Positions 1 to 64,000 of a stretch of DNA of 64,000 bases are shown one piece after another. The DNA comes from an uncultured Gammaproteobacteria bacterium (lineage in GTDB: Bacteria > Patescibacteriota > Patescibacteriia > UBA11705). Where the stretch lies: positions 56,237-120,236 of the forward strand of contig CAYPSS010000001.1 of NCBI GenBank assembly GCA_964413735.1. Reading direction: 5' to 3'. The notes beneath the pieces are model-generated. The model worked only from the letters and a program-made list of their open reading frames with translations, was not told the origin of the DNA and did no database searches. How positions within the stretch are numbered: position 1 is the first letter of the stretch; every line of letters begins with the position of its first letter. A program made the position numbers and the translations under genes.

Positions 1-77
1 TCGGGATCAAACTTTTCAAATTTTAAGCTAAGTTCTTTGGCCGCATCACGTAAAACTTTGATGTGAGGCTTTTTCAT
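1..77 (-). CDS. N-terminal fragment of a gene running off the window edge; ATG overlaps the stop of the upstream ATP-grasp gene (ATGA), translation begins MKKPHIKVLRDAAKELSLKFEKFDP
   Basis: ATG at 77-75 on minus strand overlapping TGA at 76-74; same strand and operon as upstream ATP-grasp genes; product not identifiable from 25 residues. Confidence 0.3.
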   Translation of the reverse strand, partial: MKKPHIKVLRDAAKELSLKFEKFDP

Positions 78-1042
78 ATAATCTTTTTTCTGATTAATAA
101 ATCAACAATTTGCTTAGCCGGATTGCGCGATTTTCCATGATGCGGATAATGATGCATCATTAACCCGGGAATCGGATTTACTTCAATAAAAAACCCCTTG
201 GCCAACCGATGATCACGAGCCATAAAATCAAATCCGGCAATCGGCATTCGCAACAATTTAGCCGCTTTTATGGCCATGTCTTTTATTTTCGGATGAACCT
301 CATCAGTAATATCTATTGTTTCTCCACCGGTCGCCAAATTGGCAGTGCGTCTAACAAATATTTTTTGTCCTTTTTCCGGACGATCACGCAAGGTCAAGTT
401 TTGTCTTTGCAAAACATGACGTAACAAAGCATCAATTATTACCGGTTTTTTGTGTTTGACCTTACGAATATTCCATAAATCAATTAATTGCTTGATATTA
501 TGTTGCCCATCACCAATTACATAAGCGGGAATTCTTTTAATTGCATATATGTAACGATAATCAATCACCAAAATACGATGATCATCGCCGGGAACCGCTT
601 TTTCAATTAAAATCGCATTTTTATAAGCACTTTCCAATTTATTATGATTGGTGGCTGCCAAAGCCTTTTCCATTGCCGGGAGCAATTCTTCGCGATATTT
701 GATGGCAATTGTTATTCCTTTACCTTGATTGGCACTCAAAGGTTTAATTACCACTTTTTTATTCTTTTGCAAAAATTTCCAGGCTTGTTCTTCTGTTTTA
801 ATCAAACTAAAATTAGGCACGGGAAATCCATTTTTTTTCAAAAAACGATCGGTTAAAAATTTGTTCGCCGCAATTTTATATGATGGATCGCTGATTAATT
901 CCGTCAAAGACTGATAAATAAAAGTGTGCTTTCCTTTTCGGCGCAACAAAAACAATTTTCCGCCACTTCCCACCGGGAAAATCTTAATTCCCTTTTTTTT
1001 CGCTTCATCAATAATTAATTTTGAATATGGTGATATTTTCAT
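74..1042 (-). CDS. ATP-grasp ligase, cyanophycin-synthetase-like (CphA-type) ATP-grasp domain
   Basis: 322-aa ORF; ATP-grasp core motifs (IKPLSANQGKGI, ATGGETIDITDEVHP, FIEVNPIPGLMMHHYPHHGKSRNPAKQIV resembling the CphA/Ddl-C-like hhHxxPxxGxxRxVA signature); translationally coupled to neighbours. Confidence 0.65.
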   Translation of the reverse strand: MKISPYSKLIIDEAKKKGIKIFPVGSGGKLFLLRRKGKHTFIYQSLTELISDPSYKIAANKFLTDRFLKKNGFPVPNFSLIKTEEQAWKFLQKNKKVVIKPLSANQGKGITIAIKYREELLPAMEKALAATNHNKLESAYKNAILIEKAVPGDDHRILVIDYRYIYAIKRIPAYVIGDGQHNIKQLIDLWNIRKVKHKKPVIIDALLRHVLQRQNLTLRDRPEKGQKIFVRRTANLATGGETIDITDEVHPKIKDMAIKAAKLLRMPIAGFDFMARDHRLAKGFFIEVNPIPGLMMHHYPHHGKSRNPAKQIVDLLIRKKII

Positions 1043-1896
1043 ACTAAACTTTCCAAATATTGAATAATTTTCCCCGGAACATCTATTTTATTTTTTTGCA
1101 CAAATCTTTTAAATTGCGGTGACCGGTTTACTTCCAATACATATGGTTGTTCTTTTTCATCGAAAATAATATCCACGCCGGCAATATCCGCATTGGTCGC
1201 TTTAGCCGCCATTTCCGCGATTTTTTTCATTTTTGGCGTTAAATTTGACGCAAAAGCTCTTTGGGCCAAAGGAATTTGTTTACTTCTGGTCACCTTCAAA
1301 GTGTAACGCTTTAAAGCGCCAATGGCCAGACCATCAATAACCAAAACTCGATAATAATAATCACTATTTATAAACTTCTGAACAAAATATTTTTTAATCG
1401 GATTATTTCTTATAAATTCCTGAAATTTTTTTTCCGTGGAAATGATATGAATATTACGACCATGCATGCCATGAATATCCTTAATAATAATCGGATATTC
1501 GAATTTATACTTTGATTGACGCCACTCATCACAAGAAAAATAATAATAGGTATCAAGACAAGGCACGCCATGAAAACTAAGGGCCGAATACATGAATATT
1601 TTATCAAACGAATACACCTTTTTGTATAATTCCTTATCAACTACTGGGATATGATGACGATTCAAATGTTTGGCCAAAGTTTTTGCCTTGGCAAAATGCG
1701 GGTTGATTCCGCGGATTAAACAAATATCAAAATCAAGAACATTTTTAGCTTTATAATAAATATTAAATTTATTTTTTTCCAAAATAAATGATAAACAATT
1801 TATTGAGGCGCGAGTTGCCCGATGCCCGTATTTTTTTGCAGCTAAAATCAGAGAACGGTTTTCCCAGGAATTGGGACCAATGATCAAAATATTCAT
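1039..1896 (-). CDS. RimK-like ATP-grasp ligase (alpha-L-glutamate ligase family)
   Basis: 285-aa ORF; RimK-type ATP-grasp layout (IKDIHGMHGRNIHII, ADIAGVDIIFDEKEQPYVLEVNRSPQF); 4-bp overlap with upstream gene. Confidence 0.6.
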   Translation of the reverse strand: MNILIIGPNSWENRSLILAAKKYGHRATRASINCLSFILEKNKFNIYYKAKNVLDFDICLIRGINPHFAKAKTLAKHLNRHHIPVVDKELYKKVYSFDKIFMYSALSFHGVPCLDTYYYFSCDEWRQSKYKFEYPIIIKDIHGMHGRNIHIISTEKKFQEFIRNNPIKKYFVQKFINSDYYYRVLVIDGLAIGALKRYTLKVTRSKQIPLAQRAFASNLTPKMKKIAEMAAKATNADIAGVDIIFDEKEQPYVLEVNRSPQFKRFVQKNKIDVPGKIIQYLESLV

Positions 1897-1900
1897 TTTT

Positions 1901-3307
1901 TTATTTTAATTTTTTAGTAGGATCAACCAAAAATCTTTTCAAATCTCGTCGACCGATAATAATCGGATATTTCATTTCTTTGCGTCCAATCACCGTCATG
2001 GTCGAATTTATATCAACACCAGAGATTTCCAGCTTAATTGGCAATTCCATGCGATATGAAGCACCATGTGAACTGTAAATTTTCGCTACCCCGATTATAT
2101 CAGGGTGCTTTTCAAGTTCTTGCCAAACTTTTTTATCCGACAACTCGGCAATTTCTTCCGAACTCATTACATCTTTGATATTAAACGATTTATAATAATT
2201 AATAGCGCTATCATAACCAAGAGCAATCGCCAAATCTTCATCAATAGAAGAAATCCCGGCACCGGTATCCACCTTGGCCTCTACTTCAATTTGATTTTTA
2301 TTTTTCCCTATTACTTTTACCGGTTCAATAATACCGATTACCTGTTTACCGGATAACTCCTCGATTTCCTGTTCAATTTCTCCACCAAATAATTCTTTGG
2401 CCACCATTATTCCTTTTTTAATGGTTTTGATTTTCAAACCCTTTACTCTTAATAATCGATCTTTCAAAGTGGCTAAATTCGCTACCTGAATTTCCATCCC
2501 CGGTCGAGCATTTAATTCCAAAATAATCGGGCCCTTTTCTCGATCAAGCGCCACATCAACCCCCACATAATTTAATTTACAAACCATTTGGGCTTCAATG
2601 GAAATCTCTAAAATTTGACGCCAAAATGGGATTTGGATACCGCGCAATTGAAACTTTGTCCCGGGCAAATAATCAATCATTTTACCATCTTGAACCGCAT
2701 GAGTGGTTAATCCGGTTTCAATATCAATGCCCACTCCAATACCACCGGCATGCAAATTAGCTTTGCCATTAGAATCTTTGGTGGGCAACCGAAGCATGGC
2801 CATTACCGGAACCCGATTATAAACAATTACTCGAATATCAGGAACACCCTTATATGAATATAATTTAAATACCGGATGGATCTTAATTCGTTCTTCGAAA
2901 AAAGCTGTATCCGGAGTATTGGTAATAGAATAATCACCATCTAAAATATTACTAACACGAAGCATGACATCACGAATCTCTGCATCACGATCAAGTGGCA
3001 AAACCCAATGACCGTTTTTCTTTTTTCCAAAAGTCACCATAATTCCTTCACCGCCCAAACCGCGATTTGGTTTTAAAACAAAACTATTGGGTAAACTTCC
3101 CCAATCAAAAGCATCAAACTCCTTCCAATTTCTGATTTTGGAAATCAGCTTGGCAACCGGCAAACCGGATTGACGCAAAAGTCGTTTGGTTTTTAATTTA
3201 TTATCAACCAAATTTTTATATTTTTTCGGACCGCTGGGACGAATGAAATCCAAATTACGTGAATTCATTCCCAGCACCCCTTTACTTTTTTTCAGGAAGT
3301 TCAACAT
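1901..3307 (-). CDS. Fusion protein: N-terminal alpha-L-glutamate-ligase-related ATP-grasp domain plus C-terminal retropepsin-like aspartyl protease domain (putative ATP-dependent zinc protease, PF05618-like)
   Basis: 468 aa; N-terminus GMNSRNLDFIRP...VDNKLKTKRLLRQSGLPV typical of the rimK-related E-ligase family; ATP-grasp motifs (ILELNARPGMEI); C-terminal 140 aa contains the aspartyl protease signature VDTGAGISSI (D-T-G-A). Confidence 0.6.
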   Translation of the reverse strand: MLNFLKKSKGVLGMNSRNLDFIRPSGPKKYKNLVDNKLKTKRLLRQSGLPVAKLISKIRNWKEFDAFDWGSLPNSFVLKPNRGLGGEGIMVTFGKKKNGHWVLPLDRDAEIRDVMLRVSNILDGDYSITNTPDTAFFEERIKIHPVFKLYSYKGVPDIRVIVYNRVPVMAMLRLPTKDSNGKANLHAGGIGVGIDIETGLTTHAVQDGKMIDYLPGTKFQLRGIQIPFWRQILEISIEAQMVCKLNYVGVDVALDREKGPIILELNARPGMEIQVANLATLKDRLLRVKGLKIKTIKKGIMVAKELFGGEIEQEIEELSGKQVIGIIEPVKVIGKNKNQIEVEAKVDTGAGISSIDEDLAIALGYDSAINYYKSFNIKDVMSSEEIAELSDKKVWQELEKHPDIIGVAKIYSSHGASYRMELPIKLEISGVDINSTMTVIGRKEMKYPIIIGRRDLKRFLVDPTKKLK

Positions 3308-4805
3308 TTTGAATTACTTTGCGAAAACGGTACAGTTCGAGCAAGCGCAAACCAGTCCATTTCCCAAGAGCGTAATTAATTAAAAAAGTTAATAAAATAA
3401 TTTCCGGATAACCAATAATTAAAATCCGCAAACTTTCCCAAGTAGCCAAATAATAACTCACCAAGGCCAAAATCAAAGTTTCCGCCACCAATTTAAAAGC
3501 AGTTTTACTGCCTAGTTCTATCTGCGCTTCCAAAAACTTTTCCGTAATAATCACCATAATCAAAATCGGAAAAATGGAAATACTGATAATACCGGTTTTG
3601 TTAAACAATGCCCCAACAAAAAACATTCCCAACACCGAAAAACTGACAATACTTAAAACCAATGACATTCGAGGCATATACATTAAACGAATTTTTCGCG
3701 CTACAAGACGACCAACCGTACCAATAATCAAAACCATGGCAAACAAAGCCAACCCGTATTTAATACCGGTCGCTATAAAGGAAACCGCCACCAATGATGG
3801 CGCATACATGCCAAAAGCTTTGATCCCAATGATCTGTCGAGAAAAAGCAATGATCGTGGCAATAATTGGCAAAATCAAAATCAAATAAATGGTATTGATT
3901 GACACGCCATTATTAACCATATAATCAATAATGTAAGATAAAAAATTCCACAGTTTTAGAGTATGCAAAGGTCTTTGAGTATGGGCACCCAAAATTTGAT
4001 ATGATTGATTGTTTTCTTTCAATTGATAGGTAATGCTTTCAGAATCCAAACGAGGGATCACTTCTTCATACCCGCCGGCATCCACCACCATCATATTTTT
4101 CGGCAACAATAAATTATAAACATTTTGGGCCAATCTTGAGGTCACTTTCAAATTTTCGCCGGTTAAAACATATATCCCCTTTTGATTAAACCCCAAACTC
4201 TTAATATCAGCCCCCTTGGCTAATTCTTGGCTGGCCCCAATCAATGCATTTAAGCCATAACTCCCACTGGTCCAAATAACAATATTTCTAGCCTGCCTAA
4301 TATCTGACCGATTTTCCACAATCGCTTGAATTAATAATGACTCACTTAAATAATCGGTATCTTGTTTGGGAATAATGATCGGAACAAGCAAAATCCCCAC
4401 CGAACTGGATTTTTCTTGCAACTCTTCCAACAATTCGGTGGATAATGATTCATCGGTAATTAACATCACAATATCTTTTTCCACCTTTACAATAATTTCA
4501 TCTTCCGCCATCAAATTGCCGTTAATGGCCGACAAAGAAACACGATAAACCCCGGGGTTGGCAAAAGTATGAGTTACTTCCACCCCGTTAGCAATTGAGC
4601 CATCACCAAAATCCCAAGTAAAACTGGTGTTTTCAATCACTTGATCGGTATTGGCGGAAAATACCACCGGTCTTTCCACTAAGACATTTTTATCTTCACC
4701 GGCTTCAATAGAAAAAATATTATTAACGGTTTGGGCCTGAGTAATAGAAGCAAAAAATAAAAATATTAAACTTAAACAAAAAAAGTAAATGCTACGCTTT
4801 ACCAT
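3282..4805 (-). CDS. Secreted PKD-domain protein fused to a C-terminal 7-TM integral membrane domain (7TM/inactive-transglutaminase-like partner of RimK-type ligases)
   Basis: 507 aa; signal peptide, PKD motif (FTWDFGDGS...HTFANPGVYRVSLSA), central globular region, then about 7 hydrophobic helices; overlaps and is co-oriented with the ATP-grasp genes. Confidence 0.5.
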   Translation of the reverse strand: MVKRSIYFFCLSLIFLFFASITQAQTVNNIFSIEAGEDKNVLVERPVVFSANTDQVIENTSFTWDFGDGSIANGVEVTHTFANPGVYRVSLSAINGNLMAEDEIIVKVEKDIVMLITDESLSTELLEELQEKSSSVGILLVPIIIPKQDTDYLSESLLIQAIVENRSDIRQARNIVIWTSGSYGLNALIGASQELAKGADIKSLGFNQKGIYVLTGENLKVTSRLAQNVYNLLLPKNMMVVDAGGYEEVIPRLDSESITYQLKENNQSYQILGAHTQRPLHTLKLWNFLSYIIDYMVNNGVSINTIYLILILPIIATIIAFSRQIIGIKAFGMYAPSLVAVSFIATGIKYGLALFAMVLIIGTVGRLVARKIRLMYMPRMSLVLSIVSFSVLGMFFVGALFNKTGIISISIFPILIMVIITEKFLEAQIELGSKTAFKLVAETLILALVSYYLATWESLRILIIGYPEIILLTFLINYALGKWTGLRLLELYRFRKVIQNVELPEKK

Positions 4806-5298
4806 AATAATTTTTTAATTTATAAGAATTGGAGGCACAAATCGCCACCGCCAAAGCATCGGCCGCATCGTCCGGTTGCGGAATATTTCGTAATGACAAA
4901 AACACTTTGACCATTTGTTGAACTTGTTTTTTTTCCGCTTTACCATAACTGACAATCGCTTGTTTAACTTGTAATGGGGTAAATTCCACTATCGGAATCC
5001 CGGCCAAATGCGCGGTTAAAATAATCACGCCTCGCGCTTGTCCCACCTTAATGGCGGTCGTAGTATTTTTACAAAAGTAAAGATCTTCAATCGCCACCAA
5101 GTCAGGCTGATATTTTTTTATAATTGAAGTTAATTGTTCATAAAGATATTTCAACCGCTCGGGAAATTCAATTTTCCCGGAAGTTTCAACACAACCATAA
5201 TCAAGCATTTTGATTTGGCTACCTTGATTTTCGATCATCCCCCAACCGGTTCGGCCATATCCGGGATCAATACCTAAAATTTTAATTTCTTTTTTCAT
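4792..5298 (-). CDS. ruvC: Crossover junction endodeoxyribonuclease RuvC
   Basis: 168 aa; ILGIDPGYGRTGWG N-terminus, VAIEDLYF, C-terminal DAADALAVAICAS motif. Confidence 0.85.
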   Translation of the reverse strand: MKKEIKILGIDPGYGRTGWGMIENQGSQIKMLDYGCVETSGKIEFPERLKYLYEQLTSIIKKYQPDLVAIEDLYFCKNTTTAIKVGQARGVIILTAHLAGIPIVEFTPLQVKQAIVSYGKAEKKQVQQMVKVFLSLRNIPQPDDAADALAVAICASNSYKLKNYYGKA

Positions 5299-5307
5299 GA
5301 AACAAGA

Positions 5308-6021
5308 TTAAGATTGAGCATTGGTAAAATAATCGGACACATCATCATTTTCTTCCAAAGCCTCCAACATTTTATTTAACTGGCTTTGCGTGTTTTCATC
5401 CACTACCGTCTCGTCCTTGGCCACCCATTCCATTTCCGCATAAGAGATTGCCAATTTTTTATCTTCAATCAACTTCTTTAATTTCGGGAAATTATCAAAG
5501 GTGGTGATTACCGTCATTCCCTTGTCATCAACCTCAACATCCTCAGCCCCATTATCAATTAATTCCAATTGCAACTCTTCACTTTCACTAACTTGATCAA
5601 TTCGAATGATCCCTTTATGTTCAAACATCCATTTTACTGAATTAGGACCGCCCATCGCGCCATTATATTTGGAAAAAATGTGCTTTAAATCACTGGAAGT
5701 GCGATTACGATTATCCGTATTGGTTAAAACCAATATCGCCACTCCACCCGGTCCAAAACCCTCATAAATCACCTCTTCAATTTGTCCACCATCCGCCGTT
5801 CCGGCGCCACGCGCGATCGCTCGATCAATATTATCCTTGGGCATATTGGCCGCCCGCGCCTTATCAACGGCCAGACGCAATTTGAAATTCGTTTCCAAAT
5901 CCGCTCCACCCTTGGCCGCCACGATGATATTTTTAATAATTTTAGTAAATTGTCCTGAGCGTTTTTGATCAGCTACGGCCTTTTTACCGGCAATCTTACT
6001 CCATTTGTTATGTCCTGACAT
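5308..6021 (-). CDS. yebC: YebC/PmpR family DNA-binding transcriptional regulator
   Basis: 237 aa; MSGHNKWSKI start, GGADLETNFKLR, YEGFGPGGVAI conserved blocks. Confidence 0.85.
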   Translation of the reverse strand: MSGHNKWSKIAGKKAVADQKRSGQFTKIIKNIIVAAKGGADLETNFKLRLAVDKARAANMPKDNIDRAIARGAGTADGGQIEEVIYEGFGPGGVAILVLTNTDNRNRTSSDLKHIFSKYNGAMGGPNSVKWMFEHKGIIRIDQVSESEELQLELIDNGAEDVEVDDKGMTVITTFDNFPKLKKLIEDKKLAISYAEMEWVAKDETVVDENTQSQLNKMLEALEENDDVSDYFTNAQS

Positions 6022-6233
6022 AAGAGTTGTTTATTAAACCTAAAAAATGAAAAGTTTTGACCTTTTCCATGATGTAATCATAACAAATTTTATAGATTTT
6101 TTCAACTATACCTGATCTCGTTGGACCTCTACCCTGAATCACTCAAAACCGTCACTGAAATTTAAAATGTGCATAACACCATTGAAAAAAAATAATGAGT
6201 CTGATAAGGTTATATTAAGTTAAAAATTATTTT

Positions 6234-7250
6234 ATGTTTGATGAGCTGCGTCAACAATACGACCAATCAAATTTATACCGAGTAATAGAAAATTTACCCG
6301 GCCAACTCATCAGCGCCCTTAATTTTACCGAAATTAAATTTAATTCTGTTCCCCGCAGAATTTTTATTTTTGGCGTTGGCGGTTCCGCCTTACCAGCAAA
6401 TATTTTGAAAACCATTATTAATAATTCACAACAAAATTTCACCACCCCGATTCATATTATTCGTGATTATTCTTTCCCCAAAGACTTTAATAATGATGAT
6501 GGAGCGATATTTATTTCCTATTCCGGCAATACCGAGGAACCACTGGAAAATTTTGATCAAGCGTTAAAACTAAACCATAAAAATTTATTAGTCCTAACCA
6601 CCGGAGGGCGATTACAAAAAATTGCCGACGAAAATTCCGTGCCACTCACCATTATTCCCTCCGATGCCCTGCAACCGCGCATGGGATATGGCTATTTTGT
6701 CGGTGCCTTGATGAAAATTTTAATTAGTTCTCACTTATTGGAAGATCATTATTCGATTATTGAACAAACGGTCGCACAGTTAAATGCGGAGAAAGAAAAA
6801 ATTATCAATCAAGCGCAACAATTATCAAAAAACATTAAACAATCAACCCCCATTATTTATACAACCGACCGTTGGAAATATTTAGCCATGATTGTGAAAA
6901 TAAATTTCAATGAAAATGCCAAAATCCCCAGTTTTTGGAACTGTTTTCCCGAACTCAATCACAATGAGATGGTGGGATTTACCAATACAACTGGAAATTA
7001 TCAAATAATAATATTTAATGATCCTGAAGAGCACCCCCGTAATCAAAAAAGAATTAAAGTTTTCCAAAAATTCATGGAAACCAAATTCCCGATTGAAATA
7101 ATTAACTTCCCTACCGGTAATGCTCTATACAAAACTTTTCACATTTTATGGCTCGGACTGTGGACCTCCTACTTTACTGCTTTGCAAAACAAAATTGATC
7201 CCACCCCGGTTGACTTGGTAGAAGAATTCAAGAAGTTATTAAATGAGTAA
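6234..7250 (+). CDS. Bifunctional phosphoglucose/phosphomannose isomerase (SIS domain, archaeal-type PGI/PMI)
   Basis: 338 aa; SIS-domain Gly-rich motif IFIFGVGGSALPANIL, length and layout typical of bifunctional PGI/PMI. Confidence 0.6.
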   Translation: MFDELRQQYDQSNLYRVIENLPGQLISALNFTEIKFNSVPRRIFIFGVGGSALPANILKTIINNSQQNFTTPIHIIRDYSFPKDFNNDDGAIFISYSGNTEEPLENFDQALKLNHKNLLVLTTGGRLQKIADENSVPLTIIPSDALQPRMGYGYFVGALMKILISSHLLEDHYSIIEQTVAQLNAEKEKIINQAQQLSKNIKQSTPIIYTTDRWKYLAMIVKINFNENAKIPSFWNCFPELNHNEMVGFTNTTGNYQIIIFNDPEEHPRNQKRIKVFQKFMETKFPIEIINFPTGNALYKTFHILWLGLWTSYFTALQNKIDPTPVDLVEEFKKLLNE

Positions 7251-7276
7251 TTTGGGGGTAAAACCCCATTACATAG

Positions 7277-7312
7277 AACTTCTCGTCTCCATGCTTGGCG
7301 AGAAGTTTTTAA
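7277..7312 (+). terminator. Rho-independent terminator after PGI/PMI gene
   Basis: Hairpin aacttctcg...cgagaagtt followed by TTTTT. Confidence 0.55.
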
Positions 7313-7348
7313 ATTGGAGATTTAAGACAAATTTGCTATGATGAAATT

Positions 7349-8902
7349 ATGTTTATGACTTTTTGGCAAAAACTACAACATTTTAAATATCATAAAATCT
7401 TATTGGTGTTTTTGTTTTGTATTTTAATTTTTTCTTTATTTCAAGCACCGCATGGGATGGGCGACCCAGATGGCTTTTATCATGCCCGGCTATCGCAAAT
7501 GATGACTAACAACCTTACCTTCCAAGAATTCCCCTGGATGCAGTTTTCCACCCTAAATGAAAATTTCACTGATCATCATTTCTTGTACCACCTATTATTA
7601 ATGCCATGGACCATTGTTTTTGATCCTTTAATGGGCACAAAAATATTTACCGTTATTTTATCCTCATTATTCATTACTTGTTTTTATTGGTTTTTAACTC
7701 GCTATAATTTTCAATACAAACTACCATTATTATTTTTACTTTTTATTTTTACTTCGTTTTTCTTTCGTCTATCTTTAATCAAAGCCACCGCCTTATCCTT
7801 AATTATTTTGCTGTTTATAATTTATGCGATTTTTGAAAAAAAATATTCTCTGATTTTATTCCTGTCATTTATTTATGTTTGGAGTTACGGTGGATGGCTT
7901 TTGGGTTTGGTAGTTGGAGGAATTTACATTATTTCTGAAACAATTTATTTATTAATAAAAACAAAACCATCATGGAAATCCCTGATTAATAAAACATTCA
8001 ATTTTTCCAATAAAAAAATAATTTTCAATTTAGTCTTAGGCAACCTCATGGGGCTGATAATCAATCCCTACTTTCCTCAAAATATAAAATTTTACTGGCA
8101 ACAAATTTGGCAAATCGGTATTATCAACTATCAAAAAATAGTTGCCGTGGGAAATGAGTGGTTCTCCATTTCCTTATTAGACCTTGGGTCGCACTCGATT
8201 ATCACCACCGTTATAATTATCCTGACATTTACCTGGTGTATTATTAATTACAAAAAGATCAATCGCTTCACTATATTTTTCGCATTATTAACCATATTTT
8301 TCTTGCTTTTAACTTTGAAATCACGCCGTTATTTGGAATACTTTATTCCATTTTCCACTCTTTTTGTCGGATATTCATTTACCTTAAACAAACTCCAATT
8401 ACCAACTAATCGACAATCTATTATTGATTTTTTCAAAAGACCGTCCCATTTTATTATCAGTATAATAATTGTTATGATTTTATGTTTTCAATACGGTCAT
8501 AGCCTTTATAATGTAAAAAAAAACCTTAATCGTGACAAATACTTAAATTATCAGGGAGCCGCCCAATATTTGCAAAAACACACGCCTTATCATACCACGA
8601 TTTTTCATCCCGGGTGGGATGATTGGCCGGCTTTATTTTATTATAATCCCAACAATTACTATATTGGCGGGCTTGATCCCACCTTCACTTATTTATATAA
8701 TTCAAACCTTTATCAAAAATGGCAACAAGTGGTCCACCAACCGGCAAATAATGACTTTTATCAAATCATTAAAAATGACTTTCATGCTTCTTATGTTTTT
8801 GCGCCCAAACAATATAAACAATTTATAACAAATTTGAATAATAATTTTTATTTTAAACCGATTTATTCCGATGATCATGTGATTATTTATCAAGTCCTAT
8901 GA
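7349..8902 (+). CDS. Polytopic integral membrane protein, putative GT-C-fold glycosyltransferase-like
   Basis: 517 aa, more than 10 predicted TM helices; acidic DPDG motif in first extracytoplasmic loop; ATGA overlap with next gene. Confidence 0.45.
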   Translation: MFMTFWQKLQHFKYHKILLVFLFCILIFSLFQAPHGMGDPDGFYHARLSQMMTNNLTFQEFPWMQFSTLNENFTDHHFLYHLLLMPWTIVFDPLMGTKIFTVILSSLFITCFYWFLTRYNFQYKLPLLFLLFIFTSFFFRLSLIKATALSLIILLFIIYAIFEKKYSLILFLSFIYVWSYGGWLLGLVVGGIYIISETIYLLIKTKPSWKSLINKTFNFSNKKIIFNLVLGNLMGLIINPYFPQNIKFYWQQIWQIGIINYQKIVAVGNEWFSISLLDLGSHSIITTVIIILTFTWCIINYKKINRFTIFFALLTIFFLLLTLKSRRYLEYFIPFSTLFVGYSFTLNKLQLPTNRQSIIDFFKRPSHFIISIIIVMILCFQYGHSLYNVKKNLNRDKYLNYQGAAQYLQKHTPYHTTIFHPGWDDWPALFYYNPNNYYIGGLDPTFTYLYNSNLYQKWQQVVHQPANNDFYQIIKNDFHASYVFAPKQYKQFITNLNNNFYFKPIYSDDHVIIYQVL

Positions 8903-10530
8903 ACATCAAAACCATAATTCACAATTGGCGTAAACGTGAATGGCTCACCATGCTGGGGATTTCATTATTTTTGATTTTTTTGATAATTATCCCTTTAATT
9001 TACGGACAAATAATAAAAGAGCCAACCGAAACAATTAGCGGTATTCATGTTTTAGCTCCCGGAGATTATCCGATTTATTATTCTTATATCAACCAAATCA
9101 AAAATCATGGTTGGCTACTTTTCAATCAATTTACCACCGAAAACCAATCTACGGGTATCTTCAATATTGTTTGGTTATTAATTGGTAAATTCGCCAATCT
9201 TTTTAATTTAAACGCAATCTGGGCCTTGAAAATTTTTCAATTGCTCTGCATTCCCATTTTGGTTTTTTCATTATATTTATTCATTTCTATTTTTACCGCC
9301 AACATATTAAAACGTCGCTGGGCTTTGATTTTTTCTTGTTTGGGCAGTGGTTTGGGCGTATATTTTGAATCTTTGATTTATACGAACAATGATATTTATT
9401 TTCGCTCAGCTGACTTGTGGATGCCGGAGGCCACCATTTTCAACACCATTTCTCATGTGCCTCATTTTATTTTAGCCACGTCTTTGATTTTTTTGATTTT
9501 CACTTTTTCATTTTTAGCTCTAAATCAAAATAAATATTATTATACTGTTTGGGCCGGCATTTTGACTTTGCTTTTGTTCAATTTTCATCCTTATCATATT
9601 CCTTTAATATATTTAACATTTTCAGTTTATGGATTAACCAAACTTTTTGATAAAAAGCTTTTGTTCAAAGAATTAATAAAGCATTTATTTATAATAGGTC
9701 TTATTTCTCTGCCAAGTATTATTTATCATTTTTACACCCTCACTGATCCGGTGATTTTTGCCCGTAGCTTACAAAATATAACTCTTAGTTCCCCTTTATA
9801 CTTTTATATATTCGGTCTTGGTATTTACTTTTTACTGTGGAGCGGGGGCGTTTACTTGTTGTACAAAAAATGGCTACCTTCCAAATTTTATTTTCTCATT
9901 ATTTGGATTTTAATTGCTTATTTACTCGCCTATTTACCCGGTTGGCAATTCCAAAGACGCTCAATTCAAGGCGTTATTATTGCCGTAGTAATGCTAAGTA
10001 TAGAATACTTGTATTATCTGATTTTTATTAAACGATTATCGTTTTTTCAAAATCGTTTATTCAAACAACCATTTTTTCTTAGCTTAATAATTATTTTTAT
10101 TTTTGCTCCTTCGTCTTTTTTTCTGGAATTGCGAGAATTTTATAATTATAAACAAAAAGGTGAGTTTTTTTATTTAAACAAAGACAAAACCTATGGTTTT
10201 GAATTTTTACGCAAATTACCAAGAGGGAATGTTTTAAGCAGTCAAATTACCTCAGTTTTTATTCCCTCTCATACCGGGAAAAGTGTTTTTTTCGGTCATG
10301 CTCATGAAACTATTGATTCAAAAAGAAAAAACCAACAAAAACAAAAGTATTTCACCAACCAAATGACCGAATCGGAAGAATTAAACTTTTTAAAAAAATA
10401 TAATTTACATTATTTTTGGTGGGATGATATTTTGCAAATCAAATATCCCAACTTTGATCCTCAGACAAAAACGTATTTTCAATCCCTGGCAGTTTTTGAC
10501 AATCAAGAAATTTTTATTATTGAATATTGA
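8899..10530 (+). CDS. Polytopic integral membrane protein (putative envelope glycosyltransferase/polymerase-like)
   Basis: 543 aa, many TM helices, translationally coupled to upstream membrane protein. Confidence 0.45.
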   Translation: MNIKTIIHNWRKREWLTMLGISLFLIFLIIIPLIYGQIIKEPTETISGIHVLAPGDYPIYYSYINQIKNHGWLLFNQFTTENQSTGIFNIVWLLIGKFANLFNLNAIWALKIFQLLCIPILVFSLYLFISIFTANILKRRWALIFSCLGSGLGVYFESLIYTNNDIYFRSADLWMPEATIFNTISHVPHFILATSLIFLIFTFSFLALNQNKYYYTVWAGILTLLLFNFHPYHIPLIYLTFSVYGLTKLFDKKLLFKELIKHLFIIGLISLPSIIYHFYTLTDPVIFARSLQNITLSSPLYFYIFGLGIYFLLWSGGVYLLYKKWLPSKFYFLIIWILIAYLLAYLPGWQFQRRSIQGVIIAVVMLSIEYLYYLIFIKRLSFFQNRLFKQPFFLSLIIIFIFAPSSFFLELREFYNYKQKGEFFYLNKDKTYGFEFLRKLPRGNVLSSQITSVFIPSHTGKSVFFGHAHETIDSKRKNQQKQKYFTNQMTESEELNFLKKYNLHYFWWDDILQIKYPNFDPQTKTYFQSLAVFDNQEIFIIEY

Positions 10531-12199
10531 TTTTTTCCGATCCGCCAATTACTTTATAATCAATTATATCTTCACTAAAACCCACTTTATTTAAAACTGT
10601 TTTACCCATAATTTCAATTGGCTGTACTATAAAATGTTTTGTTTCCGGCAAAAAAGACAAGGACCTTTCCTGTCTTCCTTTGGCGATATGAATTATCTTT
10701 TCACTCAATACTTGGCCACTGCCATTTTTTTGTTGGATCAAATAATTACCCGGCTGAGAGAAATTAACTGTCCGGAAATGGCTGAGATCTAAATCAAAAT
10801 TTTCCACCCCTAACCCAATAAACGAGAAATCATCAATAAATGCCCGCGGTTTTTTCCGTACTAATAAATCATAGATGTAATTCTCCGCCTTACCAGAAAC
10901 ATTCTTGTTTTTCAACTGAAAAGTAAGAATATCCGCTTCGTTAAAAATCACATTATCAATTTGCTGCGGCACCATATATGGTTTATCCGAAAACTGCCGA
11001 AAACCTTGATCTACATATGATAAAGCGTATAAATTTTTATTACCCGTTAAGTAGGGCAAAAAGTCGTACCCGGCGACAACATTGGCTTCAGACGGAAGTT
11101 TATTTATTATTTCACTAAAAAAATATTTTTCTATCTCCGGTCGCTTAATTTTGTTAATTTCCATAATCGGACCAAGCGTAATAAACGAATAAATGGTAGC
11201 GCTAATTAAAAAAATTGGTAAAAACTTTTGATAAGCAATTAAAACTTTAATTTTATTGAGCAAAATCTCGTGCACCACATAAATCAAGACGATAAATCCA
11301 ACGACTAAAAATAATGTCGCATAATGTCCCCGCAATACGATGGTGCCAAGCCCGCCAATTAAGACATATTGCGCATAAATCGGGATTAAAGGGAATAAAT
11401 ATTTTAACCGCAAAAATGGTAAAAAACCAAATGGCAAAAATATCCCGAACAACAAGTCCAGTTGATCCAAAGTAAAAATTTTTGACCAAAAATCTAGGTA
11501 ATAAATACCATATTTATATGCCCCCTGATTGAAAAATGATATTAAAACCAAGGATAAAATAAACCACAACAAACCACTCACAAAAGCAAAAATACTATAA
11601 CGATTAATTTTCCGTTCTTTTAATAACAAACCTAAACCAAAAAACATTATGATTAGGGACACATCCTCACGAACCATCAAGGAAGCCAAAGAAAAAATAA
11701 CAAAGGGAACCCATGCTTTCTTTAAGTAAAAATAAAACGAAAAAAACAAAAAAAACAAAGCCATGGGCAAAACATGAAATTCAAACAAAGCCATTTGCCA
11801 AACAAACGGATTTAACAAATATAAAACAACAAACAACCAGGCATATTTTTTATCTGTCAAAACTTGACGGGCGATCAAAAATAACGGCCAGCCGGCTAAA
11901 CAAATAAACGCTGCTTGAATAAACAATAAAAAAATCGGCGAAGAAAAACCCCAGTATCCCAAAGTCAATGGCAAAAGCCATAATTCCAAATGATCCCCAA
12001 AATATACCCCGCCCTGAATCGTGGAATAAAACCAATTACCATTAATGGTATTTTGTAAAACATTACTATAAATAGCCAAATCCAAACAATTATAACGAAA
12101 ATTGTTAAATTTATAAATTATCAAGCCAAACATTAAACCAAAAGCTACCGCAATTATAGTGAACAGTAATAAATTTTGTTTTCGATTTGATAAATTCAT
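10517..12199 (-). CDS. Polytopic membrane protein, DUF2079-like
   Basis: 560 aa; N-terminal TM then LDLAIYSNVLQNT...GGVYFGDHLE block resembling the DUF2079 membrane family; multiple TM helices. Confidence 0.45.
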   Translation of the reverse strand: MNLSNRKQNLLLFTIIAVAFGLMFGLIIYKFNNFRYNCLDLAIYSNVLQNTINGNWFYSTIQGGVYFGDHLELWLLPLTLGYWGFSSPIFLLFIQAAFICLAGWPLFLIARQVLTDKKYAWLFVVLYLLNPFVWQMALFEFHVLPMALFFLFFSFYFYLKKAWVPFVIFSLASLMVREDVSLIIMFFGLGLLLKERKINRYSIFAFVSGLLWFILSLVLISFFNQGAYKYGIYYLDFWSKIFTLDQLDLLFGIFLPFGFLPFLRLKYLFPLIPIYAQYVLIGGLGTIVLRGHYATLFLVVGFIVLIYVVHEILLNKIKVLIAYQKFLPIFLISATIYSFITLGPIMEINKIKRPEIEKYFFSEIINKLPSEANVVAGYDFLPYLTGNKNLYALSYVDQGFRQFSDKPYMVPQQIDNVIFNEADILTFQLKNKNVSGKAENYIYDLLVRKKPRAFIDDFSFIGLGVENFDLDLSHFRTVNFSQPGNYLIQQKNGSGQVLSEKIIHIAKGRQERSLSFLPETKHFIVQPIEIMGKTVLNKVGFSEDIIDYKVIGGSEKINIQ

Positions 12200-12225
12200 A
12201 CTTATTCATTATAAACAATACTTTT

Positions 12226-12258
12226 AAAACAAAAAAGCCCCCTAAAGGGGCTTTTGTA
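12226..12258 (-). terminator. Rho-independent terminator downstream of pilin-like gene 12263..12658
   Basis: aaagccccctaaaggggcttt hairpin with flanking A/T runs. Confidence 0.55.
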
Positions 12259-12262
12259 ATTT

Positions 12263-12658
12263 TTATCGTCCGGCAGTTCCGGTTGCTTCTGTTAATCTTG
12301 AAACCACAAAGTTGGTAATCCCATAAGCGGCCAAAATAATCACCAAACCAATAATGGCGTTGGTTAAATATTTTTTACCTTGTTCCACCCCATCTTTTTC
12401 ACCACCGGCAGTCATATACTTAAACCCGCCAATAATAATCATAATCACCATCACCACGCCCAAAAAACTTAAAATAATATTAATGATTCGACCAATAATT
12501 ACCGGCAAATCATCTGATGGAGTTTCCCCTGGACCATAAATTCCTTCACCGGTATTTACTAAAGTCCCTTGAATGTCCACTTGGGCCAAAACGCTTGGCG
12601 CCACAAGCAAGAGACAAACCAGCAACCCAAGGAAATACCCGAAAAGTTTTGTCTTCAT
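12263..12658 (-). CDS. Small secreted two-TM pilin-like protein (TrbC/VirB2-type T4SS pilin-like family), paralog 1
   Basis: 131 aa; Sec signal peptide, short variable region, conserved C-terminal block IIGRIINIILSFLGVVMVIMIIIGGFKYMTAGGEKD...AIIGLVIILAAYGITNFVVSRL shared by 8 tandem paralogs. Confidence 0.5.
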   Translation of the reverse strand: MKTKLFGYFLGLLVCLLLVAPSVLAQVDIQGTLVNTGEGIYGPGETPSDDLPVIIGRIINIILSFLGVVMVIMIIIGGFKYMTAGGEKDGVEQGKKYLTNAIIGLVIILAAYGITNFVVSRLTEATGTAGR

Positions 12659-12691
12659 AATTTTATTATGTTAATTATTTATATTTAATTA

Positions 12692-13087
12692 TTAATCAAT
12701 TAAATAAGCTGACTCCATTAATCGTCTTACCACAAATGAGGTAATAGAATAAGCCGTCACACAAATTACCAGGCCGATAATCGCATTGGTAATGGTTTTC
12801 TTGGCTTCCTCTAATTTGGTTTTATCCCCTTCGGCCGTCATATATTTCACCCCGGCCAAAATAATGAGCACCATCATCACTACCGCTAAAACCGCCAAAA
12901 CAATGGAAATAATTCGACCAATCACGGCCGGCAAATACGGCGCGTCCGCATGTCCGTAACTTTCATTACCAAAAGTACCCATGGCATTACCCGCTTGTTC
13001 CTGCAAAGAACTGGCCGCCAAAACTTCCCCGCCTAGAAAAAGCGCGAAAATTAATAGCAAAGTAATTAATATTTTTTTATTAAACAT
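12692..13087 (-). CDS. Pilin-like two-TM protein, paralog 2
   Basis: 131 aa; same architecture (VIGRIISIVLAVLAVVMMVLIILAGVKYMTAEGDKTKLEEAKK...IIGLVICVTAYSITSFVVRRL). Confidence 0.5.
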   Translation of the reverse strand: MFNKKILITLLLIFALFLGGEVLAASSLQEQAGNAMGTFGNESYGHADAPYLPAVIGRIISIVLAVLAVVMMVLIILAGVKYMTAEGDKTKLEEAKKTITNAIIGLVICVTAYSITSFVVRRLMESAYLID

Positions 13088-13303
13088 ATGATTAAAAAAG
13101 TAATAAGCAAGAAAGTGCTAAGCGAGATAAGTAAGACAAGTGAGACAAGTAAAACGAGTGAAACGAGTATTAAAAGGGGTTAGGGATAAGGGATTAGGGG
13201 GGCTAGAAAATGAGGGAATAAAAATAAAAACCATATTCTCACTCTGAACTTGTTTCAGAGTCTGTGCTATGATCTGGACAAATAAAAAGATCTATTACAG
13301 TGT
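13088..13303. repeat. Modular intergenic repeat block (gtaag-rich block, G-tract block, 29-bp palindromic element)
   Basis: gtaagacaagtg/aagcaagaaagt motifs at 13100-13170 also found at 21962-22035 and 24150-24215; G4-type motif ggggttagggataagggattaggggggg at 13176-13202; ttctcactctgaacttgtttcagagtctg at 13237-13265 identical to 24428-24456. Confidence 0.7.
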
Positions 13304-13699
13304 CTATGAGGTCGGGGAAATTAAAGCATTAATCAAAATTTGATTCATTACATAACTGGAAATTGAATACGCGAGCAAAATTATAATAAGGCCAATAATA
13401 CCGTTTTTGATCCAATCCTTAGCCTTTTCCACTTCATCCTTTTTTCCACCGGCCGTTAAATATTTATAACCACCCATTAAAATAATCACCGTTAAAACAA
13501 CACCGGAAACCACCAATACACCATTCACGATCCGTCCAATCACCACCAATAAATTTGACTCTGTTCCCTCGCCATAAACCGCTTCACCGCCCTGTTGTAG
13601 ATTTTGATTAGCGGTTTCAAAAACATTTTCCGCTTGAACCGACGTAAAAGCGCCAAACAATATTATAGTTAAGATCAAAAAAACTAATACTTTATTCAT
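13304..13699 (-). CDS. Pilin-like two-TM protein, paralog 3
   Basis: 131 aa; conserved block VIGRIVNGVLVVSGVVLTVIILMGGYKYLTAGGKKDEVEKAK. Confidence 0.5.
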   Translation of the reverse strand: MNKVLVFLILTIILFGAFTSVQAENVFETANQNLQQGGEAVYGEGTESNLLVVIGRIVNGVLVVSGVVLTVIILMGGYKYLTAGGKKDEVEKAKDWIKNGIIGLIIILLAYSISSYVMNQILINALISPTS

Positions 13700-13709
13700 A
13701 TTGCTTTAA

Positions 13710-14090
13710 TTATTGTTGAACATTTATTATCAATTGAATCACTTGAGTGGAAATCGCGTAAGCCAAACCAATAATAATTACGCCGATAATACTGTTGGTT
13801 AAATAAGCTTTGGCCTTGGTAATATTCTTAGAATCTTCACCGGCGAGCATATATAAGACTCCACCATAGATTATTAAAATCATTAAAACAAAACCAACCA
13901 AAGCCAGTACCCCATTAATAATGCGTCCCACTAACAATGTCAAATTGCCAGAGGCTCCAACATCAAATCCGGAAGCATCAGCAGTTGCATTTAATCCGGT
14001 GTCACTGGGTTCAAAAGCAATTACTGTCGTGATTCCCAGAGTAAAAACTATAATTAGTAATAAGAAACTGAATACAAATATTTTTTTCAT
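13710..14090 (-). CDS. Pilin-like two-TM protein, paralog 4
   Basis: 126 aa; conserved block LVGRIINGVLALVGFVLMILIIYGGVLYMLAGEDSKNITKAK. Confidence 0.5.
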   Translation of the reverse strand: MKKIFVFSFLLLIIVFTLGITTVIAFEPSDTGLNATADASGFDVGASGNLTLLVGRIINGVLALVGFVLMILIIYGGVLYMLAGEDSKNITKAKAYLTNSIIGVIIIGLAYAISTQVIQLIINVQQ

Positions 14091-14095
14091 AAATT

Positions 14096-14524
14096 TTATT
14101 TCATGGTTTGTGATCCCAAAAGATTAATAACATAATTGGCAATCCCATAACTCAAAGCAATCAAACCAAGGCCCAGCGCCGCATAAATAATGTAATTTCG
14201 TCCGGTACTAACCTTGTCCGAATCGCCACCGGCAAGCATCCAAGTTAATCCGCCATATAAAACCAACACAAAGAAAATCACGCCGACCATGGATAAAATC
14301 GCTTTGATAATATCACCAATTTTATTTTGTACCAATACTTGACCGTAAGCACCTTCCGAACCTTCTGGTAATAAATTGGCCGTCTTGGCGGTTTCGTCCA
14401 ACCCTTCGGTAATAGACTTAGCCGATACCATAAAACCGAAAAAAAACATTACTAAAATGGCGATTATTGTAATAATTTTTATTTTCATAATTGCTTCCGC
14501 TGAATTCAAAAAATTTAAATTCAC
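14096..14524 (-). CDS. Pilin-like two-TM protein, paralog 5
   Basis: 142 aa; conserved block IGDIIKAILSMVGVIFFVLVLYGGLTWMLAGGDSDKVSTGRN. Confidence 0.45.
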   Translation of the reverse strand: MNLNFLNSAEAIMKIKIITIIAILVMFFFGFMVSAKSITEGLDETAKTANLLPEGSEGAYGQVLVQNKIGDIIKAILSMVGVIFFVLVLYGGLTWMLAGGDSDKVSTGRNYIIYAALGLGLIALSYGIANYVINLLGSQTMK

Positions 14525-14562
14525 CGGAAGCAGCGGATATCAATCCGCTACTTTATAAAAAA

Positions 14563-14937
14563 CTAAGTACCCATGGTTGCTTCCATCAATCGACTGATAA
14601 CAAAAGTGGTGATAGCGTAAGCACTGAGAATAATCACCAAGCCGATAATACCGGAAATAATGTATTTTCGCGCATTATCAATTTTTTCTTGCGCTCCACC
14701 AGCCGTCATATACTTGAAACCACCGATCAAAATAATTACTACCGCCACAACGCCCAAAAAGCCCAAAGCCACATTGATAATGGCACCAACTGTTGTTCGA
14801 ATGTCTTTTGAACCTAGGATCAACTCATTTCCAATGGCATCAGTTCCAAATGGATCGTTTATTTGCGCCATAACCGGCATTACCAAAGAAAACGCAAAAA
14901 CCGCCACCACCAGAAACATTGTTAATTTTTTTAACAT
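14563..14937 (-). CDS. Pilin-like two-TM protein, paralog 6
   Basis: 124 aa; conserved block VGAIINVALGFLGVVAVVIILIGGFKYMTAGGAQEKIDNARK. Confidence 0.5.
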   Translation of the reverse strand: MLKKLTMFLVVAVFAFSLVMPVMAQINDPFGTDAIGNELILGSKDIRTTVGAIINVALGFLGVVAVVIILIGGFKYMTAGGAQEKIDNARKYIISGIIGLVIILSAYAITTFVISRLMEATMGT

Positions 14938-15011
14938 TTTTTTTTAGTTATTTATTAAAATTTGTTTATATATATAGCGACCTTTGGTTGTTTATATTAT
15001 AGCAAAATTCA

Positions 15012-16544
15012 TTATAATTTTGAAATAATGAAGTTGAGGACAGAATAACTAAGGAAAATAGCCGCCAAACCCAAAATGGCCCAAAGGAAAGTATCCTTGG
15101 CCTCTGTCACCTTTTTCTTATCGCCACCACTGAACATATAACTCAGTCCACCATAAACAAAAATTGCAAAAGCAACCGAGCCAATAATACCAAAAACATA
15201 CTTTAATAATTCTCCAATAATCAAGGGCACACTTTTCCCTGTACCAACCAAACCAGAGGAACTAAACTTCTGAATTTGCGCCACCATATCATTATACAAA
15301 GCCGTCCCCTTGCCTTCTTCGCCACCTATTTTTGGCGCCTCAGCTTTTAACTCATCACACTGCGCTTCTCGTTCGGCAATTTTGGTTTGGTCATCAAAAG
15401 CCGCGGCCGCTTCTTTACATTTTAAAAGTGCCGCCGCCTCGGCCGTTGTTGCCGATATTTCATTACAACTATTTCTTAAATCCTCAATATTATTAGAAGT
15501 TTCTGATAATTCCAAACATTTATTTTTAATTTTTGCCACAATATCCGACATCCCGATACCTAAATTTTTTACAGTTATACTGGCCTGACCACCCCAACTT
15601 GATTTAACACTTATCAAAGCTCCGCCTGATAATCCTCCAGTAATCGTAATGGTCTTACCATTATTACTACTAATACTAACAACTGATGATGATGATGTTT
15701 CCCAAGTAAAAGCAGTTTCAACTCCAACATTTTCAAAATTACTGGAAGCGGTCAATTGGATTTGTTGATCGTTGTTTATTGAAACTTCATTATTCGTAAC
15801 AGTAATTTCTGCTGGTAAAATCATTTGTAAAGAATCTTTTTGTGGAAACATCGCAAAATCTCCTCGCACATAACTATAAGCATCATTACATGATTGGGTT
15901 GGTTCAAATTCCAACAGTGAATCATAGAGGTAATTTGCCTGTTCCACCATAGGATAATTTTCAGCATGATTATAAGTAACCATCTTAAGGTAAGCGGCCC
16001 AAATACTAGAAACTTCTGAAAAGCTTTGAGCTTTTTGTAAATTTTCTTTTAAGCTGTTACTAAGCTCTGAATCAATATTTAATACCCCCTCAACAATAAC
16101 TTCTTTATCATATTTGGAAAAATTATTAGGAGAAGCAATATAAATTAAACGTTGAGGTATTGTAGTATTAAAAACTGCACAACCACGATATTCTTTATAA
16201 TCCACCTCGGTTTTTGATTTACTATTAGGGAATCGGGTAAAACAGAGATCTTTATTGATACTTGCTTCGGCAATTAAATCCCAAGTATATCGATTATAAT
16301 AATCAACAAATAAACGTTCCGGTGATTGGCGATATTCATTGGTAAAAGTATTAAAACAAGAATTAATACATTCTGTTTCAGAAGTGGCATCAATCAAGGA
16401 AGTTGAATCTTTGGTTACAGCAAAAGATTCCCGATCTGCATCAGCCACCTTCAAATAACAACAACATTTTGTCGCCTGAGCAACCGACAAATCAAAAATA
16501 AAAAAACTACAAACAATAATTAAACCGATTAAATATTTTTTCAT
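15012..16544 (-). CDS. Large pilin-like family member: signal peptide, Cys-rich region, Big_2-like Ig domain, coiled coil, C-terminal two-TM pilin module (putative tip/adhesin pilin)
   Basis: 510 aa; C-terminal LIIGELLKYVFGIIGSVAFAIFVYGGLSYMFSGGDKKKVTEAKD...LGLAAIFLSYSVLNFIISKL matches the neighbouring small paralogs; Ig-like segment AFTWETSSSSVVSISSNNGKTITITGGLSGGALISVKSS. Confidence 0.5.
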   Translation of the reverse strand: MKKYLIGLIIVCSFFIFDLSVAQATKCCCYLKVADADRESFAVTKDSTSLIDATSETECINSCFNTFTNEYRQSPERLFVDYYNRYTWDLIAEASINKDLCFTRFPNSKSKTEVDYKEYRGCAVFNTTIPQRLIYIASPNNFSKYDKEVIVEGVLNIDSELSNSLKENLQKAQSFSEVSSIWAAYLKMVTYNHAENYPMVEQANYLYDSLLEFEPTQSCNDAYSYVRGDFAMFPQKDSLQMILPAEITVTNNEVSINNDQQIQLTASSNFENVGVETAFTWETSSSSVVSISSNNGKTITITGGLSGGALISVKSSWGGQASITVKNLGIGMSDIVAKIKNKCLELSETSNNIEDLRNSCNEISATTAEAAALLKCKEAAAAFDDQTKIAEREAQCDELKAEAPKIGGEEGKGTALYNDMVAQIQKFSSSGLVGTGKSVPLIIGELLKYVFGIIGSVAFAIFVYGGLSYMFSGGDKKKVTEAKDTFLWAILGLAAIFLSYSVLNFIISKL

Positions 16545-16547
16545 ATA

Positions 16548-16913
16548 TTATTGCGTGGCAATAGCCGATATTACCACTTTCAAAATTATTCCCCCACCCA
16601 GAACAATCAAAAGGCCGATAATAGCGTAAACAATCGTGTCCTTAGCTTTTTTAATAAAATCCGGTTTAGCCCCACCGGCAATATACATGAGACCACCGGC
16701 CACCAAGGCCACCAACGCCAAACTTCCGGAAATACCTAAAGCAAAAGTAACGATGTTAATTACCGTTTCCTCGAAAACCGTCAGATTACAGGTAGTTAAA
16801 CTGCCGGTTTTGCATTCGGTTGGCACCAAGCCTTGGAAAGTCGCACCCTGCGCCTGAAAACCAAAACCCATCAATATCATCATCAAGCTGAAAATTAAAA
16901 TTTTATTTTTCAT
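16548..16913 (-). CDS. Pilin-like two-TM protein, paralog 8
   Basis: 121 aa; conserved block FALGISGSLALVALVAGGLMYIAGGAKPDFIKKAKD. Confidence 0.45.
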   Translation of the reverse strand: MKNKILIFSLMMILMGFGFQAQGATFQGLVPTECKTGSLTTCNLTVFEETVINIVTFALGISGSLALVALVAGGLMYIAGGAKPDFIKKAKDTIVYAIIGLLIVLGGGIILKVVISAIATQ

Positions 16914-16920
16914 ATTTAAT

Positions 16921-18363
16921 TTATTTCATGGTTTGCTGAACTTTTTGCACCGCCAAATCAATCACTTGTCGTGAAGTAAACTCACCGGTTTGCAAAGAAT
17001 CAATCATTTCTTGAAATATTTTTTCCGTTGCCGGTTGGTTTTTTCCACGATACCAAGATTTAGCGGTCAAAGTTTGTTCTACGAAAACCGCGACCGCATC
17101 ATTTTCCAATTGTTTATCATACAAGGAGCGCAGGGCGGTTGGCTTTTGAGTCTTCTCCAAATACTTTTCCGCTTGTTTTTGCTCGGTCATAAAACGAATG
17201 AAATCCCAAGCATAATTTTTGTTCTTTGATTTATTGGAAACACTATGCACCCAATAATTGGCATAATTCAATTCTTCATAACCTTGAACTTGTAACATCG
17301 GCGCAATATCAAAGTTTAATTTTGGCGCTTGAGAAACAATAATCGGACGATGATAAGCATAACCCAAAAAATAAGCGGACTTACCATCAATAAAAGCCTT
17401 TAATGAATTATCCATTTTGTTATTCCAAGTATATGATTTCAAAATCGGATCCGCAAAAGAAGCATAAAACTCCAAAGCATTGATGGCCGGAGCCTTGGTA
17501 ATTTCCGGCTGTCCGGCTAATTCACGAGGAATACGATGAAAATTAACATTTCCCGCTTCATCTACCATTTCCGCTTTTAATTGCATCATCAATAACGACA
17601 AAATATCAAAACTGCGTTCAATGTTGGTCGATGTCCCCAGCGGGATTCCGGCTAACAAAATATTATTATTGTTATCAACCCGTCTGATTTTCTCAATCTG
17701 TGATTCAAGCTCCGTCCAATATTGCGCCGGCAAAGGAATTTTCGCATTATTCAAAATATCTTTATTATAATACAAAGCCAAAGTATCTAAACTTAAAGGC
17801 AACCCGAAGACTCGATAATTCCACTTGGGATCATTTTCCGTGCCATCATTATAGCGCCACACCACATCACGCGAAACCGTATCCCCAAACATGGTTTCAA
17901 TTTGTTTGGGCGTATACATTTTTTGTTGTTGAATCACTATTCGCTCTTCTTGTTTAACCGTTCCGGTCACAATTTTAAAAGGTAAATTCACCGAAGCCGG
18001 CATTGGTTCCAATAAATTAAGATATTCATTAACCCAAGTATTATGCAAAGAAAAAATATCCGGGCCTTGATCCAAAGCAAAGGATTTAATCAATTCATCC
18101 TTGTATTCTTCCGGTTTCAACTGTTTAAACTCAATTGAAACATTGGGGTGCAAGGCGCGATAATCATTAATAATTTCATTATATGCTTCGCGCGTATCAT
18201 GCACTGTCCAAAAAACCAATTTTACCGGAGTTAATGCGCCCGTTTCACCTTGTTTAGAACAACTTAATCCGATCGTCGTAAACATGACCACCAAAAGAAA
18301 CAAAGACATTATTCGAATTTTTTGTTTTTTATTAGATAAAATAGCCCGAATGATTTTATTCAT
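16921..18363 (-). CDS. Lipoprotein extracellular solute-binding protein (ABC transporter SBP family 1, sugar-type)
   Basis: 480 aa; signal peptide with lipobox-like GLSC; overall SBP_bac_1 style composition; no permease genes adjacent. Confidence 0.6.
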   Translation of the reverse strand: MNKIIRAILSNKKQKIRIMSLFLLVVMFTTIGLSCSKQGETGALTPVKLVFWTVHDTREAYNEIINDYRALHPNVSIEFKQLKPEEYKDELIKSFALDQGPDIFSLHNTWVNEYLNLLEPMPASVNLPFKIVTGTVKQEERIVIQQQKMYTPKQIETMFGDTVSRDVVWRYNDGTENDPKWNYRVFGLPLSLDTLALYYNKDILNNAKIPLPAQYWTELESQIEKIRRVDNNNNILLAGIPLGTSTNIERSFDILSLLMMQLKAEMVDEAGNVNFHRIPRELAGQPEITKAPAINALEFYASFADPILKSYTWNNKMDNSLKAFIDGKSAYFLGYAYHRPIIVSQAPKLNFDIAPMLQVQGYEELNYANYWVHSVSNKSKNKNYAWDFIRFMTEQKQAEKYLEKTQKPTALRSLYDKQLENDAVAVFVEQTLTAKSWYRGKNQPATEKIFQEMIDSLQTGEFTSRQVIDLAVQKVQQTMK

Positions 18364-18367
18364 ATTT

Positions 18368-19237
18368 TTATTTTAAATTCAAACTGCGAAGGTATTTACG
18401 AAATTCATTTTTTACATCTTGATGTTTCAAAGCAATTTCAATATTAGCTTTCAAATAACCGAATTTTGAACCAGTGTCGTAATATGTTCCATCAATCAAG
18501 CGCGCATAAACCGATCGTTTTTTCATTAATTTAATAATGGCATCCACCAACCAAAGCTCGCCACCCTTGCCCAAAGTTGTTGATTCCAGCGCTTCAAAAA
18601 TATCCGGGGTTAAAATATAACCGCCGATTGATCCCAGCAATGATGGGGCCTTTTCCGGTCCCGGCTTTTCCACCAATTTTTTCACTTCAAAGACATCGTT
18701 GCCCAAACTTATTCCATCAATCACTCCATAACGTTTTGTTTCCTGTTTAGTAATTTGTTTGACCGTTAATACCGGATCACCGTATTTATTAAAAGTATCA
18801 ATCAGTTGACTTAATCGTGTTTTTTTCTTTGTCACCCAAAATTCATCACCCCAAACCACCGCAAACGGTTCATTGCCAATCAAACTCTTGGCACACAAAA
18901 CCGGGGTTCCATTTCCATACGGTCCTTTTTGACGAATAAAAATGAAATTCGCCATATCCGCAATTTTCTTGATTTCATCACGTTCTTGTTCTTTGCCAAC
19001 ACTTTTCAAATAATGCTGAATTTCAAAGTTATAGCTAAAATGATCTTCCACCGCTCGTTTACCGCTACCGGTGACTAAAATAATATCTTCGATTCCCGAA
19101 GCCACCGCCTCCTCTACCACATATTGAATAATCGGTTTATCTACAATTGGAAGCATTTCCTTTGGTTGTGCCTTGGTCGCCGGCAAAAACCTGGTTCCAT
19201 AACCGGCCACCGGAATTACAATTTTTTTGATTGCCAT
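18368..19237 (-). CDS. galU: UTP--glucose-1-phosphate uridylyltransferase
   Basis: 289 aa; IKKIVIPVAGYGTRFLPATKAQPKEMLPIVDKPIIQY N-terminal signature, VEKP...GGYIL. Confidence 0.85.
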   Translation of the reverse strand: MAIKKIVIPVAGYGTRFLPATKAQPKEMLPIVDKPIIQYVVEEAVASGIEDIILVTGSGKRAVEDHFSYNFEIQHYLKSVGKEQERDEIKKIADMANFIFIRQKGPYGNGTPVLCAKSLIGNEPFAVVWGDEFWVTKKKTRLSQLIDTFNKYGDPVLTVKQITKQETKRYGVIDGISLGNDVFEVKKLVEKPGPEKAPSLLGSIGGYILTPDIFEALESTTLGKGGELWLVDAIIKLMKKRSVYARLIDGTYYDTGSKFGYLKANIEIALKHQDVKNEFRKYLRSLNLK

Positions 19238-19371
19238 AATAAATAAAACTTTTAGGAATAGCCCTTTTTATCAAATTTATCGTATTTTTATTATAGCACA
19301 AATAATCAAATGCGCCCAAAAAAAATACCCACATTAAAAGGTGAGAATAAGTTTTTTATTTTCTTGAAAAT

Positions 19372-20583
19372 TTAACCGTTTTTCAATGCATATTGCCAAA
19401 TCTTTTCCGCAACATTTATGGGTGCTCCCTGCGTTGGGAAATGATGCATATCAATATAAGGTAAAGTGTTGTTTTCCAGAAAAATAAATGATTGGTCTTG
19501 ATAATGTTTTTTTTCATCTTCACAAATAAAGTCTAGGCCACAAACAACGGCCGACAAAGATTGTGATACCTTTTCACAAAGATTTTTGGTTTCCGGATGT
19601 AATGATTCCGTCACATTAACAATTTCCGCCCCCGCCCCAAGCGTGATTTTTTGTCCTAAAACAATTTTTTGGCCCATCGATAAAACATCATCCAGCCTTA
19701 ATCCGAGAGAATTTAAATAAATTTCCAAATCATCATTAACTTCAATTTGATGTAAAGTGGCATCACGTCGCTGTTTTGGCAAACGCCAAGGATGTTTATT
19801 ATAATTTGCAATTAAACTTTTAATAGTGTTTTCACCATCACCGTAAATAGTGGCCGGCATTCGCTTGGCACAAGCCACCATTTGACCATCAATCACCACT
19901 GCGCGATAAACATGACCAATTGCGAAACGCTCGACAATCACCTTGGCGCTGATTTGTTTGGCGATTCTCAAAGCCTGATCAAAATCTTCCCAACTTTTAA
20001 TCTGAAAAAAAGCATGGCGACTGAGTGATGAATCATTGGGCTTTACCACCAAAGGAAAACCGATTTTCCGGCCAAAAGTTTTGGCTTTTTTTATCGAAAA
20101 AAATGATTGCCCGGGAGCAATCGGCCAATTATTTTTTTCCAAGACTTTTCGGAAATATTCTTTGGTATCCAGATTTTTGCTTTGGGTGACAATATCAAAC
20201 AAAGGTAATTCCTGGAAATATCTTGTCTTACCTTGATTATGCCAAGAAAAAAATGATAAGTATGATTTATTTTTATTTTTCAATTGATAAGCTCTGATAT
20301 CCAATTGTAATTTTTTCGCTTCATCCCAAATAACCAAAGTTCGATTATAAAACTGCCTTCGATCAATTTGCGAGGTGACTTCCACCAAATCAAATAATCT
20401 CAAAATAAAAACCAAAAAACGAATAAACAAAATGTCAATTGATTCAATGATTCTTTTTGGAAAAAAATTAGTGAACCTTTCCGCCAATGGATCAATAATC
20501 AAAGTTTCCAAATAAGAAACCATCTTATCATGCCAATGATTTTCCTCTAACGGATAGCAATGGGGACACTTTTTATTTTTCAT
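19372..20583 (-). CDS. ATP-grasp ligase, CphA-like C-terminal ATP-grasp with about 190-aa N-terminal extension
   Basis: 403 aa; C-terminal half parallels the 74..1042 protein (MPATIYGDGENTIKSL, GAEIVNVTESLHPET, LENNTLPYIDMHHFPTQGAPINVAEKI). Confidence 0.55.
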   Translation of the reverse strand: MKNKKCPHCYPLEENHWHDKMVSYLETLIIDPLAERFTNFFPKRIIESIDILFIRFLVFILRLFDLVEVTSQIDRRQFYNRTLVIWDEAKKLQLDIRAYQLKNKNKSYLSFFSWHNQGKTRYFQELPLFDIVTQSKNLDTKEYFRKVLEKNNWPIAPGQSFFSIKKAKTFGRKIGFPLVVKPNDSSLSRHAFFQIKSWEDFDQALRIAKQISAKVIVERFAIGHVYRAVVIDGQMVACAKRMPATIYGDGENTIKSLIANYNKHPWRLPKQRRDATLHQIEVNDDLEIYLNSLGLRLDDVLSMGQKIVLGQKITLGAGAEIVNVTESLHPETKNLCEKVSQSLSAVVCGLDFICEDEKKHYQDQSFIFLENNTLPYIDMHHFPTQGAPINVAEKIWQYALKNG

Positions 20584-20664
20584 AATAATTAAAAAATATC
20601 ATGCTCCGATAAATAAAGCAAAAACATCCTTAATCAGGATGCTTTTTATTAAATTATATAATTG

Positions 20665-20913
20665 CTATTTTTTCCCGGTTAACATTTTAATAAAACCGGC
20701 TAATTCATGGGCCAGCATACCAATGCGAATCATAATATAAACACTGATCAAGCCAATCACAAAAAAAGTTATTGCCACCAGGAGATTTAGAGTAAAAGGA
20801 TAAAGCAAAATCAAGACCGCCAAAGCAAACAAAAACAAAGCTAGTAAAAAGAAAAACAAAATGATTTCAAAAATCAACTTGCGCACTGTATGATAAAGAT
20901 TACGAATTTCCAT
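20665..20913 (-). CDS. Small two-TM membrane protein, hypothetical
   Basis: 82 aa, hydrophobic; terminator hairpin (catcct...aggatg plus T-run) at 20600-20640. Confidence 0.35.
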   Translation of the reverse strand: MEIRNLYHTVRKLIFEIILFFFLLALFLFALAVLILLYPFTLNLLVAITFFVIGLISVYIMIRIGMLAHELAGFIKMLTGKK

Positions 20914-20976
20914 ATTTTTATTTTTATTTCATTTTAATTATATCATAAATAATGGAATTCAACCAAATAACCAATT

Positions 20977-21033
20977 GACAAATCAATTAAATCAGTTAAA
21001 CTTTTAATGGTTCCTTTCACTTTCAGGGAGGGG
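20977..21033 (+). promoter_or_regulatory. Putative sigma70-type promoter (TTGACA-16nt-TAAACT) and strong Shine-Dalgarno AGGGAGGGG for the Nudix gene
   Basis: TTGACA at 20977-20982; SD at 21025-21033 immediately upstream of ATG 21035; leader shares ttaatggttcc...cagggaggg with the leader of gene 28068. Confidence 0.4.
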
Positions 21034-21034
21034 C

Positions 21035-21757
21035 ATGGGAAAAGAAAGCCATACTAACAATTCGCCATCAGTTTGTTCAACTTTGGTTGTTGATTGTGTG
21101 GTTACCAGTCTCTATCGCACAATACCATTGATTGGATTAATTACGCGGAAAAAGTATCCGTATGCAGATCGTTATTGTTTGCCGGGCGGACATTTTGATG
21201 CCGGAGTCTGGAATCAGGAAAAACAATGTTTTGAAATGAACTCACAACATGGTTGTGACTTAACGATTGAACAAACCGCTTCCCGAGAATTGGCTGAAGA
21301 GGCAATGCTTTGTGTATCTCCGGATGAATGGCAATTTCTAATGTTTTTGACTGCTCCCAATCGTGATCCGCGACCTGATATGCGACGCTTATCGGCCGTT
21401 TTCTGGAAAGATTTCAGCTCATTTTCCTCTTTACTTCTTGGTAAGGCCAACAGTGACGCTGCCTCGTGGACAATAACAAACTTAATGTCATTGACGGAAG
21501 AAGTGATGGGCTTTGATCATTGGCTGGTAATTCAAAAGTTGCAAAAGCATTGGGCGGAAACAGCAAGAACTTGGTCTTTTGATGGTTTCAAATATGTTCA
21601 TAAATGCAATGAATTATTCCATGGTTTTGGTGAAATTTGGCGACATCCCAATGCCAATGAAGCTTACCATAGCCATAGTCATAATACTGTTTTACAACCA
21701 ATTAAATTCTGCCCCGGTTGTGGTAAAAGTTTGACACTGCCAATCATTAACTTTTAA
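21035..21757 (+). CDS. NUDIX-family hydrolase-like protein with C-terminal CxxC extension
   Basis: 240 aa; Nudix-box-like segment LPGGHFDAG...TIEQTASRELAEEAML; GC content visibly higher than surroundings; strong SD. Confidence 0.5.
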   Translation: MGKESHTNNSPSVCSTLVVDCVVTSLYRTIPLIGLITRKKYPYADRYCLPGGHFDAGVWNQEKQCFEMNSQHGCDLTIEQTASRELAEEAMLCVSPDEWQFLMFLTAPNRDPRPDMRRLSAVFWKDFSSFSSLLLGKANSDAASWTITNLMSLTEEVMGFDHWLVIQKLQKHWAETARTWSFDGFKYVHKCNELFHGFGEIWRHPNANEAYHSHSHNTVLQPIKFCPGCGKSLTLPIINF

Positions 21758-21764
21758 TAAGCGA

Positions 21765-21791
21765 AAATCTTACCAACGGTAAGATTTTTTT
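21765..21791 (+). terminator. Rho-independent terminator after Nudix gene
   Basis: aaatcttacc aacg ggtaagattt hairpin followed by TTTTTTT. Confidence 0.6.
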
Positions 21792-21799
21792 AATCCAAG

Positions 21800-22040
21800 T
21801 AATTTTCCTCATGTCATTGCAAGGATTTCCGTGAAACAGTCCGCCCCACCTGTCATTGCGAGGAGCGAAGCGACGAAGCAATCTAAAGGACTAGTGGGCA
21901 AAGCTTTCCCTTAGATTGCCACGAGATTTCAATTCTTGAAATCTATCGCAATGACAGGAAAAACTTACCACTTTCCCACTTGTCTTACTTACCACTTACA
22001 ACTTTCTTGCTTAATACTTTCTTGCTTACTGCTTGCTAAA
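21800..22040. repeat. Modular intergenic palindromic repeat block (inverted copy of block at 24140-24420)
   Basis: cctgtcattgcgagg...tcgcaatgacagg and gcaatctaaagg...ccttagattgcc internal palindromes; 21826-21867 is the reverse complement of 24325-24362; gtaag-block at 21962-22035 is the inverse of 24150-24215. Confidence 0.7.
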
Positions 22041-22043
22041 AAA

Positions 22044-23228
22044 TCAAAGATACTTTCGGTTTCTCAATTTATCCGGTAAATAAGTTTGCTTGGAGCTATC
22101 CTCCTTTGGTGTATATTTATATCCTTTACTATAACCTAATTCCTTCATTAATTTAGTTGGGGCATTTCGCAAATGAAGCGGGACCGGCAAATTGCCATAT
22201 TGCTCGACATCACGACCGGCTTTTTCAATCGCTTCATAAGCAGTAATATCTTTTTTGGAATTTGATAAATAAATCACACATTGTGTCAAATGCACGCCAC
22301 ACTCAGGCATCCCCAATTTATGACAAGCATCAAAAACCGCATTGGCTAAAAGTAAAGCGGTGTTATTTGCCAATCCAATATCTTCCGAGGCAAAACGCAC
22401 TAAGCGCCTCGCAATATATAGAGGATCTTCACCGGCTTTGAGCATTCGCGCCAACCAATAAACCGCCCCATTGGCATCGCCACCACGCATTGACTTATGC
22501 AAAGCGGAAATTATATTATAATGTTCTTCCCCGTTTTTATCATACATTAAAGCGGTTTTTTGTAATATTGTTTTGACGGTTTCAGCCGTAATTTTATTAC
22601 TGTGTTGCGCACATAATTCCAAAGTATTTAGAGCGATACGCGCGTCACCATTAGACAAAGACGCCAAAAGCTCTTTGGTTTTTTTATCAATTTTAATTTT
22701 TTGAGCCCCCAGCCCGCTGACTTCATCATGCAAAGCACGATCAATAATTTTTATTAAATCCTCCGGCTCCAACTTATTCAAAACAACGATACGAGAACGG
22801 GAAAGAACCGCTGAATTAACTTCAAATGATGGATTTTCCGTTGTCGCGCCAATTAAAATCAATAGCCCTTGTTCCACAAAAGGTAGCAGTGCATCTTGTT
22901 GCGCCTTGCTCCAACGATGAATTTCATCAACAAATAAAATGGTTTTGATTTTAAGTCGACTGCTTTGTTTGGCTCGTTCCACGACGGCCAGCAAATCTTT
23001 TTTTCCACTGGAGACGGCACTTAATTGCACAAATTCCGAATTGGTTTGCTGAGCAATAATTCTCGCCAAAGTGGTTTTCCCGGTTCCGGGTGGCCCCCAC
23101 AAAATCATCGAAGGAATATTATCTTCTAAAATCGCTTGACGCAAAAAAGACTTAGGGCCAATAATTTGTTCTTGGCCAAAAAACTCCTCTAATTTTGTTG
23201 GACGTAAACGATCCGCTAATGGTGGCAT
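22044..23228 (-). CDS. rarA: Replication-associated recombination protein A (AAA+ ATPase RarA/MgsA)
   Basis: 394 aa; [19 protein letters not shown] Walker A, VDEIHRW Walker B, conserved C-terminal RarA helical domain motifs. Confidence 0.85.
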
Positions 23229-23328
23229 ATTTGTTATTTAGGGGGCTAATCTTGTTGCTAATATCTTAGCACTAATTTTTTTAAATTCAAAAAAATCCTC
23301 TGTTAGAGGATTTCGAATTAAAGATTAA

Positions 23329-23520
23329 TCACGAACAACGACGCAAACGTGGGTTGGCCTTGGGAAATTGAGGCGAATCAGCGCGTCCCCGAGAATGACG
23401 TGGAATTTCCTTCTTATCCGATTCATCATCCGTATCCACCACTTGTTGGGAAAAATGCTTGACCACCACTTCACTTTGTTCCTCGGGCAACAACTTGTAT
23501 TCAGGACGCTTCCAAAACAT
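23329..23520 (-). CDS. Small acidic/basic hypothetical protein (63 aa) with strong SD and own terminator
   Basis: AAGAGGAGGG SD 4 nt upstream of ATG; terminator hairpin aatcctct gtta gaggatt plus T-run at 23290-23320; GC-richer than surroundings. Confidence 0.4.
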   Translation of the reverse strand: MFWKRPEYKLLPEEQSEVVVKHFSQQVVDTDDESDKKEIPRHSRGRADSPQFPKANPRLRRCS

Positions 23521-23554
23521 CAGCCCTCCTCTTTAAAGGGAATAGACTATTATG

Positions 23555-24130
23555 CTATTGATCAATCATTCCTTTTTTCAAGCAATTATTATAATAACAG
23601 TAATCGAAAATATCACGAGAAATCGGAAAAGCGGCAAACAAAATCGCCAACAAGAAGATATGGCTAAACACAAAATCACAAGCACCTAGAAAATTCATTG
23701 ATTCACTTAAGATCATATCAGCCAAAAATGCCAGCCCGAAAATGAAAACTACTTGAATAACAACAAGGGGCAAAACAATTGAATCATTTTTCAAAATCAC
23801 CACCTCATCTTTCATGCTGGAAGAACTAAAAAGCCATTTTTGGGTGTCATACCACCTGGCCCAAATCAAGACAATGGCAATAATCGCAAAAATTGGGAAC
23901 TTTGGCCCCAAATAATAATAATCTGACATTAAATAACCAATCATAACAATCGCTGTCACAACGGTAACACCAAATTGAATCATGGGGTAAAAAGCCCGTT
24001 TGCCTTTTCGCCAACGATAATATTGATAAGAAAAAATGCCCATCAGTAATCCTAAAAAAATATTTAACAAAATCAATAAAATTGGCATTTCGCACCTCAC
24101 TTTTGTAAAGAACCAAAATAAAATTATCAT
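23555..24130 (-). CDS. Multi-TM membrane protein, hypothetical (paralog of 24543..25202)
   Basis: 191 aa; shares YYYLGPKFPIFAIIAIVLIWARWYD-type block with the downstream paralog. Confidence 0.45.
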   Translation of the reverse strand: MIILFWFFTKVRCEMPILLILLNIFLGLLMGIFSYQYYRWRKGKRAFYPMIQFGVTVVTAIVMIGYLMSDYYYLGPKFPIFAIIAIVLIWARWYDTQKWLFSSSSMKDEVVILKNDSIVLPLVVIQVVFIFGLAFLADMILSESMNFLGACDFVFSHIFLLAILFAAFPISRDIFDYCYYNNCLKKGMIDQ

Positions 24131-24139
24131 ATCAAATAT

Positions 24140-24460
24140 TGATTGTCAATAAAGTGGGTAAGGGAGTAAGCAAGAAAGTTGTAAGTAGTAAGTAAGACAA
24201 GTGTGACGAGTAAGAAAGTAAAAAGTTTTTCCTGTTATTACGAGAGGTTTCACTTTGTGAAACCTCGTGGCAATCTAAAAGAAGTCTTTCCCAAAATTAT
24301 TTTAGATTGCCACGTCGTTCCGTTTCACGGAACTCCTCGCAATGACAGGTGGGGTGGACTGTTTCACAGAACTCCTCACAACGATCCTCTTTGTCTACAA
24401 AACGAGGCGAGCAAACAGGACGTAATTTTCTCACTCTGAACTTGTTTCAGAGTCTGAGTT
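24140..24460. repeat. Modular intergenic repeat block (gtaag-rich block, palindromic block, 29-bp element)
   Basis: Reverse-complement copies of motifs at 21800-22040; ttctcactctgaacttgtttcagagtctg at 24428-24456 identical to 13237-13265. Confidence 0.7.
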
Positions 24461-24542
24461 AAAAATATACAAAACCACGAATGTACGAATTATCGAACTT
24501 TGAATATAAAAAAACCTCGACCTTGTCGAAGTTTGAAATTAT

Positions 24543-25202
24543 CTATGGGAAGTTCGGCTCATGCTTTTTCTCCTGCAAGTGTTTCTCCAATTTTTGTTGT
24601 GCTAAAAGGAAAACGCGCCATTCAAAAATATTACGCGACAGATCAGGGAACATCATAGCAATGGCCATTGAAAGGGTCGCAAAAGCAATAACAAAGTCAA
24701 TGCTTTTCAGAATACTATCAAACGGATAATCAAATTTTACCCAAACATTATAAACAATCACATTAACCATGGTCCACAGAATAAGAGCAAAACCAATCCG
24801 TAAGAAAATCTTTGTTTTACTCAGGAACAAAAACTCCAACTGCTGACGATCTTTTTCATTTTCAATAATAACTTGATTATTAACCACGGTCATTTTTTTA
24901 TTCAACCAAACCAGACTTTCATAGCGTCTAAGATGAATAAAAATTAAAGCAATCAAAACAGTAAAAATCGACCTTGGGCCAAGATACAAATAATCGGAAT
25001 GAAAATATTCGAAACATAAAAAAGCCGTTATGCAAACAATCTGAACAAACACTGCATCAAACAAGGTTTTTTCACCCTTTTGGTCATGTTTTTTTTTCAA
25101 AGCCGAAGATACAACAATGCCAATCGAAAGAAGAATCACCATACCTAAACGCAAAAGAACCTGATAATTGTCCATCATTGCCCCCTGGTTGTAAAGGAAC
25201 AA
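24543..25202 (-). CDS. Multi-TM membrane protein, hypothetical (paralog of 23555..24130)
   Basis: 219 aa; DYLYLGPRSIFTVLIALIFIHLRRYE block. Confidence 0.45.
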   Translation of the reverse strand: MFLYNQGAMMDNYQVLLRLGMVILLSIGIVVSSALKKKHDQKGEKTLFDAVFVQIVCITAFLCFEYFHSDYLYLGPRSIFTVLIALIFIHLRRYESLVWLNKKMTVVNNQVIIENEKDRQQLEFLFLSKTKIFLRIGFALILWTMVNVIVYNVWVKFDYPFDSILKSIDFVIAFATLSMAIAMMFPDLSRNIFEWRVFLLAQQKLEKHLQEKKHEPNFP

Positions 25203-25220
25203 ATAAGATTAACATTAATC

Positions 25221-26504
25221 TTATTTCTTGTCAATAGGGATTACCACTTCTTTAGACCTAAAAACCAGCCAGCTCAATGAAAAAAACAACCACCACAAAA
25301 TACTTAAATCATTTTTAAAATACGGCACATCAACAATTCCATGCGTAATAATTACCATCAAGCAACAAATGAGCAATATATATAATGATCGATTATCAGA
25401 ATTTTTCACTTTCCAATAATTGATTAAATATTTGAGAATTAAGAATCCCACAATCAATAACCCCAAAATCCCAATTTCCGTCCAAAAATTCAAAATAAAG
25501 TTATGAGGATATAAATATATTTCCACCACTCCCTTAGCATGATGAAATGGCGCAATGGCCGTTTGATAACCGGAAATTCCCCCACCCCAAATTGGAGAAA
25601 CTTTTAACATTTGAATGGTTTCTTGCCACATTACCAAACGCAAGTTCCCGGAAAAATCCTGGAACAATGCTTTTTCCTGAACCAAACTACCAATGGTCGG
25701 AAAAGCAAAAACCCCCACCATAGCAAGAAAAAGAAAAATCAAAGTGATGATTCGCAATTTTTTGATTAACAAACCAAACAACAAACCACCAATTCCCAGA
25801 GCAACGATCGCCCCCTCACTTTGCGCAAAAAGGATGGCCAGAAAACCGCAAATGGCCACGATTAAGTAATAAATAATTTGGGACCAATATTTTCCCGCTG
25901 ATTTTTCCCAGAGCAAATAAGCTTGGCCGAGAAATAACAAAACCAAAGGCGCCAGATACAAGCCAATGGCATTGGGATAACCATAAACACTGGTCACGCG
26001 ACGCGTTTGTGCTACCGCCCAAAATTCATTGGGAATAAATGCCCCGGTAAACTTTTGATAAATTGCCAAAGCCGATATTCCTAAAATCGATAGCCCTAAA
26101 AATTTCAGGATCAATTGCCAATCATTTCTTGTTTTAATTATATTAATAAAAATAATGAAAAACATAATCGGCTCAATAAAGTAGGCTTTCCAGACTCCCA
26201 GGGCCGCTCGTTTATCAGGTGAATAAAAAATGGCTAAGCTGACAATAATTAACAACAGCAAAATCAACCATTTATAATTTGAATAAGTTAAACGTTGTTT
26301 AGATATTATTTTTTTAATAATAAAAAGAAAAAAGGCCACTAAAATCAATGCTTCAATCAAAGTAAACGGAACATTAAAAATTAAAAATTTAATTCGGTAA
26401 AACGGCAACACCAAAAGAAAAATCGCCAAACCCAAAGCCGGTCGGCGCCAAAACAAAACCCCAAACAGCAAGCTAACAAAAACCAAAATCATTAAATCAA
26501 TCAT
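25221..26504 (-). CDS. O-antigen ligase/polymerase-like (Wzy_C family) membrane protein
   Basis: 427 aa, 10-12 TM helices with large periplasmic loop, layout typical of O-antigen ligase family; 4-bp overlap with flippase gene. Confidence 0.5.
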   Translation of the reverse strand: MIDLMILVFVSLLFGVLFWRRPALGLAIFLLVLPFYRIKFLIFNVPFTLIEALILVAFFLFIIKKIISKQRLTYSNYKWLILLLLIIVSLAIFYSPDKRAALGVWKAYFIEPIMFFIIFINIIKTRNDWQLILKFLGLSILGISALAIYQKFTGAFIPNEFWAVAQTRRVTSVYGYPNAIGLYLAPLVLLFLGQAYLLWEKSAGKYWSQIIYYLIVAICGFLAILFAQSEGAIVALGIGGLLFGLLIKKLRIITLIFLFLAMVGVFAFPTIGSLVQEKALFQDFSGNLRLVMWQETIQMLKVSPIWGGGISGYQTAIAPFHHAKGVVEIYLYPHNFILNFWTEIGILGLLIVGFLILKYLINYWKVKNSDNRSLYILLICCLMVIITHGIVDVPYFKNDLSILWWLFFSLSWLVFRSKEVVIPIDKK

Positions 26505-27931
26505 AAATTATCAATGTTTGGCTTAGATAATTCCTTCCAAAAATCTTTTTTTATGGCTCCAAGTAAATATAGCATTCCAAAATATGTAATCGAAGCCATT
26601 AATAAAACAAATAAAATATGCCAATTGGGCAACAATAAAATTATCCCGACCATTACTAAGCCGGCCAAACAATATTTACCCAAAGCAATAAGACTGGGAA
26701 TAAATTTAGTTTCCCGATAAACCACCACAAAAGTCCAAACCATAATTACTACCTCAGAAAAAACCGTCATCCACGCCGCGCCCCAAAAACCGAACTTGGG
26801 AATAAAAATAAAATATCCAATCAAAGTAATAATACTGGTTGTTAAATAACCCCACATCATTTGTCGTTGCTTGTGCACGGCCAAAACTGCATAGCCAAAT
26901 AAACTGGTGACAAAAATCGCTCCCGAAGCCAGAATTAAAACTTTCAAAATTTCACCGGACATGGCAAAATCTCTGCCCGCCACAAAAACCATTACTTTTT
27001 GGGCCACCAAAAAAGTGCCAAAAACAATCGGCACCGCAAAAAGCATCAGAGAATCAAAGGCCAGTTGCATTAACTTTTTCATTTCCGTTAAATTTTTTTG
27101 CAAAAAATGATTGGTTAAATGAGGCAACACAATCCCCATATAAACGGCTGGCATCATGGTCAAAATATCCACGACCCGATAAGTCGCACCATAAAGCCCG
27201 ACATCCGCTTGCGGTCTAACAAGTGACAAAATAATGGTATCCATTTTCAAATAAATCAAATTAAAACCAATGGACAAAGCAATCGGCCAACTACGTTTGG
27301 CCACCGCCTTCCAAATATCAAAGTCAAACGCCCAACCAAATTCAATGTATTTGCGTGCATAATAGAAAACCACAATCAAATTCACCAAACTGCCAAAAGA
27401 AATGGTCAATAAAATATAAAATAATGACCCGCCAAGCAAGGCAATTACCGCTGTTAAAATTACCAGCACCAACCGGCCCAAAACCTCAGCAATCGTTACT
27501 TCAAACATTTTTAATTTTTTCTGGAAAACCCCGGTCAATACTTGAATAATAGTAATAAAGTAAAAAGAAAATGATGTGGCCAAAACACCCATCTTCACTT
27601 CCGGAGGATAAGGGAAAAACAAAACCACCAAAGGCGCCAACCCAATAAATAGAAACGAAGAGATTACGCGCAAAGTTAAAATATTTTTCAACAATCTCGG
27701 TTCATCTTGTTTTTCATCACTGATCATTTGCACGGTGGTGAGACTCAAACCAAAATCCGCCATAATGCCAAAAAACTGCAAAAAGGCAATTGCGGTAGTG
27801 TAATAACCAAATCCGGTTTGACCCAAATATCGGGTCATTATCGATACCGCCACCAACCCCAGAACTAAACTGATCATTTTGCCGGCAATTTGAATCAAAG
27901 AGTTTTTGGTAATTTTACTGTTAATTGACAT
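26501..27931 (-). CDS. Polysaccharide biosynthesis protein / oligosaccharide flippase (MOP superfamily, Wzx-like)
   Basis: 476 aa, about 12-14 TM helices, N-terminus typical of Polysacc_synt family (SLIQIAGKMISLVLGLVAVSIMTRYLG). Confidence 0.65.
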   Translation of the reverse strand: MSINSKITKNSLIQIAGKMISLVLGLVAVSIMTRYLGQTGFGYYTTAIAFLQFFGIMADFGLSLTTVQMISDEKQDEPRLLKNILTLRVISSFLFIGLAPLVVLFFPYPPEVKMGVLATSFSFYFITIIQVLTGVFQKKLKMFEVTIAEVLGRLVLVILTAVIALLGGSLFYILLTISFGSLVNLIVVFYYARKYIEFGWAFDFDIWKAVAKRSWPIALSIGFNLIYLKMDTIILSLVRPQADVGLYGATYRVVDILTMMPAVYMGIVLPHLTNHFLQKNLTEMKKLMQLAFDSLMLFAVPIVFGTFLVAQKVMVFVAGRDFAMSGEILKVLILASGAIFVTSLFGYAVLAVHKQRQMMWGYLTTSIITLIGYFIFIPKFGFWGAAWMTVFSEVVIMVWTFVVVYRETKFIPSLIALGKYCLAGLVMVGIILLLPNWHILFVLLMASITYFGMLYLLGAIKKDFWKELSKPNIDNL

Positions 27932-28003
27932 AAAATATATTTTGTTTGAAGTTTAATTACTTAAATTTTACCAATTTTTACCAAAAAAAACAAACTTCTG
28001 GGG

Positions 28004-28063
28004 TTGACAATTAAATATAATTGTACTACAATATACTGTTAATGGTTCCCCAAACAGGGAGGG
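28004..28063 (+). promoter_or_regulatory. Canonical sigma70-type promoter TTGACA-17nt-TACAAT plus strong SD AGGGAGGG
   Basis: TTGACA 28004-28009, TACAAT 28027-28032, SD 28056-28063, ATG 28068. Confidence 0.5.
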
Positions 28064-28067
28064 TGCG

Positions 28068-28508
28068 ATGCTGAAGTATATGATGGCAATGGTATTGGGA
28101 TATTTGATCCACAAGCATGGTGATCAGGTTACCAAGTATTGGAACAATCCGGAAGAGCTGGAAAAGTACTTTGAAAAGATCTTGAATGATGAAAAGCTGT
28201 CGGCTTTGAAGGAACGATTTGTGAAGGCTTTCAAGCAGGGAACGGATGCGCTGGAAGCGGAATTCAAGAAGTTCTTGGATGAGATGGCAGCCAAGGCCAC
28301 GGAAACTCCGCCGGAGGAGCCCGCTCCGCCTCCGGCTCCGGTGGTCATGCCCACGGAAAACTGCCAGAAGTGTGGGCAAGAGAATGCCATCGGCTCGCCC
28401 GCTTGTTCCAAGTGCGGTGGTCCGGTGACGTCGATTGCCGAATTGAAGGACATGTTGGAAGAGATCAAGAAGATTCCGCGCAAGCGTGGGCGGAAGCCTC
28501 CCAAGTAA
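28068..28508 (+). CDS. Small GC-rich protein: N-terminal hydrophobic helix, helical region, Pro-rich linker, CxxC-x11-CxxC zinc ribbon, basic AT-hook-like tail (RKRGRKPPK)
   Basis: 146 aa; coding region far GC-richer than genome; strong promoter, SD and terminator; ORFs on opposite strand are GC artefacts. Confidence 0.55.
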   Translation: MLKYMMAMVLGYLIHKHGDQVTKYWNNPEELEKYFEKILNDEKLSALKERFVKAFKQGTDALEAEFKKFLDEMAAKATETPPEEPAPPPAPVVMPTENCQKCGQENAIGSPACSKCGGPVTSIAELKDMLEEIKKIPRKRGRKPPK

Positions 28509-28566
28509 CGAAAAACGGTACGCAATGCGTACCGCTTTTTTGATATAGAAGATTACTCAAAACATT
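28476..28566. repeat. Direct repeat copy A (about 88 bp; 3' end of gene 28068..28508 plus terminator)
   Basis: About 85-90 percent identical to 30202-30292. Confidence 0.75.
28511..28541. terminator. Bidirectional rho-independent terminator (perfect 9-bp stem cggtacgca/tgcgtaccg flanked by A-run and T-run)
   Basis: gaaaaacggtacgcaatgcgtaccgcttttttg; a near-identical copy occurs at 30236-30267. Confidence 0.65.
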
Positions 28567-28601
28567 TAATAATAACTTTTTTTCTTTACTTTTTATTTTT
28601 A

Positions 28602-29060
28602 TTATTCAGTTTTTTGCTTGATCATTTCAGCGGCAGCATAATTAAAAACACCGATAACTGAAGTATCTATTCGTAATTTAGTATTCTGTGAATAATACCA
28701 GAAACACTCATATTTTTTATCAATTTCAATTTGAATATTTTTTTTCATAAAAACATAATTACCAAAACCACCACTATAATGATCAAATAACTTTGAATTT
28801 TTTTCAATCTTTTCTACTGTGGCATTATAAGACTCTTGATCAATAGACACATTAGTTTCATAAGTAATTAAACTATCTTCATTTTCCAACATATAGATAA
28901 TAACTCCACCTTCATTGCCCATAGCACCCAAAGGAGAAATTTCACAGTAAATTACTTTTTCAAGGTCAATGGAATTCAAGTTTTCTGTAGTAATAATTAT
29001 ACTATTTAGAAAAACTATTGGTTCATTTAATACCCCCCTATATACTGTTTTTGGACTCAT
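28602..29060 (-). CDS. Hypothetical protein (152 aa), AT-rich insert cargo
   Basis: Intact ORF inside the repeat-bounded insert; no recognisable motifs. Confidence 0.4.
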   Translation of the reverse strand: MSPKTVYRGVLNEPIVFLNSIIITTENLNSIDLEKVIYCEISPLGAMGNEGGVIIYMLENEDSLITYETNVSIDQESYNATVEKIEKNSKLFDHYSGGFGNYVFMKKNIQIEIDKKYECFWYYSQNTKLRIDTSVIGVFNYAAAEMIKQKTE

Positions 29061-29096
29061 AAATATATATTTTATTTATGGAATGATAGTTATAAA

Positions 29097-29999
29097 TTAT
29101 TTTTTATAAATACTTAAAAAACCACCAAAGTGTTCCTTGTTAAGATCCTTTCCGAAGGATTCGCCAAGTGCAACCAGCTTTTTGTACTCCAATGTGTCTT
29201 GAATATCTTTTTTGCTATAACGAATTTTGTTTAGATCAATGCTTTGTTTTTTGTTGAACTGAAATTCGGAAAATTTGAGTACTGCATTTCTTTTTTTTGT
29301 TATGATCAAAATATATGAGTTAAGCCCAGAACCATAAGAATTTACCTTATTAATTTTTATCTGGAAATTACTGCCGGCTTTTTCTTTAAGAATATTTTTT
29401 AGGTTTAAAATTTTATTTTTTTCATAGATACGCAAACGAGGTAAGGAAATTTTAGACGACCAAAAACCTTCATCTGTTCTGTCTATATTAATTATTGCAC
29501 GACCGTTAACTTTTAGAATTCTAGAAATTTCCGCGATGGCTCCAAGTTTATTTTCAAAAAAATGAAAAGCATTGGTAGAATATACTAGATCTATTGAGTT
29601 GCTTTTAACTGGAATACGCGTGCAGGCGTTGGCATTAAATAGTTTCGGGACAGATAAACCTTTGGTGTTTATATTGAATTCTTTGGCTATAATAAGAGGA
29701 TTTTTTCTCGCATCCTCCTGTCGTTTTTCTTCATTGTAAAAAATACTTCCTTTCCTTGGTTTTCTGCAAAAATAAATGCCAAACAAAGCTAAACTAACAT
29801 CGTTTTTTGAAAAAATACTACTTAATTCCCATAAAGATCGTCCAACGCCTGAACCTAAATCTAAAATAGATATTTTTTTATTGATCTTTATTTTATTGTC
29901 GATTTCTTTAACCAAATTATAGGATAGAATTTTTTCTACAGTTTTTAATGGACGGCTTATGCTAGGGTGGCTTTTTGTTGGTGGTTTTTCCATATTCAT
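29097..29999 (-). CDS. Class I SAM-dependent methyltransferase
   Basis: 300 aa; motif I ILDLGSGVGRSLWEL, post-II/III region IDLVYSTNAFHFF...ISRILKVNGRAIIN. Confidence 0.65.
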   Translation of the reverse strand: MNMEKPPTKSHPSISRPLKTVEKILSYNLVKEIDNKIKINKKISILDLGSGVGRSLWELSSIFSKNDVSLALFGIYFCRKPRKGSIFYNEEKRQEDARKNPLIIAKEFNINTKGLSVPKLFNANACTRIPVKSNSIDLVYSTNAFHFFENKLGAIAEISRILKVNGRAIINIDRTDEGFWSSKISLPRLRIYEKNKILNLKNILKEKAGSNFQIKINKVNSYGSGLNSYILIITKKRNAVLKFSEFQFNKKQSIDLNKIRYSKKDIQDTLEYKKLVALGESFGKDLNKEHFGGFLSIYKK

Positions 30000-30201
30000 A
30001 ATGTTTTTAATTAAATTATTAACTTGATTAAATCATATCACAAGTTATATTCAATATAAAATAAATTTTAAACTTTCTTTTTATGTTTTTGGTAATCACT
30101 TAGAAAAACACAATAAAATACTTAATATGGTTTAGTTAACTATTTACGCTATGCCATATTAAGAAAAAGGCGTCTATATTGCTTGTGTATAATTTAGTTA
30201 T

Positions 30202-30292
30202 CCCGCACAAGCGTGGGCGGAAGAGTCCCAAGTAACGAAAAACGGTACGCAACGCGTACCGCTTTTTTAATAGAAGAGCTTATTCAAAATGT
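30202..30292. repeat. Direct repeat copy B (degenerate duplicate of gene 28068..28508 3' end and terminator)
   Basis: Retains coding remnant ...PHKRGRKSPK-stop and the cggtacgcaacgcgtaccg hairpin. Confidence 0.75.
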
Positions 30293-30708
30293 TCTATAGT
30301 AATTTTATTCAAATCACCATTAATAATAATCGGCTTCACTGCTTCAATTTCAGTTTTGCAATAAGGCATTTCAGGAATGGGGTTTAACATAAATATTTTT
30401 TGATTCAGAACATGGGCAAAGCCAATTTCCATTAGAGTATTTCCACCAACATAATTTTTTATCCCATTCTTATCAAAATTTAATACCAGCACCGCATCAG
30501 CCCCTTGCATCATTCTCCAAAATTCACGGATAGCGTCCATGTTATTCTTTTGGTGAAGTTTAATAGTTTCAATTTCCTCCTCGGTTTTTCCCACCATTGT
30601 TTTGTGCAAGTCCGTCAAAAAGGCCTCGTGTCCCAATTCCCGAAGTTTTTCGCGGTACTCCAGCATTTGATCTGTAAATTGCATTGATCCAATTATTCCT
30701 ATTCGCAT
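30280..30708 (-). CDS. Nucleoside 2-deoxyribosyltransferase-like protein (PF05014-like Rossmann fold)
   Basis: 142 aa; MRIGIIGSM N-terminus and ADAVLVLNFDKNG...GGNTLMEIGFAHVLNQKIFML matching the D-x-GT-x-E-hGYA catalytic-glutamate block of the NDT family. Confidence 0.45.
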   Translation of the reverse strand: MRIGIIGSMQFTDQMLEYREKLRELGHEAFLTDLHKTMVGKTEEEIETIKLHQKNNMDAIREFWRMMQGADAVLVLNFDKNGIKNYVGGNTLMEIGFAHVLNQKIFMLNPIPEMPYCKTEIEAVKPIIINGDLNKITIEHFE

Positions 30709-30936
30709 AAGAAAGATTTTAAAAAATTTGTAATTTCGCGTAATGTTTTGGTGTATCTAATGTTTCGCGAAGTGTAGGCAAATTTTTGCCTTTTATTTAT
30801 TTTCTTCGATAAATATTATGATTATTTAGTTTCCCAGATTATTCACAAAAATCTGCTTATTTTTATTTAATTTTCCCCCATTTTTGGCGAAGGGTAGAGG
30901 GGTTAGGGATGAATGCCCCGAAGCCAAGACTCCTTA

Positions 30937-31698
30937 TTATAATCTGTTCATCTGATTCAATATTTCATTCGCGAGATCTCGTTTGTCTATTAAATATTCG
31001 TCCCATTTGTTTGATTCTTTTCTCTTTCGTCCGGCAACAAACCCAAGCATTTTTTCGCCTTGTAATTTGTTAGACAATTTCAAAAAATCAGGCGCAGGCA
31101 CAAACCAAACATAATCCCATAAATCGCCTTGCTCTGTATCAAAAAAGCAAAACACCAAAGCCATTGAATATCTATCAACCACACTACTGGCTTTTGCTGT
31201 GGCGGTAAAAATATCGTCAGGGTTATCGCCAAAACGACTTTTGATTTGAATATACATTGTTTTCAAACTTTCTTTTCTTTTCACGATTAAATCAATGCCT
31301 TCGTCATCGGAAATCGGTTTGTAGCAAGAAAGAGTTGTATCGCCGTAAAGTGTAACGAGCTCGGCGATTCTGGCTTCGGCAATGTCTCCTTTTTGTTTTG
31401 AAGAAACATCTTTGGAAATTGTGTATTTCTTTTCTTCTTTTTCCGCTTCTTTTGCTTTTTCTGGTTCTTTGTAGTCGGGATTTAAACCAAAAGTGCTTGG
31501 GGCAGTTTTGATAAATCGAGATTTATCTTTTTTGGAATTTATATCAACGACAAGCTGGGCGTTCATGGTCGCTTCGGGTGTTTTTCCGGCGGTTTTTAGC
31601 CAGCCATGATCCAGCGCAATTTTTGTGATTTCTTTGCTGTGAAGTGGTTTGCTGGCTTCTTTTAAAATTTGATATGCAAGTTCTTTGAATGAGTTCAT
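30937..31698 (-). CDS. HARE-HTH (winged helix) N-terminal domain fused to restriction-endonuclease-like (PD-D/ExK) C-terminal domain
   Basis: 253 aa; N-terminus ELAYQILKEASKPLHSKEITKIALDHGW...RFIKTAPSTFGLNP typical of HARE-HTH; C-terminal D-x(n)-GIDLIVKRK-like D/E-x-K block. Confidence 0.45.
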   Translation of the reverse strand: MNSFKELAYQILKEASKPLHSKEITKIALDHGWLKTAGKTPEATMNAQLVVDINSKKDKSRFIKTAPSTFGLNPDYKEPEKAKEAEKEEKKYTISKDVSSKQKGDIAEARIAELVTLYGDTTLSCYKPISDDEGIDLIVKRKESLKTMYIQIKSRFGDNPDDIFTATAKASSVVDRYSMALVFCFFDTEQGDLWDYVWFVPAPDFLKLSNKLQGEKMLGFVAGRKRKESNKWDEYLIDKRDLANEILNQMNRL

Positions 31699-31699
31699 A

Positions 31700-31857
31700 T
31701 TATTTTTGATAACATTCTATGCAAAGTTTGGTTTGATTTTTGTTTAAACTCGCCAAAAACCGATCCTCGCAAAAATATTCTTCACCTTTAGGAATAATTT
31801 TTTTGCACTTCGTGCAAACGTATTCTTTTCTAGCTTTTTTCTTGACTAAATCCATAT
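31700..31857 (-). CDS. Small zinc-ribbon protein (52 aa; CxxC...C...CxxC), not in supplied ORF track
   Basis: MDLVKKKARKEYVCTKCKKIIPKGEEYFCEDRFLASLNKNQTKLCIECYQK read from minus strand; sits between Res gene and HARE-HTH gene. Confidence 0.35.
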
Positions 31858-34617
31858 TTATTTTAGTAATTGATCGGTAAAGACTTCTTCAAACTTAACT
31901 TCTTCTTTTCTGTTAAACAATGGCAATCCAATCAACGAATATTTTTTACTTTCAGCTTTTAATAAATCGCCAGTCCCGTATTTATCAGTAATTTGCTGTA
32001 AAAATTCTTCTTTCCAGCCCTCCTTGCTTTCTTTAAAACCACCTTCTTTATCAGCAAATTGACCGCCTTTTGGTTCAATAAAAATTTGGTAATAAAGGTT
32101 GTTTTTGTTTCCTTTCAAAAACAACAAAAAGTCCGGCTCAAAACCACGACCTTGCTCAAAGTCATAAATTTTATAAACCTCTTCGTTTCTAAGTAAATAT
32201 ACTTCTTGATATTGTTCTTCCAAATTTCCTATTTTCTTTTTCATAAACTCAAGCAACTCTCTTTCTTCGCTTGTTCCATTAAACCCATTTAGCACATACC
32301 AATTATGCTGTAATAGTTCAGTCTCAAGATTTTTGCTTTCCGGATCAATAAGCACGCTTTTTTCTTTTTCTTCACCAAATAAATCTTCAAAAGAAAAAGA
32401 CTCAAATTTTTCCGTTCCTTTGTGTGGATTGGCAATCTCTTTTAATTTCTTTGTAAATACTTCAAAAAATACAAGCAGCAAGTTTAATTTTTCCTCATTA
32501 CTAATATCATCTAAGCTATTTTTATCTTTTGAAGTAATTATATTGATTTTAAAATTACCAAGAAAATCGCTTGAGAAAATATCATCAACACTATTTAAGC
32601 TTAATTCGGTCTGTAAATTATCAAAACGCAGAAGCGAAAGATCTTTTGTAGCTTTTTTGTTTATGGCTTTGGCTACGATATGTTTTTCAAAATCGCTAAA
32701 TTTTACTGATATTGTTTTCTTATCTTTTTGTTTGCTTTCAGCAAGTAATTCATCTGTGTCTTTGTCTAAAACAACTTGCTGTTCTTTCATTATGAATTCG
32801 CTTGTCGTAAATTCAAAAACAAAATCTTTAGCCAATTCAGCTAAGGTTAATTTTCTTCTTTCCGGATTGTCTATTCTTTCATTTTTCCAAACCTTAATTT
32901 CCTTAAAAAAACCGCTTTGTTTAAAATCTTCCTTTAAGGCAAACTTCTTTATTGTACGGTTATCTTGAATAAACCCTTTATTTTTAAGTTCTCGTTTTAA
33001 TTCATCAAGATAGCGAACGTCATCGTCGCTGTGATAATAAAATTCTTCCAATACTCTCATTGGATTTTCTAAATCGTTATCAAATTTCCGTTTGTTTCTC
33101 TCGTATTCGTTATGATTAAAAGGAAAGTATCTAACTCCGCGTCCAATAAGCTGGATTTCTTGCAGGGTGGCTTGCCCCGCAACTCTTTGCCCGTTTTGGT
33201 GACCTTCATCACGGCCTTCATAAAGCCGAACAATATCAAAAAGATTAAGCACGTCCCAGCCCTCAGTTAAGCGCTTAACGGTAAAAATAGCTCGTATATG
33301 GTTATTTTTATCTTCTAAACTATTTAGTAATTGCTCTTGTTCTTCTGTGGTTTTTTCTTTCGTGGTGGCTTTGTTATCTTTTGAGTTGGTTATAATACAG
33401 TTTCTTTCAGAAAATTCGTCTTTGATGTAATTAACAATATCTCTTATGTTTATCTTTTCGGCTTTAATAAATCCTAGCATTTGTTTAACACGACTTTTGC
33501 CTTGTTCATACACCTTGAATAAACTTGCTTGATCTTCCTTAATACTATTCTCGACATTCTTTAAAAAGGCAAAATCAGTGGCTTGCAAATCAGCGATTAG
33601 TGCTAAAAAATACTCATAATCATTTTTTGATTCTTCAATCAGCTTACTACGAAACAACATTACTGGTTTAAAATTGGCGATATTATTTTTAAGCGCAATT
33701 TGGTGACGATACCAATTAAAAAGCAATGCGAGCAATATTTTTTCTTTTTTATTAAGTGATGTAGAAACTAAGTTTATTTCTTTTGTATATCCGGCTTTTA
33801 GAAAGTCAACGAGCTCAAATTTATAGATAGTTTTTGTCCTGTATTTTTCAACAACGTCGGCATTTTTTGGTATTGTGGCCGTAAATTCAAGCAAAACATT
33901 TCTATTTTCACTATCTTGTGTCTTTTTCCCTTTTCTTAAAATTTTATTTAAGACGGTATTTTCCCAGCTTTTTTCAACATCCTTTTCACTAGCGTTTTCT
34001 TTCAATTCTAAAGGCAAATCCATTTCCTCCTGACCATTTCGTATGGTTGAAGCGTTAAGGTGGTGCGCTTCATCGCCAATCATTACCAAATCTCGCTTTT
34101 GCAATTCACCAAGCGTCACTGAGTTTTCTTTTGCTAAATAAACTGCGTTATGAAGTTTATGAATAGAAGTAAATTTTATCTGTATGTCATCAGTATCATC
34201 AAAAGTTTCTACTTTGCGGATATTGATCGTCTTATCTTCAACGACTATATTTTGACGGAATTCGTATTTTGTATGTATTTTGTTGATAAAGTTGTTTTCC
34301 GTCTTATCAACGATATTGTTTTGATTTACAAAAAATATAAAATGTCGATAACCTTTTTTGTAGTAATACAAAATTAAAGCCGCCATCATCATGGTTTTGC
34401 CCGTTCCGGTTGCCATGTTAAACATCAAATGCGTTGGATCGTTTATATTTTCAACAAATTTTTCTTTTCTTTTCTCAAAAATATCAAAATATTGCATGGC
34501 ATCTTTTTGCCAATACCAAAAATCGTGCTTCAAATTGCTTTTAATATAATCCGGCACTTCATAAGATTCACCAGCAATATCAAGATATGTTTTAATCTTT
34601 TGAAATAATTCTTCCAT
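31858..34617 (-). CDS. res: Type III restriction-modification system endonuclease/helicase subunit (Res)
   Basis: 919 aa; SF2 helicase motifs ATGTGKT (Walker A), IGDEAHH (DEAH), C-terminal endonuclease region; stop/start coupled to Mod. Confidence 0.85.
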   Translation of the reverse strand: MEELFQKIKTYLDIAGESYEVPDYIKSNLKHDFWYWQKDAMQYFDIFEKRKEKFVENINDPTHLMFNMATGTGKTMMMAALILYYYKKGYRHFIFFVNQNNIVDKTENNFINKIHTKYEFRQNIVVEDKTINIRKVETFDDTDDIQIKFTSIHKLHNAVYLAKENSVTLGELQKRDLVMIGDEAHHLNASTIRNGQEEMDLPLELKENASEKDVEKSWENTVLNKILRKGKKTQDSENRNVLLEFTATIPKNADVVEKYRTKTIYKFELVDFLKAGYTKEINLVSTSLNKKEKILLALLFNWYRHQIALKNNIANFKPVMLFRSKLIEESKNDYEYFLALIADLQATDFAFLKNVENSIKEDQASLFKVYEQGKSRVKQMLGFIKAEKINIRDIVNYIKDEFSERNCIITNSKDNKATTKEKTTEEQEQLLNSLEDKNNHIRAIFTVKRLTEGWDVLNLFDIVRLYEGRDEGHQNGQRVAGQATLQEIQLIGRGVRYFPFNHNEYERNKRKFDNDLENPMRVLEEFYYHSDDDVRYLDELKRELKNKGFIQDNRTIKKFALKEDFKQSGFFKEIKVWKNERIDNPERRKLTLAELAKDFVFEFTTSEFIMKEQQVVLDKDTDELLAESKQKDKKTISVKFSDFEKHIVAKAINKKATKDLSLLRFDNLQTELSLNSVDDIFSSDFLGNFKINIITSKDKNSLDDISNEEKLNLLLVFFEVFTKKLKEIANPHKGTEKFESFSFEDLFGEEKEKSVLIDPESKNLETELLQHNWYVLNGFNGTSEERELLEFMKKKIGNLEEQYQEVYLLRNEEVYKIYDFEQGRGFEPDFLLFLKGNKNNLYYQIFIEPKGGQFADKEGGFKESKEGWKEEFLQQITDKYGTGDLLKAESKKYSLIGLPLFNRKEEVKFEEVFTDQLLK

Positions 34618-34619
34618 AT

Positions 34620-36686
34620 CTATTTTTTGGTATTATAAAATTCTTCACTTAAAGCAATATCTTCTTTGGATAGGTTATATTTTTTGTCCGCACGTTCACT
34701 GAAATTGACATATATTTGATTCATATCAAGCATTTCCACAAACAATTTTTTCTGCTCATTTAAACTAAGCTTTTTAAATCCTTCTTCCTTGATTGTCTTT
34801 TCATTAAATTCTTTTGTTTTGACATTGTAGTTGAAGAAATATCGTTCATAGAGTTCGTCAAAAAGTTTTTCAAGTTCACTTAAACTTTTTGCTTTTAATA
34901 TTTTTTCCTTTGCTTCCTCGTTCCATTTTGCGAGTTCTACGGAAATAAAATTACCGCCACCGTTCCAATTAATCCTTTCTGATATTCCAGTACTATCACC
35001 TTTTAATACATTATTTAATCTAGTTATACTATCATCTTCCCCATAATCTAATTGTTCTATTCCTATATACTGAAAACCTAGCTTGTGAGCAACTGCACAG
35101 GTAGTTCCGGATCCCAAATGATAATCTAAAATAATATCATTATCCGAAAGCCCTAACTTTACAATTCTATCAATAAGCTCTTCGGGTTTTTTTCCACTTT
35201 TAAAACTGACATCTCCTTCAATATCTAGCCTTCCCCATGAGATATCTGTCCATAAGGATCCTATCTCTTCTAATTTATATACCTGACCATCTGCTTTTTT
35301 CGCACTATCCGCAAACCAAACAACTAGAGTTTTATTCCAAATATATTTATTAACTAATTTCCCTTTATCTCGGCCACTTTTAGGTATATATTCATAAGAA
35401 ACTAATTTGTTTTTTCCTTTTATAATTCCATTAATTTTATCCAGAAGAGATGTTTGTGCATTAGTTACCATAAAAATCTTGTCAAAATACTTTTCATAAA
35501 CATCATTGACCGATAAATTTTCATTTTTAATTAAATTATTTACAGTTTCAAAATTGAACTCTGTATGCTCAAATACTTTAATACCATCAATTTCAGTAAT
35601 TAATTTTCTCTTTCCTGCATCCATTAATACTCTTGTATAATAAAAACCAACGCTCTCCTCTTTATGCTTTCTAATATAATCTTCAATAATTGTAGCGTTA
35701 TAAATTGGCTGATAATCGAAGAAATCTTTATTTTTACAATAAAACAAAATAAACTCGCTGTTCTTTTTCATTTTCTTATCTTCACCACCACCGCTGGCAC
35801 CCGAACTAGCTTTAGCTTTAACTGTTATCGTATTTACATAATTTGATGAATGAAAAATATCATCAAGTAAGACCTTTAAGTACGCCAATCCCTCATCAGA
35901 TATTTGAATAAATATCATTCCATCATTTGTTAATAAATCTCTAGCTATTTTTAATCTATCTTTCATAAAAACTAACCAAGTAGAAAGTTTGAAATTTGTA
36001 TTATATGCGAAACTATCACTTGTTTTATTCCCAGTAAAATAATACGGTGGATCAATATAAATTAACTTCACTTTTCCTGTAAATTGCTCCTTAAGGGAAT
36101 GAAGGGCAAGAAGATTATTGCCTTTGATTATTAAATTTTCACGGATTGTGCCGTCTTTGTCGCGTTTTAATTCTTTTACTTTTTCCTCACCTTTAGTGGT
36201 ATATCTCTTCCAATTTACCAAGGCTTTTGGATCTTCGAGTCGGTCAATTTCATCTTTGGCCAAAACTTCATTGAAAAATATTTCATTTCTCTTTTGATCT
36301 TCTTTTGTCATTCCACCTTCAAGCACACAATCTTTGAATGGCCAGTCTAAAACGACCTCATTTCTTTCGGAAAGTAGTTGATTGCCAACTCGAAGTCCGA
36401 TTTTGTTTTGGTATTGTGTGTATGAATTGTCAAGTTTGTTTTCATCAATAAAAAACTTTAATTCATTTTGCTTGAGGACAACAACATCTTTAATTTTGAT
36501 AAAAAATTTCTCTTTTGCTTCTTTATCGCTCAACAGAATTTCAATAAGTTTTTCATCAAGCTTGTCGACCAAATCTTTCAAAAGTGTTTCGTTAAACTCT
36601 TTCGTTTCTTCATTCCACAAACGAGCATCCTTTTTAAGTAAGCCGTATAGTTTAGTTTTAAAATTTTCCATAGTATTTGATTTCAT
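34620..36686 (-). CDS. mod: Type III restriction-modification system DNA methyltransferase subunit (Mod), N6-adenine/N4-cytosine class
   Basis: 688 aa; catalytic motif IV LIYIDPPY, SAM-binding DYHLGSGTT region. Confidence 0.85.
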   Translation of the reverse strand: MKSNTMENFKTKLYGLLKKDARLWNEETKEFNETLLKDLVDKLDEKLIEILLSDKEAKEKFFIKIKDVVVLKQNELKFFIDENKLDNSYTQYQNKIGLRVGNQLLSERNEVVLDWPFKDCVLEGGMTKEDQKRNEIFFNEVLAKDEIDRLEDPKALVNWKRYTTKGEEKVKELKRDKDGTIRENLIIKGNNLLALHSLKEQFTGKVKLIYIDPPYYFTGNKTSDSFAYNTNFKLSTWLVFMKDRLKIARDLLTNDGMIFIQISDEGLAYLKVLLDDIFHSSNYVNTITVKAKASSGASGGGEDKKMKKNSEFILFYCKNKDFFDYQPIYNATIIEDYIRKHKEESVGFYYTRVLMDAGKRKLITEIDGIKVFEHTEFNFETVNNLIKNENLSVNDVYEKYFDKIFMVTNAQTSLLDKINGIIKGKNKLVSYEYIPKSGRDKGKLVNKYIWNKTLVVWFADSAKKADGQVYKLEEIGSLWTDISWGRLDIEGDVSFKSGKKPEELIDRIVKLGLSDNDIILDYHLGSGTTCAVAHKLGFQYIGIEQLDYGEDDSITRLNNVLKGDSTGISERINWNGGGNFISVELAKWNEEAKEKILKAKSLSELEKLFDELYERYFFNYNVKTKEFNEKTIKEEGFKKLSLNEQKKLFVEMLDMNQIYVNFSERADKKYNLSKEDIALSEEFYNTKK

Positions 36687-36920
36687 AAGTCAATTTATTG
36701 TTATTGTAGTTTATTTCCCCTTATAAATAAATTGTTTTCTGAAGCGCAGCGGAAGAAAACACCTTATACCCCCCTCTTAAAATAATAAAAATAAAATTTG
36801 ATCATTATAGAAAAGTGTTAGGCATTAGCCGTAAAAAGAAAAGGGATATTTCAGCTAACTCGTTTCAATATACCTAAACCTCATAATAACAACCACTTAT
36901 ATTATAAAAACTACTATTTC

Positions 36921-37184
36921 TCACTTCACCGGATCATTCCCACCCTTACTCCACGGATTACACCTCATAATCCGCCAAATCGCCTTAACCCCACCCACAA
37001 TCACCCCATATTTCTCAATCGCCTGATACCCATATTGGGAACAAGTGGGATGAAAACGACAAAAACCATACGGATACCAGGATTTTAAGGGACCGTGGTC
37101 CGGCGATAAGGTTTTCTGATAAATTTTGATTAATTTCAAGACCAGAAAACGCGGATAAAATTTAAAAGTGTTGAATATTTTCAT
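36921..37184 (-). CDS. yidD: Membrane protein insertion efficiency factor YidD
   Basis: 87 aa; LIKIYQKTLSPDHGP...CRFHPTCSQYGYQAIEKYG signature. Confidence 0.85.
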   Translation of the reverse strand: MKIFNTFKFYPRFLVLKLIKIYQKTLSPDHGPLKSWYPYGFCRFHPTCSQYGYQAIEKYGVIVGGVKAIWRIMRCNPWSKGGNDPVK

Positions 37185-37535
37185 TTATTTCACTATTCTT
37201 TTTAATAAAGTTTCTAAATTTCCCTTAATTTGGTCAAATTCCAAAGTTTTGGCTTTTGGTTGCACGACCACCAAAACATCAAAACCCGCCAATGTGGTAA
37301 TTTTTTCTTTGAAAATCTCTCTGATTTGCCGTTTCAATCGATTTCGCACCACCGCTCGATTATCCACCTTGGTATTGATAATAATCCCTAAGCGAAAATT
37401 CGTCTTATCTCCTCTTAATACTTTAATAACAAAAAACGGATCCGAAGCTGATAACCCCTTTTTTAATTTGAAACTTTTACCGAAAAATTCGTCAATTTCC
37501 TTTTTCTTGTTAATGCGATTCTTTGCTTTTAACAT
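37185..37535 (-). CDS. rnpA: Ribonuclease P protein component
   Basis: 116 aa; RLGIIINTKVDNRAVVRNRLKRQIRE conserved RNR motif region; immediately downstream of rpmH. Confidence 0.85.
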   Translation of the reverse strand: MLKAKNRINKKKEIDEFFGKSFKLKKGLSASDPFFVIKVLRGDKTNFRLGIIINTKVDNRAVVRNRLKRQIREIFKEKITTLAGFDVLVVVQPKAKTLEFDQIKGNLETLLKRIVK

Positions 37536-37563
37536 ATATATAATGATACCAAGTTTTATAATT

Positions 37564-37588
37564 CAAAAAAAGTCCCTGGCCGGGACTT
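37564..37588 (-). terminator. Hairpin terminator/attenuator between rpmH and rnpA
   Basis: agtccctggccgggact palindrome with adjacent A/T runs. Confidence 0.4.
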
Positions 37589-37592
37589 TCTT

Positions 37593-37739
37593 TTATCTAT
37601 CAGATGTAGTTAAACTTTTGCGACCGCGAACTCGTCGTCGTTTCAACACTTTGCGGCCGTTTTTCGTACTCATCCGTTCTAAAAAACCGTGTTTCTTGGC
37701 TTTCTTTCTTTTATTTGGCTGATAAGTTCGTTTTGGCAT
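37593..37739 (-). CDS. rpmH: 50S ribosomal protein L34
   Basis: 48 aa [48 protein letters not shown] read on minus strand; absent from the ORF track (shorter than 60 aa); classic rpmH-rnpA-yidD order. Confidence 0.9.
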
Positions 37740-37986
37740 AAAAAAAATTTAATATGAGATTAAGAACATAATACCTTATTATCATTATAATGTCAATAGA
37801 AAGGAATTAAGACACCCAAGCCCCTTGTCAAAAAAATTTTAGGTGTGCTAAAATGGAAAACGAGAGTTATCAACAAGTTATTAACACAATACCAACTTTT
37901 CATTGCTTTACGACAGTTTATCCACAATTGTGTTCGTGTTAAAATAGCATTAAGTTAAATTAAATTAAAAATAAAATACTTTATCT
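37740..37986. promoter_or_regulatory. oriC-proximal region upstream of dnaA with DnaA boxes
   Basis: Perfect DnaA box TTATCCACA at 37918-37926; TTATCAACA at 37867-37875; AT-rich; located between rpmH and dnaA. Confidence 0.6.
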
Positions 37987-39378
37987 ATGGAAGATCGCAA
38001 TCAAGCTCTATGGAACGCCGTGTTGGCGGAAATGGAACTTAGCCTTAGTAAAGCCAGTTTTACCACTTGGCTGAAAAACACTTTTATAGTAAAGAACGAA
38101 GATGGCCGAATTGTTATCGGTGTGCCCAACACCTTTTCTCAGGCCTGGCTCAAACAAAAATACCACCAAAACATTTACAAGATTATCCAAGACAAAAGCG
38201 ACGAACGCATCAAGGAAATCATTTATCGGGTGCAAACCTTGAAAAACTACAAAGAAGAAGTGGAACAATTCAAGAAAAATGCGGTTAAAGAAGCTTGTTT
38301 GGACAGCATCCAAGCCAAACCAACCATTATTGAACCAACTTTTTCCGAAAATAACGGTTTAAACAACAAATATACTTTTGACAGTTTTATTGTGGGCAAA
38401 AACAATGAACTGGCCCACGCCGCCGCTAAGGCCGTGGCCCAAAATCCGGGTTTTACTTATAATCCGCTTTTTATTTATGGCGGAGTGGGACTGGGGAAAA
38501 CCCACTTATCCCAAGCCATTGGTAATGAGGTGACCAGAAATAATCCCAGTAAGAAAATTTTGTATGTTACTTGTGAACAATTTACCAATGATTTTATTTC
38601 TTCCATTCAAAGTGGCGCTCCCGAGAAATTTACCAAGGTTTATCGCACCGCTGATGTACTTATTATTGATGATATCCAATTTTTGACCGGTAAAGAAGGC
38701 ACGCAAGAAGCATTTTTTCATACCTTTAATGATTTACATCAGAAAAACAAACAAATTGTTATTACCTCGGATCGTCCACCCAAAGCCATTGCCACACTGG
38801 AAGATCGTTTATTGTCCCGTTTTGAATGGGGTATGATTGCTGATATTTCACAGCCGGACCTGGAAACCAGAATTGCGATTTTGGAAACCAAATGCAGGGA
38901 AAAAGAGTTTAATTTGGAAAGAGAGATCATCCAATACATTACTATGAATATCCAAAACAATGTCCGCGAATTGGAAGGCGCTTTGAATAAAATTATTGCT
39001 TATTATCAATTGAACAATATTTCTCCCACCATGGAAAATGTCAAAAATATTCTATTTTCCATTTCTTCTTCCAGTCGAAAAAACGATTCTGTCACCATTA
39101 AAAAAGTTTTGGAAACCATCAGCACTTTTTATGAAATTTCCACCGATGAAATTACCGGCAAAAGCCGTGAAAAGCGTTATGCCTTGCCTCGTCAAATTAT
39201 TATGTTTTTAATGCGCGAAGAATTAGGATACTCCTATCCAACAATTGGCGCAGAAATCGGTGGCCGAGATCATACCACCGCGATGCATGCTTATTCGAAA
39301 ATCAGTCGTCAAATAGAAAATGACGAAAAACTCCGCCAAGAATTAAATCTCTTGAAACAACGACTTTATTCTTGTTAA
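37987..39378 (+). CDS. dnaA: Chromosomal replication initiator protein DnaA
   Basis: 463 aa; Walker A GGVGLGKTHL, sensor motifs, C-terminal DNA-binding domain (RDHTTAMHA). Confidence 0.95.
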   Translation: MEDRNQALWNAVLAEMELSLSKASFTTWLKNTFIVKNEDGRIVIGVPNTFSQAWLKQKYHQNIYKIIQDKSDERIKEIIYRVQTLKNYKEEVEQFKKNAVKEACLDSIQAKPTIIEPTFSENNGLNNKYTFDSFIVGKNNELAHAAAKAVAQNPGFTYNPLFIYGGVGLGKTHLSQAIGNEVTRNNPSKKILYVTCEQFTNDFISSIQSGAPEKFTKVYRTADVLIIDDIQFLTGKEGTQEAFFHTFNDLHQKNKQIVITSDRPPKAIATLEDRLLSRFEWGMIADISQPDLETRIAILETKCREKEFNLEREIIQYITMNIQNNVRELEGALNKIIAYYQLNNISPTMENVKNILFSISSSSRKNDSVTIKKVLETISTFYEISTDEITGKSREKRYALPRQIIMFLMREELGYSYPTIGAEIGGRDHTTAMHAYSKISRQIENDEKLRQELNLLKQRLYSC

Positions 39379-39638
39379 TAAAATGTGAACAACTGATAAT
39401 TTTTCGTTTATAAGTTTGGGATTAATCAGAACCCAATGTGCACAAAAAAACAGAAAATAACAACAATATTTATTTTTGCTCATTCACCAACAAGGAGTAA
39501 ACAATGATAATAACAAGTGGTGTTAATAGAATTTCCGCTAATTTAAGAAAGGAAAAGCACTTATCCCAATTATCAACACTATTATTATTGTTATTTCTTA
39601 TATATATATTGTGTTTTAATTAATATAATAGGCCTTCT
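39379..39638. promoter_or_regulatory. dnaA-dnaN intergenic AT-rich region with DnaA-box-like sites (possible DUE / second oriC half)
   Basis: TTATCCCAA 39561-39569 and TTATCAACA 39571-39579; long A/T tract 39590-39640. Confidence 0.4.
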
Positions 39639-40757
39639 ATGAAAATAACTTGTACCCAAGAAAATCTCAATCAAGGATTAAACATTACCGGTCATTTGGT
39701 AAATAAAAGTGTTAATCTCCCAATCTTAAACAATCTTTTAATTGAAGCCAAAGAAGGTCAAATTAAATTACTTTCCACTAATTTGGAAATCGGGATCAGT
39801 ACTTTGATCCGAGGAAAAATTGAACAACAAGGAGTGTTTACCGTTGATTCAAAACTTTTGGCTGATTATGTGTCTTTGCTACCAAAAGATAATGTGGAAA
39901 TGGAATTGGTCAAAGATGATTTTCTAAATGTTAAATGCAAAAATAATAATACCAGAATAAAGGGTATCCCGGCGGATGATTTTCCCGTTATTCCGGAAAT
40001 TGAAAAAAAAGATCCTTTTGTTGTTTCCATTAAAGAGCTCAAAATGGCGATCTCTCAAGTTTTGTTTGCGGTTTCCAATAATGATACTCGACCGGAGATT
40101 AGTGGCGTTTTGATGGCATTTGGGGACAATAAATTGATTTTGGTTGGGACCGACAGTTATCGTTTAGCGGAAAAGAAAATTTCCGCTTCTGGCTCCAGTA
40201 AACAAATGCAAGTGATTGTCCCGTTAAAAACTTTGCAAGAGTTGTTGCGTATTTTAAGTGCCATGAAGGAAGATTCGGAATTGGAAAATCTGGATATTTA
40301 TATTTCCGATAATCAAATTTTGTTTGTCATTGATGGTATTGAAATGATTTCTCGTTTGGTTGAGGGAAATTATCCGGATTACAAACAAATTATTCCAACC
40401 GACGCTAAAACTAAAACCGAGGTTAATACCAATGAGTTTGTCAAAATCATTAAAACCACTGCTTTGTTTTCCAAGGTGGGGATCTTTGATATTAAATTGG
40501 AATTTTTACCGGAAAACAAAAGTATTGTTGTTTCTTCCAATAATATTCAGGTTGGTGAAAGTGTTTCCGAGTTGGAAGTTGGATTTTCCGGCGAAAAAAA
40601 CAACACGACTTTAAACTATCGATTTTTGATTGATGGTTTATCAAACATTGGGAGCAGTGAAATTACCTTAGACGTAATTGATAATAATGTCCCTTGTGTG
40701 ATGAAGCCTAAGGGCGATGATAGCTATTTGTATATTATTATGCCGATCAAACAATAG
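39639..40757 (+). CDS. dnaN: DNA polymerase III beta subunit (sliding clamp)
   Basis: 372 aa; three-domain clamp layout, N-terminus MKITCTQENLNQGL, follows dnaA. Confidence 0.9.
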   Translation: MKITCTQENLNQGLNITGHLVNKSVNLPILNNLLIEAKEGQIKLLSTNLEIGISTLIRGKIEQQGVFTVDSKLLADYVSLLPKDNVEMELVKDDFLNVKCKNNNTRIKGIPADDFPVIPEIEKKDPFVVSIKELKMAISQVLFAVSNNDTRPEISGVLMAFGDNKLILVGTDSYRLAEKKISASGSSKQMQVIVPLKTLQELLRILSAMKEDSELENLDIYISDNQILFVIDGIEMISRLVEGNYPDYKQIIPTDAKTKTEVNTNEFVKIIKTTALFSKVGIFDIKLEFLPENKSIVVSSNNIQVGESVSELEVGFSGEKNNTTLNYRFLIDGLSNIGSSEITLDVIDNNVPCVMKPKGDDSYLYIIMPIKQ

Positions 40758-40771
40758 ATTATAAATAAAAA

Positions 40772-40797
40772 GACCGTCGCTTTCCGACGGTTTTTTT
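40772..40797 (+). terminator. Rho-independent terminator after dnaN
   Basis: accgtcg ctttc cgacggt hairpin plus TTTTTTT. Confidence 0.6.
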
Positions 40798-40808
40798 GTA
40801 GAAAAAAT

Positions 40809-41621
40809 TTACAAAGTTTTTACGTATTTTCTATAAGCAATAATCAGTAAAATTGGAAAAATTGTATAACAGGCAATTACATATGAAATCAAGATAAAAG
40901 GATTTATATCTGCCAGTCCTTTATAATAAATAGCTGAAATGGTCATTATAGGAAGCTTCCAAAAATCATTCGTTCCATAGGGATAAACACTAATTATTGT
41001 CATAAGTAAGGATATTTTAATAAAATAAAGAATCCACCCAATATAATCTTTCTGATTTTCTGTTTCTTTGAATAAAAACAACTTGTATGTTTGCTTTTTG
41101 TTGATTAAGTTATTCCAGATAAATAATCCGGGCAAAACAAGGCAAAATCCACTAATAATCACTATTGAAGTGTAAATTACGTTTAAAGATTTGTTCTTTA
41201 CCCAATGATTCTTTGGTTCCCAATATTCATGAGTTTTGAGGCTGTTTGGTTTGTGTAATCGCAATAAATACAAAATAATAATGTTAATTATAATAACAAC
41301 AAATGGTCCGGAAACGCTAAGAGCAAGATATTTTCCATTGATTGTATAGATTAAACCAAAATAACCTTCGGCCATTATTTTAACATAAGAACCATTAAAA
41401 GGGTTTAACCCAAGAATTAGGGGGGTACCTGCAATTGATGTTTGTATTTTTGTAAAACCTTCACAAATAACAATTTCCTTAACAGGCACATTGTAAAGTT
41501 TCATAATTGCAAAATGTCCCATTTCATGAATGAATGAAGTTGTATACAAAAACACAGAAGTGAAAATAATTAACTGCAAGGTTAAAACAAATAATTCCGT
41601 TATCTTGTTGCTTTTTCCCAT
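40809..41621 (-). CDS. Membrane metalloprotease-like protein with HExxH motif (M50/site-2-protease-like)
   Basis: 270 aa; FIHEMGHFAIM HExxH within a TM helix; multiple TM segments. Confidence 0.4.
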   Translation of the reverse strand: MGKSNKITELFVLTLQLIIFTSVFLYTTSFIHEMGHFAIMKLYNVPVKEIVICEGFTKIQTSIAGTPLILGLNPFNGSYVKIMAEGYFGLIYTINGKYLALSVSGPFVVIIINIIILYLLRLHKPNSLKTHEYWEPKNHWVKNKSLNVIYTSIVIISGFCLVLPGLFIWNNLINKKQTYKLFLFKETENQKDYIGWILYFIKISLLMTIISVYPYGTNDFWKLPIMTISAIYYKGLADINPFILISYVIACYTIFPILLIIAYRKYVKTL

Positions 41622-41738
41622 TTTTTCTCCTTGTTAAGGAACGAAGAACTATTGATTTTATTATAATTTGAGATTTTTGTCAATATTGAGAATGATTATT
41701 TAAAACAAAAGAGCAGTGAAATAATTCACTGCTCTTTA

Positions 41739-42146
41739 TGGTGCCGCGCCCGCCCCGCACCCGAAGTGGTGCGGGGAGCCGGAATCTCACGCGCTCGCAA
41801 CGACCTTGCTCGCTTCAAAAGGGGGATTCCTCCCCCTTTTGGGAACCCCTATCATTACAGATGGGAAACTCCCGTTTCCCATACCCTTCCCGTTCGATTC
41901 CGGATTAATAAAAAAACAATCCTTCTTGCGAAGAATTGTTTTTGGTGCCGCGCGTGCCCCGTACCCGAAGTGGTGCGGGGAGCCGGAATCTCACGCGCTC
42001 GCAACGACCTTGCTCGCTTCAAAAGGGGGATTCCTCCCCCTTTTGGGAACCCCTATCATTACAGATGGGAAACTCCCGTTTCCCATACCCTTCCCGTTCG
42101 ATTCCGGATTAATAAAAAAACAATCCTTCTTGCGAAGAATTGTTTT
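41739..42146. repeat. Two tandem 204-bp repeats, each beginning with a copy of the tRNA-Leu 3' end (CGCGGCACCA / AGCCGGAATC) interrupted by a GC-rich hairpin
   Basis: Units 41739-41942 and 41943-42146, about 97 percent identical, abutting the 3' end of tRNA-Leu(UAA); each contains a terminator-like hairpin plus T-run and a T-arm-like GTTCGATTCC box; ORFs 41766..42185 and 41806..42201 are repeat artefacts. Confidence 0.8.
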
Positions 42147-42234
42147 TGGTGCCGCGAGCCGGAATCGAACCGGCATGGAGTATAAGTCCGCTGGATTTTA
42201 AGTCCAGTGCGTCTACCAGTTCCGCCATCGCGGC
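42147..42234 (-). tRNA. tRNA-Leu (anticodon UAA), type II with long variable arm, CCA encoded
   Basis: GCCGCGATGGCGGAACTGGTAGACGCACTGGACTTAAAATCCAGCGGACTTATACTCCATGCCGGTTCGATTCCGGCTCGCGGCACCA; cloverleaf folds with anticodon loop CTTAAAA. Confidence 0.85.
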
Positions 42235-42237
42235 ACG

Positions 42238-42471
42238 TTAGAAGGACTTTAAAAACTCTTTTCCACAACAAGATTTCAAGTATTTCTCATGAGTTCTAGC
42301 TTCTTTCCTTGTTTCAAAGTTTTTAGTATAAATAACAACGAATGGTATGTATGGCCTTGTTGTTTTTTCTTTACCTGAATTATGTTGATAAAAACGTTTT
42401 TCAAGATTATTGGTTAAACCCACATAAATATAATTTTTTATTGTGCTTTTAATTGCATAAACATTATACAT
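42238..42471 (-). CDS. Small GIY-YIG nuclease family protein (YhbQ/UPF0213-like)
   Basis: 77 aa from MYNVYAIKS...; motif YIYVGLTNNLEKRFYQHNSG...R...E conserved; the ORF-track call (42238..42555) extends upstream through a tRNA-derived repeat and is probably too long. Confidence 0.55.
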   Translation of the reverse strand: MYNVYAIKSTIKNYIYVGLTNNLEKRFYQHNSGKEKTTRPYIPFVVIYTKNFETRKEARTHEKYLKSCCGKEFLKSF

Positions 42472-42480
42472 ATATAGATT

Positions 42481-42577
42481 TATCCAGTGCGCCTGCCTGC
42501 CGGCCCGCTCCGCCCGCGTAGCGAGGCGAGCAGGCAGATCTACCAGTTCCGCCATCGCGGCACGTTAGAAGGACTTT
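42481..42577. repeat. Partial duplicate of tRNA-Leu 5' half (acceptor plus D arm) interrupted by a 46-nt GC-rich hairpin, plus 14 nt of tRNA 5' flank
   Basis: tctaccagttccgccatcgcggcacgttagaaggactttt at 42538-42577 matches 42219-42258; insertion cctgcctgccggcccgctccgcccgcgtagcgaggcgagcaggcag; continues with GCGCACTGGA then diverges. Confidence 0.75.
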
Positions 42578-42689
42578 TGGACAAGAAAAATATTGTTTAA
42601 GAGCATTTGAAAAAAATTAAACTCTGAATAACAGAGTATAATCAGATCAATTATTTAAAGTAATAGGATACGTTTTTTAAAATTATCTT

Positions 42690-42880
42690 TCACCCGTTCA
42701 CTAATTAACTTTTGGAGCGGTAGAACGGGCTCCCCTCGATCCTTCGATGAGCTCAGGACTCGGGGTAAACTTCTCACCCGTTCACTAATTAACTTTTGGA
42801 GCGGTAGAACGGGCTCCCCTCGATCCTTCGATGAGCTCAGGACTCGGGGTAAACTTCTCACCCGTTCACTAATTTACTTT
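42690..42880. repeat. Two tandem 84-bp repeats each ending with a copy of the 20-nt 3' end of tRNA-Gly (GAGCCCGTTCTACCGCTCCA)
   Basis: tggagcggtagaacgggctc at 42713, 42797 and in the true tRNA at 42881; ORF 42655..42861 is a repeat artefact. Confidence 0.8.
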
Positions 42881-42956
<76 letters not shown>

Positions 42957-43025
42957 CCAATTGACGAAAATAATTATAGCAAAAACAAACAATAAGTCAA
43001 GCATAGATAAAACTAGTGGTAAGGG

Positions 43026-44708
43026 CTATTTTTGCATTTTACTCAATGATTTTATTTGATTGCGAATTTGTTTAATGGTATTTTTATCGTTAACAGAAAG
43101 GGCTTTGCCTTTGTTATTGGCCTTAATTAACATGATTTTTTGTAAATAGGCTTCAATTAAATTTTGGGTTAATGATTCAATGCTTTGGTTGTCCGTTTTT
43201 TTATTACTCTTTCTTTTTCGCGCAATTAAAATTATCAAAATTACCAATAAAATTAAATTGATAATACTTAAGATTGCCGCGCCATAGAATAAAATATTTT
43301 CTTTGGTGAAAATTGGCGGTTTTTCAATTACGTCAAAGGTGATCTTATTACCATAGATTGTTTCCGTTGATTCAGGCAGCAATAATTGGGCAAAAGCCTC
43401 ATAATTGCCAATTGATAATTTCTTGGTTTCAAACATGAAAATACCATGTTCATCGGTTTTGATTATTTGTGGGGTTGGCTCCTCGCCAATTTTATTTAAC
43501 CAAAAAGTAATGTTGGTGTTTGGTAATGATTGGCCAATAATGGTGTTTTTTTCTCCGTCAAAAATCGTTTCAAAGTAATCGGTGATTTCTGGCGCAGAAA
43601 CTTTAATGAAAACCGATGTGGTTTTTTCGTTAGTATTTCCGGCTTGATCAAAGGCGATTATTTTCACTTGAACTTCCCCTTTTGGGATATTGGTGATTTC
43701 CAAAAAATCATTTATAGCTTGGTCCGGTAGCAGGGTTATCGGCGCTTGGTTATTGAGAGAAACTTCATATTTGGCAATGCCGGAGATTTCGTCTGAAGCA
43801 GTAATTTTAATTTTTAATAAGTTGGTACTGGCCGATTGTTCATCAAAAGAGATTTCCGTTATTTGTGGCGCGGTTGTATCAATGTTAAAGGGAAATTCCG
43901 CAATATTACCCCAGCCTTTTTCGTTTCTCATTTGCGCACTAAAAAAATATTGGCCATCCGGTAATGGATCCAGGGCTCTTTCCCAAATTGGTGGTGTATA
44001 AATAACGGTTGGTTGTTGCCCGGTTGTTTGATTTAAGCCAAATCGAATAGCATTTGCTTGGTTGTTTGGTTGAATTTTGATTATTGGGCTATTGTTGCTA
44101 TACCAAGCATCTTTATTTGAATGGGTGTCAGAAAAAATATTCGGTGCGCTGATAATTGGAACAGTTTCTTCGGTTATGGGTTTTTCTTCTGGTGGCGCGG
44201 TTTCTTCAACGATTGACAAAGTGGCGGTGCCGGCTCCGGTAAAAACCGAAGTGCCTTCACCATCATTGGCTAAAATTTGAGAACCGGAAAAGGTCAGGGT
44301 GGTTTGCCCGGCTTTTTTTGTTCGCAAACTGACGGTCAAAATTTTTCCTCCCCCACCGGTATACCCGGGATTCATAATTATACCGTCAAAGTTAATTGTT
44401 CCGCCGGCATTGGAAAAAGAAGGCTCAGTTGCCCAAAAAGAAATAATTGAGCCACCCTTGTTAATCCCGGTTACCTCCAAAAAAGTGGAATCAAATTTAA
44501 TGGTACTGGAAACCGCATTAATCGCTTGATCAGTGGAAGATACGTAAATTCCATAAGTAACGGTTTCAGCCGGTTTGGCGGTTTTGTTGCCGGAAAAATA
44601 AAAACTGGCCGCCATTAATTGATTAAACGGAGATAAAATTAAGAGAAAACAAACAAGGGCAATAATTATTTTTGTTTTTGTCGCGAACATTTTGTTTTTA
44701 ATTTCCAA
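43026..44708 (-). CDS. Cell-surface protein with N-terminal cohesin-like domain, Ig-like/fibronectin-like repeats and C-terminal TM anchor
   Basis: 560 aa; signal peptide; cohesin-like block TVTYGIYVSST...IKFDSTFLEVTGINKGGSIISFWATEP...GKILTVSLRTKKAGQTTLTFSGSQIL; C-terminal hydrophobic anchor followed by basic coiled tail. Confidence 0.45.
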   Translation of the reverse strand: MEIKNKMFATKTKIIIALVCFLLILSPFNQLMAASFYFSGNKTAKPAETVTYGIYVSSTDQAINAVSSTIKFDSTFLEVTGINKGGSIISFWATEPSFSNAGGTINFDGIIMNPGYTGGGGKILTVSLRTKKAGQTTLTFSGSQILANDGEGTSVFTGAGTATLSIVEETAPPEEKPITEETVPIISAPNIFSDTHSNKDAWYSNNSPIIKIQPNNQANAIRFGLNQTTGQQPTVIYTPPIWERALDPLPDGQYFFSAQMRNEKGWGNIAEFPFNIDTTAPQITEISFDEQSASTNLLKIKITASDEISGIAKYEVSLNNQAPITLLPDQAINDFLEITNIPKGEVQVKIIAFDQAGNTNEKTTSVFIKVSAPEITDYFETIFDGEKNTIIGQSLPNTNITFWLNKIGEEPTPQIIKTDEHGIFMFETKKLSIGNYEAFAQLLLPESTETIYGNKITFDVIEKPPIFTKENILFYGAAILSIINLILLVILIILIARKRKSNKKTDNQSIESLTQNLIEAYLQKIMLIKANNKGKALSVNDKNTIKQIRNQIKSLSKMQK

Positions 44709-45589
44709 ATGATCAAAGTTGATATTAAGATTAGTACTATTATTATAACAGAAAAATAATATTTTGTATTATCAAGTGGTTTTGTTTGCGGATAAATAAT
44801 CGCCAACCTTTTATTACCGGCCTTGTCTACCGCTTCGATCAAAACATAGCTGGATAATTTTTGATCGTGTAAAATATATGGACTTTCCGCTTTTTTCCAT
44901 TGAGAATTTCTTAATGGTGAAATTTTTCCATTAGAATCTCTGGTAATTCTCTTTGTTTCCGCTACTTGATAATAATCAATACCACTACCCTTGTCTTTGG
45001 TATCAAAAACCAAAATGTATTGACCATTATAAATATCCGGATCAGAAAATACTTTGGGATAAAAATTTTCCGGTGGATATAAATCATTTATTTCCGGTTC
45101 TTCACTATCACTTTCCGGCAAGGTGATTGTTCGAGAATTTTGAGTGAAATTATTAATTGTTCCCAGTCCGTCATTAAGAAAATAAGCTCCTTGAGCGGTT
45201 TCAATAATAATTTCTGATAAATTTTCCAAGGCTTGAAAGTTGACTGATAAAATTTCACCGGTTTCTTGTGCTATTCCGCCCGGTGTAATACCGGAAAAAG
45301 AAATTTTGTTATTGGAAATCATCGGTTTATCTACCCAAAAATCAATTACGGAGTTGGTGGTGGAAATGTTGGCATTTTTTAAGTTAAGATTTTTAATTGT
45401 TATTTCACCTTCTATGGTATTGAATGTTTCATGGTTGTCTATGAAAAATATTTGTAATAGATAAGTTTGATTTTTTTTGCTAACTTGATAATCAAAATCA
45501 AAGGCCCAAGAAATATTTGGGATAATCAGCAGGGTGAAAACAAATATCATTAAAAAATAAATTTTTTTCATATTGATTAGCCATTCCAA
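44666..45589 (-). CDS. Cell-surface protein with N-terminal cohesin-like domain and C-terminal TM anchor (paralog of 43026..44708)
   Basis: 307 aa; ...NSVIDFWVDKP...GEILSVNFQALE cohesin-like block parallel to neighbour; C-terminal TM plus KTKCSRQKQK. Confidence 0.45.
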   Translation of the reverse strand: MEWLINMKKIYFLMIFVFTLLIIPNISWAFDFDYQVSKKNQTYLLQIFFIDNHETFNTIEGEITIKNLNLKNANISTTNSVIDFWVDKPMISNNKISFSGITPGGIAQETGEILSVNFQALENLSEIIIETAQGAYFLNDGLGTINNFTQNSRTITLPESDSEEPEINDLYPPENFYPKVFSDPDIYNGQYILVFDTKDKGSGIDYYQVAETKRITRDSNGKISPLRNSQWKKAESPYILHDQKLSSYVLIEAVDKAGNKRLAIIYPQTKPLDNTKYYFSVIIIVLILISTLIIWKLKTKCSRQKQK

Positions 45590-54655: not shown

Positions 54656-56281
54656 TTAATAAATTTTTTCCAAAGTAATGTTAGTATAATAATATTTTAG
54701 TAACTGATCATAGGTCCAGCCATCTTGTTTGGCTCTTTGCAGCGCATCAGAAGCATCAATTCCCACCCCATGGCCGAAAAGAGTTTTGCCCTCGGAATAA
54801 GGAGCGGGCACTGACACTAAATAAGGAACGGTGGAATTCCAAACTTCTTCGTAACTGCGCGTGCGTCCATCAGAGCGTGAGAAATAGGGAGCAACAATTA
54901 TTTTGTCATCATAAGTGGCGATAATTCCGGCGGTTTCATCCACTCCTCTTTTTACATTGGGGAATAAAAGCATGGAAACTTGGCCTTTGTAAACTTGATC
55001 GTAACGTGAATCAACATGATAAAATTCCCAGTCATGTTTTGAATAACGATCATAATGATACATCGCATAAGTTCGGGCGGCAACAGACATGGTTTTCTGG
55101 TATTCAATCGGGTCATAGTTAGTGGTTTCCTGGATTCCGGCTAAATAAGTTTCCAGTGGTAGTGTTTCAATCACCCAAACTTTGTCTTCGCAAGAGCCCC
55201 ACGTTTTGATGGAACAATCGTTATGTCTGATTTCCAGATTCCCAAGATAATCATTATAATTAATATTTTTGTTATAGGAAGGAATATCATTGTAGCTGGT
55301 GATCGTAAACAAACCATCATTATTATTGGCCAATTTTAAATATGAATCGGTTCTAATGGTTTTGTCAATGTGATCAAAAGAATATTGTTTGGTGGTTGAA
55401 TTATAGAAAAATCTAACCTCAATATTAGCCGGAATGGAGGCTAATAAAATATCATTTTGATCGTAGACTTGCCAGGCTTTGGTATTGAACATGGCTACAG
55501 ATTCCTCGGGATGAAATGGACCACCGAGATAAAATAACCCGACACGCATAATTGGCCCGAGCTCTGGCAAAGAAAATTTTTCAATACACGACACATTGTC
55601 AACCGCATCAATACCGGCAATTCGTAAATTCAAAGTACAAATTTGAGGAGAGTCGTTAGGTTCATTTTCCGAGCTTGGTTTTTCGACAATAATTTTTTCC
55701 GGTTCGGCTACCACGTTCATTCTGATTTTTGTTTCGCCTCCCCTGATCAAAACATTGTCATTAACCAAAACAAATTCGCCCGTATAATCTCCGAAATTTG
55801 GTGGTGCTTGTAGAGCAAAAACAAAGGTACCGATTTGTCCTGGCTCTACGGTTTGTTCTTGAAGTTGAGCGGGTAAAAAAGGATCCGGCCAAAAAGAATG
55901 TCTGAATTTAAGGGCGGTGGTTAATGATTTTAGATAAACATTTTTTTTGTTCCAAGTGGTTGTTCCTTCATTTTTATATTGAAGAGTAAAAGTAAAACCG
56001 GTATTGGGTCTGATATTTACATCGGTGTGAGATTGTTTTTGTACTGAACTGGCATTAATCAATTCTGCGGCACTGGCCGGAGTAATGGATAAATAATCTT
56101 TCAATTTTTTATCCATAATTATCATGTCGTGAATGATTCTTAGTCCGGTGGCCAGTGATAAAACCACGGTAAAAACAACAATAATATTAATAATTAAACT
56201 AGATTTAGCGCTTTTTTCTTGGATAGTGATTTCCGTTTGTTTTTTTAGCTGTTTTAATTTCTCCAATTTTTTATTTGGCAT
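54656..56281 (-). CDS. SpoIID/LytB domain protein (peptidoglycan-remodelling amidase enhancer / lytic transglycosylase-like)
   Basis: 541 aa; N-terminal TM anchor, Ig-like middle region, C-terminal SpoIID/LytB block ETLPLETYLAGIQETTNYDPIEYQKTMSVAARTYAMYH. Confidence 0.6.
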   Translation of the reverse strand: MPNKKLEKLKQLKKQTEITIQEKSAKSSLIINIIVVFTVVLSLATGLRIIHDMIIMDKKLKDYLSITPASAAELINASSVQKQSHTDVNIRPNTGFTFTLQYKNEGTTTWNKKNVYLKSLTTALKFRHSFWPDPFLPAQLQEQTVEPGQIGTFVFALQAPPNFGDYTGEFVLVNDNVLIRGGETKIRMNVVAEPEKIIVEKPSSENEPNDSPQICTLNLRIAGIDAVDNVSCIEKFSLPELGPIMRVGLFYLGGPFHPEESVAMFNTKAWQVYDQNDILLASIPANIEVRFFYNSTTKQYSFDHIDKTIRTDSYLKLANNNDGLFTITSYNDIPSYNKNINYNDYLGNLEIRHNDCSIKTWGSCEDKVWVIETLPLETYLAGIQETTNYDPIEYQKTMSVAARTYAMYHYDRYSKHDWEFYHVDSRYDQVYKGQVSMLLFPNVKRGVDETAGIIATYDDKIIVAPYFSRSDGRTRSYEEVWNSTVPYLVSVPAPYSEGKTLFGHGVGIDASDALQRAKQDGWTYDQLLKYYYTNITLEKIY

Positions 56282-56389
56282 AAAGTTGTTTATTTTTATA
56301 ATGTTATTTTATCATAAAAATATGCGGTTGTGAACCTATATATCTTAATAAAAAAATCACCCTTTGACAGATGATTTTTTGAAAAAAAA

Positions 56390-56956
56390 TTATTCGTTGG
56401 CGCGATTGCAGTATTCCCCGGTTTCCGTATTAACGACAATTTCTTCATTTTCTTTGATAAAGATCGGGGCATTGATTACTAAATCATTATCCAAGGTTAC
56501 TCTTTTGCTAATGTTTCCGGAAGCACTATTGCCCTTTACGGCCGGAGGGGCATCAACTACTTTGTAAGTAATTTTTTTTGGCAGTTGCATGGAAATTATT
56601 GCTCCTTGATAAACAGCCATCACCACATCAAGTCCTTCTTTGAGATATTTAACATCGTCACCCAAAACATCCGCGTTTACTTCAAAAGTTTCGTAAGTTT
56701 CCTGATTCATGAAGGAATACATCTCATTGTTTTTATAAAGATATTGCATGTTTACATAATCAACTTGAACGGTTTCTACTGATTCACTGCTTTTATAAGT
56801 TATTTCAATGGTTTTACCCGTGGCAATATTCTTTATTTTGGTTTTGGTAAAAGCCGAGCCCTTTCCCGGATTAACAAATTGAAAATCCGAAACCACATAT
56901 AAATCTCCTTGGTGGTTGATTACGACGCCTTTGCGAATGTCAGAGGTTGTTCCCAT
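56390..56956 (-). CDS. efp: Elongation factor P
   Basis: 188 aa; KOW-like N-domain with the modifiable lysine loop NPGKGSAFTKTKIKN; three-domain EF-P length. Confidence 0.9.
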   Translation of the reverse strand: MGTTSDIRKGVVINHQGDLYVVSDFQFVNPGKGSAFTKTKIKNIATGKTIEITYKSSESVETVQVDYVNMQYLYKNNEMYSFMNQETYETFEVNADVLGDDVKYLKEGLDVVMAVYQGAIISMQLPKKITYKVVDAPPAVKGNSASGNISKRVTLDNDLVINAPIFIKENEEIVVNTETGEYCNRANE

Positions 56957-56966
56957 AAAATAAAAG

Positions 56967-58097
56967 TTATTTGAATTGTTTTGATGCTGGTAATACTATC
57001 ACATCATTGATATTTTGACAAGCTAAGAAAAGCTGAATGATTCGGTCAACCCCTAGCGCAATTCCGGCACTTGGAGGCATGGCGGGCAGAGCTTGAAGCA
57101 GGTTTTCATCAATCGGTAACGGCTTTCTCCCCTCATTAATTTGCGTTTTTTGTTCTTGGCGGAAGCGTTTTTTTTGTTCTTTGGCATCGGTTAATTCCGT
57201 AAAGGCATTGGCTAATTCCAGATCTCCGGCATAGAGTTCGAAGCGCTCGGCATATTTGGGGTTATGTTTGGATAATTTTGATAATGAGGCCATGATTGCC
57301 GGATATTCATAAATAATCAAAAGCTCGGATTTGTTTAATCGGGGTTCGATTTTATTTAAAAAAATTCTATAAAATAATGATTCATAAGATTCTTTCTGGC
57401 TTGGTTTAAATCCCATTTTTTGACATAAATCATGCATGGATTTGACGGTCAAGTGTTGATCTAGATTTACATTAGCATATTTTTTCCAAAGATCTTTCAT
57501 AGTCATTTTATGGATTTTATCGAAGTTTACTTTTGAATTAAATTTAATTTTTCTTTTTTTTAATTCACGAGATAAAAAGTGAAACAATTTTTCCAAGTCA
57601 TCCATCAAAGTAAAATAATTTTTGTTGGTACGATACCACTCCGCCATAGTGAATTCCGGGTTATGCGTGCCACCAAAACTTTCATAATCGCGAAAACATT
57701 TTCCCAAATAAAATATTTTATCAAAGCCAATCGCCAGTAATTTTTTCATGGTATATTCAGGCGAAGTGTGTAGATAACCGGGGAAAGTCTCTTTGTTTTC
57801 ATTATGAGTATTGATTTGAAAAGGGATAATATTTGGTTCTTGGCCGACGTGAGAAACAATGATTGGCGCATCAATTTCCGTAAAATTTTGTTTTTCAAAA
57901 AATTGTCTGATTAATTTTAAAATTAAAAAGCGAATTTGATAATTTTTTTTATTTTTTTCTAAAAATAGTAATTGATTCATAAAAAAATATCCTGATCGGA
58001 TTATTATGAAAAAGAATTTATTGTGGGAGATGAAAGTTTTAAACCGTTCAAATGCCTTTAATGCTATTTTAAAAAAGGTAAAGTCGGTTTTCTCCAA
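56967..58097 (-). CDS. epmA: EF-P--(R)-beta-lysine ligase EpmA/GenX-like (class II LysRS catalytic-domain paralog lacking anticodon-binding domain)
   Basis: 376 aa; TSPEYTMKKLL, FRDYESFGGTHNPEFTMAEWY, AERFELYAGDLELANAFTELTDAKEQKKRF, AGIALGVDRIIQL closely parallel E. coli EpmA motifs; adjacent to efp; N-terminal 40 aa may be over-extended. Confidence 0.7.
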   Translation of the reverse strand: MEKTDFTFFKIALKAFERFKTFISHNKFFFIIIRSGYFFMNQLLFLEKNKKNYQIRFLILKLIRQFFEKQNFTEIDAPIIVSHVGQEPNIIPFQINTHNENKETFPGYLHTSPEYTMKKLLAIGFDKIFYLGKCFRDYESFGGTHNPEFTMAEWYRTNKNYFTLMDDLEKLFHFLSRELKKRKIKFNSKVNFDKIHKMTMKDLWKKYANVNLDQHLTVKSMHDLCQKMGFKPSQKESYESLFYRIFLNKIEPRLNKSELLIIYEYPAIMASLSKLSKHNPKYAERFELYAGDLELANAFTELTDAKEQKKRFRQEQKTQINEGRKPLPIDENLLQALPAMPPSAGIALGVDRIIQLFLACQNINDVIVLPASKQFK

Positions 58098-58108
58098 TCA
58101 TTGAAAGT

Positions 58109-58185
58109 TGGTGGACCTGAGGAGACTCGAACTCCTGACCTCTTCCATGCCATGGAAGCGCTCTACCAGCTAAGCTACAGGCCCT
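58109..58185 (-). tRNA. tRNA-Ala (anticodon GGC), CCA encoded, G3:U70 identity pair present
   Basis: GGGCCTGTAGCTTAGCTGGTAGAGCGCTTCCATGGCATGGAAGAGGGTCAGGAGTTCGAGTCTCCTCAGGTCCACCA. Confidence 0.85.
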
Positions 58186-58258
58186 CGGGGAAATTTGTTT
58201 TAGTTGTCCTTCGCCAAATTATTTCTTCGGCTGTGCCAGCCGTAGACTTGGTGAAGGT

Positions 58259-58333
58259 TGGTGGGCGCAAAGGGACTCGAACCCCCAACCAATTGCTTAA
58301 GAGGCAACTGCTCTACCATTGAGCTATGCGCCC
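58259..58333 (-). tRNA. tRNA-Lys (anticodon CUU), CCA encoded
   Basis: GGGCGCATAGCTCAATGGTAGAGCAGTTGCCTCTTAAGCAATTGGTTGGGGGTTCGAGTCCCTTTGCGCCCACCA. Confidence 0.8.
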
Positions 58334-58343
58334 GATATATTTA

Positions 58344-58420
58344 TGGTGCAGCCGAAGGGACTTGAACCCCCAACCTTCTGGTCCGAAGCCAGACGCTCTA
58401 TCCAGTTGAGCTACAGCTGC
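58344..58420 (-). tRNA. tRNA-Arg (anticodon UCG), CCA encoded
   Basis: GCAGCTGTAGCTCAACTGGATAGAGCGTCTGGCTTCGGACCAGAAGGTTGGGGGTTCAAGTCCCTTCGGCTGCACCA. Confidence 0.8.
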
Positions 58421-58436
58421 ATAGCTATATACTACA

Positions 58437-59150
58437 TTACCATTTATGATTTTTCAAGGCCAAGGCGGCGGCTTTTTCCTGCGCTTCTTGTTTGCTGGAT
58501 CCGGTGGCTGAAGCAATCAAATCTTTTTGTAAGTATATTCCCACTGTAAAAATTTTCGCATGATCCGGGCCTTCTTCATCTAAGACCTTGTAAGTTGGTG
58601 TGATCCCGACTTTTTCTTGAGCCAGTTCCTGAAATTTGGTTTTGGGATCAATAAAAAGACCCTTTTCTAAAATTTCTGATAAATGCGGGATTAAATACTT
58701 AATTATAAAATTTTTGGCCGGTTCCCACCCGCGATCTAAATAAATGGCACCGATTAAAGCTTCAAAAGCATTGGCTAAAATATAATCACGGCCCTTGCCT
58801 GTGTCTTTTTCTTCTCCTCGACTTAAATAAAGAAAATCATTCATCTCGATGTCACGAGCAATTCTTGCCAGCATGTTTCCATTAACCAAACTGGCGCGCC
58901 AATTGGTTAATTCGCCTTCCGGATTTGAGTAATTAAGATAAAGATATTCGGTTACCACCAATTCCAAGACAGCATCACCTAAAAATTCCAATCGTTCATT
59001 ATGATCGAGTTCAAAACTTTTATGTTCATTGAGATAGGAGCGATGAACAAACGCTTGTTGCAAAAGGCTTTTATTCTTGAATTTTAATTTAAGTGATTTC
59101 TCAAATAAAGTTAAATCTTTTATCATAAATTTTTCAATAAAAAATCTCAC
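58437..59150 (-). CDS. rnc: Ribonuclease III
   Basis: 237 aa; RNase III signature ERLEFLGDAVLELVV, C-terminal dsRBD. Confidence 0.9.
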   Translation of the reverse strand: MRFFIEKFMIKDLTLFEKSLKLKFKNKSLLQQAFVHRSYLNEHKSFELDHNERLEFLGDAVLELVVTEYLYLNYSNPEGELTNWRASLVNGNMLARIARDIEMNDFLYLSRGEEKDTGKGRDYILANAFEALIGAIYLDRGWEPAKNFIIKYLIPHLSEILEKGLFIDPKTKFQELAQEKVGITPTYKVLDEEGPDHAKIFTVGIYLQKDLIASATGSSKQEAQEKAAALALKNHKW

Positions 59151-59265
59151 TGATTGGTGGTTGTCGCATGAGTGAGATTATCATGAATTAACCACGCAAA
59201 ATAATTTACGTGGCAAGCAAAACACAATACCTTGATATTGTTCTTTACTTGCGTAATAAAAATAA

Positions 59266-59742
59266 TTATTTTTCAATCGACGAATCGTTTTCTTTGGGTT
59301 GGTTTTCTTTATCCTCGCTTTTATCAATATGCCCAATATCTTTGTAAATAGTACCTAGTACACCATTAACAAATTTTCCCGAGGATTCTCCTCCGTATGC
59401 TTTGGCCACTTCAATGGCTTCATTGATAGCTACTTTTGATGGGACATCTTGATCGAAAACCAATTCATAAATACCGATGCGTAAAATATTCCGATCAATA
59501 TTGGTGATTTGATCAATCGGCCATTCCGGAGCATATTTAACAATATACGTATCAATTTTTTTGATATTTTTCAGAACACCGGTGACGATTTTTTTGGTAA
59601 AGGATTGGTCGGCTTCTTTGGAAGAAAATTCATGAAAATCGTAATCAATGATGTGGGGTAAAACATCTTTTTTTTGTCCGCGAAAATCCCATTCATAAAG
59701 AGCTTGCATGGCTAAGGTACGAGATAGATGTCGATTTGACAT
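59266..59742 (-). CDS. nusB: Transcription antitermination factor NusB
   Basis: 158 aa all-helical; [14 protein letters not shown]-terminal NusB signature. Confidence 0.75.
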
Positions 59743-59958
59743 AAAGGTACAAAATTTATTTCAATTATTTATATTATACACCAATTAATTAAAATTTGCA
59801 ATACTAACCTGATTATAAAACACTAAAATTAGCAAAAATTATCTATGTAAAGAATTTTCTTTTTATGATTTTAAAAAATTGAATAAGAACAATTGACCCA
59901 AAGAGCGAAATTTGCTATATTGTATAATGAATTTATGATGAAAAATCTGCTGTGAAAT

Positions 59959-61332
59959 ATGTCTAAAATTGCATTAATTTTACTTAAATTAGTGGTTTGG
60001 TCATTGGCTGGCCTAGGTTTTTTGTTTCATAAAATATGGGAAATATCAAGGATCGTTTTTCGACCAATTAAGAAAATAATTAGTCAGATCAGCTGGAAAA
60101 TTTTTTCACCATTTTATCGTTTGGCGCTATCAATTAAAAGAAAATTATTTGGTGTTTATTCTCCGGCGAGAAATAAGTTTTTTAATATATTAACAAAAAA
60201 ATACAGTATTCATTTTTTGGTGATTTTAGTGGTTTTTTTTGTGTTTGTCGGTAATATTAATGCTCAGGAGATACGACGGGAAAATATAGGAGAAAATTCC
60301 ATTATTTTTTCTTTGTTTACTGATCAAGGAGCTTATGAAGTGGAAATAGTGGAAGAACGCGCTACCATTAATCCCCAAGAAAGAATTTTAAGTTATATTG
60401 ATAAAAGTACGCAAGTAACCACCAATCGGACAATTTATGACATGGCTCAAATTTCTGAGGAACAATTGGCGCAAGAATTAAGTACCGTGACAGAAGGTGG
60501 GGCGGTGGTGGTTAAACAAAACATTGTGGACGCTAATTTACCCGAGGGCACGGCTACGCCACGCTCAGGAATTATTGTTCATAAAGTTAGTGATGGTGAA
60601 ACCATTTCGGCTATTGCCACTCGTTATGGGGTAAGCGTGAATACCATTTTGTGGCAAAATAATTTAACGGCGCGTAGTGTGATTCGACCGGGAGCGGAAT
60701 TGGAAATTTTACCGGTTTCCGGGGTGGTTCATTTGGTTAAAAGTGGAGAATCTTTGATTTCCATTTCAAAAAAATACGGGATTGATCAAGGGCTGATTAA
60801 TGAAACCAATAGCTTGTCAGACGGTGATTCTTTGAAAATTGGACAAGCATTAATTATTCCGGGGGGTTCGAAAATCACCACTGCTGTTTCCAGACCGCAA
60901 TATGCTTCTAATACACAAGTTGATTTGAAAAAGATTTTAACCGGAAGTGAATCTCGCGGTAGCAGTACCGGAACCGGAAAAATGTTATGGCCCACTTCAT
61001 GGCGAGTAATTACTCAATATTATAGTTGGCGTCACCATGGTTTAGATATTGATGGTGATTACAATTCACCGATTTATGCGGCTGATGATGGTGTGGTTAC
61101 GCGAGCCGGCTGGGGCACGGGTTATGGTAATATGTATATTGTTGATCATGGTAATGGCATTGTTACTTATTACGCGCATTTAAGTAAGTTGTATGCCAAA
61201 CTTGGTGACGTGGTTAAACGTGGTGATGTTTTAGGAATGATGGGGACTACCGGTTGGTCAACAGGTACTCATTTACATTTTGAAGTACGTGTTAATGGCG
61301 CGCAAATGAATCCATTACAATATATTCAATAA
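59959..61332 (+). CDS. LysM-domain M23 family metallopeptidase (peptidoglycan DD-endopeptidase)
   Basis: 457 aa; N-terminal TM, two LysM motifs (ISAIATRYGVSVNTILWQNNL; LISISKKYGIDQGLINETNSL), M23 motifs HHGLDIDG and GTTGWSTGTHLHFEV. Confidence 0.8.
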   Translation: MSKIALILLKLVVWSLAGLGFLFHKIWEISRIVFRPIKKIISQISWKIFSPFYRLALSIKRKLFGVYSPARNKFFNILTKKYSIHFLVILVVFFVFVGNINAQEIRRENIGENSIIFSLFTDQGAYEVEIVEERATINPQERILSYIDKSTQVTTNRTIYDMAQISEEQLAQELSTVTEGGAVVVKQNIVDANLPEGTATPRSGIIVHKVSDGETISAIATRYGVSVNTILWQNNLTARSVIRPGAELEILPVSGVVHLVKSGESLISISKKYGIDQGLINETNSLSDGDSLKIGQALIIPGGSKITTAVSRPQYASNTQVDLKKILTGSESRGSSTGTGKMLWPTSWRVITQYYSWRHHGLDIDGDYNSPIYAADDGVVTRAGWGTGYGNMYIVDHGNGIVTYYAHLSKLYAKLGDVVKRGDVLGMMGTTGWSTGTHLHFEVRVNGAQMNPLQYIQ

Positions 61333-61370
61333 TTTAAAATAAAAAATAGCGTTGGTTCAACGCTGTTTTT

Positions 61371-61826
61371 TTATAACGGTAAATAGTCACGATTTGTGCC
61401 GTTGAATTCTTGGAAATGATGTTCACAACAATCAAATTCATGAACTACGCCCCAAACATTGATCAAGGCACGATGAGTGGTTTTCCCAGGACAGTCTTTC
61501 ACTCGACAACCTTGATTTGGGTCAATCGGAGTTTTAATACGGGCGAAGTGATGCCACATAAAGGGGCCAAAAAGGTTATTGGCCTTGATATCAAAGCGCC
61601 AATCGTCATCTACTCTTAACTGATCCGCCGAGAAAAATTCAATGATCTTATCATGGTATTGTGCTCCATACAAATGCACAATTTCACATCTGGGGAAATT
61701 GACACCAAAGAATTCTTTACCACCACGAATTTCGTATTTTTTTACTTGGCCTTGTTTTCTATTAAACAAATTATTGGGATCAATAACCGTCACAATACTT
61801 TTAAGCGGGATGCTTCCCTGATCCAT
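61371..61826 (-). CDS. Hypothetical protein with Cys/His-rich C-terminal region (possible metal-binding)
   Basis: 151 aa; ...CRVKDCPGKTTHRALINVWGVVHEFDCCEHHFQEF. Confidence 0.4.
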   Translation of the reverse strand: MDQGSIPLKSIVTVIDPNNLFNRKQGQVKKYEIRGGKEFFGVNFPRCEIVHLYGAQYHDKIIEFFSADQLRVDDDWRFDIKANNLFGPFMWHHFARIKTPIDPNQGCRVKDCPGKTTHRALINVWGVVHEFDCCEHHFQEFNGTNRDYLPL

Positions 61827-61877
61827 ATGACCCTCAATAAAAAGGCTTTGTTATATTAAATAAAATATCTTTTTTTG

Positions 61878-63395
61878 TCAATCAATATTTTTGGTGCGAT
61901 ATTGAAGAGCTTCAGCTAAATGAGATAATAAAATGTTATTTTGATTATCAAAGTCAGCAATGGTTCGAGCAATTTTTAATACGCGGTGTTGTGATCTGGC
62001 CGATAGGTGAAGTTTGGCGGTGGCATTTTTTAACAATTCCAAACTGTCATCAGATAAACGACAAAACTGGGATATTTCTTCGGGTCGCATTTCCGCATTG
62101 AATTTTATTTTTTTGTCCGTGAAACGCTGATTTTGAATTTCTTGAACTTTAATTATTCGTTCACGAATATCTTTGGATGTTTCTGCTTTTGTTTCGTTAT
62201 AAAGTTTTTCAAATTTAACTCTTGGGACCTCCACATGCAAATCAATCCGATCAAGAATTGGGCCGGAAATTTTTTTTCGATATTTCAAAATTTGTCCTAT
62301 AGAACAAGTACAGGTTTGTTCCGGATCAGAGGCATAACCGCAAGGACAGGGGTTTTGACTGGCCACCAGAGTAAAGCGGGCCGGGAAACTCAATGTTCCT
62401 TGAGCCCGAGAAATGGATACCACCCCATCTTCCAGCGGTTGCCGGAGATTTTCCAATACCATTCTTGGAAACTCGGGTAATTCATCTAAAAACAATACTC
62501 CACGATGAGCCAAACTGATTTCTCCGGGACGAGGAAACTTCCCTCCTCCCACCAGCGCCACGCCGGAACTGGTATGATGCGGGGAACGAAACGGTCTGGT
62601 ATTAATAATTGGTTTATCATTTGGCAATAATCCGGCAATGGAATATATTTTGGTGATTTCCAAAATTTCTTGATTGGAAAGAGGAGGTAAAATCCCAGGT
62701 AGCGCGCGAGCCATCAATGTTTTCCCTGACCCGGGTGGACCGTTCATTAATATATTATGTGCGCCGGCCGCTGACAATTCCAAGGCGCGTTTTACATGTT
62801 CTTGGCCTTTGATAAAGGACATGTCCACTTCATAAGAGGCAAATGCCGGAGAAATAATTCCGCCGGTTATCAACGGAGAAATTATATTTTCTTGATTTAA
62901 ATGAGCATAAAGCTCGTGCAAGCTATTAATTGGAAAAATATTGATTCCTTCTACTAAAGAAGCTTCGCTTTTATTTTTTTCTGGAATAAAAATATTTTTA
63001 TATCCCAAATCTCGAGCGGCAATGGTGGCGGGAAGAATGCCACTGGTTTTTCGTACTTGACCGTCAAAAGCCAATTCGCCGATAAAAATTGAATCACCTA
63101 GATCTTGTTTTAATTGCTTGGTTGTTAATAAAATGGAAACAGCAATAGCCATATCATACAGTGATCCTTCTTTGCGAACATTGGCCGGTGCTAAGTTAAC
63201 GGTTAATTTTTGACGCGGAAAAATAAAACCACTGTTTTTAATGGCAAATTTAACACGTTCTTTGGCTTCTTGAATTGCCGTATCTGGTAATCCGACAATA
63301 ATAAAAGCCGGCAGTTCACTGGAAGTATCGGTTTCAATTTCCACCATTTGCGATTCCAGGCCGGTTAAAACAATTGATTTTACTTTGGCAAGCAT
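61878..63395 (-). CDS. comM: YifB/ComM family Mg-chelatase-like AAA+ ATPase
   Basis: 505 aa; N-terminal Lon-protease-like domain MLAKVKSIVLTGLESQMVEIE, Walker A GPPGSGKT, Mg-chelatase ChlI-type motifs. Confidence 0.85.
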   Translation of the reverse strand: MLAKVKSIVLTGLESQMVEIETDTSSELPAFIIVGLPDTAIQEAKERVKFAIKNSGFIFPRQKLTVNLAPANVRKEGSLYDMAIAVSILLTTKQLKQDLGDSIFIGELAFDGQVRKTSGILPATIAARDLGYKNIFIPEKNKSEASLVEGINIFPINSLHELYAHLNQENIISPLITGGIISPAFASYEVDMSFIKGQEHVKRALELSAAGAHNILMNGPPGSGKTLMARALPGILPPLSNQEILEITKIYSIAGLLPNDKPIINTRPFRSPHHTSSGVALVGGGKFPRPGEISLAHRGVLFLDELPEFPRMVLENLRQPLEDGVVSISRAQGTLSFPARFTLVASQNPCPCGYASDPEQTCTCSIGQILKYRKKISGPILDRIDLHVEVPRVKFEKLYNETKAETSKDIRERIIKVQEIQNQRFTDKKIKFNAEMRPEEISQFCRLSDDSLELLKNATAKLHLSARSQHRVLKIARTIADFDNQNNILLSHLAEALQYRTKNID

Positions 63396-63491
63396 ATATT
63401 ACATTTTACCATGACTTAAGACAAATAAAAAAATATTGACAAATTGCTTAGTTTTTTTTAAGATGATCACAGTTCTTTTAGAGGGTAATCA

Positions 63492-63725
63492 ATGATCTGC
63501 CCACAATGTCAAAAAGGAAATATCAGAATTTTGGGTGATAATGTTTGTTCTTGCGGTTGTTCACGTTTTATTTGTGATTGTTGTTTATCTGTTTTTGTTG
63601 GTTCAAGAACCGGTTTTGTCAGTGATGGTAAAGTGGTTAAAGATCCGATTGTGGATTTAATGATTAATAATGTTGATCAGTTAAAAAGATTGCAAAAATT
63701 GGTTTTGGATTTGCCTATAGTTTAA
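63492..63725 (+). CDS. Small Cys-rich hypothetical protein
   Basis: 77 aa; MICPQCQKG...CSCGCSRFICDCC; no SD; uncertain. Confidence 0.3.
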   Translation: MICPQCQKGNIRILGDNVCSCGCSRFICDCCLSVFVGSRTGFVSDGKVVKDPIVDLMINNVDQLKRLQKLVLDLPIV

Positions 63726-63773
63726 ATTTGTAATTACAAAAAGCGTTTATTAGAACGCTTTTTTCTTTTATAT

Positions 63774-63983
63774 TTATATAATATTGAAAACAATAAATAT
63801 CCCGAGCACAATCATTCCTACTCCCATAATAATTCTTAAAAAGGTTTTATTTTTTGAAAACCAGAGTTTGATTTTTTCCGAGGATGAAGCAAATAAAATC
63901 AACAACCAAATAACAATCAGTGGCAAAATAAAGAAAAAGTTATAAAGCAATAAATAAAGTACTGGTTTTAAGGTTAATCCCAT
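63774..63983 (-). CDS. Small two-TM membrane protein, hypothetical
   Basis: 69 aa hydrophobic ORF near window end. Confidence 0.3.
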   Translation of the reverse strand: MGLTLKPVLYLLLYNFFFILPLIVIWLLILFASSSEKIKLWFSKNKTFLRIIMGVGMIVLGIFIVFNII

Positions 63984-64000
63984 TTGTCCGAGAAGCGCCA

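Follow-up and report, generated by a model that had tools for sequence, protein, structure and literature searches.

The window (the whole stretch of 64,000 nucleotides analysed here, from a Patescibacteria host) begins within a tightly packed operon coding for a seven-helix membrane protein, four ATP-grasp ligases and a built-in retropepsin. All the genes lie on the minus strand, and the four complete open reading frames were found where a preliminary description, made from the DNA letters alone, had placed them: 3282..4805 (507 aa, the 7TM membrane protein), 1901..3307 (468 aa, a ligase-retropepsin fusion), 1039..1896 (285 aa, a RimK-like ligase) and 74..1042 (322 aa, CphA-like 1). The co-directional gene string is headed by yebC (5308..6021; TACO1/YebC family, PF20772 and PF01709), which is preceded by a 213-nt divergent intergenic region and occupies the same position in related loci. 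A 9-nt gap separates yebC from ruvC (4792..5298; PF02075, 2.7e-54). The junctions that follow are a 14-nt overlap (ruvC/7TM), a 26-nt overlap (7TM/fusion), a 4-nt gap (fusion/RimK-like) and a 4-nt overlap (RimK-like/CphA-like 1). The last gene, CphA-like 2, starts at position 77 with an ATGA overlap and leaves the window after its 5' end (1..77), the start being the one already proposed. Its first 25 residues are the N-terminus of a 307-aa ligase encoded on a near-identical contig (L003:13192-14115), 35% identical to CphA-like 1. Since near-identical contigs carry the operon past the window edge, the number of its ligases is four rather than three, as originally counted. The completed gene order is yebC, ruvC, 7TM, fusion, RimK-like, CphA-like 1, CphA-like 2 and PBP1A (L003:14132-16981; TIGR02074, 542.6 bits against a cutoff of 508.75).

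The central enzyme is the 468-aa fusion (1901..3307), in which an RloC-like ATP-grasp ligase is joined to a RimB/RloA-like retropepsin. We favour the ATG at 3307 over the start suggested by the gene caller (3268), because homologues conserve the 13 residues at the N-terminus. The ATP-grasp domain (residues 7-290; 2438..3289) matches TIGR02291 (5.5e-84) and PF14397 (2.5e-71). The TIGR02291 match covers profile positions 8-291 of 317 and scores 281.9 bits, below the cutoff of 314.2. The same domain shares 45% identity with RloC from L083, a bona fide rloABC locus in which RloA scores 3.5e-37, RloB 2.3e-139 and RloC 453 bits, the last above the cutoff. Its residues for Mg/ATP (D251, E264 and N266) are invariant in homologues and take the aligned positions of D248, E260 and N262 in RimK. 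The AF2 model of the fusion (pLDDT 81.8) displays both the ATP-grasp and the retropepsin folds, with low confidence at residues 311-315 of the inter-domain linker (2336..2422), which carries an invariant LFGGE-E-E-E..G motif. The best Foldseek matches of the ligase domain are ArgX, LysX and RimK, all of which extend a C-terminal Glu of a protein.

A retropepsin of the RimB/RloA family forms the C-terminus of this ligase (residues 325-466; 1910..2335) and, by sequence and fold, is catalytically intact. It matches PF05618 over residues 336-466 (27.7 bits, cutoff 27), and contains the DTGA signature (2258-2269), which is invariant in two alignments (38/38 and 28/28 sequences), as well as a C-terminal IIGRRDL motif. 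In profile comparison, the diverse set A3 matches the RloA crystal structures 9g59 (1.7e-12) and 9g58 (8.9e-12), DTGA being aligned on DTGA; 2pma (1.7e-8), ApRick (3e-4) and Ddi1 (4.5e-4) follow with weaker values. Foldseek searches of BFVD with the protease domain returned a phage 'acid protease' (8e-8, TMt 0.74) and foamy-virus and HIV-1 proteases (~1e-4). K345, R419 and R442 are the counterparts of K46, R114 and R137 of RloA, that is, of three out of four symmetric poly-Glu-binding residues. Both alignments show R419 and R442 without any variation, and K345 is conserved in at least 90% of set A3. In RloA, substitutions R114A and R137A abolish function (PMC12239564). The RimB model NF052261 gave no match on the fusion at E ≤ 0.01. 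As the fusion has no signal peptide and its protease domain no Cys, we predict it to be cytoplasmic.

The 507-aa RloB-like protein (3282..4805; AF2 pLDDT 86.5) consists of a signal peptide, a PKD domain, an α/β ectodomain, a 7TM_transglut domain and a cytoplasmic C-terminal helix. The PKD and seven-helix domains expected by the preliminary description are both present, yet the protein is not secreted but integral to the membrane, with an external domain. The extracytoplasmic PKD domain spans residues 33-109 (4479..4709), with HMM matches to PF18911/PF00801 at residues 33-97. The following 'MID' domain (residues 111-272; 3990..4475), which is lineage-specific, adopts a flavodoxin-like three-layer α/β fold and is no transglutaminase. 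The seven-helix domain (residues 303-482; 3360..3899) is defined by PF14402 (2.5e-29, residues 303-497), hydropathy and AF2 helices. The RloB model NF052267 matches at 1.1e-21 in the 7TM part only. Within this domain P313, G327, G351, an acidic residue at 422 and P467 are kept from Patescibacteria to proteobacterial RloB. The post-TM7 helix (3288..3365, translation GKWTGLRLLELYRFRKVIQNVELPEK) follows the motif G(K/R)(W/F/Y)TGLRLxE(Y/L)xRF(R/K); its residues R487, E490, R493 and F494 are conserved in 45-46 of 46 sequences, three proteobacterial RloB among them. No conservation was seen at the C-terminal ends of the aligned 7TM homologues, which makes it unlikely that the 7TM protein itself is a tagged substrate.

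The remaining ligases belong to two types. The 285-aa protein (1039..1896), a member of the RimK/LysX superfamily, matches PF08443 (2.5e-22) and PF18030 (Rimk_N), has the EVN Mg motif, aligns over its full length with Pseudomonas RimK (7qyr, 5e-11), and shows a partial match to the TTL family (PF03133). It reaches 114.3 bits with TIGR00768 (cutoff 143.4). We counted the scores below curated cutoffs for TIGR02291 and TIGR00768 against our main reading. CphA-like 1 (74..1042) is a stand-alone ligase resembling the G domain of cyanophycin synthetase (TIGR02068, 3.7e-72; CphA1 G domain 7lgn, 5.5e-39). Only positions 158-473 of 862 in TIGR02068 are matched, and therefore the protein lacks both the N and the M domains. 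A third CphA-G-like ATP-grasp of 403 aa (19372..20583, minus strand; TIGR02068 partial, 1.6e-60), also anticipated, lies outside the operon next to a GalU-like nucleotidyltransferase and is 27% identical to CphA-like 1 and 2.

Comparison of gene neighborhoods revealed that the 7TM gene is immediately upstream of the ligase gene in every one of the 77 loci whose upstream sequence was long enough. Throughout the top 120 protein clusters, and in approximately 73 of 80 genome loci, the ligase and the retropepsin form a single fused protein. In the Patescibacteria form, between one and four additional ligases come after the fusion, and those ORFs directly after it that were tested all code for another ATP-grasp or a peptidase. 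Thus, the layout that had been called unusual is so relative to Proteobacteria, whereas the fusion and multiple ligases are the norm across Patescibacteria and no peculiarity of this locus. A literature search did not find a description of the Patescibacteria fusion architecture. The number and type of accessory ligases differ between lineages, which argues against one fixed product. In 10 loci a MATCAP/PF08014 peptidase, from a family of C-terminal carboxypeptidases, is fused to the same protein or encoded nearby, once upstream of the 7TM gene; this window has no MATCAP gene. Of the 66 related loci with enough upstream sequence, 36 encode RuvC on the strand of the fusion and no more than 2.5 kb upstream of it. 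A same-strand PBP1A gene occurs downstream in 31 loci altogether, and in 24 of the 42 whose downstream sequence reaches 9 kb or more. The adjacency to yebC-ruvC is surely inherited synteny without functional meaning; that to PBP1A may be so. In several Moranbacteria loci, genes for a GT4 glycosyltransferase and YdjC separate the ligases from PBP1A. These genes and the downstream PBP1A we counted in favor of a link to the cell envelope.

The operon is a fused and expanded Patescibacteria (candidate phyla radiation) variant of the Rlo system, known as a stress-tolerance system (rloABC) of Pseudomonas aeruginosa and other Gammaproteobacteria (Lormand et al. 2025, mBio, PMC12239564). Its function is most likely to make and trim an acidic peptide at the membrane. 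We consider it reasonably probable that, in this form of Rlo, the ligases build such a peptide and the fused protease trims it at the membrane. In the mechanism we propose, the ligases would use ATP to make an acidic, Glu/Asp-rich α-linked peptide in the cytoplasm, either free, as an oligomer or polymer, or attached as a tail to the C-terminus of some carrier or target. The conserved post-TM7 helix would hold the RloC-like ligase at the membrane. The retropepsin, acting as a homodimer, would cut the ligases' own product, much as RimB acts for RimK, so that chain length is set or the product recycled. The 7TM protein might pass the product to the cell surface, or it might link synthesis to an outside signal that its PKD/α-β ectodomain perceives. 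Physiologically, the target is probably homeostasis of the cell envelope.

Alternatively, the ligases might add amino acids to peptidoglycan precursors or another wall polymer, at the stem peptide or a cross-bridge, a reaction known from the ATP-grasp D-aspartate ligases of some Gram-positives. The 7TM protein would then handle a lipid-linked intermediate, PBP1A would polymerise it and the retropepsin would trim the added peptide. The PBP1A gene downstream in the 31 related loci is in line with this, as are the interleaved GT4 and YdjC genes of several loci and a weak similarity to Ddl and to an archaeal pseudomurein ATP-grasp. Moreover, the shape of Pseudomonas rlo mutants is altered, the cells are sensitive to β-lactams and osmotically fragile, and peptidoglycan is suspected by the authors (PMC12239564). 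Nevertheless, we regard the wall reading as unlikely. None of the ligases reaches Ddl/Mur-associated cutoffs (best Ddl 38-42 bits against 243-246), the core ligase has as its conserved partner an endopeptidase of the poly-Glu type that retains its acidic-substrate residues, and loci of the Microgenomatia type keep the 7TM, fusion and RimK-like genes without PBP1A nearby.

Somewhat more doubtful still is a cytoplasmic storage or osmolyte role. The product would be a polymer (cyanophycin-like or poly-α-Glu/Asp) or a small peptide resembling NAGGN, from which the fused protease frees monomers on demand, the 7TM protein being no more than a sensor or regulator that responds to osmotic or external cues. 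The closest named relatives of the accessory ligases (cyanophycin synthetase, N-acetylglutaminylglutamine synthetase, which makes an osmolyte, and GshAB), the osmotic Rlo phenotype, the use of glutamate as an osmolyte and the predicted cytoplasmic protease all fit. However, cyanophycin synthesis needs N and M domains, which the CphA-like proteins do not have, a strictly conserved, translationally coupled 7TM partner with a docking-like cytoplasmic helix suggests more than regulation, and the periplasmic RloA of Proteobacteria implies that there the product leaves the cytoplasm.

It is improbable that the locus serves RimK/RimB-type ribosome modification, with the RimK-like ligase glutamylating S6, the fused retropepsin removing the tail and the other genes unrelated. 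S6 glutamylation by RimK-RimB(-RimA) is the subject of Little 2016, Grenga 2020 and Little 2025, all cited in PMC12239564. The end-to-end alignment of the 285-aa protein with RimK agrees with such a role, as do a predicted cytoplasmic protease without cysteines, as reported for RimB, and the binding and regulation of RimK by RimB. Yet the protease is joined to an RloC-type ligase, the RimK-like protein stays under its family cutoff (114 versus 143 bits), the RimB model gave no match on the fusion at E ≤ 0.01, and the universal partner is a 7TM protein missing from the rim operon; rpsF is not in the window. A graspetide-type RiPP cluster (ATP-grasp graspetide clusters have been reported in candidate phyla radiation bacteria) or a chance string of unrelated genes in a densely packed genome is highly improbable and effectively refuted by the conservation data. 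Junctions that are all overlaps or gaps of at most 9 nt leave no room for a precursor gene, the ligases are of RimK, RloC and CphA families rather than the microviridin type, and a 7TM-fusion pair kept in 77/77 loci of many lineages excludes chance.

Among known systems, RimK-RimB likewise is a pair of cytoplasmic enzymes, an ATP-grasp α-L-glutamate ligase and a retropepsin, the latter cutting the poly-Glu made by the former. The same pairing is predicted here, with the physical interaction mirrored by covalent fusion and a RimK-family ligase also present. The differences are that the fused ligase is RloC-type, the 7TM partner is obligatory here and absent from the rim operon, and EAL-domain RimA is absent here. 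The 322-aa, 307-aa and unlinked 403-aa ligases align with the CphA1 G domain, which extends the Asp backbone. They lack the N-terminal anchoring domain and the Mur-ligase-like M domain of CphA1, and their scores are ~240 bits where the cutoff is 850, so that they are unable to produce cyanophycin as such. The tubulin tail cycle (TTL/TTLL ligases and MATCAP-type carboxypeptidases) has a writer/eraser logic for C-terminal amino-acid tails, and in related loci an RloC-like ligase is fused or adjacent to PF08014; the likeness is one of logic only.

HMM, profile and fold evidence upheld each of the domains assigned in the preliminary description, and the link drawn there to the association of RimK-like amidoligases, 7TM proteins and PF05618 is correct. 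An amidoligase/7TM-transglutaminase/PF05618 neighborhood was reportedly predicted by Iyer, Abhiman, Burroughs and Aravind in 2009, in work said to stand behind PF14397, PF14402 and PF05618 and cited by PMC12239564 and PMC12096838. Patescibacteria genomes came later than that study.

The closest counterpart is rloABC. It shares with this operon the TIGR02291/PF14397 ATP-grasp (RloC), the PF14402 seven-helix domain (RloB), the PF05618 retropepsin with DTG (RloA), a membrane-protein gene directly 5' of the ligase gene, the post-TM7 motif and RloA residues K46, R114 and R137, although the curated RloB and RloA models match only partially here, far under their cutoffs. The statement that substrates and products are unknown has been partly overtaken, since rlo was named and partly characterised in 2025: RloA-type retropepsins, like RimB, cleave poly-Glu, the former in runs of at least eight Glu (PMC12239564). 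Loss of rloA (rloA1-3 triple mutant) is suppressed by deletion of rloB or rloC, which places these genetically upstream of rloA (PMC12239564). The two systems differ in several respects. The protease is the C-terminus of a cytoplasmic ligase here, whereas in Pseudomonas it is separate, signal-peptide-bearing, disulfide-stapled and periplasmic; the export step to which Pseudomonas genetics points therefore need not apply, which we counted against our main reading. In place of the inactive transglutaminase of RloB, the ectodomain here is PKD plus a flavodoxin-like α/β domain; in most Patescibacteria there is no ectodomain. Finally, unlike rloABC, this operon has three extra ATP-grasp ligases and is embedded between yebC-ruvC and PBP1A.

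The ORF listing for window positions 1-8000 revealed six co-directional genes, all on the minus strand and almost without intergenic space. In the order of reading these are yebC (5308..6021), ruvC (4792..5298), a 507-aa membrane protein (3282..4805; hereafter the 7TM protein), a 468-aa ligase-retropepsin fusion (1901..3307), a 285-aa RimK-like ligase (1039..1896) and a 322-aa CphA-like ligase (CphA-like 1; 74..1042). yebC and ruvC are 9 nt apart, ruvC overlaps the 7TM gene by 14 nt and the latter the fusion gene by 26 nt, the RimK-like gene follows after 4 nt, and it shares 4 nt with the CphA-like 1 gene. An additional ATG, at position 77, overlaps the stop codon of CphA-like 1 and opens a frame that continues off the window. 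The G+C content is uniform (33-40%). Simple scans for promoters and terminators found sites no more numerous than in shuffled sequence, and thus a single transcript is neither supported nor contradicted. The four ORFs of the preliminary description were confirmed by this listing, and each of its domain assignments by Pfam and NCBIfam scans.

The operon extends beyond the window. On two contigs from Logan runs that are 99-100% identical to it (L003 and L004), the 322-aa ligase is followed by a second CphA-G-like ligase of 307 aa (CphA-like 2), which shares 35% identity with CphA-like 1. Window positions 77..3 encode its first 25 residues, so that the gene earlier noticed to run off the window from 77 has found its identity. 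A 949-aa class A penicillin-binding protein comes next (TIGR02074, 542.6 bits, over the cutoff). The gene order is identical in Candidatus Falkowbacteria RIFOXYD2_FULL_35_9, the fusion protein of which is 75% identical. Since the order continues on L003 and L004 and in this genome, the operon contains four ligases, and they come from three distinct ATP-grasp families with only marginal pairwise similarity between families. The three ligases counted initially correspond to the in-window ORFs, not to the complete operon. The window codes for another ATP-grasp protein (19372..20583), a third CphA-G-like paralogue unlinked to the operon, which lies next to nucleotidyltransferase, solute-binding protein and pilin genes.

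The window has several further regions of note. Two large ORFs of 517 aa (7349-8902, plus strand) and 543 aa (8899-10530, plus strand) are followed by a 560-aa ORF (10517-12199, minus strand), annotated as DUF2079 on a near-identical contig. The 517-aa protein has no Pfam match and by eye looks strongly hydrophobic; for the 543-aa protein, that contig lists no precomputed Pfam family. At 12263-16913 (minus strand), small paralogous genes (121-142 aa) form a tandem array together with the gene of a 510-aa protein. Both members that were scanned have PF18895, a domain of type IV secretion pilins, and the 510-aa protein has Big_2 in addition. PF18895 is annotated on the 131-aa copies of L003 and L004, and a similar PF18895 array occurs on a Falkowbacteria contig (L001). 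An O-antigen-ligase-like (Wzy_C) protein beside a polysaccharide-biosynthesis flippase-like protein (25221-27931, minus strand) represents another surface-polymer locus, and a 1533-aa ORF with a TTG start lies at 47808-52409 (minus strand).

The proteobacterial operon to which we compared the locus was named rloABC by Lormand et al. 2025 (PMC12239564). NCBIfam models RloA3, RloA1 and RloB are among those matching the operon proteins. Locus L083 of our genome scan is a textbook rloABC (RloA 3.5e-37, RloB 2.3e-139, RloC TIGR02291 453 bits). The ligase domain of the fusion is 45% identical to RloC of that locus. Its residues 7-290 match both PF14397 (2.5e-71, 240.6 bits) and TIGR02291, 'alpha-L-glutamate ligase-like' (E 5.5e-84, 281.9 bits; curated cutoff 314.2). 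The last ~26 positions of the latter profile are unmatched; at that point the linker and the retropepsin domain follow. In an alignment of 38 fusion homologues (A1), the ATP-grasp Mg/ATP residues D251, E264 and N266 are invariant and align with RimK D248, E260 and N262. Residues 1-13 are conserved among homologues, so the ATG at 3307 is likely the start rather than the 3268 chosen by the gene caller. In the AlphaFold2 model of the fusion (mean pLDDT 81.8), the N-terminal domain matches ArgX, LysX, RimK and CphA in a Foldseek search against the PDB. The linker (residues 296-324; window 2336-2422, minus strand) has low model confidence and contains an invariant LFGGE-x-E-x-E-x-E..G pattern, which is present in Falkowbacteria-, Moranbacteria- and Dojkabacteria-type fusions and absent from the Shapirobacteria type. 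A hinge, a pseudo-substrate and a site of self-processing are all conceivable roles for this segment.

Among the accessory ligases, the 322-aa protein matches only positions 158-473 of the 862 in TIGR02068 (E 3.7e-72), the ATP-grasp G portion of cyanophycin synthetase, and aligns with CphA1 structures (5.5e-39). Cyanophycin synthetase CphA1 has three domains (N-G-M); the three CphA-like ligases described here have the G domain alone, and their scores of 243.6, 233 and 205 bits lie below the TIGR02068 cutoff of 850 bits. The 285-aa protein consists of RimK pre-ATP-grasp and ATP-grasp domains according to Pfam. It covers the RimK family model TIGR00768 in full length (114.3 bits, cutoff 143.4) and aligns end-to-end with the Pseudomonas RimK structure (5e-11), while the LysX and MptN models match it nearly equally.

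The C-terminal region of the fusion (residues 336-466) scores just over the cutoff for PF05618 (27.7 bits vs 27). Residues D347, T348, G349 and A350 are invariant across the 38 homologues, as are G452, D455 and L456 of the retropepsin-type C-terminal 'IIGRRDL' motif. A phmmer search of the PDB with the single 468-aa sequence retrieved RimK only and no retropepsin, and in a Foldseek search against the PDB with the whole model the list was swamped by ATP-grasp matches. We then built a profile from 28 diverse C-terminal domains (A3). Searched against the PDB, it finds 9g59 and 9g58 (1.7e-12 and 8.9e-12), the RloA crystal structures of PMC12239564 (entries 9G59 and 9G58), with DTGA aligned on DTGA, as well as the Legionella homologue 2pma (1.7e-8), Rickettsia ApRick (3e-4) and Ddi1 (4.5e-4). 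A Foldseek comparison of the whole fusion model with viral structures retrieved proteases of caulimoviruses and badnaviruses, those of foamy virus and HIV-1 (~1e-4) and, at 8e-8 with TMt 0.74, a phage 'acid protease'. Together, the profile and viral-protease matches confirm the predicted retropepsin fold of the C-terminus, and the model, Foldseek and profile results all agree with the fold proposed originally for the 468-aa protein. In this lineage, the retropepsin domain (1910-2335, minus strand) carries an additional helical segment of ~35-40 aa, inserted in the flap region between DTGA..LG and SSHG..R; the shorter forms from Saccharibacteria and Shapirobacteria lack it.

The retropepsins RloA1-3 are secreted, form dimers and have a basic channel for the substrate; in vitro they cut runs of at least eight Glu residues, as does cytoplasmic RimB (PMC12239564). 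RloA binds its substrate through K46, R114 and R137, and the R114A and R137A substitutions abolish function (PMC12239564). According to the HMM alignment and spacing, these residues correspond to K345, R419 and R442 of the fusion, the two arginines being 23 residues apart in both proteins. R419 and R442 are invariant in A1 and A3, and K345 is at least 90% conserved in A3. The presence of a single DTGA per chain implies that a homodimer, with one Asp from each chain, would be required for protease activity. Disulfide cysteines mark periplasmic RloA, while cytosolic RimB is without them (PMC12239564). Because fusion residues 310-468 contain no cysteine, the fusion has no signal peptide and the protease is joined to a ligase, we predict that the protease domain is cytoplasmic. 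The RloA3 model matches the fusion with 5.9e-7, and the RimB model (NF052261) gives no match at E <= 0.01.

The 7TM protein comprises a PKD domain (residues 33-97, Pfam), a middle domain and PF14402 7TM_transglut (residues 303-497; 2.5e-29, 103 bits, cutoff 25). The RloB model NF052267 matches with 1.1e-21 over profile positions 312-507 only. The AlphaFold2 model (pLDDT 86.5) begins with a signal or anchor helix and continues with a β-α-β domain at residues 111-272, a helical membrane bundle at residues 303-482 (seven TM helices by Pfam) and a final helix at residues 488-506. When the middle domain was searched with phmmer against 1.84 billion representatives, 67 of the 68 matches had this same architecture, with the domain at ~residues 115-310 of ~300-550-aa proteins; the exception is a repetitive 3263-aa protein. 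The C-terminus is predicted to be cytoplasmic because the ectodomain lies outside and PF14402 has a 7TM topology. Across 46 homologues, three of them proteobacterial RloB, the top conserved feature is a juxtamembrane helix, G481-x3-G485-x-R487-x2-E490-x2-R493-F494 (45-46 of 46); P313, G327, G351, an acidic residue at 422 and P467 are also conserved. We considered the C-terminus as a conserved acidic acceptor and rejected the idea, as the extreme C-termini vary.

Relatives of the fusion number in the thousands. The top 120 clusters are all 450-503 aa long, most have both PF14397 and PF05618, and the named ones are almost all Falkowbacteria, Kuenenbacteria, Moranbacteria or 'Patescibacteria group'. 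We also scanned genomes, one per species; the locus counts below rest on the best 80 loci among the matches listed. Their MAG labels include Falkowbacteria, Moranbacteria, Paceibacteria, Kerfeldbacteria, Dojkabacteria/WS6, Saccharibacteria, Shapirobacteria and Levyibacteria. The retropepsin segment follows the ligase in one ORF in about 73 of the 80 loci, and the ligase is unfused in four proteobacterial or Desulfovibrio loci. In each of the 77 loci whose upstream sequence is long enough, a PF14402-type 7TM gene is found shortly before the ligase, which it abuts or overlaps except in L050, where a 114-aa ORF intervenes. In most lineages this gene codes for ~215-330 aa with little or no ectodomain. 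The long form (~505-555 aa, PKD and middle domain) occurs in Falkowbacteria, Kerfeldbacteria and some Saccharibacteria-labelled MAGs and, according to protein matches, also in Kuenenbacteria, Jacksonbacteria, Andersenbacteria and Peregrinibacteria.

On the same strand, ruvC lies upstream in 36 of the 66 loci that extend at least 2.5 kb in that direction, and PBP1A downstream in 24 of the 42 that extend at least 9 kb there (31 loci overall). The yebC-ruvC adjacency must be inherited synteny. In several Moranbacteria-type loci, GT4 glycosyltransferase and YdjC genes lie between the ligases and PBP1A. By tblastn, 23 loci had zero accessory ligases. We regard these zeros as a divergence artefact, because in the six such loci tested Pfam detected ATP-grasp in the ORF right after the fusion in every case.

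In four loci, a MATCAP-family peptidase (PF08014, a metallocarboxypeptidase domain) is fused C-terminally to the ligase-retropepsin, giving proteins of ~800 aa (L051:3474-5876, L053:9989-12391, L062:9977-12424, L063:9992-12346), and in six more it is encoded nearby (further MATCAP-related coordinates are L049:4800-5918 and L017:13520-14875). These triple fusions come from Saccharibacteria- and Dojkabacteria-labelled genomes. The regular expression D[TS]G[AS] had flagged four loci as motif-less; upon alignment DTG proved to be intact in two of these, which leaves L062 (DTS) and L063 (ETG) as the only degenerate cases. The degenerate retropepsin motif in two of the four triple fusions suggests that one peptidase may replace the other.

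Some records carry other names. Loci L010, L013, L021-L023, L042, L044, L052 and others are titled 'uncultured Bdellovibrionales' or 'uncultured Gammaproteobacteria' and have the Patescibacteria-type fusion and yebC-ruvC synteny, and protein cluster P0034 is named Candidatus Bipolaricaulota. These names look like unreliable labels rather than occurrences outside Patescibacteria. Our literature searches found no description of the Patescibacteria (candidate-phyla-radiation) form, and database names of these proteins are generic. The mBio study reported 96% of RloB matches in Proteobacteria (PMC12239564), placing the Patescibacteria lineage outside its coverage. The Patescibacteria form is a lineage-wide, undescribed variant of Rlo and no new class.

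What might the module do? Two proteins that are fused usually act on one molecule. In view of the fusion, the RimB-RimK precedent and the retained acidic-substrate residues, the protease most likely trims the acidic peptide product of its own fused ligase. The precedent is that RimB binds RimK and cuts its product (PMC12239564). The product may be a free poly-amino acid; a C-terminal tail on a carrier or target is a serious option alongside it, because ArgX, LysX and RimK extend a protein C-terminal Glu and because MATCAP is recurrently attached. For a docking of the ligase at the 7TM protein, the conserved helix after TM7 is the obvious candidate; the 7TM protein itself might function in product export or in sensing and regulation. 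The periplasmic location of RloA suggests that in Proteobacteria the product may be exported. The triple rloA mutant of Pseudomonas dies in salt-free medium and has shape, biofilm and β-lactam defects, which are suppressed by deletion of rloB (inactive transglutaminase and 7TM) or rloC (ATP-grasp), with rloB/rloC epistatic to rloA in hypo-osmotic tolerance, and the authors suspect a peptidoglycan link (PMC12239564). A connection to the envelope rests on these phenotypes and on gene neighbourhood, which could be inherited synteny. A bolder reading, which we consider rather improbable, is that the module is a bacterial writer/eraser for C-terminal amino-acid tails, with a logic as in the tubulin code. 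Ligases that differ in specificity (RloC-like, RimK-like and CphA-G-like) would write a mixed acidic tail on a specific protein of the envelope or of division, for which the 7TM protein would serve as the docking site. Erasure would fall to the retropepsin, an endopeptidase, and in other lineages also to MATCAP, and wall synthesis by the co-encoded PBP1A would thereby be tuned. If true, proteobacterial RloBC would do likewise, and the missing Rlo substrate class would be identified.

Among alternatives, peptidoglycan or wall-peptide assembly has a low probability. Cytoplasmic storage or osmolyte peptide metabolism likewise has a low probability. Modification of ribosomal protein S6 in the RimK/RimB manner is weakened, since it is an RloC-type and not a RimK-type ligase that carries the protease, and since a membrane protein is the universal partner. 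The substrate in that system is S6 with a C-terminal Glu-Glu; with an approximate query, rpsF was detected neither in the window nor in the fetched loci. A RiPP cluster or a chance gene string is excluded by cross-lineage conservation and by the lack of a precursor ORF (or any intergenic space for one) inside the operon, and a graspetide microviridin-type enzyme likewise, as the operon ligases belong to ATP-grasp families other than those of the published graspetide study.

In Pseudomonas, Rlo is important for biofilm formation, for cell shape and for the tolerance of osmotic stress and β-lactams (PMC12239564), and the Patescibacteria fusions and domain swaps are natural experiments on what it makes and cuts. 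That ligase and protease are covalently joined speaks for the product of the one as the substrate of the other, and a MATCAP-type carboxypeptidase, repeatedly fused or adjacent, points to peptide tails at C-termini. The 7TM core and cytoplasmic helix are kept while the ectodomain is swapped or lost, which marks the essential part of RloB. The repeated PBP1A, glycosyltransferase and YdjC neighbourhood, with the synteny caveat, gives independent support to the suspected envelope link. The module is retained under extreme genome reduction in many Patescibacteria lineages, with up to four extra ligases, suggesting that it is important to their biology.

Like Rlo, the operon has a TIGR02291/PF14397 ligase, as in RloC, an adjoining and overlapping gene for a PF14402 seven-helix protein, as in RloB, and a retropepsin with the catalytic DTG and basic poly-Glu-binding residues of RloA. 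It differs in that the periplasmic inactive-transglutaminase ectodomain of RloB is replaced, three more ligases are appended, and the protease is the C-terminus of the ligase, whereas RloA is secreted as a protein of its own, by way of a signal peptide, and has a conserved disulfide. With regard to RimB, the protease is likewise cysteine-free and predicted to be cytoplasmic, whereas by model it matches RloA3 and not RimB. It has the D-T/S-G-A loop (DTGA), the C-terminal G-R-D/N-type motif (IIGRRDL) and the β-rich fold of the PF05618 branch of clan AA. The initial reading, an association of RimK-like amidoligase, 7TM protein and protease, was essentially right and can now be updated: these sequence comparisons show the locus to be a variant form of Rlo, which is itself an established type of system related to RimK/RimB.

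Follow-up and report, generated by a model that had tools for sequence, protein, structure and literature searches.

Organization of the array locus

The window, by which we mean the whole 64-kb stretch of DNA analysed, comes from a Falkowbacteria-like ultrasmall bacterium of the class ABY1 and contains a chromosomal array of eight minus-strand genes, all in one orientation between positions 12263 and 16913. A preliminary description of this DNA had listed eight co-oriented genes, and we found all of their ORFs present with exactly matching boundaries. The row begins with pilin 1 (16548..16913; 121 aa; 26.8 bits against the Pfam family PF18895, 21.1 bits against TrbC) and the much longer pilin 2 (15012..16544; 510 aa, with the PF18895 match confined to aa 437-506), and continues, with PF18895 scores in brackets, through pilin 3 (14563..14937; 124 aa; 40.3 bits), pilin 4 (14096..14488; 130 aa from its ATG; 33.8 bits), pilin 5 (13710..14090; 126 aa; 35.0 bits), pilin 6 (13304..13699; 131 aa; 50.2 bits), pilin 7 (12692..13087; 131 aa; 46.5 bits) and pilin 8 (12263..12658; 131 aa; 45.5 bits). 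In the ORF list pilin 4 begins with a GTG at 14524 (14096-14524, 142 aa); the ATG at 14488 is favoured by gene callers and by the n-region of the resulting signal peptide, and the protein is called as 130 aa in strain L009 and in L070-L075.

Directly upstream of the array, ending seven nt before pilin 1, lies a minus-strand gene (16921..18363) for a sugar-type ABC substrate-binding protein (SBP; SBP_bac_1 75.7 bits, SBP_bac_8 57.4 bits). Its N-terminus, ...TTIGLSC, read from the sequence, fits a lipoprotein signal, so that the protein is a probable lipoprotein, as had been described. Four nt further upstream is a gene for a GalU-like nucleotidyltransferase (18368..19237, minus strand; NTP_transferase 91.6 bits), which may belong to one transcription unit with the SBP gene and also precedes it in L009, L013, L052, L053 and L067. 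The neighbours of the array are the SBP gene, galU, DUF2079 and pgi, and not virB3 or virB4.

Three putative minus-strand signals punctuate the row. An intrinsic-terminator-like hairpin with a 10-bp stem and a T run (12233..12255) closes the array. The 216-nt gap after pilin 6 contains a hairpin followed by a T-rich tract (13241..13261), with a second exact copy at 24433-24453 and 30 nt in common between the two places; it may be an internal terminator, and every Logan contig of the array locus ends at it. Upstream of pilin 3 there is a promoter-like site (14996..15024; TTCAAA, 17 nt, TG-extended TATAAT), which is a consensus match only, and the evidence for it is weak because promoter-like sites overall showed no enrichment over shuffled sequences.

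Family membership and topology

All eight proteins passed the gathering score of PF18895 (T4SS_pilin; 26.6 bits) in a Pfam HMM search, with 26.8-50.2 bits and E-values of 6e-6 to 3e-13, pilin 1 only marginally so, and eight matches to one small family within 4.7 kb are far beyond chance. In the small members PF18895 is the only Pfam family to reach its curated cut-off. The family counts 84,480 representatives at 50% identity, and relatives are labelled 'pilin' in NCBI annotation. We are highly confident that the eight are pilin-like proteins of the PF18895 family.

By hydropathy, each of the eight starts with an n-region rich in K and an h-region, has an AxA-type cleavage site near residue 23-25 and then runs through two hydrophobic helices. 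A Sec-type signal peptide that is cleaved off and a hydrophobic hairpin of two helices are predicted for all eight, in agreement with the preliminary description. An AlphaFold2 model of a 131-aa member places the helices at residues 51-83 and 88-125, with pLDDT above 90. Alignment of the eight reproduced the C-terminal consensus that had been drawn up for them, and bore out that the N-terminus varies while the C-terminal module is conserved: mean pairwise identity is 15.9% in the exposed segment after the signal peptide, versus 38% in helix 1, 37% in the loop and 42% in helix 2. In the seven small members only about 20-30 residues are exposed. Pilin 1, the most divergent member, carries a Cys34/Cys42 pair in this segment.

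How close these proteins are to classical pilins is a separate matter. The earlier reading as VirB2/TrbC-type pilins is supported, in that PF18895 matches all eight copies. The TrbC model (PF04956) itself stays sub-threshold: five of the eight scored 15.3-21.1 bits, below its gathering score of 27.9 bits, and the remaining three gave no match, while a profile-profile comparison with genuine Agrobacterium VirB2 was not significant (hhalign, against four annotated VirB2/TrbC proteins: probability 1.2%, E 0.043, with helix 1 alone in register). A PDB sequence search returned no pilin, and Foldseek gave no significant structural match, the predicted fold being a helical hairpin too generic to decide the question. 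At the same time, many homologs elsewhere have precomputed matches to both PF18895 and TrbC. What carries the VirB2 label is therefore the PF18895 match together with the gene neighbourhoods seen in other genomes; homology to classical VirB2 could not be demonstrated. Against the NCBIfam model NF045849 (Mbov_0395 family pilin-like conjugal transfer protein; equivalog cut-off 40 bits), pilins 8, 3 and 2 scored 38.1, 37.4 and 18.4 bits and pilin 1 did not score. Type IV pilins of the PilA type, with a class III signal peptide (G|F/M-T-L-I-E), one N-terminal helix and a globular head, had been set aside from the start, and rightly so, given the AxA signal peptides, the two C-terminal helices and a Pfam output free of type IV pilin families.

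Pilin 2 carries a strain-variable head

Pfam matches and the AlphaFold2 layout resolve pilin 2 into a signal peptide, a Cys-rich head, an Ig-like domain, a helical stalk and the pilin hairpin. This supports the earlier claim that one member bears an adhesin-like ectodomain, and the features then named (Cys-rich, Big_2-like, coiled-coil) have their counterparts in 12 cysteines within about 400 aa, in a predicted helical stalk and in a Big_2 match of 25.8 bits (cut-off 22.8) that spans aa 246-324. Pilin 2 also gives weak fold matches to Ig-like domains of SraP, LigA and invasin. Among 5.8 billion proteins pilin 2 has just two relatives, and the head searched alone found no homolog.

Comparison between strains divides the gene sharply. 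The head cassette, including the Ig-like domain (aa 30-336; 15537..16457, minus strand), occurs in at least three mosaic alleles, A and B being 25.6%, A and C 24%, and B and C 61.8% identical, the last pair itself mosaic, with Cys, Trp and Gly scaffold residues conserved throughout. Against strain L009 the head stretch has no DNA similarity at all, while its flanks are 90-96% identical. The stalk and pilin module (aa 337-510; 15015..15536, minus strand) are invariant, with 100% amino-acid identity to L009 and two synonymous differences in 525 nt; in strains with different heads, identity is about 96-100% over this part and over most of the genes around it. The same part is 40% identical to the 199-aa protein at position 2 of a Falkowbacteria array, an ortholog from which the head is absent. 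An array copy whose surface head is swapped wholesale between near-identical strains is, we believe, new. In related genomes the same module carries ectodomains of 610-3443 aa with Big_5, TIG and fn3 domains, and single chains with 2-17 pilin modules exist; fusion to large Ig-rich ectodomains, or repetition within a chain, is common.

Link to type IV secretion and a proposed model of assembly

No VirB4, VirB6 or VirD4 domain was found in the window when its main ORFs of 100 aa or more, taken without overlaps, were scanned. This is in line with the preliminary description, which had noted no VirB4 or VirD4 there and had placed the assembly machinery elsewhere or else given the family a different role. 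Likewise, no T4SS gene lies in the 10 kb beyond its left end or the roughly 6.4 kb beyond its right end (64 kb plus about 16 kb of flanks scanned, out of a 318,699-bp contig). In other genomes the family is linked to T4SS. In Saccharibacteria L058, PrgI and VirB4 (P-loop_TraG 94.9 bits) immediately adjoin an array of five pilins homologous to pilin 8; arrays of this kind are described in the literature (PMC12102498, PMC10633639, PMC12857230), with pilins near virB4 in 1135 assemblies, and in Southlakia epibionticum ML1 a series of pilin genes within the T4SS cluster is essential (Wang et al. 2023, PMC10633639). VirB4 is patchy among relatives. Falkowbacteria GWF2_43_32 (L064), with the same SBP-array layout and seven pilin genes, has VirB4 and TrsD about 140 genes from the sole VirB2 given for it in Table S3 of PMC12102498, which may or may not be one of the seven array genes. 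Falkowbacteria RIFOXYA2_FULL_35_8 and Uhrbacteria RIFCSPHIGHO2_02_FULL_53_13, both with SBP-linked arrays and both incomplete MAGs, are listed as VirB4-negative.

We propose that the eight pilins are co-assembled by a T4SS into a hetero-oligomeric filament with pilin 2 as an adhesin, a model that, taken whole, we judge about evenly poised between right and wrong. Both ends of the hairpin would face outward, and for that reason the variable N-terminal segment would be exposed. The subunits would then be extracted from the membrane and co-assembled into one surface filament or stub by a monoderm-type T4SS (VirB4, TrsD, PrgI), whose genes presumably lie at another place in the chromosome, as they do in relatives. 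Co-assembly is suggested, by a Rosetta-stone type of argument, by the single chains in which 2-17 modules are fused. The seven small subunits would be structural, with pilin 3 or pilin 8 the likely major one; we infer pilin 3 to be a candidate major subunit. Pilin 2 would be a minor or tip subunit whose stalk and pilin module dock into the assembly while its Ig-like, Cys-rich head touches the host-cell surface. This role is argued for by the Big_2 match with the weak SraP, LigA and invasin fold matches, by three mosaic head alleles on a common Cys scaffold beside a near-invariant stalk and pilin module, and by the head-less Falkowbacteria ortholog together with the Big_5, TIG and fn3 fusions of the same module in related genomes. 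The head cassette would be exchanged between strains by recombination, and if so, a new head would adjust which host or receptor is recognised, or would escape an agent directed against the head. The SBP lipoprotein, presumably co-transcribed, may capture a host-derived saccharide at the contact site.

The model is weakened by the lack of T4SS genes in the window and flanks and by the two VirB4-negative relatives, incomplete as these MAGs are, as well as by the non-significant links to classical VirB2/TrbC and the generic hairpin fold. Moreover, a tightly packed pilus shaft leaves little room for ectodomain fusions of very large size, and the literature on Patescibacteria arrays records no T4SS pilus yet observed on any Patescibacterium.

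In a possible, though rather doubtful, alternative, the PF18895 hairpin would serve to anchor the proteins in the membrane or to oligomerise them, and not as a filament subunit. The eight would then form a fixed hetero-oligomeric complex that stays in the cytoplasmic membrane, needs no T4SS, and displays short peptides and, via pilin 2, a surface adhesin. The distant or missing VirB4, and the want of significant similarity to any proven pilin, would be expected of such a complex; so would the setting of the module in ABY1 relatives, where it mostly occurs fused to ectodomains of 610-3443 aa and among housekeeping genes (HisRS, signal peptidase I, YqeY, S21), and chains of up to 17 repeats do resemble polytopic membrane proteins. 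However, seven members with so few exposed residues have little to display, homologous Saccharimonadia arrays sit inside T4SS clusters and are essential there, many family members also match the TrbC model, and the Mycoplasma ICE pilin-like family NF045849 scores just below its cut-off.

The substrate-binding protein as a conserved companion

The SBP gene precedes pilin arrays in at least eight loci. In L013, L036, L052, L053 and L064 an ortholog of 37-43% identity immediately precedes a small-pilin array, and the gene is likewise upstream of the arrays in L009 (99% identity) and L067. From this distribution we infer that the SBP is a conserved accessory of such arrays in class ABY1. Its PDB relatives are sugar and oligosaccharide SBPs, and no ABC permease or ATPase gene adjoins it.

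The conserved adjacency of the SBP gene to genes for two-helix proteins, which in most loci follow within 3-40 nt, could instead point to a single uptake or sensing apparatus: an SBP-dependent transporter or receptor of non-canonical type, with the hairpins as its membrane part. The lack of an adjoining permease or ATPase gene, and sub-threshold matches to the small TRAP/TTT subunits DctQ and TctB, could be read in the same way. We consider this unlikely, and with it the corollary that the 'pilin' label is misleading: the DctQ and TctB matches fall far below cut-offs and are typical of hydrophobic composition, the gap widens to 139 nt in Falkowbacteria L067, and arrays in Saccharimonadia and Microgenomatia have no SBP. 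We know of no precedent for a transporter built of two-helix subunits.

Positional orthology of the eight copies

When the eight proteins were scored against the eight-gene array of Falkowbacteria RIFOXYA2_FULL_35_8, the matrix was strictly diagonal, with all eight positions (pilins 3, 5, 6, 7 and 8 among them) paired one to one. Pilin 8 is 64% identical to its counterpart at position 8, and even pilin 1 finds its best match at position 1, where the Cys pair is kept. Since each copy has its positional ortholog in that MAG, the eight paralogs are, on sequence evidence, old, non-redundant subunits and not an antigenic-variation repertoire; that a related genome holds a conserved counterpart for every single copy of the array is likewise new. 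Between strains the small pilins are 88-100% identical (pilin 3 is 100% identical in L009), with four of the five substitutions in pilin 4 falling in the exposed N-terminal segment, and variation is concentrated in the head of pilin 2.

Antigenic variation among the eight copies, which the preliminary description had suggested alongside functional variation, is not supported by these comparisons. Tandem diversified copies that vary most in the exposed segment might have formed an antigenic or phase-variable repertoire of one pilin, alternately expressed or recombined as in Neisseria pilE/pilS, and amplified virB2 genes in Bartonella and Anaplasma offer a precedent. Yet the one-to-one orthology extends over genus-level divergence, the small pilins are conserved between strains, every gene is full-length with its own start codon and signal peptide, the window has no silent cassettes or copies of alternative heads, and the copy-number change and orthology-blurring recombination of Bartonella trwL (PMC2883598) are not seen here, so that this reading is already disfavoured and quite improbable. 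Also already disfavoured, and by far the least probable, is that the eight are holin-like, bacteriocin or immunity-type small membrane proteins, as their small size, two hydrophobic helices and tandem arrangement would allow, considering their predicted cleavable signal peptides, the absence of any holin or immunity family at cut-off in the small members where PF18895 alone reaches it, the conserved housekeeping chromosomal neighbourhood free of phage, bacteriocin or transporter genes, and the very large size of the family.

Comparison with known systems

The kind of array described here is already published, and the locus is an eight-gene example of it. Quinonero-Coronel et al. (2025, PMC12102498) counted 441 'VirB2 arrays' in Patescibacteria, each with 2-11 pilin genes, and found them commonest in Microgenomatia and Saccharimonadia; an array there means at least two pilin genes in tandem or one non-pilin gene apart, with low inter-copy identity. 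The essential series of S. epibionticum and the 'Sec secreted array' of TM7x are of this kind. The present row agrees in its PF18895 membership, its eight adjacent genes, its chromosomal position (about 21 kb from dnaA) and its low identity between copies (26-51% to pilin 8, where the published arrays average 25% and reach at most 54%). It differs in being coupled to an SBP, in not lying beside virB4 and in belonging to class ABY1, outside the two groups in which the paper finds arrays commonest. It also has a member with a 400-aa strain-variable ectodomain, whereas the authors of PMC12102498 write that their dataset yielded no adhesins, and a text search of the paper for fusions led only to a remark on VirB3-VirB4; for GWF2_43_32, where we count seven pilin genes, its Table S3 gives one VirB2.

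Classical VirB2, TrbC and TraA (PF04956) resemble the present pilins in size, in having a signal peptide followed by two hydrophobic helices, and in the short loop with a conserved basic residue that joins these; the differences lie in the sub-threshold PF04956 scores, the hhalign result, the lack of a PDB pilin match and a monoderm host. The two-helix module aligns with NF045849 over 67 of 80 model positions (E ~1e-9), although that family is by name one of a mycoplasma conjugative mobile element (ICE) and the present genes form a chromosomal array.

The Trw T4SS of Bartonella (PMC2883598) likewise has tandem, diversified and probably co-expressed VirB2-type pilin genes, with trwL (VirB2) and trwJ (VirB5) both amplified, and, like the DNA scanned here, it has no coupling protein. 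It differs in being a diderm MPF-T system that adjoins its pilin genes, and in its trwL copies, whose number changes by lineage and whose orthology is blurred by recombination between copies, while here orthology is clean and both arrays have eight genes. The role proposed for Trw is host-specific adhesion with specificity set by variable surface components, a trait in common with our model, except that the variable adhesin of Bartonella is a separate VirB5 protein and here it is a pilin fusion.

Organization of the array

The nine genes between 12263 and 18363 all lie on the minus strand, with exactly the boundaries assigned in the preliminary description: eight pilin genes, p1 to p8 (12263-16913), encode pilins 1 to 8 of 121, 510, 124, 130/142, 126, 131, 131 and 131 aa, and the ninth gene, directly upstream (16921-18363), encodes a sugar-type ABC substrate-binding protein (SBP; SBP_bac_1, 75.7 bits in Pfam), probably a lipoprotein. 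The proposed search with the Pfam family PF18895, 'T4SS_pilin', was passed by 8/8 pilins at 26.8-50.2 bits (gathering score 26.6), and in all eight a K-rich n-region is followed by an h-region, by an AxA-type cleavage site near residue 24 and by two hydrophobic helices. The PF18895 matches and the AxA-type signal peptides agree with the view that these are T4SS-type rather than type IV pilins; type IV pilin identity is ruled out by the type of signal peptide. Alignment of the eight paralogs recovered the consensus reported for the conserved C-terminal module and bore out the contrast with a variable N-terminus: pairs of paralogs are on average 15.9% identical in the exposed segment that follows the signal peptide, vs 37-42% in the two helices and loop. 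AlphaFold2 models a small pilin (65-sequence alignment) as a helical hairpin, residues 51-83 and 88-125, with pLDDT above 90.

Gaps of 3-10 nt separate the GalU-like nucleotidyltransferase gene (galU), SBP, p1 and p2, and likewise p4, p5 and p6, while longer gaps precede p3 (74 nt), p4 (74 nt) and p7 (216 nt); we infer the operon structure of the region from sequence, as three sub-operons: galU-SBP-p1-p2, p3-p6 and p7-p8. A TG-extended promoter-like site precedes p3 (sites of this kind are no commoner than in shuffles), and downstream of p8 lies a strong terminator-like hairpin. No recognisable Shine-Dalgarno motif was found in the 25 nt before the start codon in 9/9 genes, whose upstream sequences are A/T-rich. 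A 30-nt hairpin element, CAGACTCTGAAACAAGTTCAGAGTGAGAA, has two intergenic copies, 13233-13262 and 24425-24454 (-), and its hairpin is repeated at 24433-24453. The first copy follows p6 and is the point at which all Logan (short-read) contigs of the array break; the element may be a dispersed terminator-like repeat.

Genomic context

The window is chromosomal DNA of ~36% G+C, with dnaA and dnaN at 37987-40757, coinciding with a turn in cumulative GC skew, and the neighbours of the array are housekeeping or envelope genes. As the preliminary description had noted for VirB4 and VirD4, no VirB4, VirB6 or VirD4 domain is present in the window (Pfam scan of its main ORFs, non-overlapping and 100 aa or longer), nor did we find one in metagenome contigs reaching 10 kb past its left end and ~6.4 kb past its right end. 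A tblastn search with pilin 8 against 72,556 plasmids gave no match.

Among named relatives, Candidatus Falkowbacteria RIFOXYA2_FULL_35_8 (class ABY1) is the closest, with 64% identity in pilin 8 and a similar gene order: NUDIX, 401-aa protein, galU, SBP, eight pilins, pgi, yebC, ruvC, ATP-grasp cluster. In the window an ATP-grasp cluster, syntenic with Falkowbacteria, occupies 74-4805 (-) and is also seen in L001; its three to four ATP-grasp ligases are RimK-like and sugar-transfer-associated, and with them lies a PKD and 7TM_transglut membrane protein. Between the array and pgi the window has three genes for large polytopic membrane proteins (7349-12199; DUF2079, 560 aa, plus 543 and 517 aa), which the Falkowbacteria locus lacks at this position. 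The 543- and 517-aa proteins have no Pfam or PDB match, and PDB sequence searches with the DUF2079 and 543-aa proteins were empty; a role for the three in surface-protein modification is speculation.

Elsewhere in the window, a type III restriction-modification pair at 31858-36686 (-), comprising a ResIII helicase of 919 aa and an N6_N4_Mtase and TypeIII_RM_meth protein of 688 aa, adjoins a HARE-HTH/PD-(D/E)XK protein. A cluster of signal-peptide proteins at 43026-52409 (-), among them one of 1533 aa that contains ten DUF7483 repeats (235 bits) as well as Big_6-/Big_13-like proteins, is probably another surface or adhesin locus, and may be an integrated island, since tRNAs bracket it. These flanks (41735-42956 and 52462-52648) hold two tRNA-Leu(UAA) genes (42147-42234 and 52566-52648), a 204-nt tandem duplication (41735-42142), 84-nt tandem repeats overlapping tRNA-Gly, and a GIY-YIG-like ORF (42238-42555) enclosed by a perfect 39-nt repeat overlapping the tRNA gene end.

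The eight pilins are conserved by position

When the eight window pilins were compared with the eight Falkowbacteria pilins, the matrix of local-alignment scores was strictly diagonal; all eight paralogs are therefore older than the split of the two lineages, and each has been retained in place. Comparison of strains of the window organism gives 88-100% identity for the small pilins. Both results speak against the suggestion, made in the preliminary description, that the tandem copies serve antigenic variation; positional orthology and strain conservation together favour a set of non-redundant subunits over a variation repertoire. Such a fixed, orthologously conserved paralog set points to a multi-subunit structure.

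The SBP gene is consistently co-located with the arrays in class ABY1. In five related loci (L013, L036, L052, L053 and L064) a small-pilin array is immediately preceded by an SBP ortholog of 37-43% identity, and an SBP gene also directly precedes the array in the near-identical strain L009 (99% identical) and in L067; GalU precedes SBP in five loci. Arrays of Saccharimonadia and Microgenomatia are without SBP.

Pilin 2 carries an exchangeable head

The one member described as bearing a Cys-rich, Big_2-like ectodomain is pilin 2 (510 aa; 15012-16544, minus strand), in which we located Big_2 at aa 246-324 and 12 ectodomain cysteines. In the AlphaFold2 model (mean pLDDT 65.7), a head, poorly modelled with pLDDT below 50 at aa 84-158 and 187-220, is followed by an Ig-like domain (237-327), a helical stalk (332-429) and the pilin hairpin (439-509); Foldseek returned only weak matches to Ig-like adhesin domains for this model, whose head is poor. 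Among 5.8 billion clustered proteins the whole protein has only 1 other relative, and searching for homologs of the head by itself gave just pilin 2. In Falkowbacteria the ortholog, of 199 aa, has no head; its stalk and pilin module are 40% identical to those of pilin 2.

Metagenome contigs from the same population contain three head alleles: A (window, L071 and L072), B (L009) and C (L070). All three share one protein sequence over residues 1-29, and over residues 337-510 A and B are identical in protein, with 2 synonymous differences in 525 nt, while C differs at 13 nonsynonymous sites. Over residues 30-336, A is 24-26% identical to B or C, and the B and C heads share 86% identity over their first half and 38% over the second; the scaffold Cys, Trp and Gly positions are conserved across alleles. 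These patterns indicate that the head is swapped as a cassette by recombination between strains, because the boundaries are sharp and the alleles mosaic. No silent head cassettes were found in the window. A DGR-type mechanism is out, given indels over ~300 aa between alleles and no reverse transcriptase in Pfam scans. An adhesin-like head replaced wholesale between otherwise near-identical strains is a candidate determinant of host specificity; the 2025 survey of Patescibacteria pilins (PMC12102498) detected no adhesins in its dataset. A second strain-variable hot spot lies 1 kb from the SBP gene: a cyanophycin-synthetase-like ATP-grasp protein of 403 aa (19372-20583, minus strand) is 63.5% identical between the window strain and L009, and its flanking genes are 99% identical.

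Module fusions and poly-pilins

A profile of the eight modules matched 84,480 family representatives at 50% identity (E up to 0.001), and its top matches are single chains which, read directly, contain 2-17 tandem pilin modules (P0123, P0127, P0129, P0135 and P0136; for example, 8 modules in 820 aa and 17 in 1775 aa). As far as mentions of fusions go, such 'poly-pilins' did not turn up in the text of PMC12102498. In relatives within ABY1 the module usually forms the N-terminal part of proteins of 610-3443 aa that also have Big_5, TIG, Big_7 and fn3 domains, and across loci L010-L062 (from Uhrbacteria, Magasanikbacteria and further ABY1 genomes) the closest matches to pilin 8 are modules placed N-terminally on such ectodomains (for example, L015:9923-11860 and L017:9992-18522). 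A signal peptidase I (S26) gene is conserved in 27/57 loci; HisRS, YqeY and S21 genes are also present. Because of the poly-module chains and ectodomain fusions, we think that the modules probably associate with one another and carry large ectodomains as a base.

Proposed assembly and relation to known systems

In the account that the evidence supports best, and judging from sequence features, the pilins would be exported by Sec and processed by signal peptidase, and the predicted topology suggests that the two-helix hairpin would then enter the membrane with both termini outside. Family context and the fusions suggest that a T4SS encoded elsewhere would then build all eight subunits into a single surface structure, in which pilin 2, from its architecture and allele pattern, would be a minor or tip subunit that bears the adhesin and sets specificity through its head. 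Apart from antigenic variation, the earlier interpretation of the locus is supported.

The main rival is a membrane-anchored complex independent of any T4SS, which we consider unlikely. The link of the array pilins to classical VirB2 is weak: PF04956 (TrbC), another family proposed for checking, stayed below threshold; an hhalign comparison with four aligned proteins annotated as VirB2/TrbC, taken from plasmid records, gave a probability of 1.2%; a PDB profile search with the eight-paralog alignment returned a designed helical protein and GPCR fragments only, and no pilin; and Foldseek of the small-pilin model gave no significant match, a helical hairpin being uninformative. What carries the label is therefore PF18895, together with gene context in other genomes. 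In a Saccharibacteria locus (L058) a five-gene array, whose closest member is 37% identical to pilin 8 (tblastn E 2e-14), adjoins a 947-aa protein, PrgI, a TraC-like protein and VirB4 (P-loop_TraG, 94.9 bits). The Falkowbacteria MAG syntenic with the window and an Uhrbacteria MAG with an SBP-array are both VirB4-negative in PMC12102498 Table S1, and both are incomplete, scaffold-level MAGs. Falkowbacteria GWF2_43_32 (L064), with the same SBP-array layout as the window, has VirB4 and TrsD at genes 572-573, and its sole listed VirB2, gene 711, is flagged as not near VirB4 (PMC12102498 tables).

A broader extension of T4SS-dependent assembly, of which we are similarly doubtful, would make the PF18895 hairpin a general Patescibacteria 'plug-in' module, mounting swappable host-recognition heads (pilin 2 here; in relatives, the giant proteins with Big_5, TIG and fn3) on a T4SS-built hetero-oligomeric surface organelle with a fixed set of about eight specialised subunits; with a dedicated sugar-binding lipoprotein, this would form the host-contact and nutrient-capture device of ABY1 epibionts. 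If so, strain-level exchange of head cassettes would be the genetic determinant of host range.

Among known systems, pilins 8 and 3 score 37-38 bits with the NCBIfam 'pilin-like conjugal transfer protein' of Mycoplasma ICEs, just below its cut-off of 40. Quinonero-Coronel et al. 2025 (PMC12102498) screened 3,035 Patescibacteria genomes with profiles including PF04956 and PF18895 and reported, from 383 assemblies, 441 'VirB2 arrays' with 2-11 pilin genes each (mean identity 25%, maximum 54%), with pilins near virB4 in 1135/1948 assemblies having both; according to a 2025 review (PMC12857230), these are the only Gram-positive-type T4SSs with VirB2-like pilins. Wang et al. 2023 (PMC10633639) showed for Southlakia epibionticum that the pilin series within its T4SS cluster is essential. 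The T4SS and pilin series are essential for epibiotic growth in the sole Patescibacterium tested, with a function that reviews call completely unknown. Since the 441 arrays and the essential S. epibionticum series are published, the array is of a kind already known, to which this locus adds a few new, testable details.

Follow-up and report, generated by a model that had tools for sequence, protein, structure and literature searches.

Three clusters of intergenic repeats, and only three, are visible in the 64-kb stretch of DNA analysed here (hereafter the window; 64,000 nucleotides): region A (13094-13264), region B (21811-22037), and region C (24150-24456). Regions B and C are situated downstream of intrinsic terminators. 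The terminator next to region C, which belongs to gene 24543-25202, was found by a terminator scan (24506-24534, minus strand). The one before region B is a hairpin with a T-run (21764-21791, plus strand) after the NUDIX gene 21035-21757, which was read from the sequence and is unlisted by the scan because it has fewer than three G-C pairs. A preliminary description had these spacers built from common sub-blocks, and this is borne out: all the strings quoted in it were found, with two small corrections, and the sharing of modules among the three regions is far beyond chance. CCTGTCATTGCGAGG occurs at 21849 (plus) and 24335 (minus), with degenerate partners at 21944 (minus), 24231 (plus), and 21810 (plus), giving 5 matches where 0.63 were expected. 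GTAAGTAAGACAAGTG has one match in each region (3 vs 0.29 expected), and AAGCAAGAAAGT has four exact copies within the regions and 5 matches with at most one mismatch (0.57 expected). Taken alone, GCAATCTAAAGG shows no excess over chance (9 vs 6.8); its four copies within the elements are the inner stems of the palindromes. At a larger scale, regions B and C represent a single composite of ~230 nt in two paralogous, mutually inverted copies, whose arms (I1-I3) are 76-89% complementary.

Each region contains a CT array. The block that had been described as gtaag-rich is a 9-nt tandem array, which in region A (13094-13169, minus strand) consists of ACTYGTYTY units followed by GCTTAGCACTTTCTTGCTTATTAC and reaches the start codon of the pilin paralog 12692-13087; TRF reports periods of 9 and 18 at 13120-13169. 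The array of region B (21964-22037, plus strand) varies in length among strains, and that of region C (24150-24225, minus strand) ends at the -35 box TTGACA of the promoter of gene 23555-24130. Since the 9-mer ACTYGTYTY corresponds to the loop region of the H-type hairpin units described below, the array may have been derived from such loops, as slipped or decayed unit DNA.

The G-rich block GGGGTTAGGGATAAGGGATTAGGGGGG of region A (13176-13202, plus strand) is a 7-nt tandem array, with 3.7 copies of an AAGGGAT-type unit (TRF period 7 at 13174-13199) that reads TAAYCCC on the gene-sense strand. The four-tract motif reported for it is present, with a final run of six G and not seven. We considered whether this block is a functional G-quadruplex, e.g., a signal for recombination or transcription in the pilin-paralog array, with the neighbouring repeats as accessories. 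It has the canonical four tracts with loops of 3-4 nt, is flanked by two of seven T4SS-pilin paralogs, recurs unchanged in a second strain (L281), and is the sole G-strand motif of four tracts that a regular-expression scan found in the AT-rich window; the C strand has two, at 41871 and 42075. In Neisseria gonorrhoeae, pilin variation is driven by a G4 upstream of pilE. However, the block is a short heptamer array that is absent from regions B and C, where a palindrome holds its slot, and some four-tract motif appeared in 16 of 300 mononucleotide shuffles, i.e., by chance in ~5% of shuffled windows. The second strain is too close for identity of the block to indicate selection, and the pilin paralogs are 62-71% alike in their repeated segments, with silent cassettes not in evidence. 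A 12-nt exact match, GGGGTTAGGGAT, is found at 30899 in another intergenic spacer, with three G tracts only; two matches were reached in 2 of 100 shuffles. We regard a functional G-quadruplex as very improbable. The motif is incidental, a by-product of one tandem repeat, and does not merit the weight that was first placed on it.

The long palindromes of regions B and C are convergent dimers of a unit that we call P, in which an NTS head and tail (yGTCATTGC...GCAATCy) enclose an expanded interior with a nested hairpin. In region B, a decayed solo P unit with the linker AGTCCGCCCCACC (21811-21850, plus strand), which fits CCTGTCATTGCGAGG with two mismatches, is followed by a dimer (21850-21957, plus strand) whose two units converge and have outward-facing tags. 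A widely shared 32-mer is part of the left unit (21850-21886), and the right unit (21911-21957, minus strand) contains a nested hairpin of 9 bp whose loop is GAA. The dimer of region C (24232-24348, minus strand) consists of the units 24302-24348 (minus) and 24232-24278 (plus), with a nested hairpin in each, and is adjoined by a decayed solo unit with the linker AGTCCACCCCACC (24348-24385, minus strand). This solo unit is an inverted copy of its counterpart in region B; in I2, 21814-21865 pairs with 24333-24384 at 88% complementarity. Folded as DNA, the dimers of B and C reach -31.8 kcal/mol (z -5.5) and -39.9 kcal/mol (z -8.8), respectively, the latter as a four-way junction overall, and the models suggest that both can form a cruciform of ~110 nt. 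The 32-mer of one P arm was found exactly on a Methylosinus plasmid and in 27 IMG/VR stretches, and near-exactly in Aulosira and in a Helicobacter prophage. In Methylosinus, Aulosira, and Helicobacter, it lies inside canonical hairpins, CGTCATTGCGAG...CTCGCAATGACG, with the tail AATCCAG.

The second kind of hairpin, the H unit, consists of a yGTC tag, an 8-bp stem, a 5-nt CTTGT loop, and a CT tail. The 29-mer TTCTCACTCTGAACTTGTTTCAGAGTCTG, previously reported as identical at two sites, has exactly two copies in the window, at 13236-13264 and 24428-24456 (both plus strand), so that the first begins at 13236 and not at 13237; it occurred in none of 100 shuffles. In the first copy, the stem ACTCTGAA/TTCAGAGT of 8 bp encloses the loop CTTGT and is followed by the tail CTG, with a DNA fold of -6.1 kcal/mol (z -2.8). 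Both copies share a degenerate tag, TCTC in place of yGTC, and with this mutated tag they are probably relics. More than 120 stretches of metagenomes and more than 114 of genomes contain the exact 22-nt H core; they come from Bacteroidota, Ignavibacteriota, Spirochaetota, Elusimicrobiota, Caldisericota, Melainabacteria, Sphingomonadales, and CPR. A family logo from 220 distinct contexts has conserved flanks outside the query sequence, upstream (Y 89%, G 95%, T 98%) and downstream (C 92%, T 88%). A generic scan for GTCA-stem-loop-stem-TC over 1.01 Mb detected 234 units vs 4 in shuffles. When units were picked by flanks and loop alone, the stem positions were 77-95% Watson-Crick, vs 12-14% in a shifted control, with several types of compensatory pairs. 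Adjacent units were convergent in 52 of 83 pairs. Only 8.7% of the units were inside long open frames, which hold 79% of all bases, and the genes flanking the units were unidirectional in 175 cases, convergent in 82, and divergent in 39. The units of the window are degenerate, and none passes the strict generic scan.

These features point, for both hairpins, to a family described in the literature under two names, with defining features given in PMC3733652 (CGTC-tagged REPs) and PMC11893778 (NTS/Ssn-related motifs). The CGTC-tagged REPs (Di Nocera, De Gregorio, Rocco 2013, BMC Genomics 14:522), which include the dRS3 of Neisseria and the RPE-4 and RPE-6 of Rickettsia, are equivalent to the NTS/Ssn-related motifs associated with the GIY-YIG ssDNA nuclease SsnA (Chenal et al. 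2025, Nat Commun 16:2388). Like the H unit, CGTC-tagged REPs combine a yGTC tag left unpaired with a stem whose first base is A, a loop of 5 nt, and a short tail; they form convergent dimers, occupy sites between unidirectional or convergent ORFs, have in-frame copies in repair and tRNA-synthetase genes (of other genomes), and are unevenly distributed over several phyla. They were, however, described mainly from Alphaproteobacteria (Di Nocera 2013), whereas the H type is found in Bacteroidota, Ignavibacteriota, CPR, and other phyla with an AT-rich stem (CTGAA), and its window copies have the mutated TCTC tag. The P unit, with an outer stem of only 5 bp and a large interior with a nested hairpin, falls outside the four published CGTC families, which are defined by a stem of 8-9 bp and a loop of 4-5 nt. 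With the NTS (CGTCATT..AATCYRG), canonical P copies (CGTCATTGC...GCAATCCAG) share head and tail, and the bases important for cleavage and binding by SsnA are kept, i.e., GTC before the palindrome and C directly after it. The published degenerate SRM pattern fits neither H nor P and matches no unit of the window; the AT-richness of their stems makes it miss even canonical H units. On balance, the H and P sub-blocks are very likely degenerate members of the CGTC-tagged REP / NTS-SRM superfamily.

The strong folds of the P dimers raise the alternative that palindromes and 29-nt hairpin alike act as structured RNA (as 3'-UTR or 5'-UTR cis-regulators, mRNA stabilisers, terminators, or a small RNA) and owe their conservation to that role. 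At all three sites the sense strand of the upstream gene is the pyrimidine-rich strand, a U-rich tract lies ~10 nt after the H hairpin of region A, and REPs, which mostly follow ORFs, have been suggested to work at the RNA level (PMC3733652). Yet Rfam gave no match, whether with gathering or with relaxed thresholds, and the motifs are not accounted for by any annotated structural RNA; regions B and C sit past intrinsic terminators, and the units of other genomes occur in either orientation and inside ORFs. G:T pairs are rare in the stems (0-8%), and among mismatches G:T shows no excess over A:C (11 vs 8). Among the nested loops are several GAA triloops, a feature favourable to DNA hairpins, as in mini-hairpins of the d(GCGAAGC) type. 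SsnA, moreover, binds the related motif as ssDNA, not RNA (PMC11893778), and module content varies between strains even where the flanking genes are 94-99% identical. A conserved RNA function thus seems quite unlikely, and a family of DNA hairpins remains the preferred reading.

Such variation of arrays and modules between strains is seen at all of regions A, B, and C, with gain, loss, and resizing of modules and with composite modules duplicated and rearranged. In strains L004 and L005, the CT array of region B lacks ~36 nt and has an extra 9-10 nt; region C of L004 has a longer and different array, ending at the same TTGACA-17 nt-TAATTT promoter. An extra module specific to strain L281 has ~30 nt of array homology at its boundaries, and no short duplication there. 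Elsewhere, units have been inserted into spacers in other phyla and in frame into a nuclease-like ORF and aminoacyl-tRNA synthetase genes of other genomes, and short-read contigs terminate exactly at units. The earlier view of a modular, dispersed, REP-like family holds good, as the motifs are not confined to the three loci: hundreds of other genomes carry the same units, and modules are rearranged between strains. The accompanying MITE reading does not, as neither terminal inverted repeats with target-site duplication nor a transposase was found. More broadly, inverted doublets with a short spacer, which are REPIN-like, and the modular differences between strains would suit non-autonomous transposons of the classical sort, moved by a DDE transposase (MITEs) or by a RAYT of the Y1/HUH kind (GTAG-type REPINs). 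But the tag is yGTC instead of GTAG, canonical hairpins have no visible target-site duplication, and array homology edges the extra module of L281. With E. coli RayT as the seed, a search turned up no RayT-like protein in the window or in 1.9 Mb of unit-bearing loci, vs 20 GIY-YIG ORFs, and a dedicated transposase for CGTC repeats was not found in the published analysis (PMC3733652). A transposon origin of this type is accordingly improbable.

The three spacers are in all likelihood intergenic mosaic elements of the same kind as the BIMEs of E. coli and the NIMEs of Neisseria, and we are fairly certain that their building materials are degenerate copies of CGTC-tagged REP / Ssn-related-motif hairpins and short tandem arrays. 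As a patchwork of an already described hairpin family and unstable short tandem repeats, they are an ordinary new example. With BIME, NIME, and RIME elements they have in common clusters of hairpins in alternating orientation, interleaved with other short repeats, that fill spacers and vary between strains; they differ in their partners, which are 9-nt and 7-nt tandem arrays, in unit family, and in host lineage. The small dispersed repeats of cyanobacteria, with heptamer STRR arrays, reportedly treated by Elhai et al. in 2008, are said to form families confined to one cyanobacterial subgroup. By description they are similar in their hairpins of 21-27 nt, compensatory changes, nested insertions, and tandem heptamers.

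Judged from sequence, the elements may be selfish or semi-domesticated ssDNA-hairpin repeats, which would be kept as selfish or weakly domesticated DNA where transcription is low, in the gaps that follow terminators and precede promoters. Spread and turnover could proceed by nicking of ssDNA and recombination, and slippage or ectopic recombination between arrays might add further turnover. In other bacteria, small single-domain GIY-YIG nucleases (Ssn) recognise such hairpins on one strand, as ssDNA, and nick a few bases 5' of them (PMC11893778). The only nuclease of this class found in the window is a single-domain GIY-YIG protein of 77 aa (42238-42471, minus strand; Pfam PF01541 E 2.3e-16, jackhmmer E 7.6e-19). 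It shares 29% identity with a GIY-YIG protein whose gene is unit-flanked, falls in a different, tRNA-Leu-associated group, and has no H or P unit beside its own gene, so that any link to the repeats is conjectural. Neither the window nor the CPR loci examined yielded a GIY-YIG gene with flanking H or P units, and in this the window differs from the NTS/SsnA system. In other genomes, including those of Bacteroidota, the motif-gene-motif arrangement of that system recurs: H units flank single-domain GIY-YIG nuclease genes at 18 of ~260 loci, which hold 20 such ORFs, mostly with units at most 150 nt away on one or both sides.

The three spacers at 13088-13303 (A), 21800-22040 (B), and 24140-24460 (C) are best explained as an intergenic mosaic of degenerate CGTC-REP/SRM hairpin units and unstable tandem arrays. 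The preliminary description had proposed that these spacers are built from shared sub-blocks, and this holds with small corrections, given an exact 29-mer pair, enriched shared strings, the paralogy of B and C, and the G-tract block. The 29-mer TTCTCACTCTGAACTTGTTTCAGAGTCTG, the hairpin unit H, occurs exactly twice in the window, at 13236 (the corrected position of the first copy) and 24428, with no match in shuffled sequence. The shared strings CCTGTCATTGCGAGG, GTAAGTAAGACAAGTG, and AAGCAAGAAAGT are each about 10 times more frequent than in shuffles, and almost all their matches lie inside A, B, and C. The G-tract block (G4 block) is real at 13176-13202, with a terminal run of six G rather than seven, and is the sole four-tract motif on the G strand of the AT-rich window (G+C ∼36%). 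B and C are inverted paralogs of a composite of ∼230 nt. Modules were compared by eye and by pattern search; a MAFFT alignment placed region A wrongly. Read with the pyrimidine-rich array on top (minus strand for A and C, plus strand for B), the order is the same in all three spacers: the H hairpin (in A and C only), a middle slot holding a palindrome in B and C and a heptamer block in A, and a 9-nt tandem array (the CT array, first described as a gtaag-rich block).

Spacer A lies between two of seven tandem T4SS_pilin paralogs (PF18895; 12263-16913), all on the minus strand, and C is flanked by minus-strand genes on both sides, so that both settings are unidirectional, while B separates a convergent NUDIX gene (plus) and MgsA gene (minus). 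B begins directly 3' of a hairpin and T-run behind the NUDIX gene, and C has a canonical intrinsic terminator (24534-24506) on one side and on the other the next gene's promoter, TTGACA-17 nt-TAATTT, which is kept in another strain despite a different spacer; the elements thus occupy transcriptionally quiet gaps. Rfam searches of the whole window at gathering thresholds, and of 21700-24600 at relaxed thresholds, returned nothing relevant, and literature searches with raw DNA strings and spurious peptide translations gave unrelated primer matches or nothing. The lineage-specific array pattern AAGCAAGAAAGTN{2,30}TAAGACAAGTG had no match in the searched genome collection, which indicates that the source genome and close relatives sharing the array are absent from that collection.

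Among the matches listed, the 22-nt core of H was found in over 120 stretches of metagenome and over 114 stretches of genome sequence, the latter from Bacteroidota, Ignavibacteriota, Spirochaetota, Elusimicrobiota, Caldisericota, Melainabacteria, and Sphingomonadales, and also from the CPR lineages Falkowbacteria and Gracilibacteria. Across 220 distinct contexts, the bases immediately 5' of the core were Y (89%), G (95%), and T (98%), and those 3' of the core and stem were C (92%) and T (88%), forming a short 3' tail; farther flanks had no conservation. As the scored bases lay just outside the query, their conservation defines the unit as yGTC-A-CTCTGAA-CTTGT-TTCAGAG-T-CT. A generic hairpin scan (GTCA, 7 nt, loop, 7 nt, TC, with at most one stem mismatch) recovered 234 units in 1.01 Mb, whereas shuffles gave 4. 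The scanned units carry many co-varying stems (TCCTGAA, TGCTGAA, TTCCGGA, TGCCCGC, and others) and few loop types (CTTGT, TTTAT, GAAA, and GCTTGAC). When units were picked by flanks and loop alone, the seven variable stem positions were 77-95% Watson-Crick paired, compared with 12-14% in a shifted control, and stem positions 2, 3, and 5 each held two to four pair types. An RNA-type wobble bias was considered and not seen, G:T pairs amounting to 0-8%.

In the fetched loci of other assemblies, 52 of 83 pairs of neighbouring units are convergent with tags outward, at a spacing of 4-46 nt. Units are depleted from long open frames (8.7% of units vs 79% of bases), and the genes flanking them are mostly unidirectional (175), followed by convergent (82) and divergent (39). 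Some copies are intragenic: a 226-aa PD-(D/E)XK-like ORF of two Gastranaerophilales loci (L188 and L232) contains an in-frame H unit that reads TLKQVQSD, the insertion being seen at the DNA level in a third (L217), and in-frame dimers occur in LeuRS and an IleRS-like gene of Gracilibacteria (L210 and L229; code 25). The two window copies of H have an 8-bp stem, a CTTGT loop of 5 nt, and a stem that starts with A,C, whereas most relatives start with A,T. Both are tagged TCTC instead of yGTC, one substitution away from the Y-G-T-C of the 220 contexts. As both have the identical G-to-C change at a position that is G in 95% of contexts, one is a copy of the other.

The long palindrome of B and C is built from a second unit, P. 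A BLAST search with region B against plasmids and phages returned a 32-mer of the P arm, GTCATTGCGAGGAGCGAAGCGACGAAGCAATC, in several unrelated hosts: it is 100% identical on a Methylosinus trichosporium plasmid and 90-97% identical in Methylocystis, Aulosira, Halomonas, and a Helicobacter canis prophage. In IMG/VR, 27 further stretches contain the 32-mer exactly. The canonical arrangement there is one long hairpin, CGTCATTGCGAG[GAG]CGAAG[CGA]CGAAGCAATCCAG-loop-CTGGATTGCTTCGCTTCGCTCGCAATGACG, and copies are also present as solo arms and back-to-back arms. The four window P units start with CTGT(C/T)AT and end with GCAATCTAA; their tag is TGTC in three and TGTT in one, the head reads TGTCAT and the tail AATC, and the last bases are CTA, where canonical copies elsewhere end in CCA(G). 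The outer stem is only 5 bp (ATTGC/GCAAT) around an interior of 18-28 nt with its own hairpin. This interior is the canonical GAGGAGCGAAGCGACGAA in one window unit, and in the other three it forms a nested hairpin with 7-10 bp and a loop of 3 nt (GAA, TTT, and GAA); two compensated pairs distinguish the nested hairpins of B from those of C. In both spacers, two convergent P units form a dimer preceded by a decayed solo P unit, and the dimers fold as DNA into multi-branch structures of -31.8 kcal/mol (z -5.5) in B and -39.9 kcal/mol (z -8.8) in C.

These features place the units, as degenerate members, in the CGTC-tagged REP superfamily (Di Nocera et al., 2013; PMC3733652). Its published hairpin carries an unpaired tag, CGTC or TGTC, and a tail of 3 nt; the stem begins with A,T and measures 8-9 bp, and the loop measures 4-5 nt. 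Superfamily copies are mostly inverted dimers that follow ORFs, some lie within repair and tRNA-related genes, and no transposase is dedicated to them; the superfamily includes dRS3 of Neisseria and RPE-4 and RPE-6 of Rickettsia. Tag variants TGTC and CCTC and a tail consensus of CCA are further features of the superfamily. The 8-bp stem and 5-nt loop of H agree with this description, and the stem start of the window copies (A,C) differs from it. The P unit fits in head, tail, and dimer arrangement, but a 5-bp outer stem around 18-28 nt does not have the expected stem and loop dimensions. A 3' tail is present in both (C, T in H contexts and CCA(G) in canonical P), and the inverted dimers, the unidirectional or convergent ORF setting, and some intragenic copies are seen in the window P dimers and the fetched loci. 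The dRS3 element has since been extended to the 28-nt NTS, CGTCATTCCCGCGMAVGCGGGAATCYRG, alongside degenerate Ssn-related motifs, SRM (Chenal et al., 2025; PMC11893778). Canonical P units and NTS share head and tail (CGTCATT...AATCCAG), and the oriented GTC head and the C right after the palindrome that mark NTS/SRM occur family-wide, with the exception of the window H heads, where G is changed to C. The published SRM search pattern, HGTCWYN(0-2)YYVSBRHN(0-5)WNVSBRGN(0-2)RNCYNB, had no match in the window; Neisseria NTS passes this pattern and canonical H and P units fail it, since it demands a GC-rich stem.

The NTS motif is the target of SsnA, a 94-aa single-domain GIY-YIG protein (the nuclease of this system being of CDD family cd10448) that binds it as ssDNA only and on one strand only, and cuts a few bases 5' of it; binding depends critically on the C that follows the palindrome, and cleavage on the three bases that precede it, and ssnA genes are typically flanked by the motif (PMC11893778). 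A motif screen followed by jackhmmer and a Pfam check found 20 single-domain GIY-YIG ORFs in 18 of ∼260 H-bearing loci, placed at the level of Pfam PF01541. Most of them have units at most 150 nt away on one or both sides (in L159, one unit 13 nt upstream of the gene and another 4 nt downstream), and H-flanked genes of this kind occur in Bacteroidota. Considering the altered tag, the window H copies are probably poor nuclease substrates; any nuclease activity on the window copies, and the way in which the units multiply, are matters that we infer. As the AT-rich branch flanks GIY-YIG genes yet escapes the SRM pattern, surveys of Ssn targets probably undercount.

The window encodes a single-domain GIY-YIG protein of its own (77 aa, 42238-42471, minus strand; PF01541 E 2e-16), which is 29% identical to the unit-flanked proteins. 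It was considered as the cognate nuclease of the repeats and dropped, for the gene and its homologs (60-75% identical, in Patescibacteria, Bacteroidota, and Ignavibacteriota) share a conserved setting, a duplicated tRNA-Leu 5' half with a GC hairpin and without any CGTC unit. No CGTC-type unit flanks 42238-42471; tRNA-Leu pieces flank it instead. We therefore treat the gene as a separate mobile cassette and not as a demonstrated partner of the repeats. Exact-protein look-ups for this gene and for a Wzy-like gene gave no useful result. At 42147-42578 (minus strand), the GIY-YIG gene stands between two pieces of tRNA-Leu(UAA), an intact tRNA-Leu at 42147-42234 and a displaced 5' half at 42539-42561, which an adjoining 47-nt GC hairpin (42492-42538) interrupts; this looks like a mobile cassette targeting tRNA-Leu.

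Tandem Repeats Finder reported a period of 9 or 18 at 13120-13169 and of 7 at 13174-13199. The 9-mers on the gene-sense strand are ACTCGTTTC, ACTCGTTTT, ACTTGTCTC, and ACTTGTCTT. Of these, ACTCGTTTC, together with ACTTGTTTC, is an exact loop region of H-type units (CTGA-ACTTGTTTC-AG), and strain variants of the CT array also hold the unit head TGTCATGCT. In other genomes, arrays of truncated units with a period of 13-23 nt stand beside intact units. From these sequence matches, we infer that CT arrays may be slipped or decayed unit DNA. A tandem array lies within 100 nt of 10.5% of units compared with 2.7% of random positions; the control is imperfect, most random positions being in coding sequence. 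In L190, L046, L051, L055, and related Falkowbacteria-type loci, arrays with a period of 21 nt stand beside intact units and are made of a truncated unit head and a spacer (GTCATCCTGAA and CCCTACACTC), which suggests that half-units were amplified in tandem in these loci. The block at 13176-13202 has the sequence form of a G4 (four runs of at least 3 G, loops of 1-7 nt) and is a heptamer tandem array. The emphasis that the preliminary description put on a G-quadruplex is not supported, as the motif consists of a single short heptamer array that only one of the three copies contains, and no support for a dedicated role was found. The start of the G4 block, GGGGTTAGGGAT, recurs at 30899-30910 in the spacer between genes 30280-30708 and 30937-31698; this copy has three G tracts only, and two matches occur in 2 of 100 shuffles.

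Comparison with independent assemblies shows turnover at the level of strains, for the flanking genes are 94-99% identical while the elements differ. Two strains lack ∼36 nt of the array in B and have gained 9-10 nt, one strain carries at C a different H-type unit abutting a longer array, and one strain (L281) shares the G4 block and array of A and has, in addition, a further module of ∼135 nt. This module comprises an H-like unit and a second CT array, and is bounded by ∼30-nt direct repeats of the array end. Short-read contig ends coincide with an H unit or fall inside the palindrome, as is expected of repeated or palindromic DNA. Near C, a close strain (L004, 743-993) has an extra 79-aa ORF (∼250 nt) against window 23542-23556, between a 191-aa gene and a 63-aa ORF, with neighbouring genes 99% identical.

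These comparisons also bear on the transposon readings. The spacers had been likened to a composite MITE/REP-like family, and the MITE part was abandoned: canonical hairpins show no visible target-site duplication, the L281 module is bounded by ∼30 nt of array homology, and between B and C lie MgsA and small hypothetical genes, with no transposase among them. B and C as the inverted ends of a composite transposon were likewise rejected, the enclosed MgsA and small hypothetical genes having the same order in another strain. A REP/REPIN-RAYT system of the GTAG type does not fit, the tag being yGTC and not GTAG. A jackhmmer search of modest sensitivity, seeded with E. coli RayT and covering the window and 1.9 Mb of loci, found no RayT-like protein, and a RAYT association was dropped on this absence of a match.

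Element A lies inside the tandem array of seven pilin paralogs, one of which (15012-16544) is fused to a Big_2 domain, and brings together a hairpin unit, a heptamer array with the G4 motif, and a slippery array of 9-mers. If it were a hotspot for ssDNA nicking or recombination, by which a CPR bacterium diversifies or reshuffles its pilin genes, it would have parallels in pathogenic Neisseria, in the pilE G4 and in the way NTS repeats cluster around key genes. Two weak hints point towards it: public assemblies contain no exact match to the pilin directly downstream of A but four to its upstream neighbour, and one strain carries the extra module at A. We nevertheless regard such a hotspot as highly improbable.

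Under the preferred reading of the spacers as a mosaic of hairpin units and arrays, three puzzling stretches of the window fall into a recognised class, and the G-quadruplex is dropped as a lead. The AT-rich branch of CGTC/SRM hairpins has a 22-nt core that is identical in at least eight bacterial phyla. Hairpin units have reached CPR genomes, where strain-variable mosaics adjoin promoters and pilin genes. Their breaking of short-read assemblies matters for the binning and finishing of such genomes. None of these results on spacers and hairpin units overturns current understanding.

Other repeats were observed in the window. At 41735-42156, immediately 3' of the tRNA-Leu, a 204-nt unit is present in 2.1 copies that are 98% identical; each copy ends in GGCACCA, resembling a tRNA 3' end, and holds GTCGTTGCGAGCG, similar to a P-unit head, and a C-strand four-tract motif (41871 and 42075). 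Another unit, of 84 nt, is present at 42690-42900 in 2.5 copies that are 99% identical; the 3' end of tRNA-Gly (42881-42956) recurs in each of them, like stacked remnants of an attachment site. Periodic repeats of ∼290 nt at 48700-52100 (repeat-scan families D1, D3, D5, D7, and D12) may mark a long repetitive ORF. The cumulative GC skew reaches its minimum at ∼38000-40000, where the predominant gene strand appears to switch, and this region may be a replication origin.

Follow-up and report, generated by a model that had tools for sequence, protein, structure and literature searches.

Translation in the Bacteroidia is blind to the Shine-Dalgarno (SD) sequence, and only rpsU, the gene for ribosomal protein bS21, carries an SD there (Jha 2021, PMC7797042; McNutt 2023, PMC9976891; Naeem 2026, PMC13000453). 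In the Flavobacteriales rpsU is autoregulated via its SD, and excess SD pairing is usually limited to this gene (PMC9976891; PMC7797042; PMC13000453). Among the Parcubacteria an anti-SD motif has been found in just 48%, and bS21 is often missing (Tsurumaki et al. 2022, PMC9297842).

We analyzed a 64-kb stretch of DNA (the window) whose host is a Patescibacteria (CPR) bacterium with a tiny genome and with kin among the Falkowbacteria and Moranbacteria. As in the Bacteroidia, this genome is nearly SD-free, the leaders of its core genes are A-rich and very few genes have strong, conserved SDs; moreover, the bS21 gene is among the SD-bearing genes in relatives of the host. However, the host belongs to a different phylum; it has several SD-led genes per 64 kb, which are accessory orphans rather than rpsU; and its core genes show a U at position -1, as opposed to the upstream-adenine pattern of the Bacteroidia. 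We judge the odds to be a little better than even that three such SD-led loci, and a minimum of three others in the window, are accessory genes native to this CPR bacterium and housed in autonomous transcription-translation units, which use a second initiation mode. In each unit, a small lineage-restricted ORF would be preceded by a sigma-70-type promoter of its own and an SD-bearing leader of about 20-28 nt, with an intrinsic terminator after it.

Two probable types of initiation region

The three genes, respectively coding for a Nudix-like, a 63-aa and a zinc-ribbon protein, are preceded by purine-rich motifs complementary to CCUCC with spacers of 3-5 nt. Their duplex energies (-11.6, -12.5 and -11.6 kcal/mol) are the strongest in the window when computed against the canonical anti-SD; this is an assumption, as no 16S rRNA was found in the window or in the related loci examined. 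With ORF starts set by the longest-ORF rule, 54 other window genes pair at -3.3 kcal/mol or more weakly and the median gene stands at +0.4 kcal/mol. As only 0.22% of random 20-nt segments reach -11 kcal/mol or below, about 0.13 such genes are expected by chance, and the probability of at least three among 60 genes is 3.5e-4. Thus, a preliminary description of this DNA was right in regarding these three SDs as unusually strong, and also in stating that the core genes have none: there is no SD before rarA, EF-P, YebC, ComM, RnpA, YidD and others in the window.

The SD-less genes have A-rich leaders with a U at -1. This U is seen in 40 of the 47 SD-less window genes versus one of the six SD-led genes (P = 0.0015), and in 66% of the SD-less versus 40% of the SD-led genes from 80 related loci (P = 1.7e-4). 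These patterns are consistent with two types of initiation region: a core type that lacks an SD and has an A-rich, G-poor leader with U at -1, and a cassette type that would initiate by SD-to-anti-SD pairing without the U(-1) context. In the latter, the SD would recruit ribosomes independently of an unstructured A/U-rich leader, which might be most important where the gene is GC-rich, as with the zinc-ribbon and 63-aa proteins.

A promoter with at least 10 of 12 consensus matches is found upstream of six genes, and five of these rank among the six genes whose SDs are strongest (hypergeometric P = 6e-6). Nevertheless, the presence of such a promoter is no mark of foreign origin, because a sigma-70-like promoter also lies upstream of the SD-less YebC gene and the overall frequency of TTGACA is not above chance.

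Of the 1303 ORFs in the 80 related loci, about 7% have an SD-like motif upstream. These SD-led ORFs are shorter and slightly GC3-richer, and 65% of them, as against 38% of the other ORFs, are without a homologue in the remaining loci (P = 1e-6). Two related loci (L009 and L010) display the same division as the window: their backbone is SD-less, and the corresponding slots hold accessory genes led by an SD.

Architecture of the cassettes

The Nudix cassette on the forward strand opens with a sigma-70-type promoter, TTGACA-16-TAAACT (20975-21002; 10/12 consensus matches), whose -35 and -10 hexamers are kept in the related loci L007 and L008. The leader (21004-21034) consists of TTAATGGTTCC (21004-21014), a 9-nt pyrimidine-rich spacer and the SD CAGGGAGGGG (21024-21033), which contains the string AGGGAGGGG (21025-21033) and is weakened to GGAGAAAAGG in a divergent allele. 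The gene itself (21035-21757) codes for a divergent protein of 240 aa, in which the Pfam NUDIX domain (PF00293) is recovered with 27.5 bits against a cut-off of 21.1 bits. Like other members of the Nudix superfamily, the protein possesses the REL-x-EE catalytic core (RELAEEAML in the window, RELQEEVGL in the other allele; canonical GX5EX7REUXEEXGU). It differs from them in its lengthened region upstream of REL, in the box glycine, which is Met in the window allele and Gly in the other, and in an additional C-terminal half of about 110 aa with a zinc-ribbon-like CxxC at its end. The cassette is closed by an intrinsic terminator, AAAATCTTACC-AAC-GGTAAGATTTT with a trailing T run (approximately 21764-21791, forward strand), which is kept in L007 and L008 amid diverging surroundings; with 2-3 GC pairs it falls under the GC-pair threshold of our terminator scan and was identified by eye.

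The 63-aa gene (23329-23520, reverse strand) lies upstream of rarA. Its leader (23521-23540, reverse strand), which carries the SD AAGAGGAGGG at 23524-23533, lies 34 nt past the stop of the upstream membrane-protein gene. While the 63-aa gene has an SD and a terminator, it is the exception to the above architecture, as a strong promoter of its own is lacking. The AAGGAGG motif is unchanged in four strains despite differing upstream sequence, and the terminator (23292-23314, reverse strand; 10-bp stem and T run, from the scan) is invariant in the same number of strains. The protein has only three homologues, each of 63 aa and each encoded upstream of rarA, and its diverged pairs show a dN/dS of 0.13-0.19.

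The zinc-ribbon cassette on the forward strand has a sigma-70-type promoter, TTGACA-17-TACAAT (28004-28032; 11/12 consensus matches), and a terminator with an 8-bp stem including six GC pairs (28516-28541, placed by the scan at 28516-28534), both of which are kept in L002 and L003. In its leader (28039-28067), TTAATGGTTCC (28039-28049) is separated by 5 nt from the SD CAGGGAGGG (28055-28063), which contains AGGGAGGG (28056-28063); 25 nt of this leader are invariant across three alleles, including that of L003, while adjoining bases vary. The gene (28068-28508) codes for a 146-aa orphan that starts with helices and continues through a proline-rich linker and a putative zinc ribbon (CxxC-N10-CxxC) to a basic tail. 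The four cysteines are invariant in three sequences, the match to Pfam Zn_Ribbon_1 (19.1 bits) is under the 25-bit cut-off, AlphaFold2 models the protein poorly (pLDDT 56), and dN/dS is 0.19-0.26. An AT-hook, which had initially been read into this protein, is rejected: the R-G-R-P core is not conserved, and the alleles have RGRKP, RGRKN or RARKP, i.e. a basic tail.

Three further units of the same build are found in the window. The fourth cassette (40809-41683, reverse strand) couples TTGACA-17-TAAAAT and an AAGGAG SD (-8.5 kcal/mol) to a 270-aa M50-like membrane protein (ORF 40809-41621), with a terminator just downstream at approximately 40760-40795 (reverse strand). The fifth (61371-61881, reverse strand) has TTGACA-17-TAATAT, a weak SD, GAGGG (-6.1 kcal/mol), a 151-aa Cys/His-rich orphan (ORF 61371-61826) and a terminator just downstream at approximately 61340-61365 (reverse strand). 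The sixth (63436-63765, forward strand) combines TTGACA-17-TAAGAT, a weak SD, AGAGGG (-6.3 kcal/mol), a 77-aa Cys-rich orphan (ORF 63492-63725) and a terminator. Their SDs are weaker (-6 to -8.5 kcal/mol) and their GC content is low or average, none being GC-rich. Thus, a terminator is present in every one of the six cassettes, a class that was grouped post hoc, with the data already seen. Of the features attributed to the genes in the preliminary description, their own hairpin terminators are present in all three, and the textbook -35/-10 promoters are found by consensus match for two, those for the Nudix and zinc-ribbon proteins. The three genes indeed lie where they were placed, but the class to which they belong is larger.

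The Nudix and zinc-ribbon leaders had also been noted to share two sequence blocks. Both TTAATGGTTCC and CAGGGAGGG are exact in the two leaders, and a search of both strands of the window finds GGGAGGG only twice, in these same leaders; however, the gaps between the blocks are 9 and 5 nt, rather than the 6-11 nt initially given. The 11-mer match exceeds chance only moderately, as an exact 11-mer is common to 21 of the 1431 upstream-region pairs, in about five cases one of comparable G/C content. A shared regulatory element is possible, in view of the 25 invariant nucleotides in the zinc-ribbon leader. One form this could take is a regulatory hairpin, in which a pyrimidine tract 5' of each SD (GGUUCCUUU, UUCCC, CCCUUU, UCCUU) pairs with it as an RNA-thermometer-like element or a switch for a trans-acting factor, with TTAATGGTTCC as the conserved 5' arm. 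Indeed, SD-covering hairpins are predicted in all three leaders, the would-be loop coincides with the variable stretch between the shared blocks, a C-to-U change in L002 preserves the pairing, and complementarity of the leader to its own SD is higher here than in other leaders (P = 0.003). The SD-sequestering fourU and ROSE thermometers offer a precedent, as the window leaders too have a U/C tract 5-9 nt upstream that is able to pair with the SD; but, unlike them, they show neither statistical support for structure nor an Rfam match. Folding z-scores are about 0, the predicted 9-bp hairpin over the Nudix SD is no better than that of shuffled sequence, and the complementarity signal is lost against composition-preserving shuffles (P = 0.29). 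The motif is also missing from the divergent Nudix allele, and its 16 hits in JGI metagenomes are all chance matches. We hence consider such a hairpin very unlikely.

Allele histories and origin

The Nudix, 63-aa and zinc-ribbon ORFs are near-orphans under purifying selection. Across diverged zinc-ribbon and 63-aa alleles the SD cores are unchanged while adjoining bases vary; therefore, these SDs are probably functional, and their invariance implies that the SD is used in this host. The alleles further reveal histories decoupled from those of their flanks. The Nudix gene differs strongly from its L007 allele (dN 0.37, pS 0.72) despite a flank that is 98% identical. Around the zinc-ribbon gene, identity to L002 is 84% in the flank and 98% in the cassette, whereas identity to L003 is 98.5% in the flank and 88-89% in the cassette. 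This mosaic divergence, a probable trace of block replacement, supports exchange of the Nudix and zinc-ribbon cassettes as units between strains; such replacement by recombination would be possible because each unit carries all of its own signals. The products would be fast-evolving small proteins, several with zinc ribbons.

A variable slot adjoins the zinc-ribbon gene on its 3' side. A segment comprising the gene's final 36 nt, the terminator and some 45 nt of the sequence that follows (28473-28582, forward strand; family D1) recurs with 84% identity at 30200-30309 (forward strand) as an in-frame remnant of the gene's last 11 codons with a copy of the terminator. The second copy closes the slot, in which a SoFic-like gene in L002 replaces two window genes. 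With cargo that differs in two strains between 110-nt direct repeats, the slot resembles genomic islands and defence hotspots; it differs from them in having no integrase or recombinase and in that its repeats are the 3' end of the neighboring gene.

The preliminary description had proposed, besides a conceivable selection for very high expression, that the cassettes were recently acquired from a GC-richer, SD-using donor whose expression signals were brought along. Such an acquisition would account for several observations: the allele histories are mosaic, the 3' end of the zinc-ribbon gene is partially duplicated at a distance of 1.7 kb, and locus-specific genes are enriched among the SD-led ORFs of relatives. 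The composition is likewise partly in its favor, the "visibly higher GC" being pronounced in the zinc-ribbon gene (GC z = +4.5; GC3 0.67, z = +6.3) and moderate in the 63-aa gene (GC z = +3.5, GC3 z = +2.2), but absent from the Nudix gene (GC 0.407, z = +1.3; GC3 0.340, z = +0.1). Only the zinc-ribbon gene looks foreign in codon usage (z = -4.2), with all 20 of its lysines encoded by AAG as against 20% genome-wide. This extreme codon usage is unexplained by a purely native origin.

A search for donor lineages of the three proteins, as had been suggested, returned few close relatives and no donor or distant homologue in any collection (5.8 billion proteins, GTDB, IMG/VR, GenBank phages and PLSDB among them). 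The zinc-ribbon protein has just two near-identical relatives among the 5.8 billion proteins, nothing further except generic zinc-ribbon matches among 1.84 billion cluster representatives, and no match in GTDB species genomes, IMG/VR, GenBank phages or PLSDB plasmids. The Nudix protein has two close homologues and syntenic homologues with 33-34% identity in L009 and L010; relatives with a rarA of just 73-74% identity also carry its gene in the rarA-to-orf82 slot. This shared slot, together with the host-like GC3, points to inheritance or within-clade exchange rather than import. Moreover, the three further cassettes are not GC-rich, the SD is invariant between diverged alleles, and no integrase or transposase is found near the cassettes. 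Taken together, we regard recent import as unlikely and favor native accessory units exchanged between strains.

Such units recall phage morons, which are reportedly autonomous promoter-gene-terminator units, often of deviant composition, inserted between genes. The window units similarly have their own promoter and intrinsic terminator, lie between backbone genes, often on the opposite strand, and are replaced as blocks, and one of them is of deviant composition. In contrast to morons, they have neither prophage context nor phage matches, their neighbors are cellular genes, and most are host-like in composition.

Initiation modes and accessory genes in Patescibacteria

While rpsU is not in the window, five Moranbacteria-like, SD-poor loci share a conserved GGAGG ahead of their bS21 gene, which suggests that a functional anti-SD exists in this clade. 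The parallel with rpsU autoregulation in the Flavobacteriales, and an SD-poor genome with rare strong SDs, would also fit a specialized-translation regulon: the anti-SD would normally be sequestered by bS21, bS18 and bS6, as in the Bacteroidia, and SD-led mRNAs, with the cassettes as a conditionally translated set, would be read mainly by ribosomes with a free anti-SD, e.g. bS21-poor ones. However, excess SD pairing in the Flavobacteriales is usually that of rpsU alone, the window contains neither rpsU nor 16S rRNA, and bS21 is often absent from Parcubacteria (PMC9297842), making this rather improbable. In a broader conjecture, to which we likewise attach a low probability, SD-poor Patescibacteria might run two initiation modes: core genes would use an A-rich leader and U(-1)AUG without an SD, while circulating accessory orphans and rpsU would rely on strong SDs, to be read only upon exposure of the anti-SD, e.g. 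in bS21-depleted ribosomes. In this view, strains would trade the cassettes as plug-and-play units, which together would make up a regulon with conditional translation.

As a caution, strong expression signals and own terminators alone do not indicate foreign origin. The compact native modules of promoter, ribosome-binding site and terminator are possible parts for CPR genetics, and the split between SD-less core and SD-led accessory genes offers a sequence handle for sorting backbone from accessory genes in CPR MAGs. The CPR/Patescibacteria represent a huge uncultured share of bacterial diversity with reduced ribosomes and largely uncharted translation initiation; the occurrence of this split within one genome suggests that the anti-SD is retained and selectively used, as in the Bacteroidia.

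Shine-Dalgarno sites and initiation contexts

In a crude set of about 60 ORFs from the window, whose GC content is 35.7%, a purine-rich motif upstream of the start codon is nearly absent, as expected from the preliminary description of an SD-poor genome. The three exceptions are the Nudix gene (240 aa; 21035-21757, forward strand), preceded by the Shine-Dalgarno (SD) string AGGGAGGGG, the 63-aa ORF upstream of rarA (23329-23520, reverse strand), preceded by AAGAGGAGGG, and the 146-aa zinc-ribbon ORF (28068-28508, forward strand), preceded by AGGGAGGG. Neither a 16S rRNA gene or its 3' end nor prfB, whose frameshift SD would be a proxy for a working anti-SD, was found in the window or the related loci searched. 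Since the window is without a 16S gene, duplex energies were computed against an assumed canonical anti-SD (the 16S rRNA 3' tail). On this assumption they reach -12.5 kcal/mol for the 63-aa ORF and -11.6 kcal/mol for both the Nudix and the zinc-ribbon genes, followed by three genes at -8.5, -6.3 and -6.1 kcal/mol, while the 54 remaining genes lie at -3.3 kcal/mol or weaker. A value of -11 kcal/mol is attained by just 0.22% of random 20-nt windows, and the three genes at this level compare with about 0.13 expected (P = 3.5e-4), bearing out the unusual strength earlier attributed to these SDs.

The leaders of the SD-less ATG genes in the window (n = 47) are 45-64% A and 2-13% G, and a U occupies position -1 in 85% of them versus one of the six SD-led genes (P = 0.0015). 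The same UAUG after an A-rich, G-poor leader is seen in 66% of the SD-less genes across 80 related Patescibacteria loci (L009-L088), where U at -1 drops to 40% in the SD-led ORFs (P = 1.7e-4). It is possibly a clade-specific start-site context, in which the U perhaps extends codon-anticodon pairing. Separately, the pilin-region genes at 14090 and 16913 have a common string, AAACCATGAAATAAA, directly before their start codons.

Expression signals, composition and leaders of the cassettes

A scan of the window recovered the promoters TTGACA-17-TACAAT and TTGACA-16-TAAACT and terminators at 28516-28534 and 23314-23292, while the Nudix hairpin (about 21764-21791), read from the sequence, is kept in relatives. 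The textbook promoters claimed for two of the genes, and the terminators claimed for all three, are thus present. With promoters counted when they score at least 10/12 within 150 nt upstream of a gene, only six genes have one, and five of these six are among the six with the strongest SDs (hypergeometric P = 6e-6). In addition to the Nudix and zinc-ribbon genes, they comprise three that had not been described before: the gene for an M50-like membrane protein (40809-41621, reverse strand; SD AAGGAG), a 151-aa Cys/His-rich orphan (61371-61826, reverse strand) and a 77-aa Cys-rich orphan (63492-63725, forward strand). In each of these extra cassettes (promoter, SD leader, ORF and terminator) the -10 hexamer and the ATG lie 26-35 nt apart, and a terminator is present. 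Their GC is low or average; hence, the cassette class is defined by expression signals and not by GC.

Against a reference of 54 other genes (GC 0.360 ± 0.036, GC3 0.337 ± 0.053), the Nudix gene is host-like in GC3 (GC 0.407, z +1.3; GC3 0.340, z +0.1), the 63-aa gene is raised (GC 0.484, z +3.5; GC3 0.453, z +2.2) and the zinc-ribbon gene is extreme (GC 0.519, z +4.5; GC3 0.667, z +6.3). Accordingly, the preliminary description, largely correct overall, needs amendment in its "GC-rich" headline, which holds strongly for the zinc-ribbon gene, moderately for the 63-aa gene and not for the Nudix gene. The zinc-ribbon gene also has the most atypical synonymous codon choice in the window (z = -4.2): all 20 of its lysines are encoded by AAG, versus 20% genome-wide, and TTA is never used. 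A candidate antisense gene at this locus was rejected, its stop-free frame being explained by the avoidance of TTA, CTA and TCA codons.

Two blocks, TTAATGGTTCC and CAGGGAGGG, are each exact in the Nudix and zinc-ribbon leaders, with gaps of 9 nt and 5 nt, respectively, in place of the 6-11 nt originally proposed, and the match extends to TA(A/T)ACT(T/G)TTAATGGTTCC. An exact 11-mer is common to 1.5% of upstream-region pairs, mostly in the form of A/T-only words. GGGAGGG is found twice when both strands (128 kb) are counted, and both copies lie in these two leaders. Across the 25 nt that run from TTAATGG to GGGAGGG, the zinc-ribbon leader of the related-strain locus L003 is unchanged, with altered bases on either side, which points to a probable functional constraint on the leader. 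A search for a more widespread element yielded only 16 chance matches in the JGI metagenome scan, none of them ahead of a start codon within AT-rich surroundings, and even with a permissive threshold Rfam had no model matching the leaders. An SD-sequestering hairpin, a possible feature of such leaders, was set aside, as they fold no better than shuffles and the complementarity is explained by composition. Likewise, the ATG within TTAATGGTTCC would open uORFs of 16 and 10 codons overlapping the SD; we dropped this reading because neither the divergent Nudix allele nor the other cassettes have this ATG.

Relatives of the three genes and exchange between strains

Word-indexed searches of 5.8 billion proteins recovered two relatives of the zinc-ribbon protein (95% and 85% identical), three of the 63-aa protein, each 63 aa long and upstream of rarA, and two close relatives of the Nudix protein, which exceeds the Pfam threshold and also has syntenic 33-34% identical homologues in loci L009 and L010. 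For the zinc-ribbon protein, HMMER, run exhaustively over 1.84 billion representatives, added only generic zinc-ribbon or low-complexity matches, and GTDB, IMG/VR, GenBank phages and PLSDB plasmids gave none. Its dN/dS is 0.19-0.26 with all four cysteines invariant, and that of the 63-aa protein is 0.13-0.19 in diverged pairs. The AT-hook once assigned to the zinc-ribbon protein does not stand, its core varying between RGRKP, RGRKN and RARKP. AlphaFold2 models were unusable (pLDDT 31 and 56); PADLOC defence-system models matched none of the three proteins, and PHROGs phage-family models gave a generic Nudix match only.

One of two earlier suggestions was that the three genes are recent imports from a donor with different expression signals. 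With its extreme composition, the zinc-ribbon gene alone is still a plausible case; however, searches for a foreign donor lineage of the three genes in the 5.8 billion proteins, GTDB genomes, IMG/VR, GenBank phages and PLSDB plasmids returned near-identical relatives only, the weak matches being generic zinc-ribbon repeats or low-complexity sequence, and identified no donor.

Comparisons with related strains reveal differences between cassettes and their flanks. In locus L002, the flippase flank of the zinc-ribbon gene is 84% identical to the window, 98% identity extends over the promoter, the leader and the opening 360 nt of the coding sequence, and the last 81 nt are 80% identical; in L003 the flank is 98.5% and the cassette 88-89% identical. 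At the Nudix locus, L007 and L008 match the flank at 98-99% versus 57% amino-acid identity in the gene (pS 0.72, dN 0.37), with similarity resuming at the terminator. These patterns mean that the cassettes have been replaced as blocks by recombination within the clade.

Several repeats and variable sites were observed in the window. Direct repeats of 110 nt (84% identical; 28473-28582 and 30200-30309), made of the zinc-ribbon gene 3' end and its terminator, bracket a variable slot, occupied in the window by genes for a methyltransferase (weak PADLOC mad2 match) and a 152-aa orphan, both GC-low. In L002 (877-1935) the cargo is a Fic gene resembling SoFic (PADLOC 1e-38); after it come the ~100 nt conserved between this locus and the window, and then the start of repeat copy 2. 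The slot looks like a hotspot for defence-type cargo. Inverted repeats of ~220 nt (21807-22030 and 24160-24384; 75-89% complementary), with a partial copy at 13094-13152, flank the block of rarA, the 63-aa gene and a 191-aa membrane-protein gene. They consist of nested palindromes (cattgcgagg...cgcaatgacagg), have no Rfam match and could be a MITE-like element or bound an invertible segment; the related-strain contigs L001 and L004 terminate within them. A 79-aa gene found between the membrane-protein and 63-aa genes in L004-L006 is absent from the window, where 34 nt (23521-23554) separate the two. Elsewhere, a GC-rich 204-nt tandem repeat (41735-42156; 2.1 copies, 98% identical) adjoins a tRNA-Leu(taa); a GIY-YIG gene occupies 42238-42555, and another tRNA-Leu(taa) occupies 52566-52648.

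SD-led genes in related Patescibacteria

The best rarA matches among GTDB species genomes are from Patescibacteria, the next-best being labelled mostly Moranbacteria or Patescibacteria; rarA of L009 (deposited as uncultured Gammaproteobacteria bacterium) is 74% identical and that of L010 (Falkowbacteria UBA11705) 73%. These two loci have in common with the window an entirely SD-less backbone of flippase, Wzy, rarA, orf82, NTP-transferase and substrate-binding protein genes. Interspersed in the same slots as in the window are SD-led accessory genes, among them those for the Nudix homologue, a free-standing RNA polymerase alpha-CTD, a protein with an S1 domain and a number of small orphans. In an ABC-transporter cluster of L009 (1463-4945), composition and signals switch from gene to gene: an SD precedes the genes for the OmpA-fused binding protein (GC3 0.75) and the ATPase (GC3 0.69) but not that for the permease (GC3 0.35).

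Across the 80 loci, an SD-like motif precedes about 7% of 1303 ORFs. These SD-led ORFs are shorter (189 versus 260 aa), slightly GC3-richer (+0.034, P = 8e-4) and more often without a homologue in the other loci (65% versus 38%, P = 1e-6; 72% versus 52% among ORFs of at most 250 aa).

Tsurumaki et al. detected the anti-SD motif in just 48% of Parcubacteria 16S genes (PMC9297842). Flavobacteriales sequester the anti-SD, and their rpsU regulates its own expression via its SD (PMC9976891, PMC7797042, PMC13000453). Similarly, a bS21-like protein is encoded in five otherwise SD-poor Moranbacteria-like loci (L013 16859-17113, L014 18293-18544, L019 17639-17890, L023 16376-16627 and L028 15919-16152), in each of which GGAGG is conserved 6-7 nt upstream of the gene; its best solved-structure matches are nearly all bS21 chains, with a Pfam match below the cut-off. 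That the cassettes form a conditional regulon of bS21-type specialised translation strikes us as improbable. The best-supported reading is that they form a native class of accessory cassettes, each autonomous and led by an SD, which are exchanged as units from strain to strain in a Patescibacteria lineage whose genome is otherwise SD-independent.
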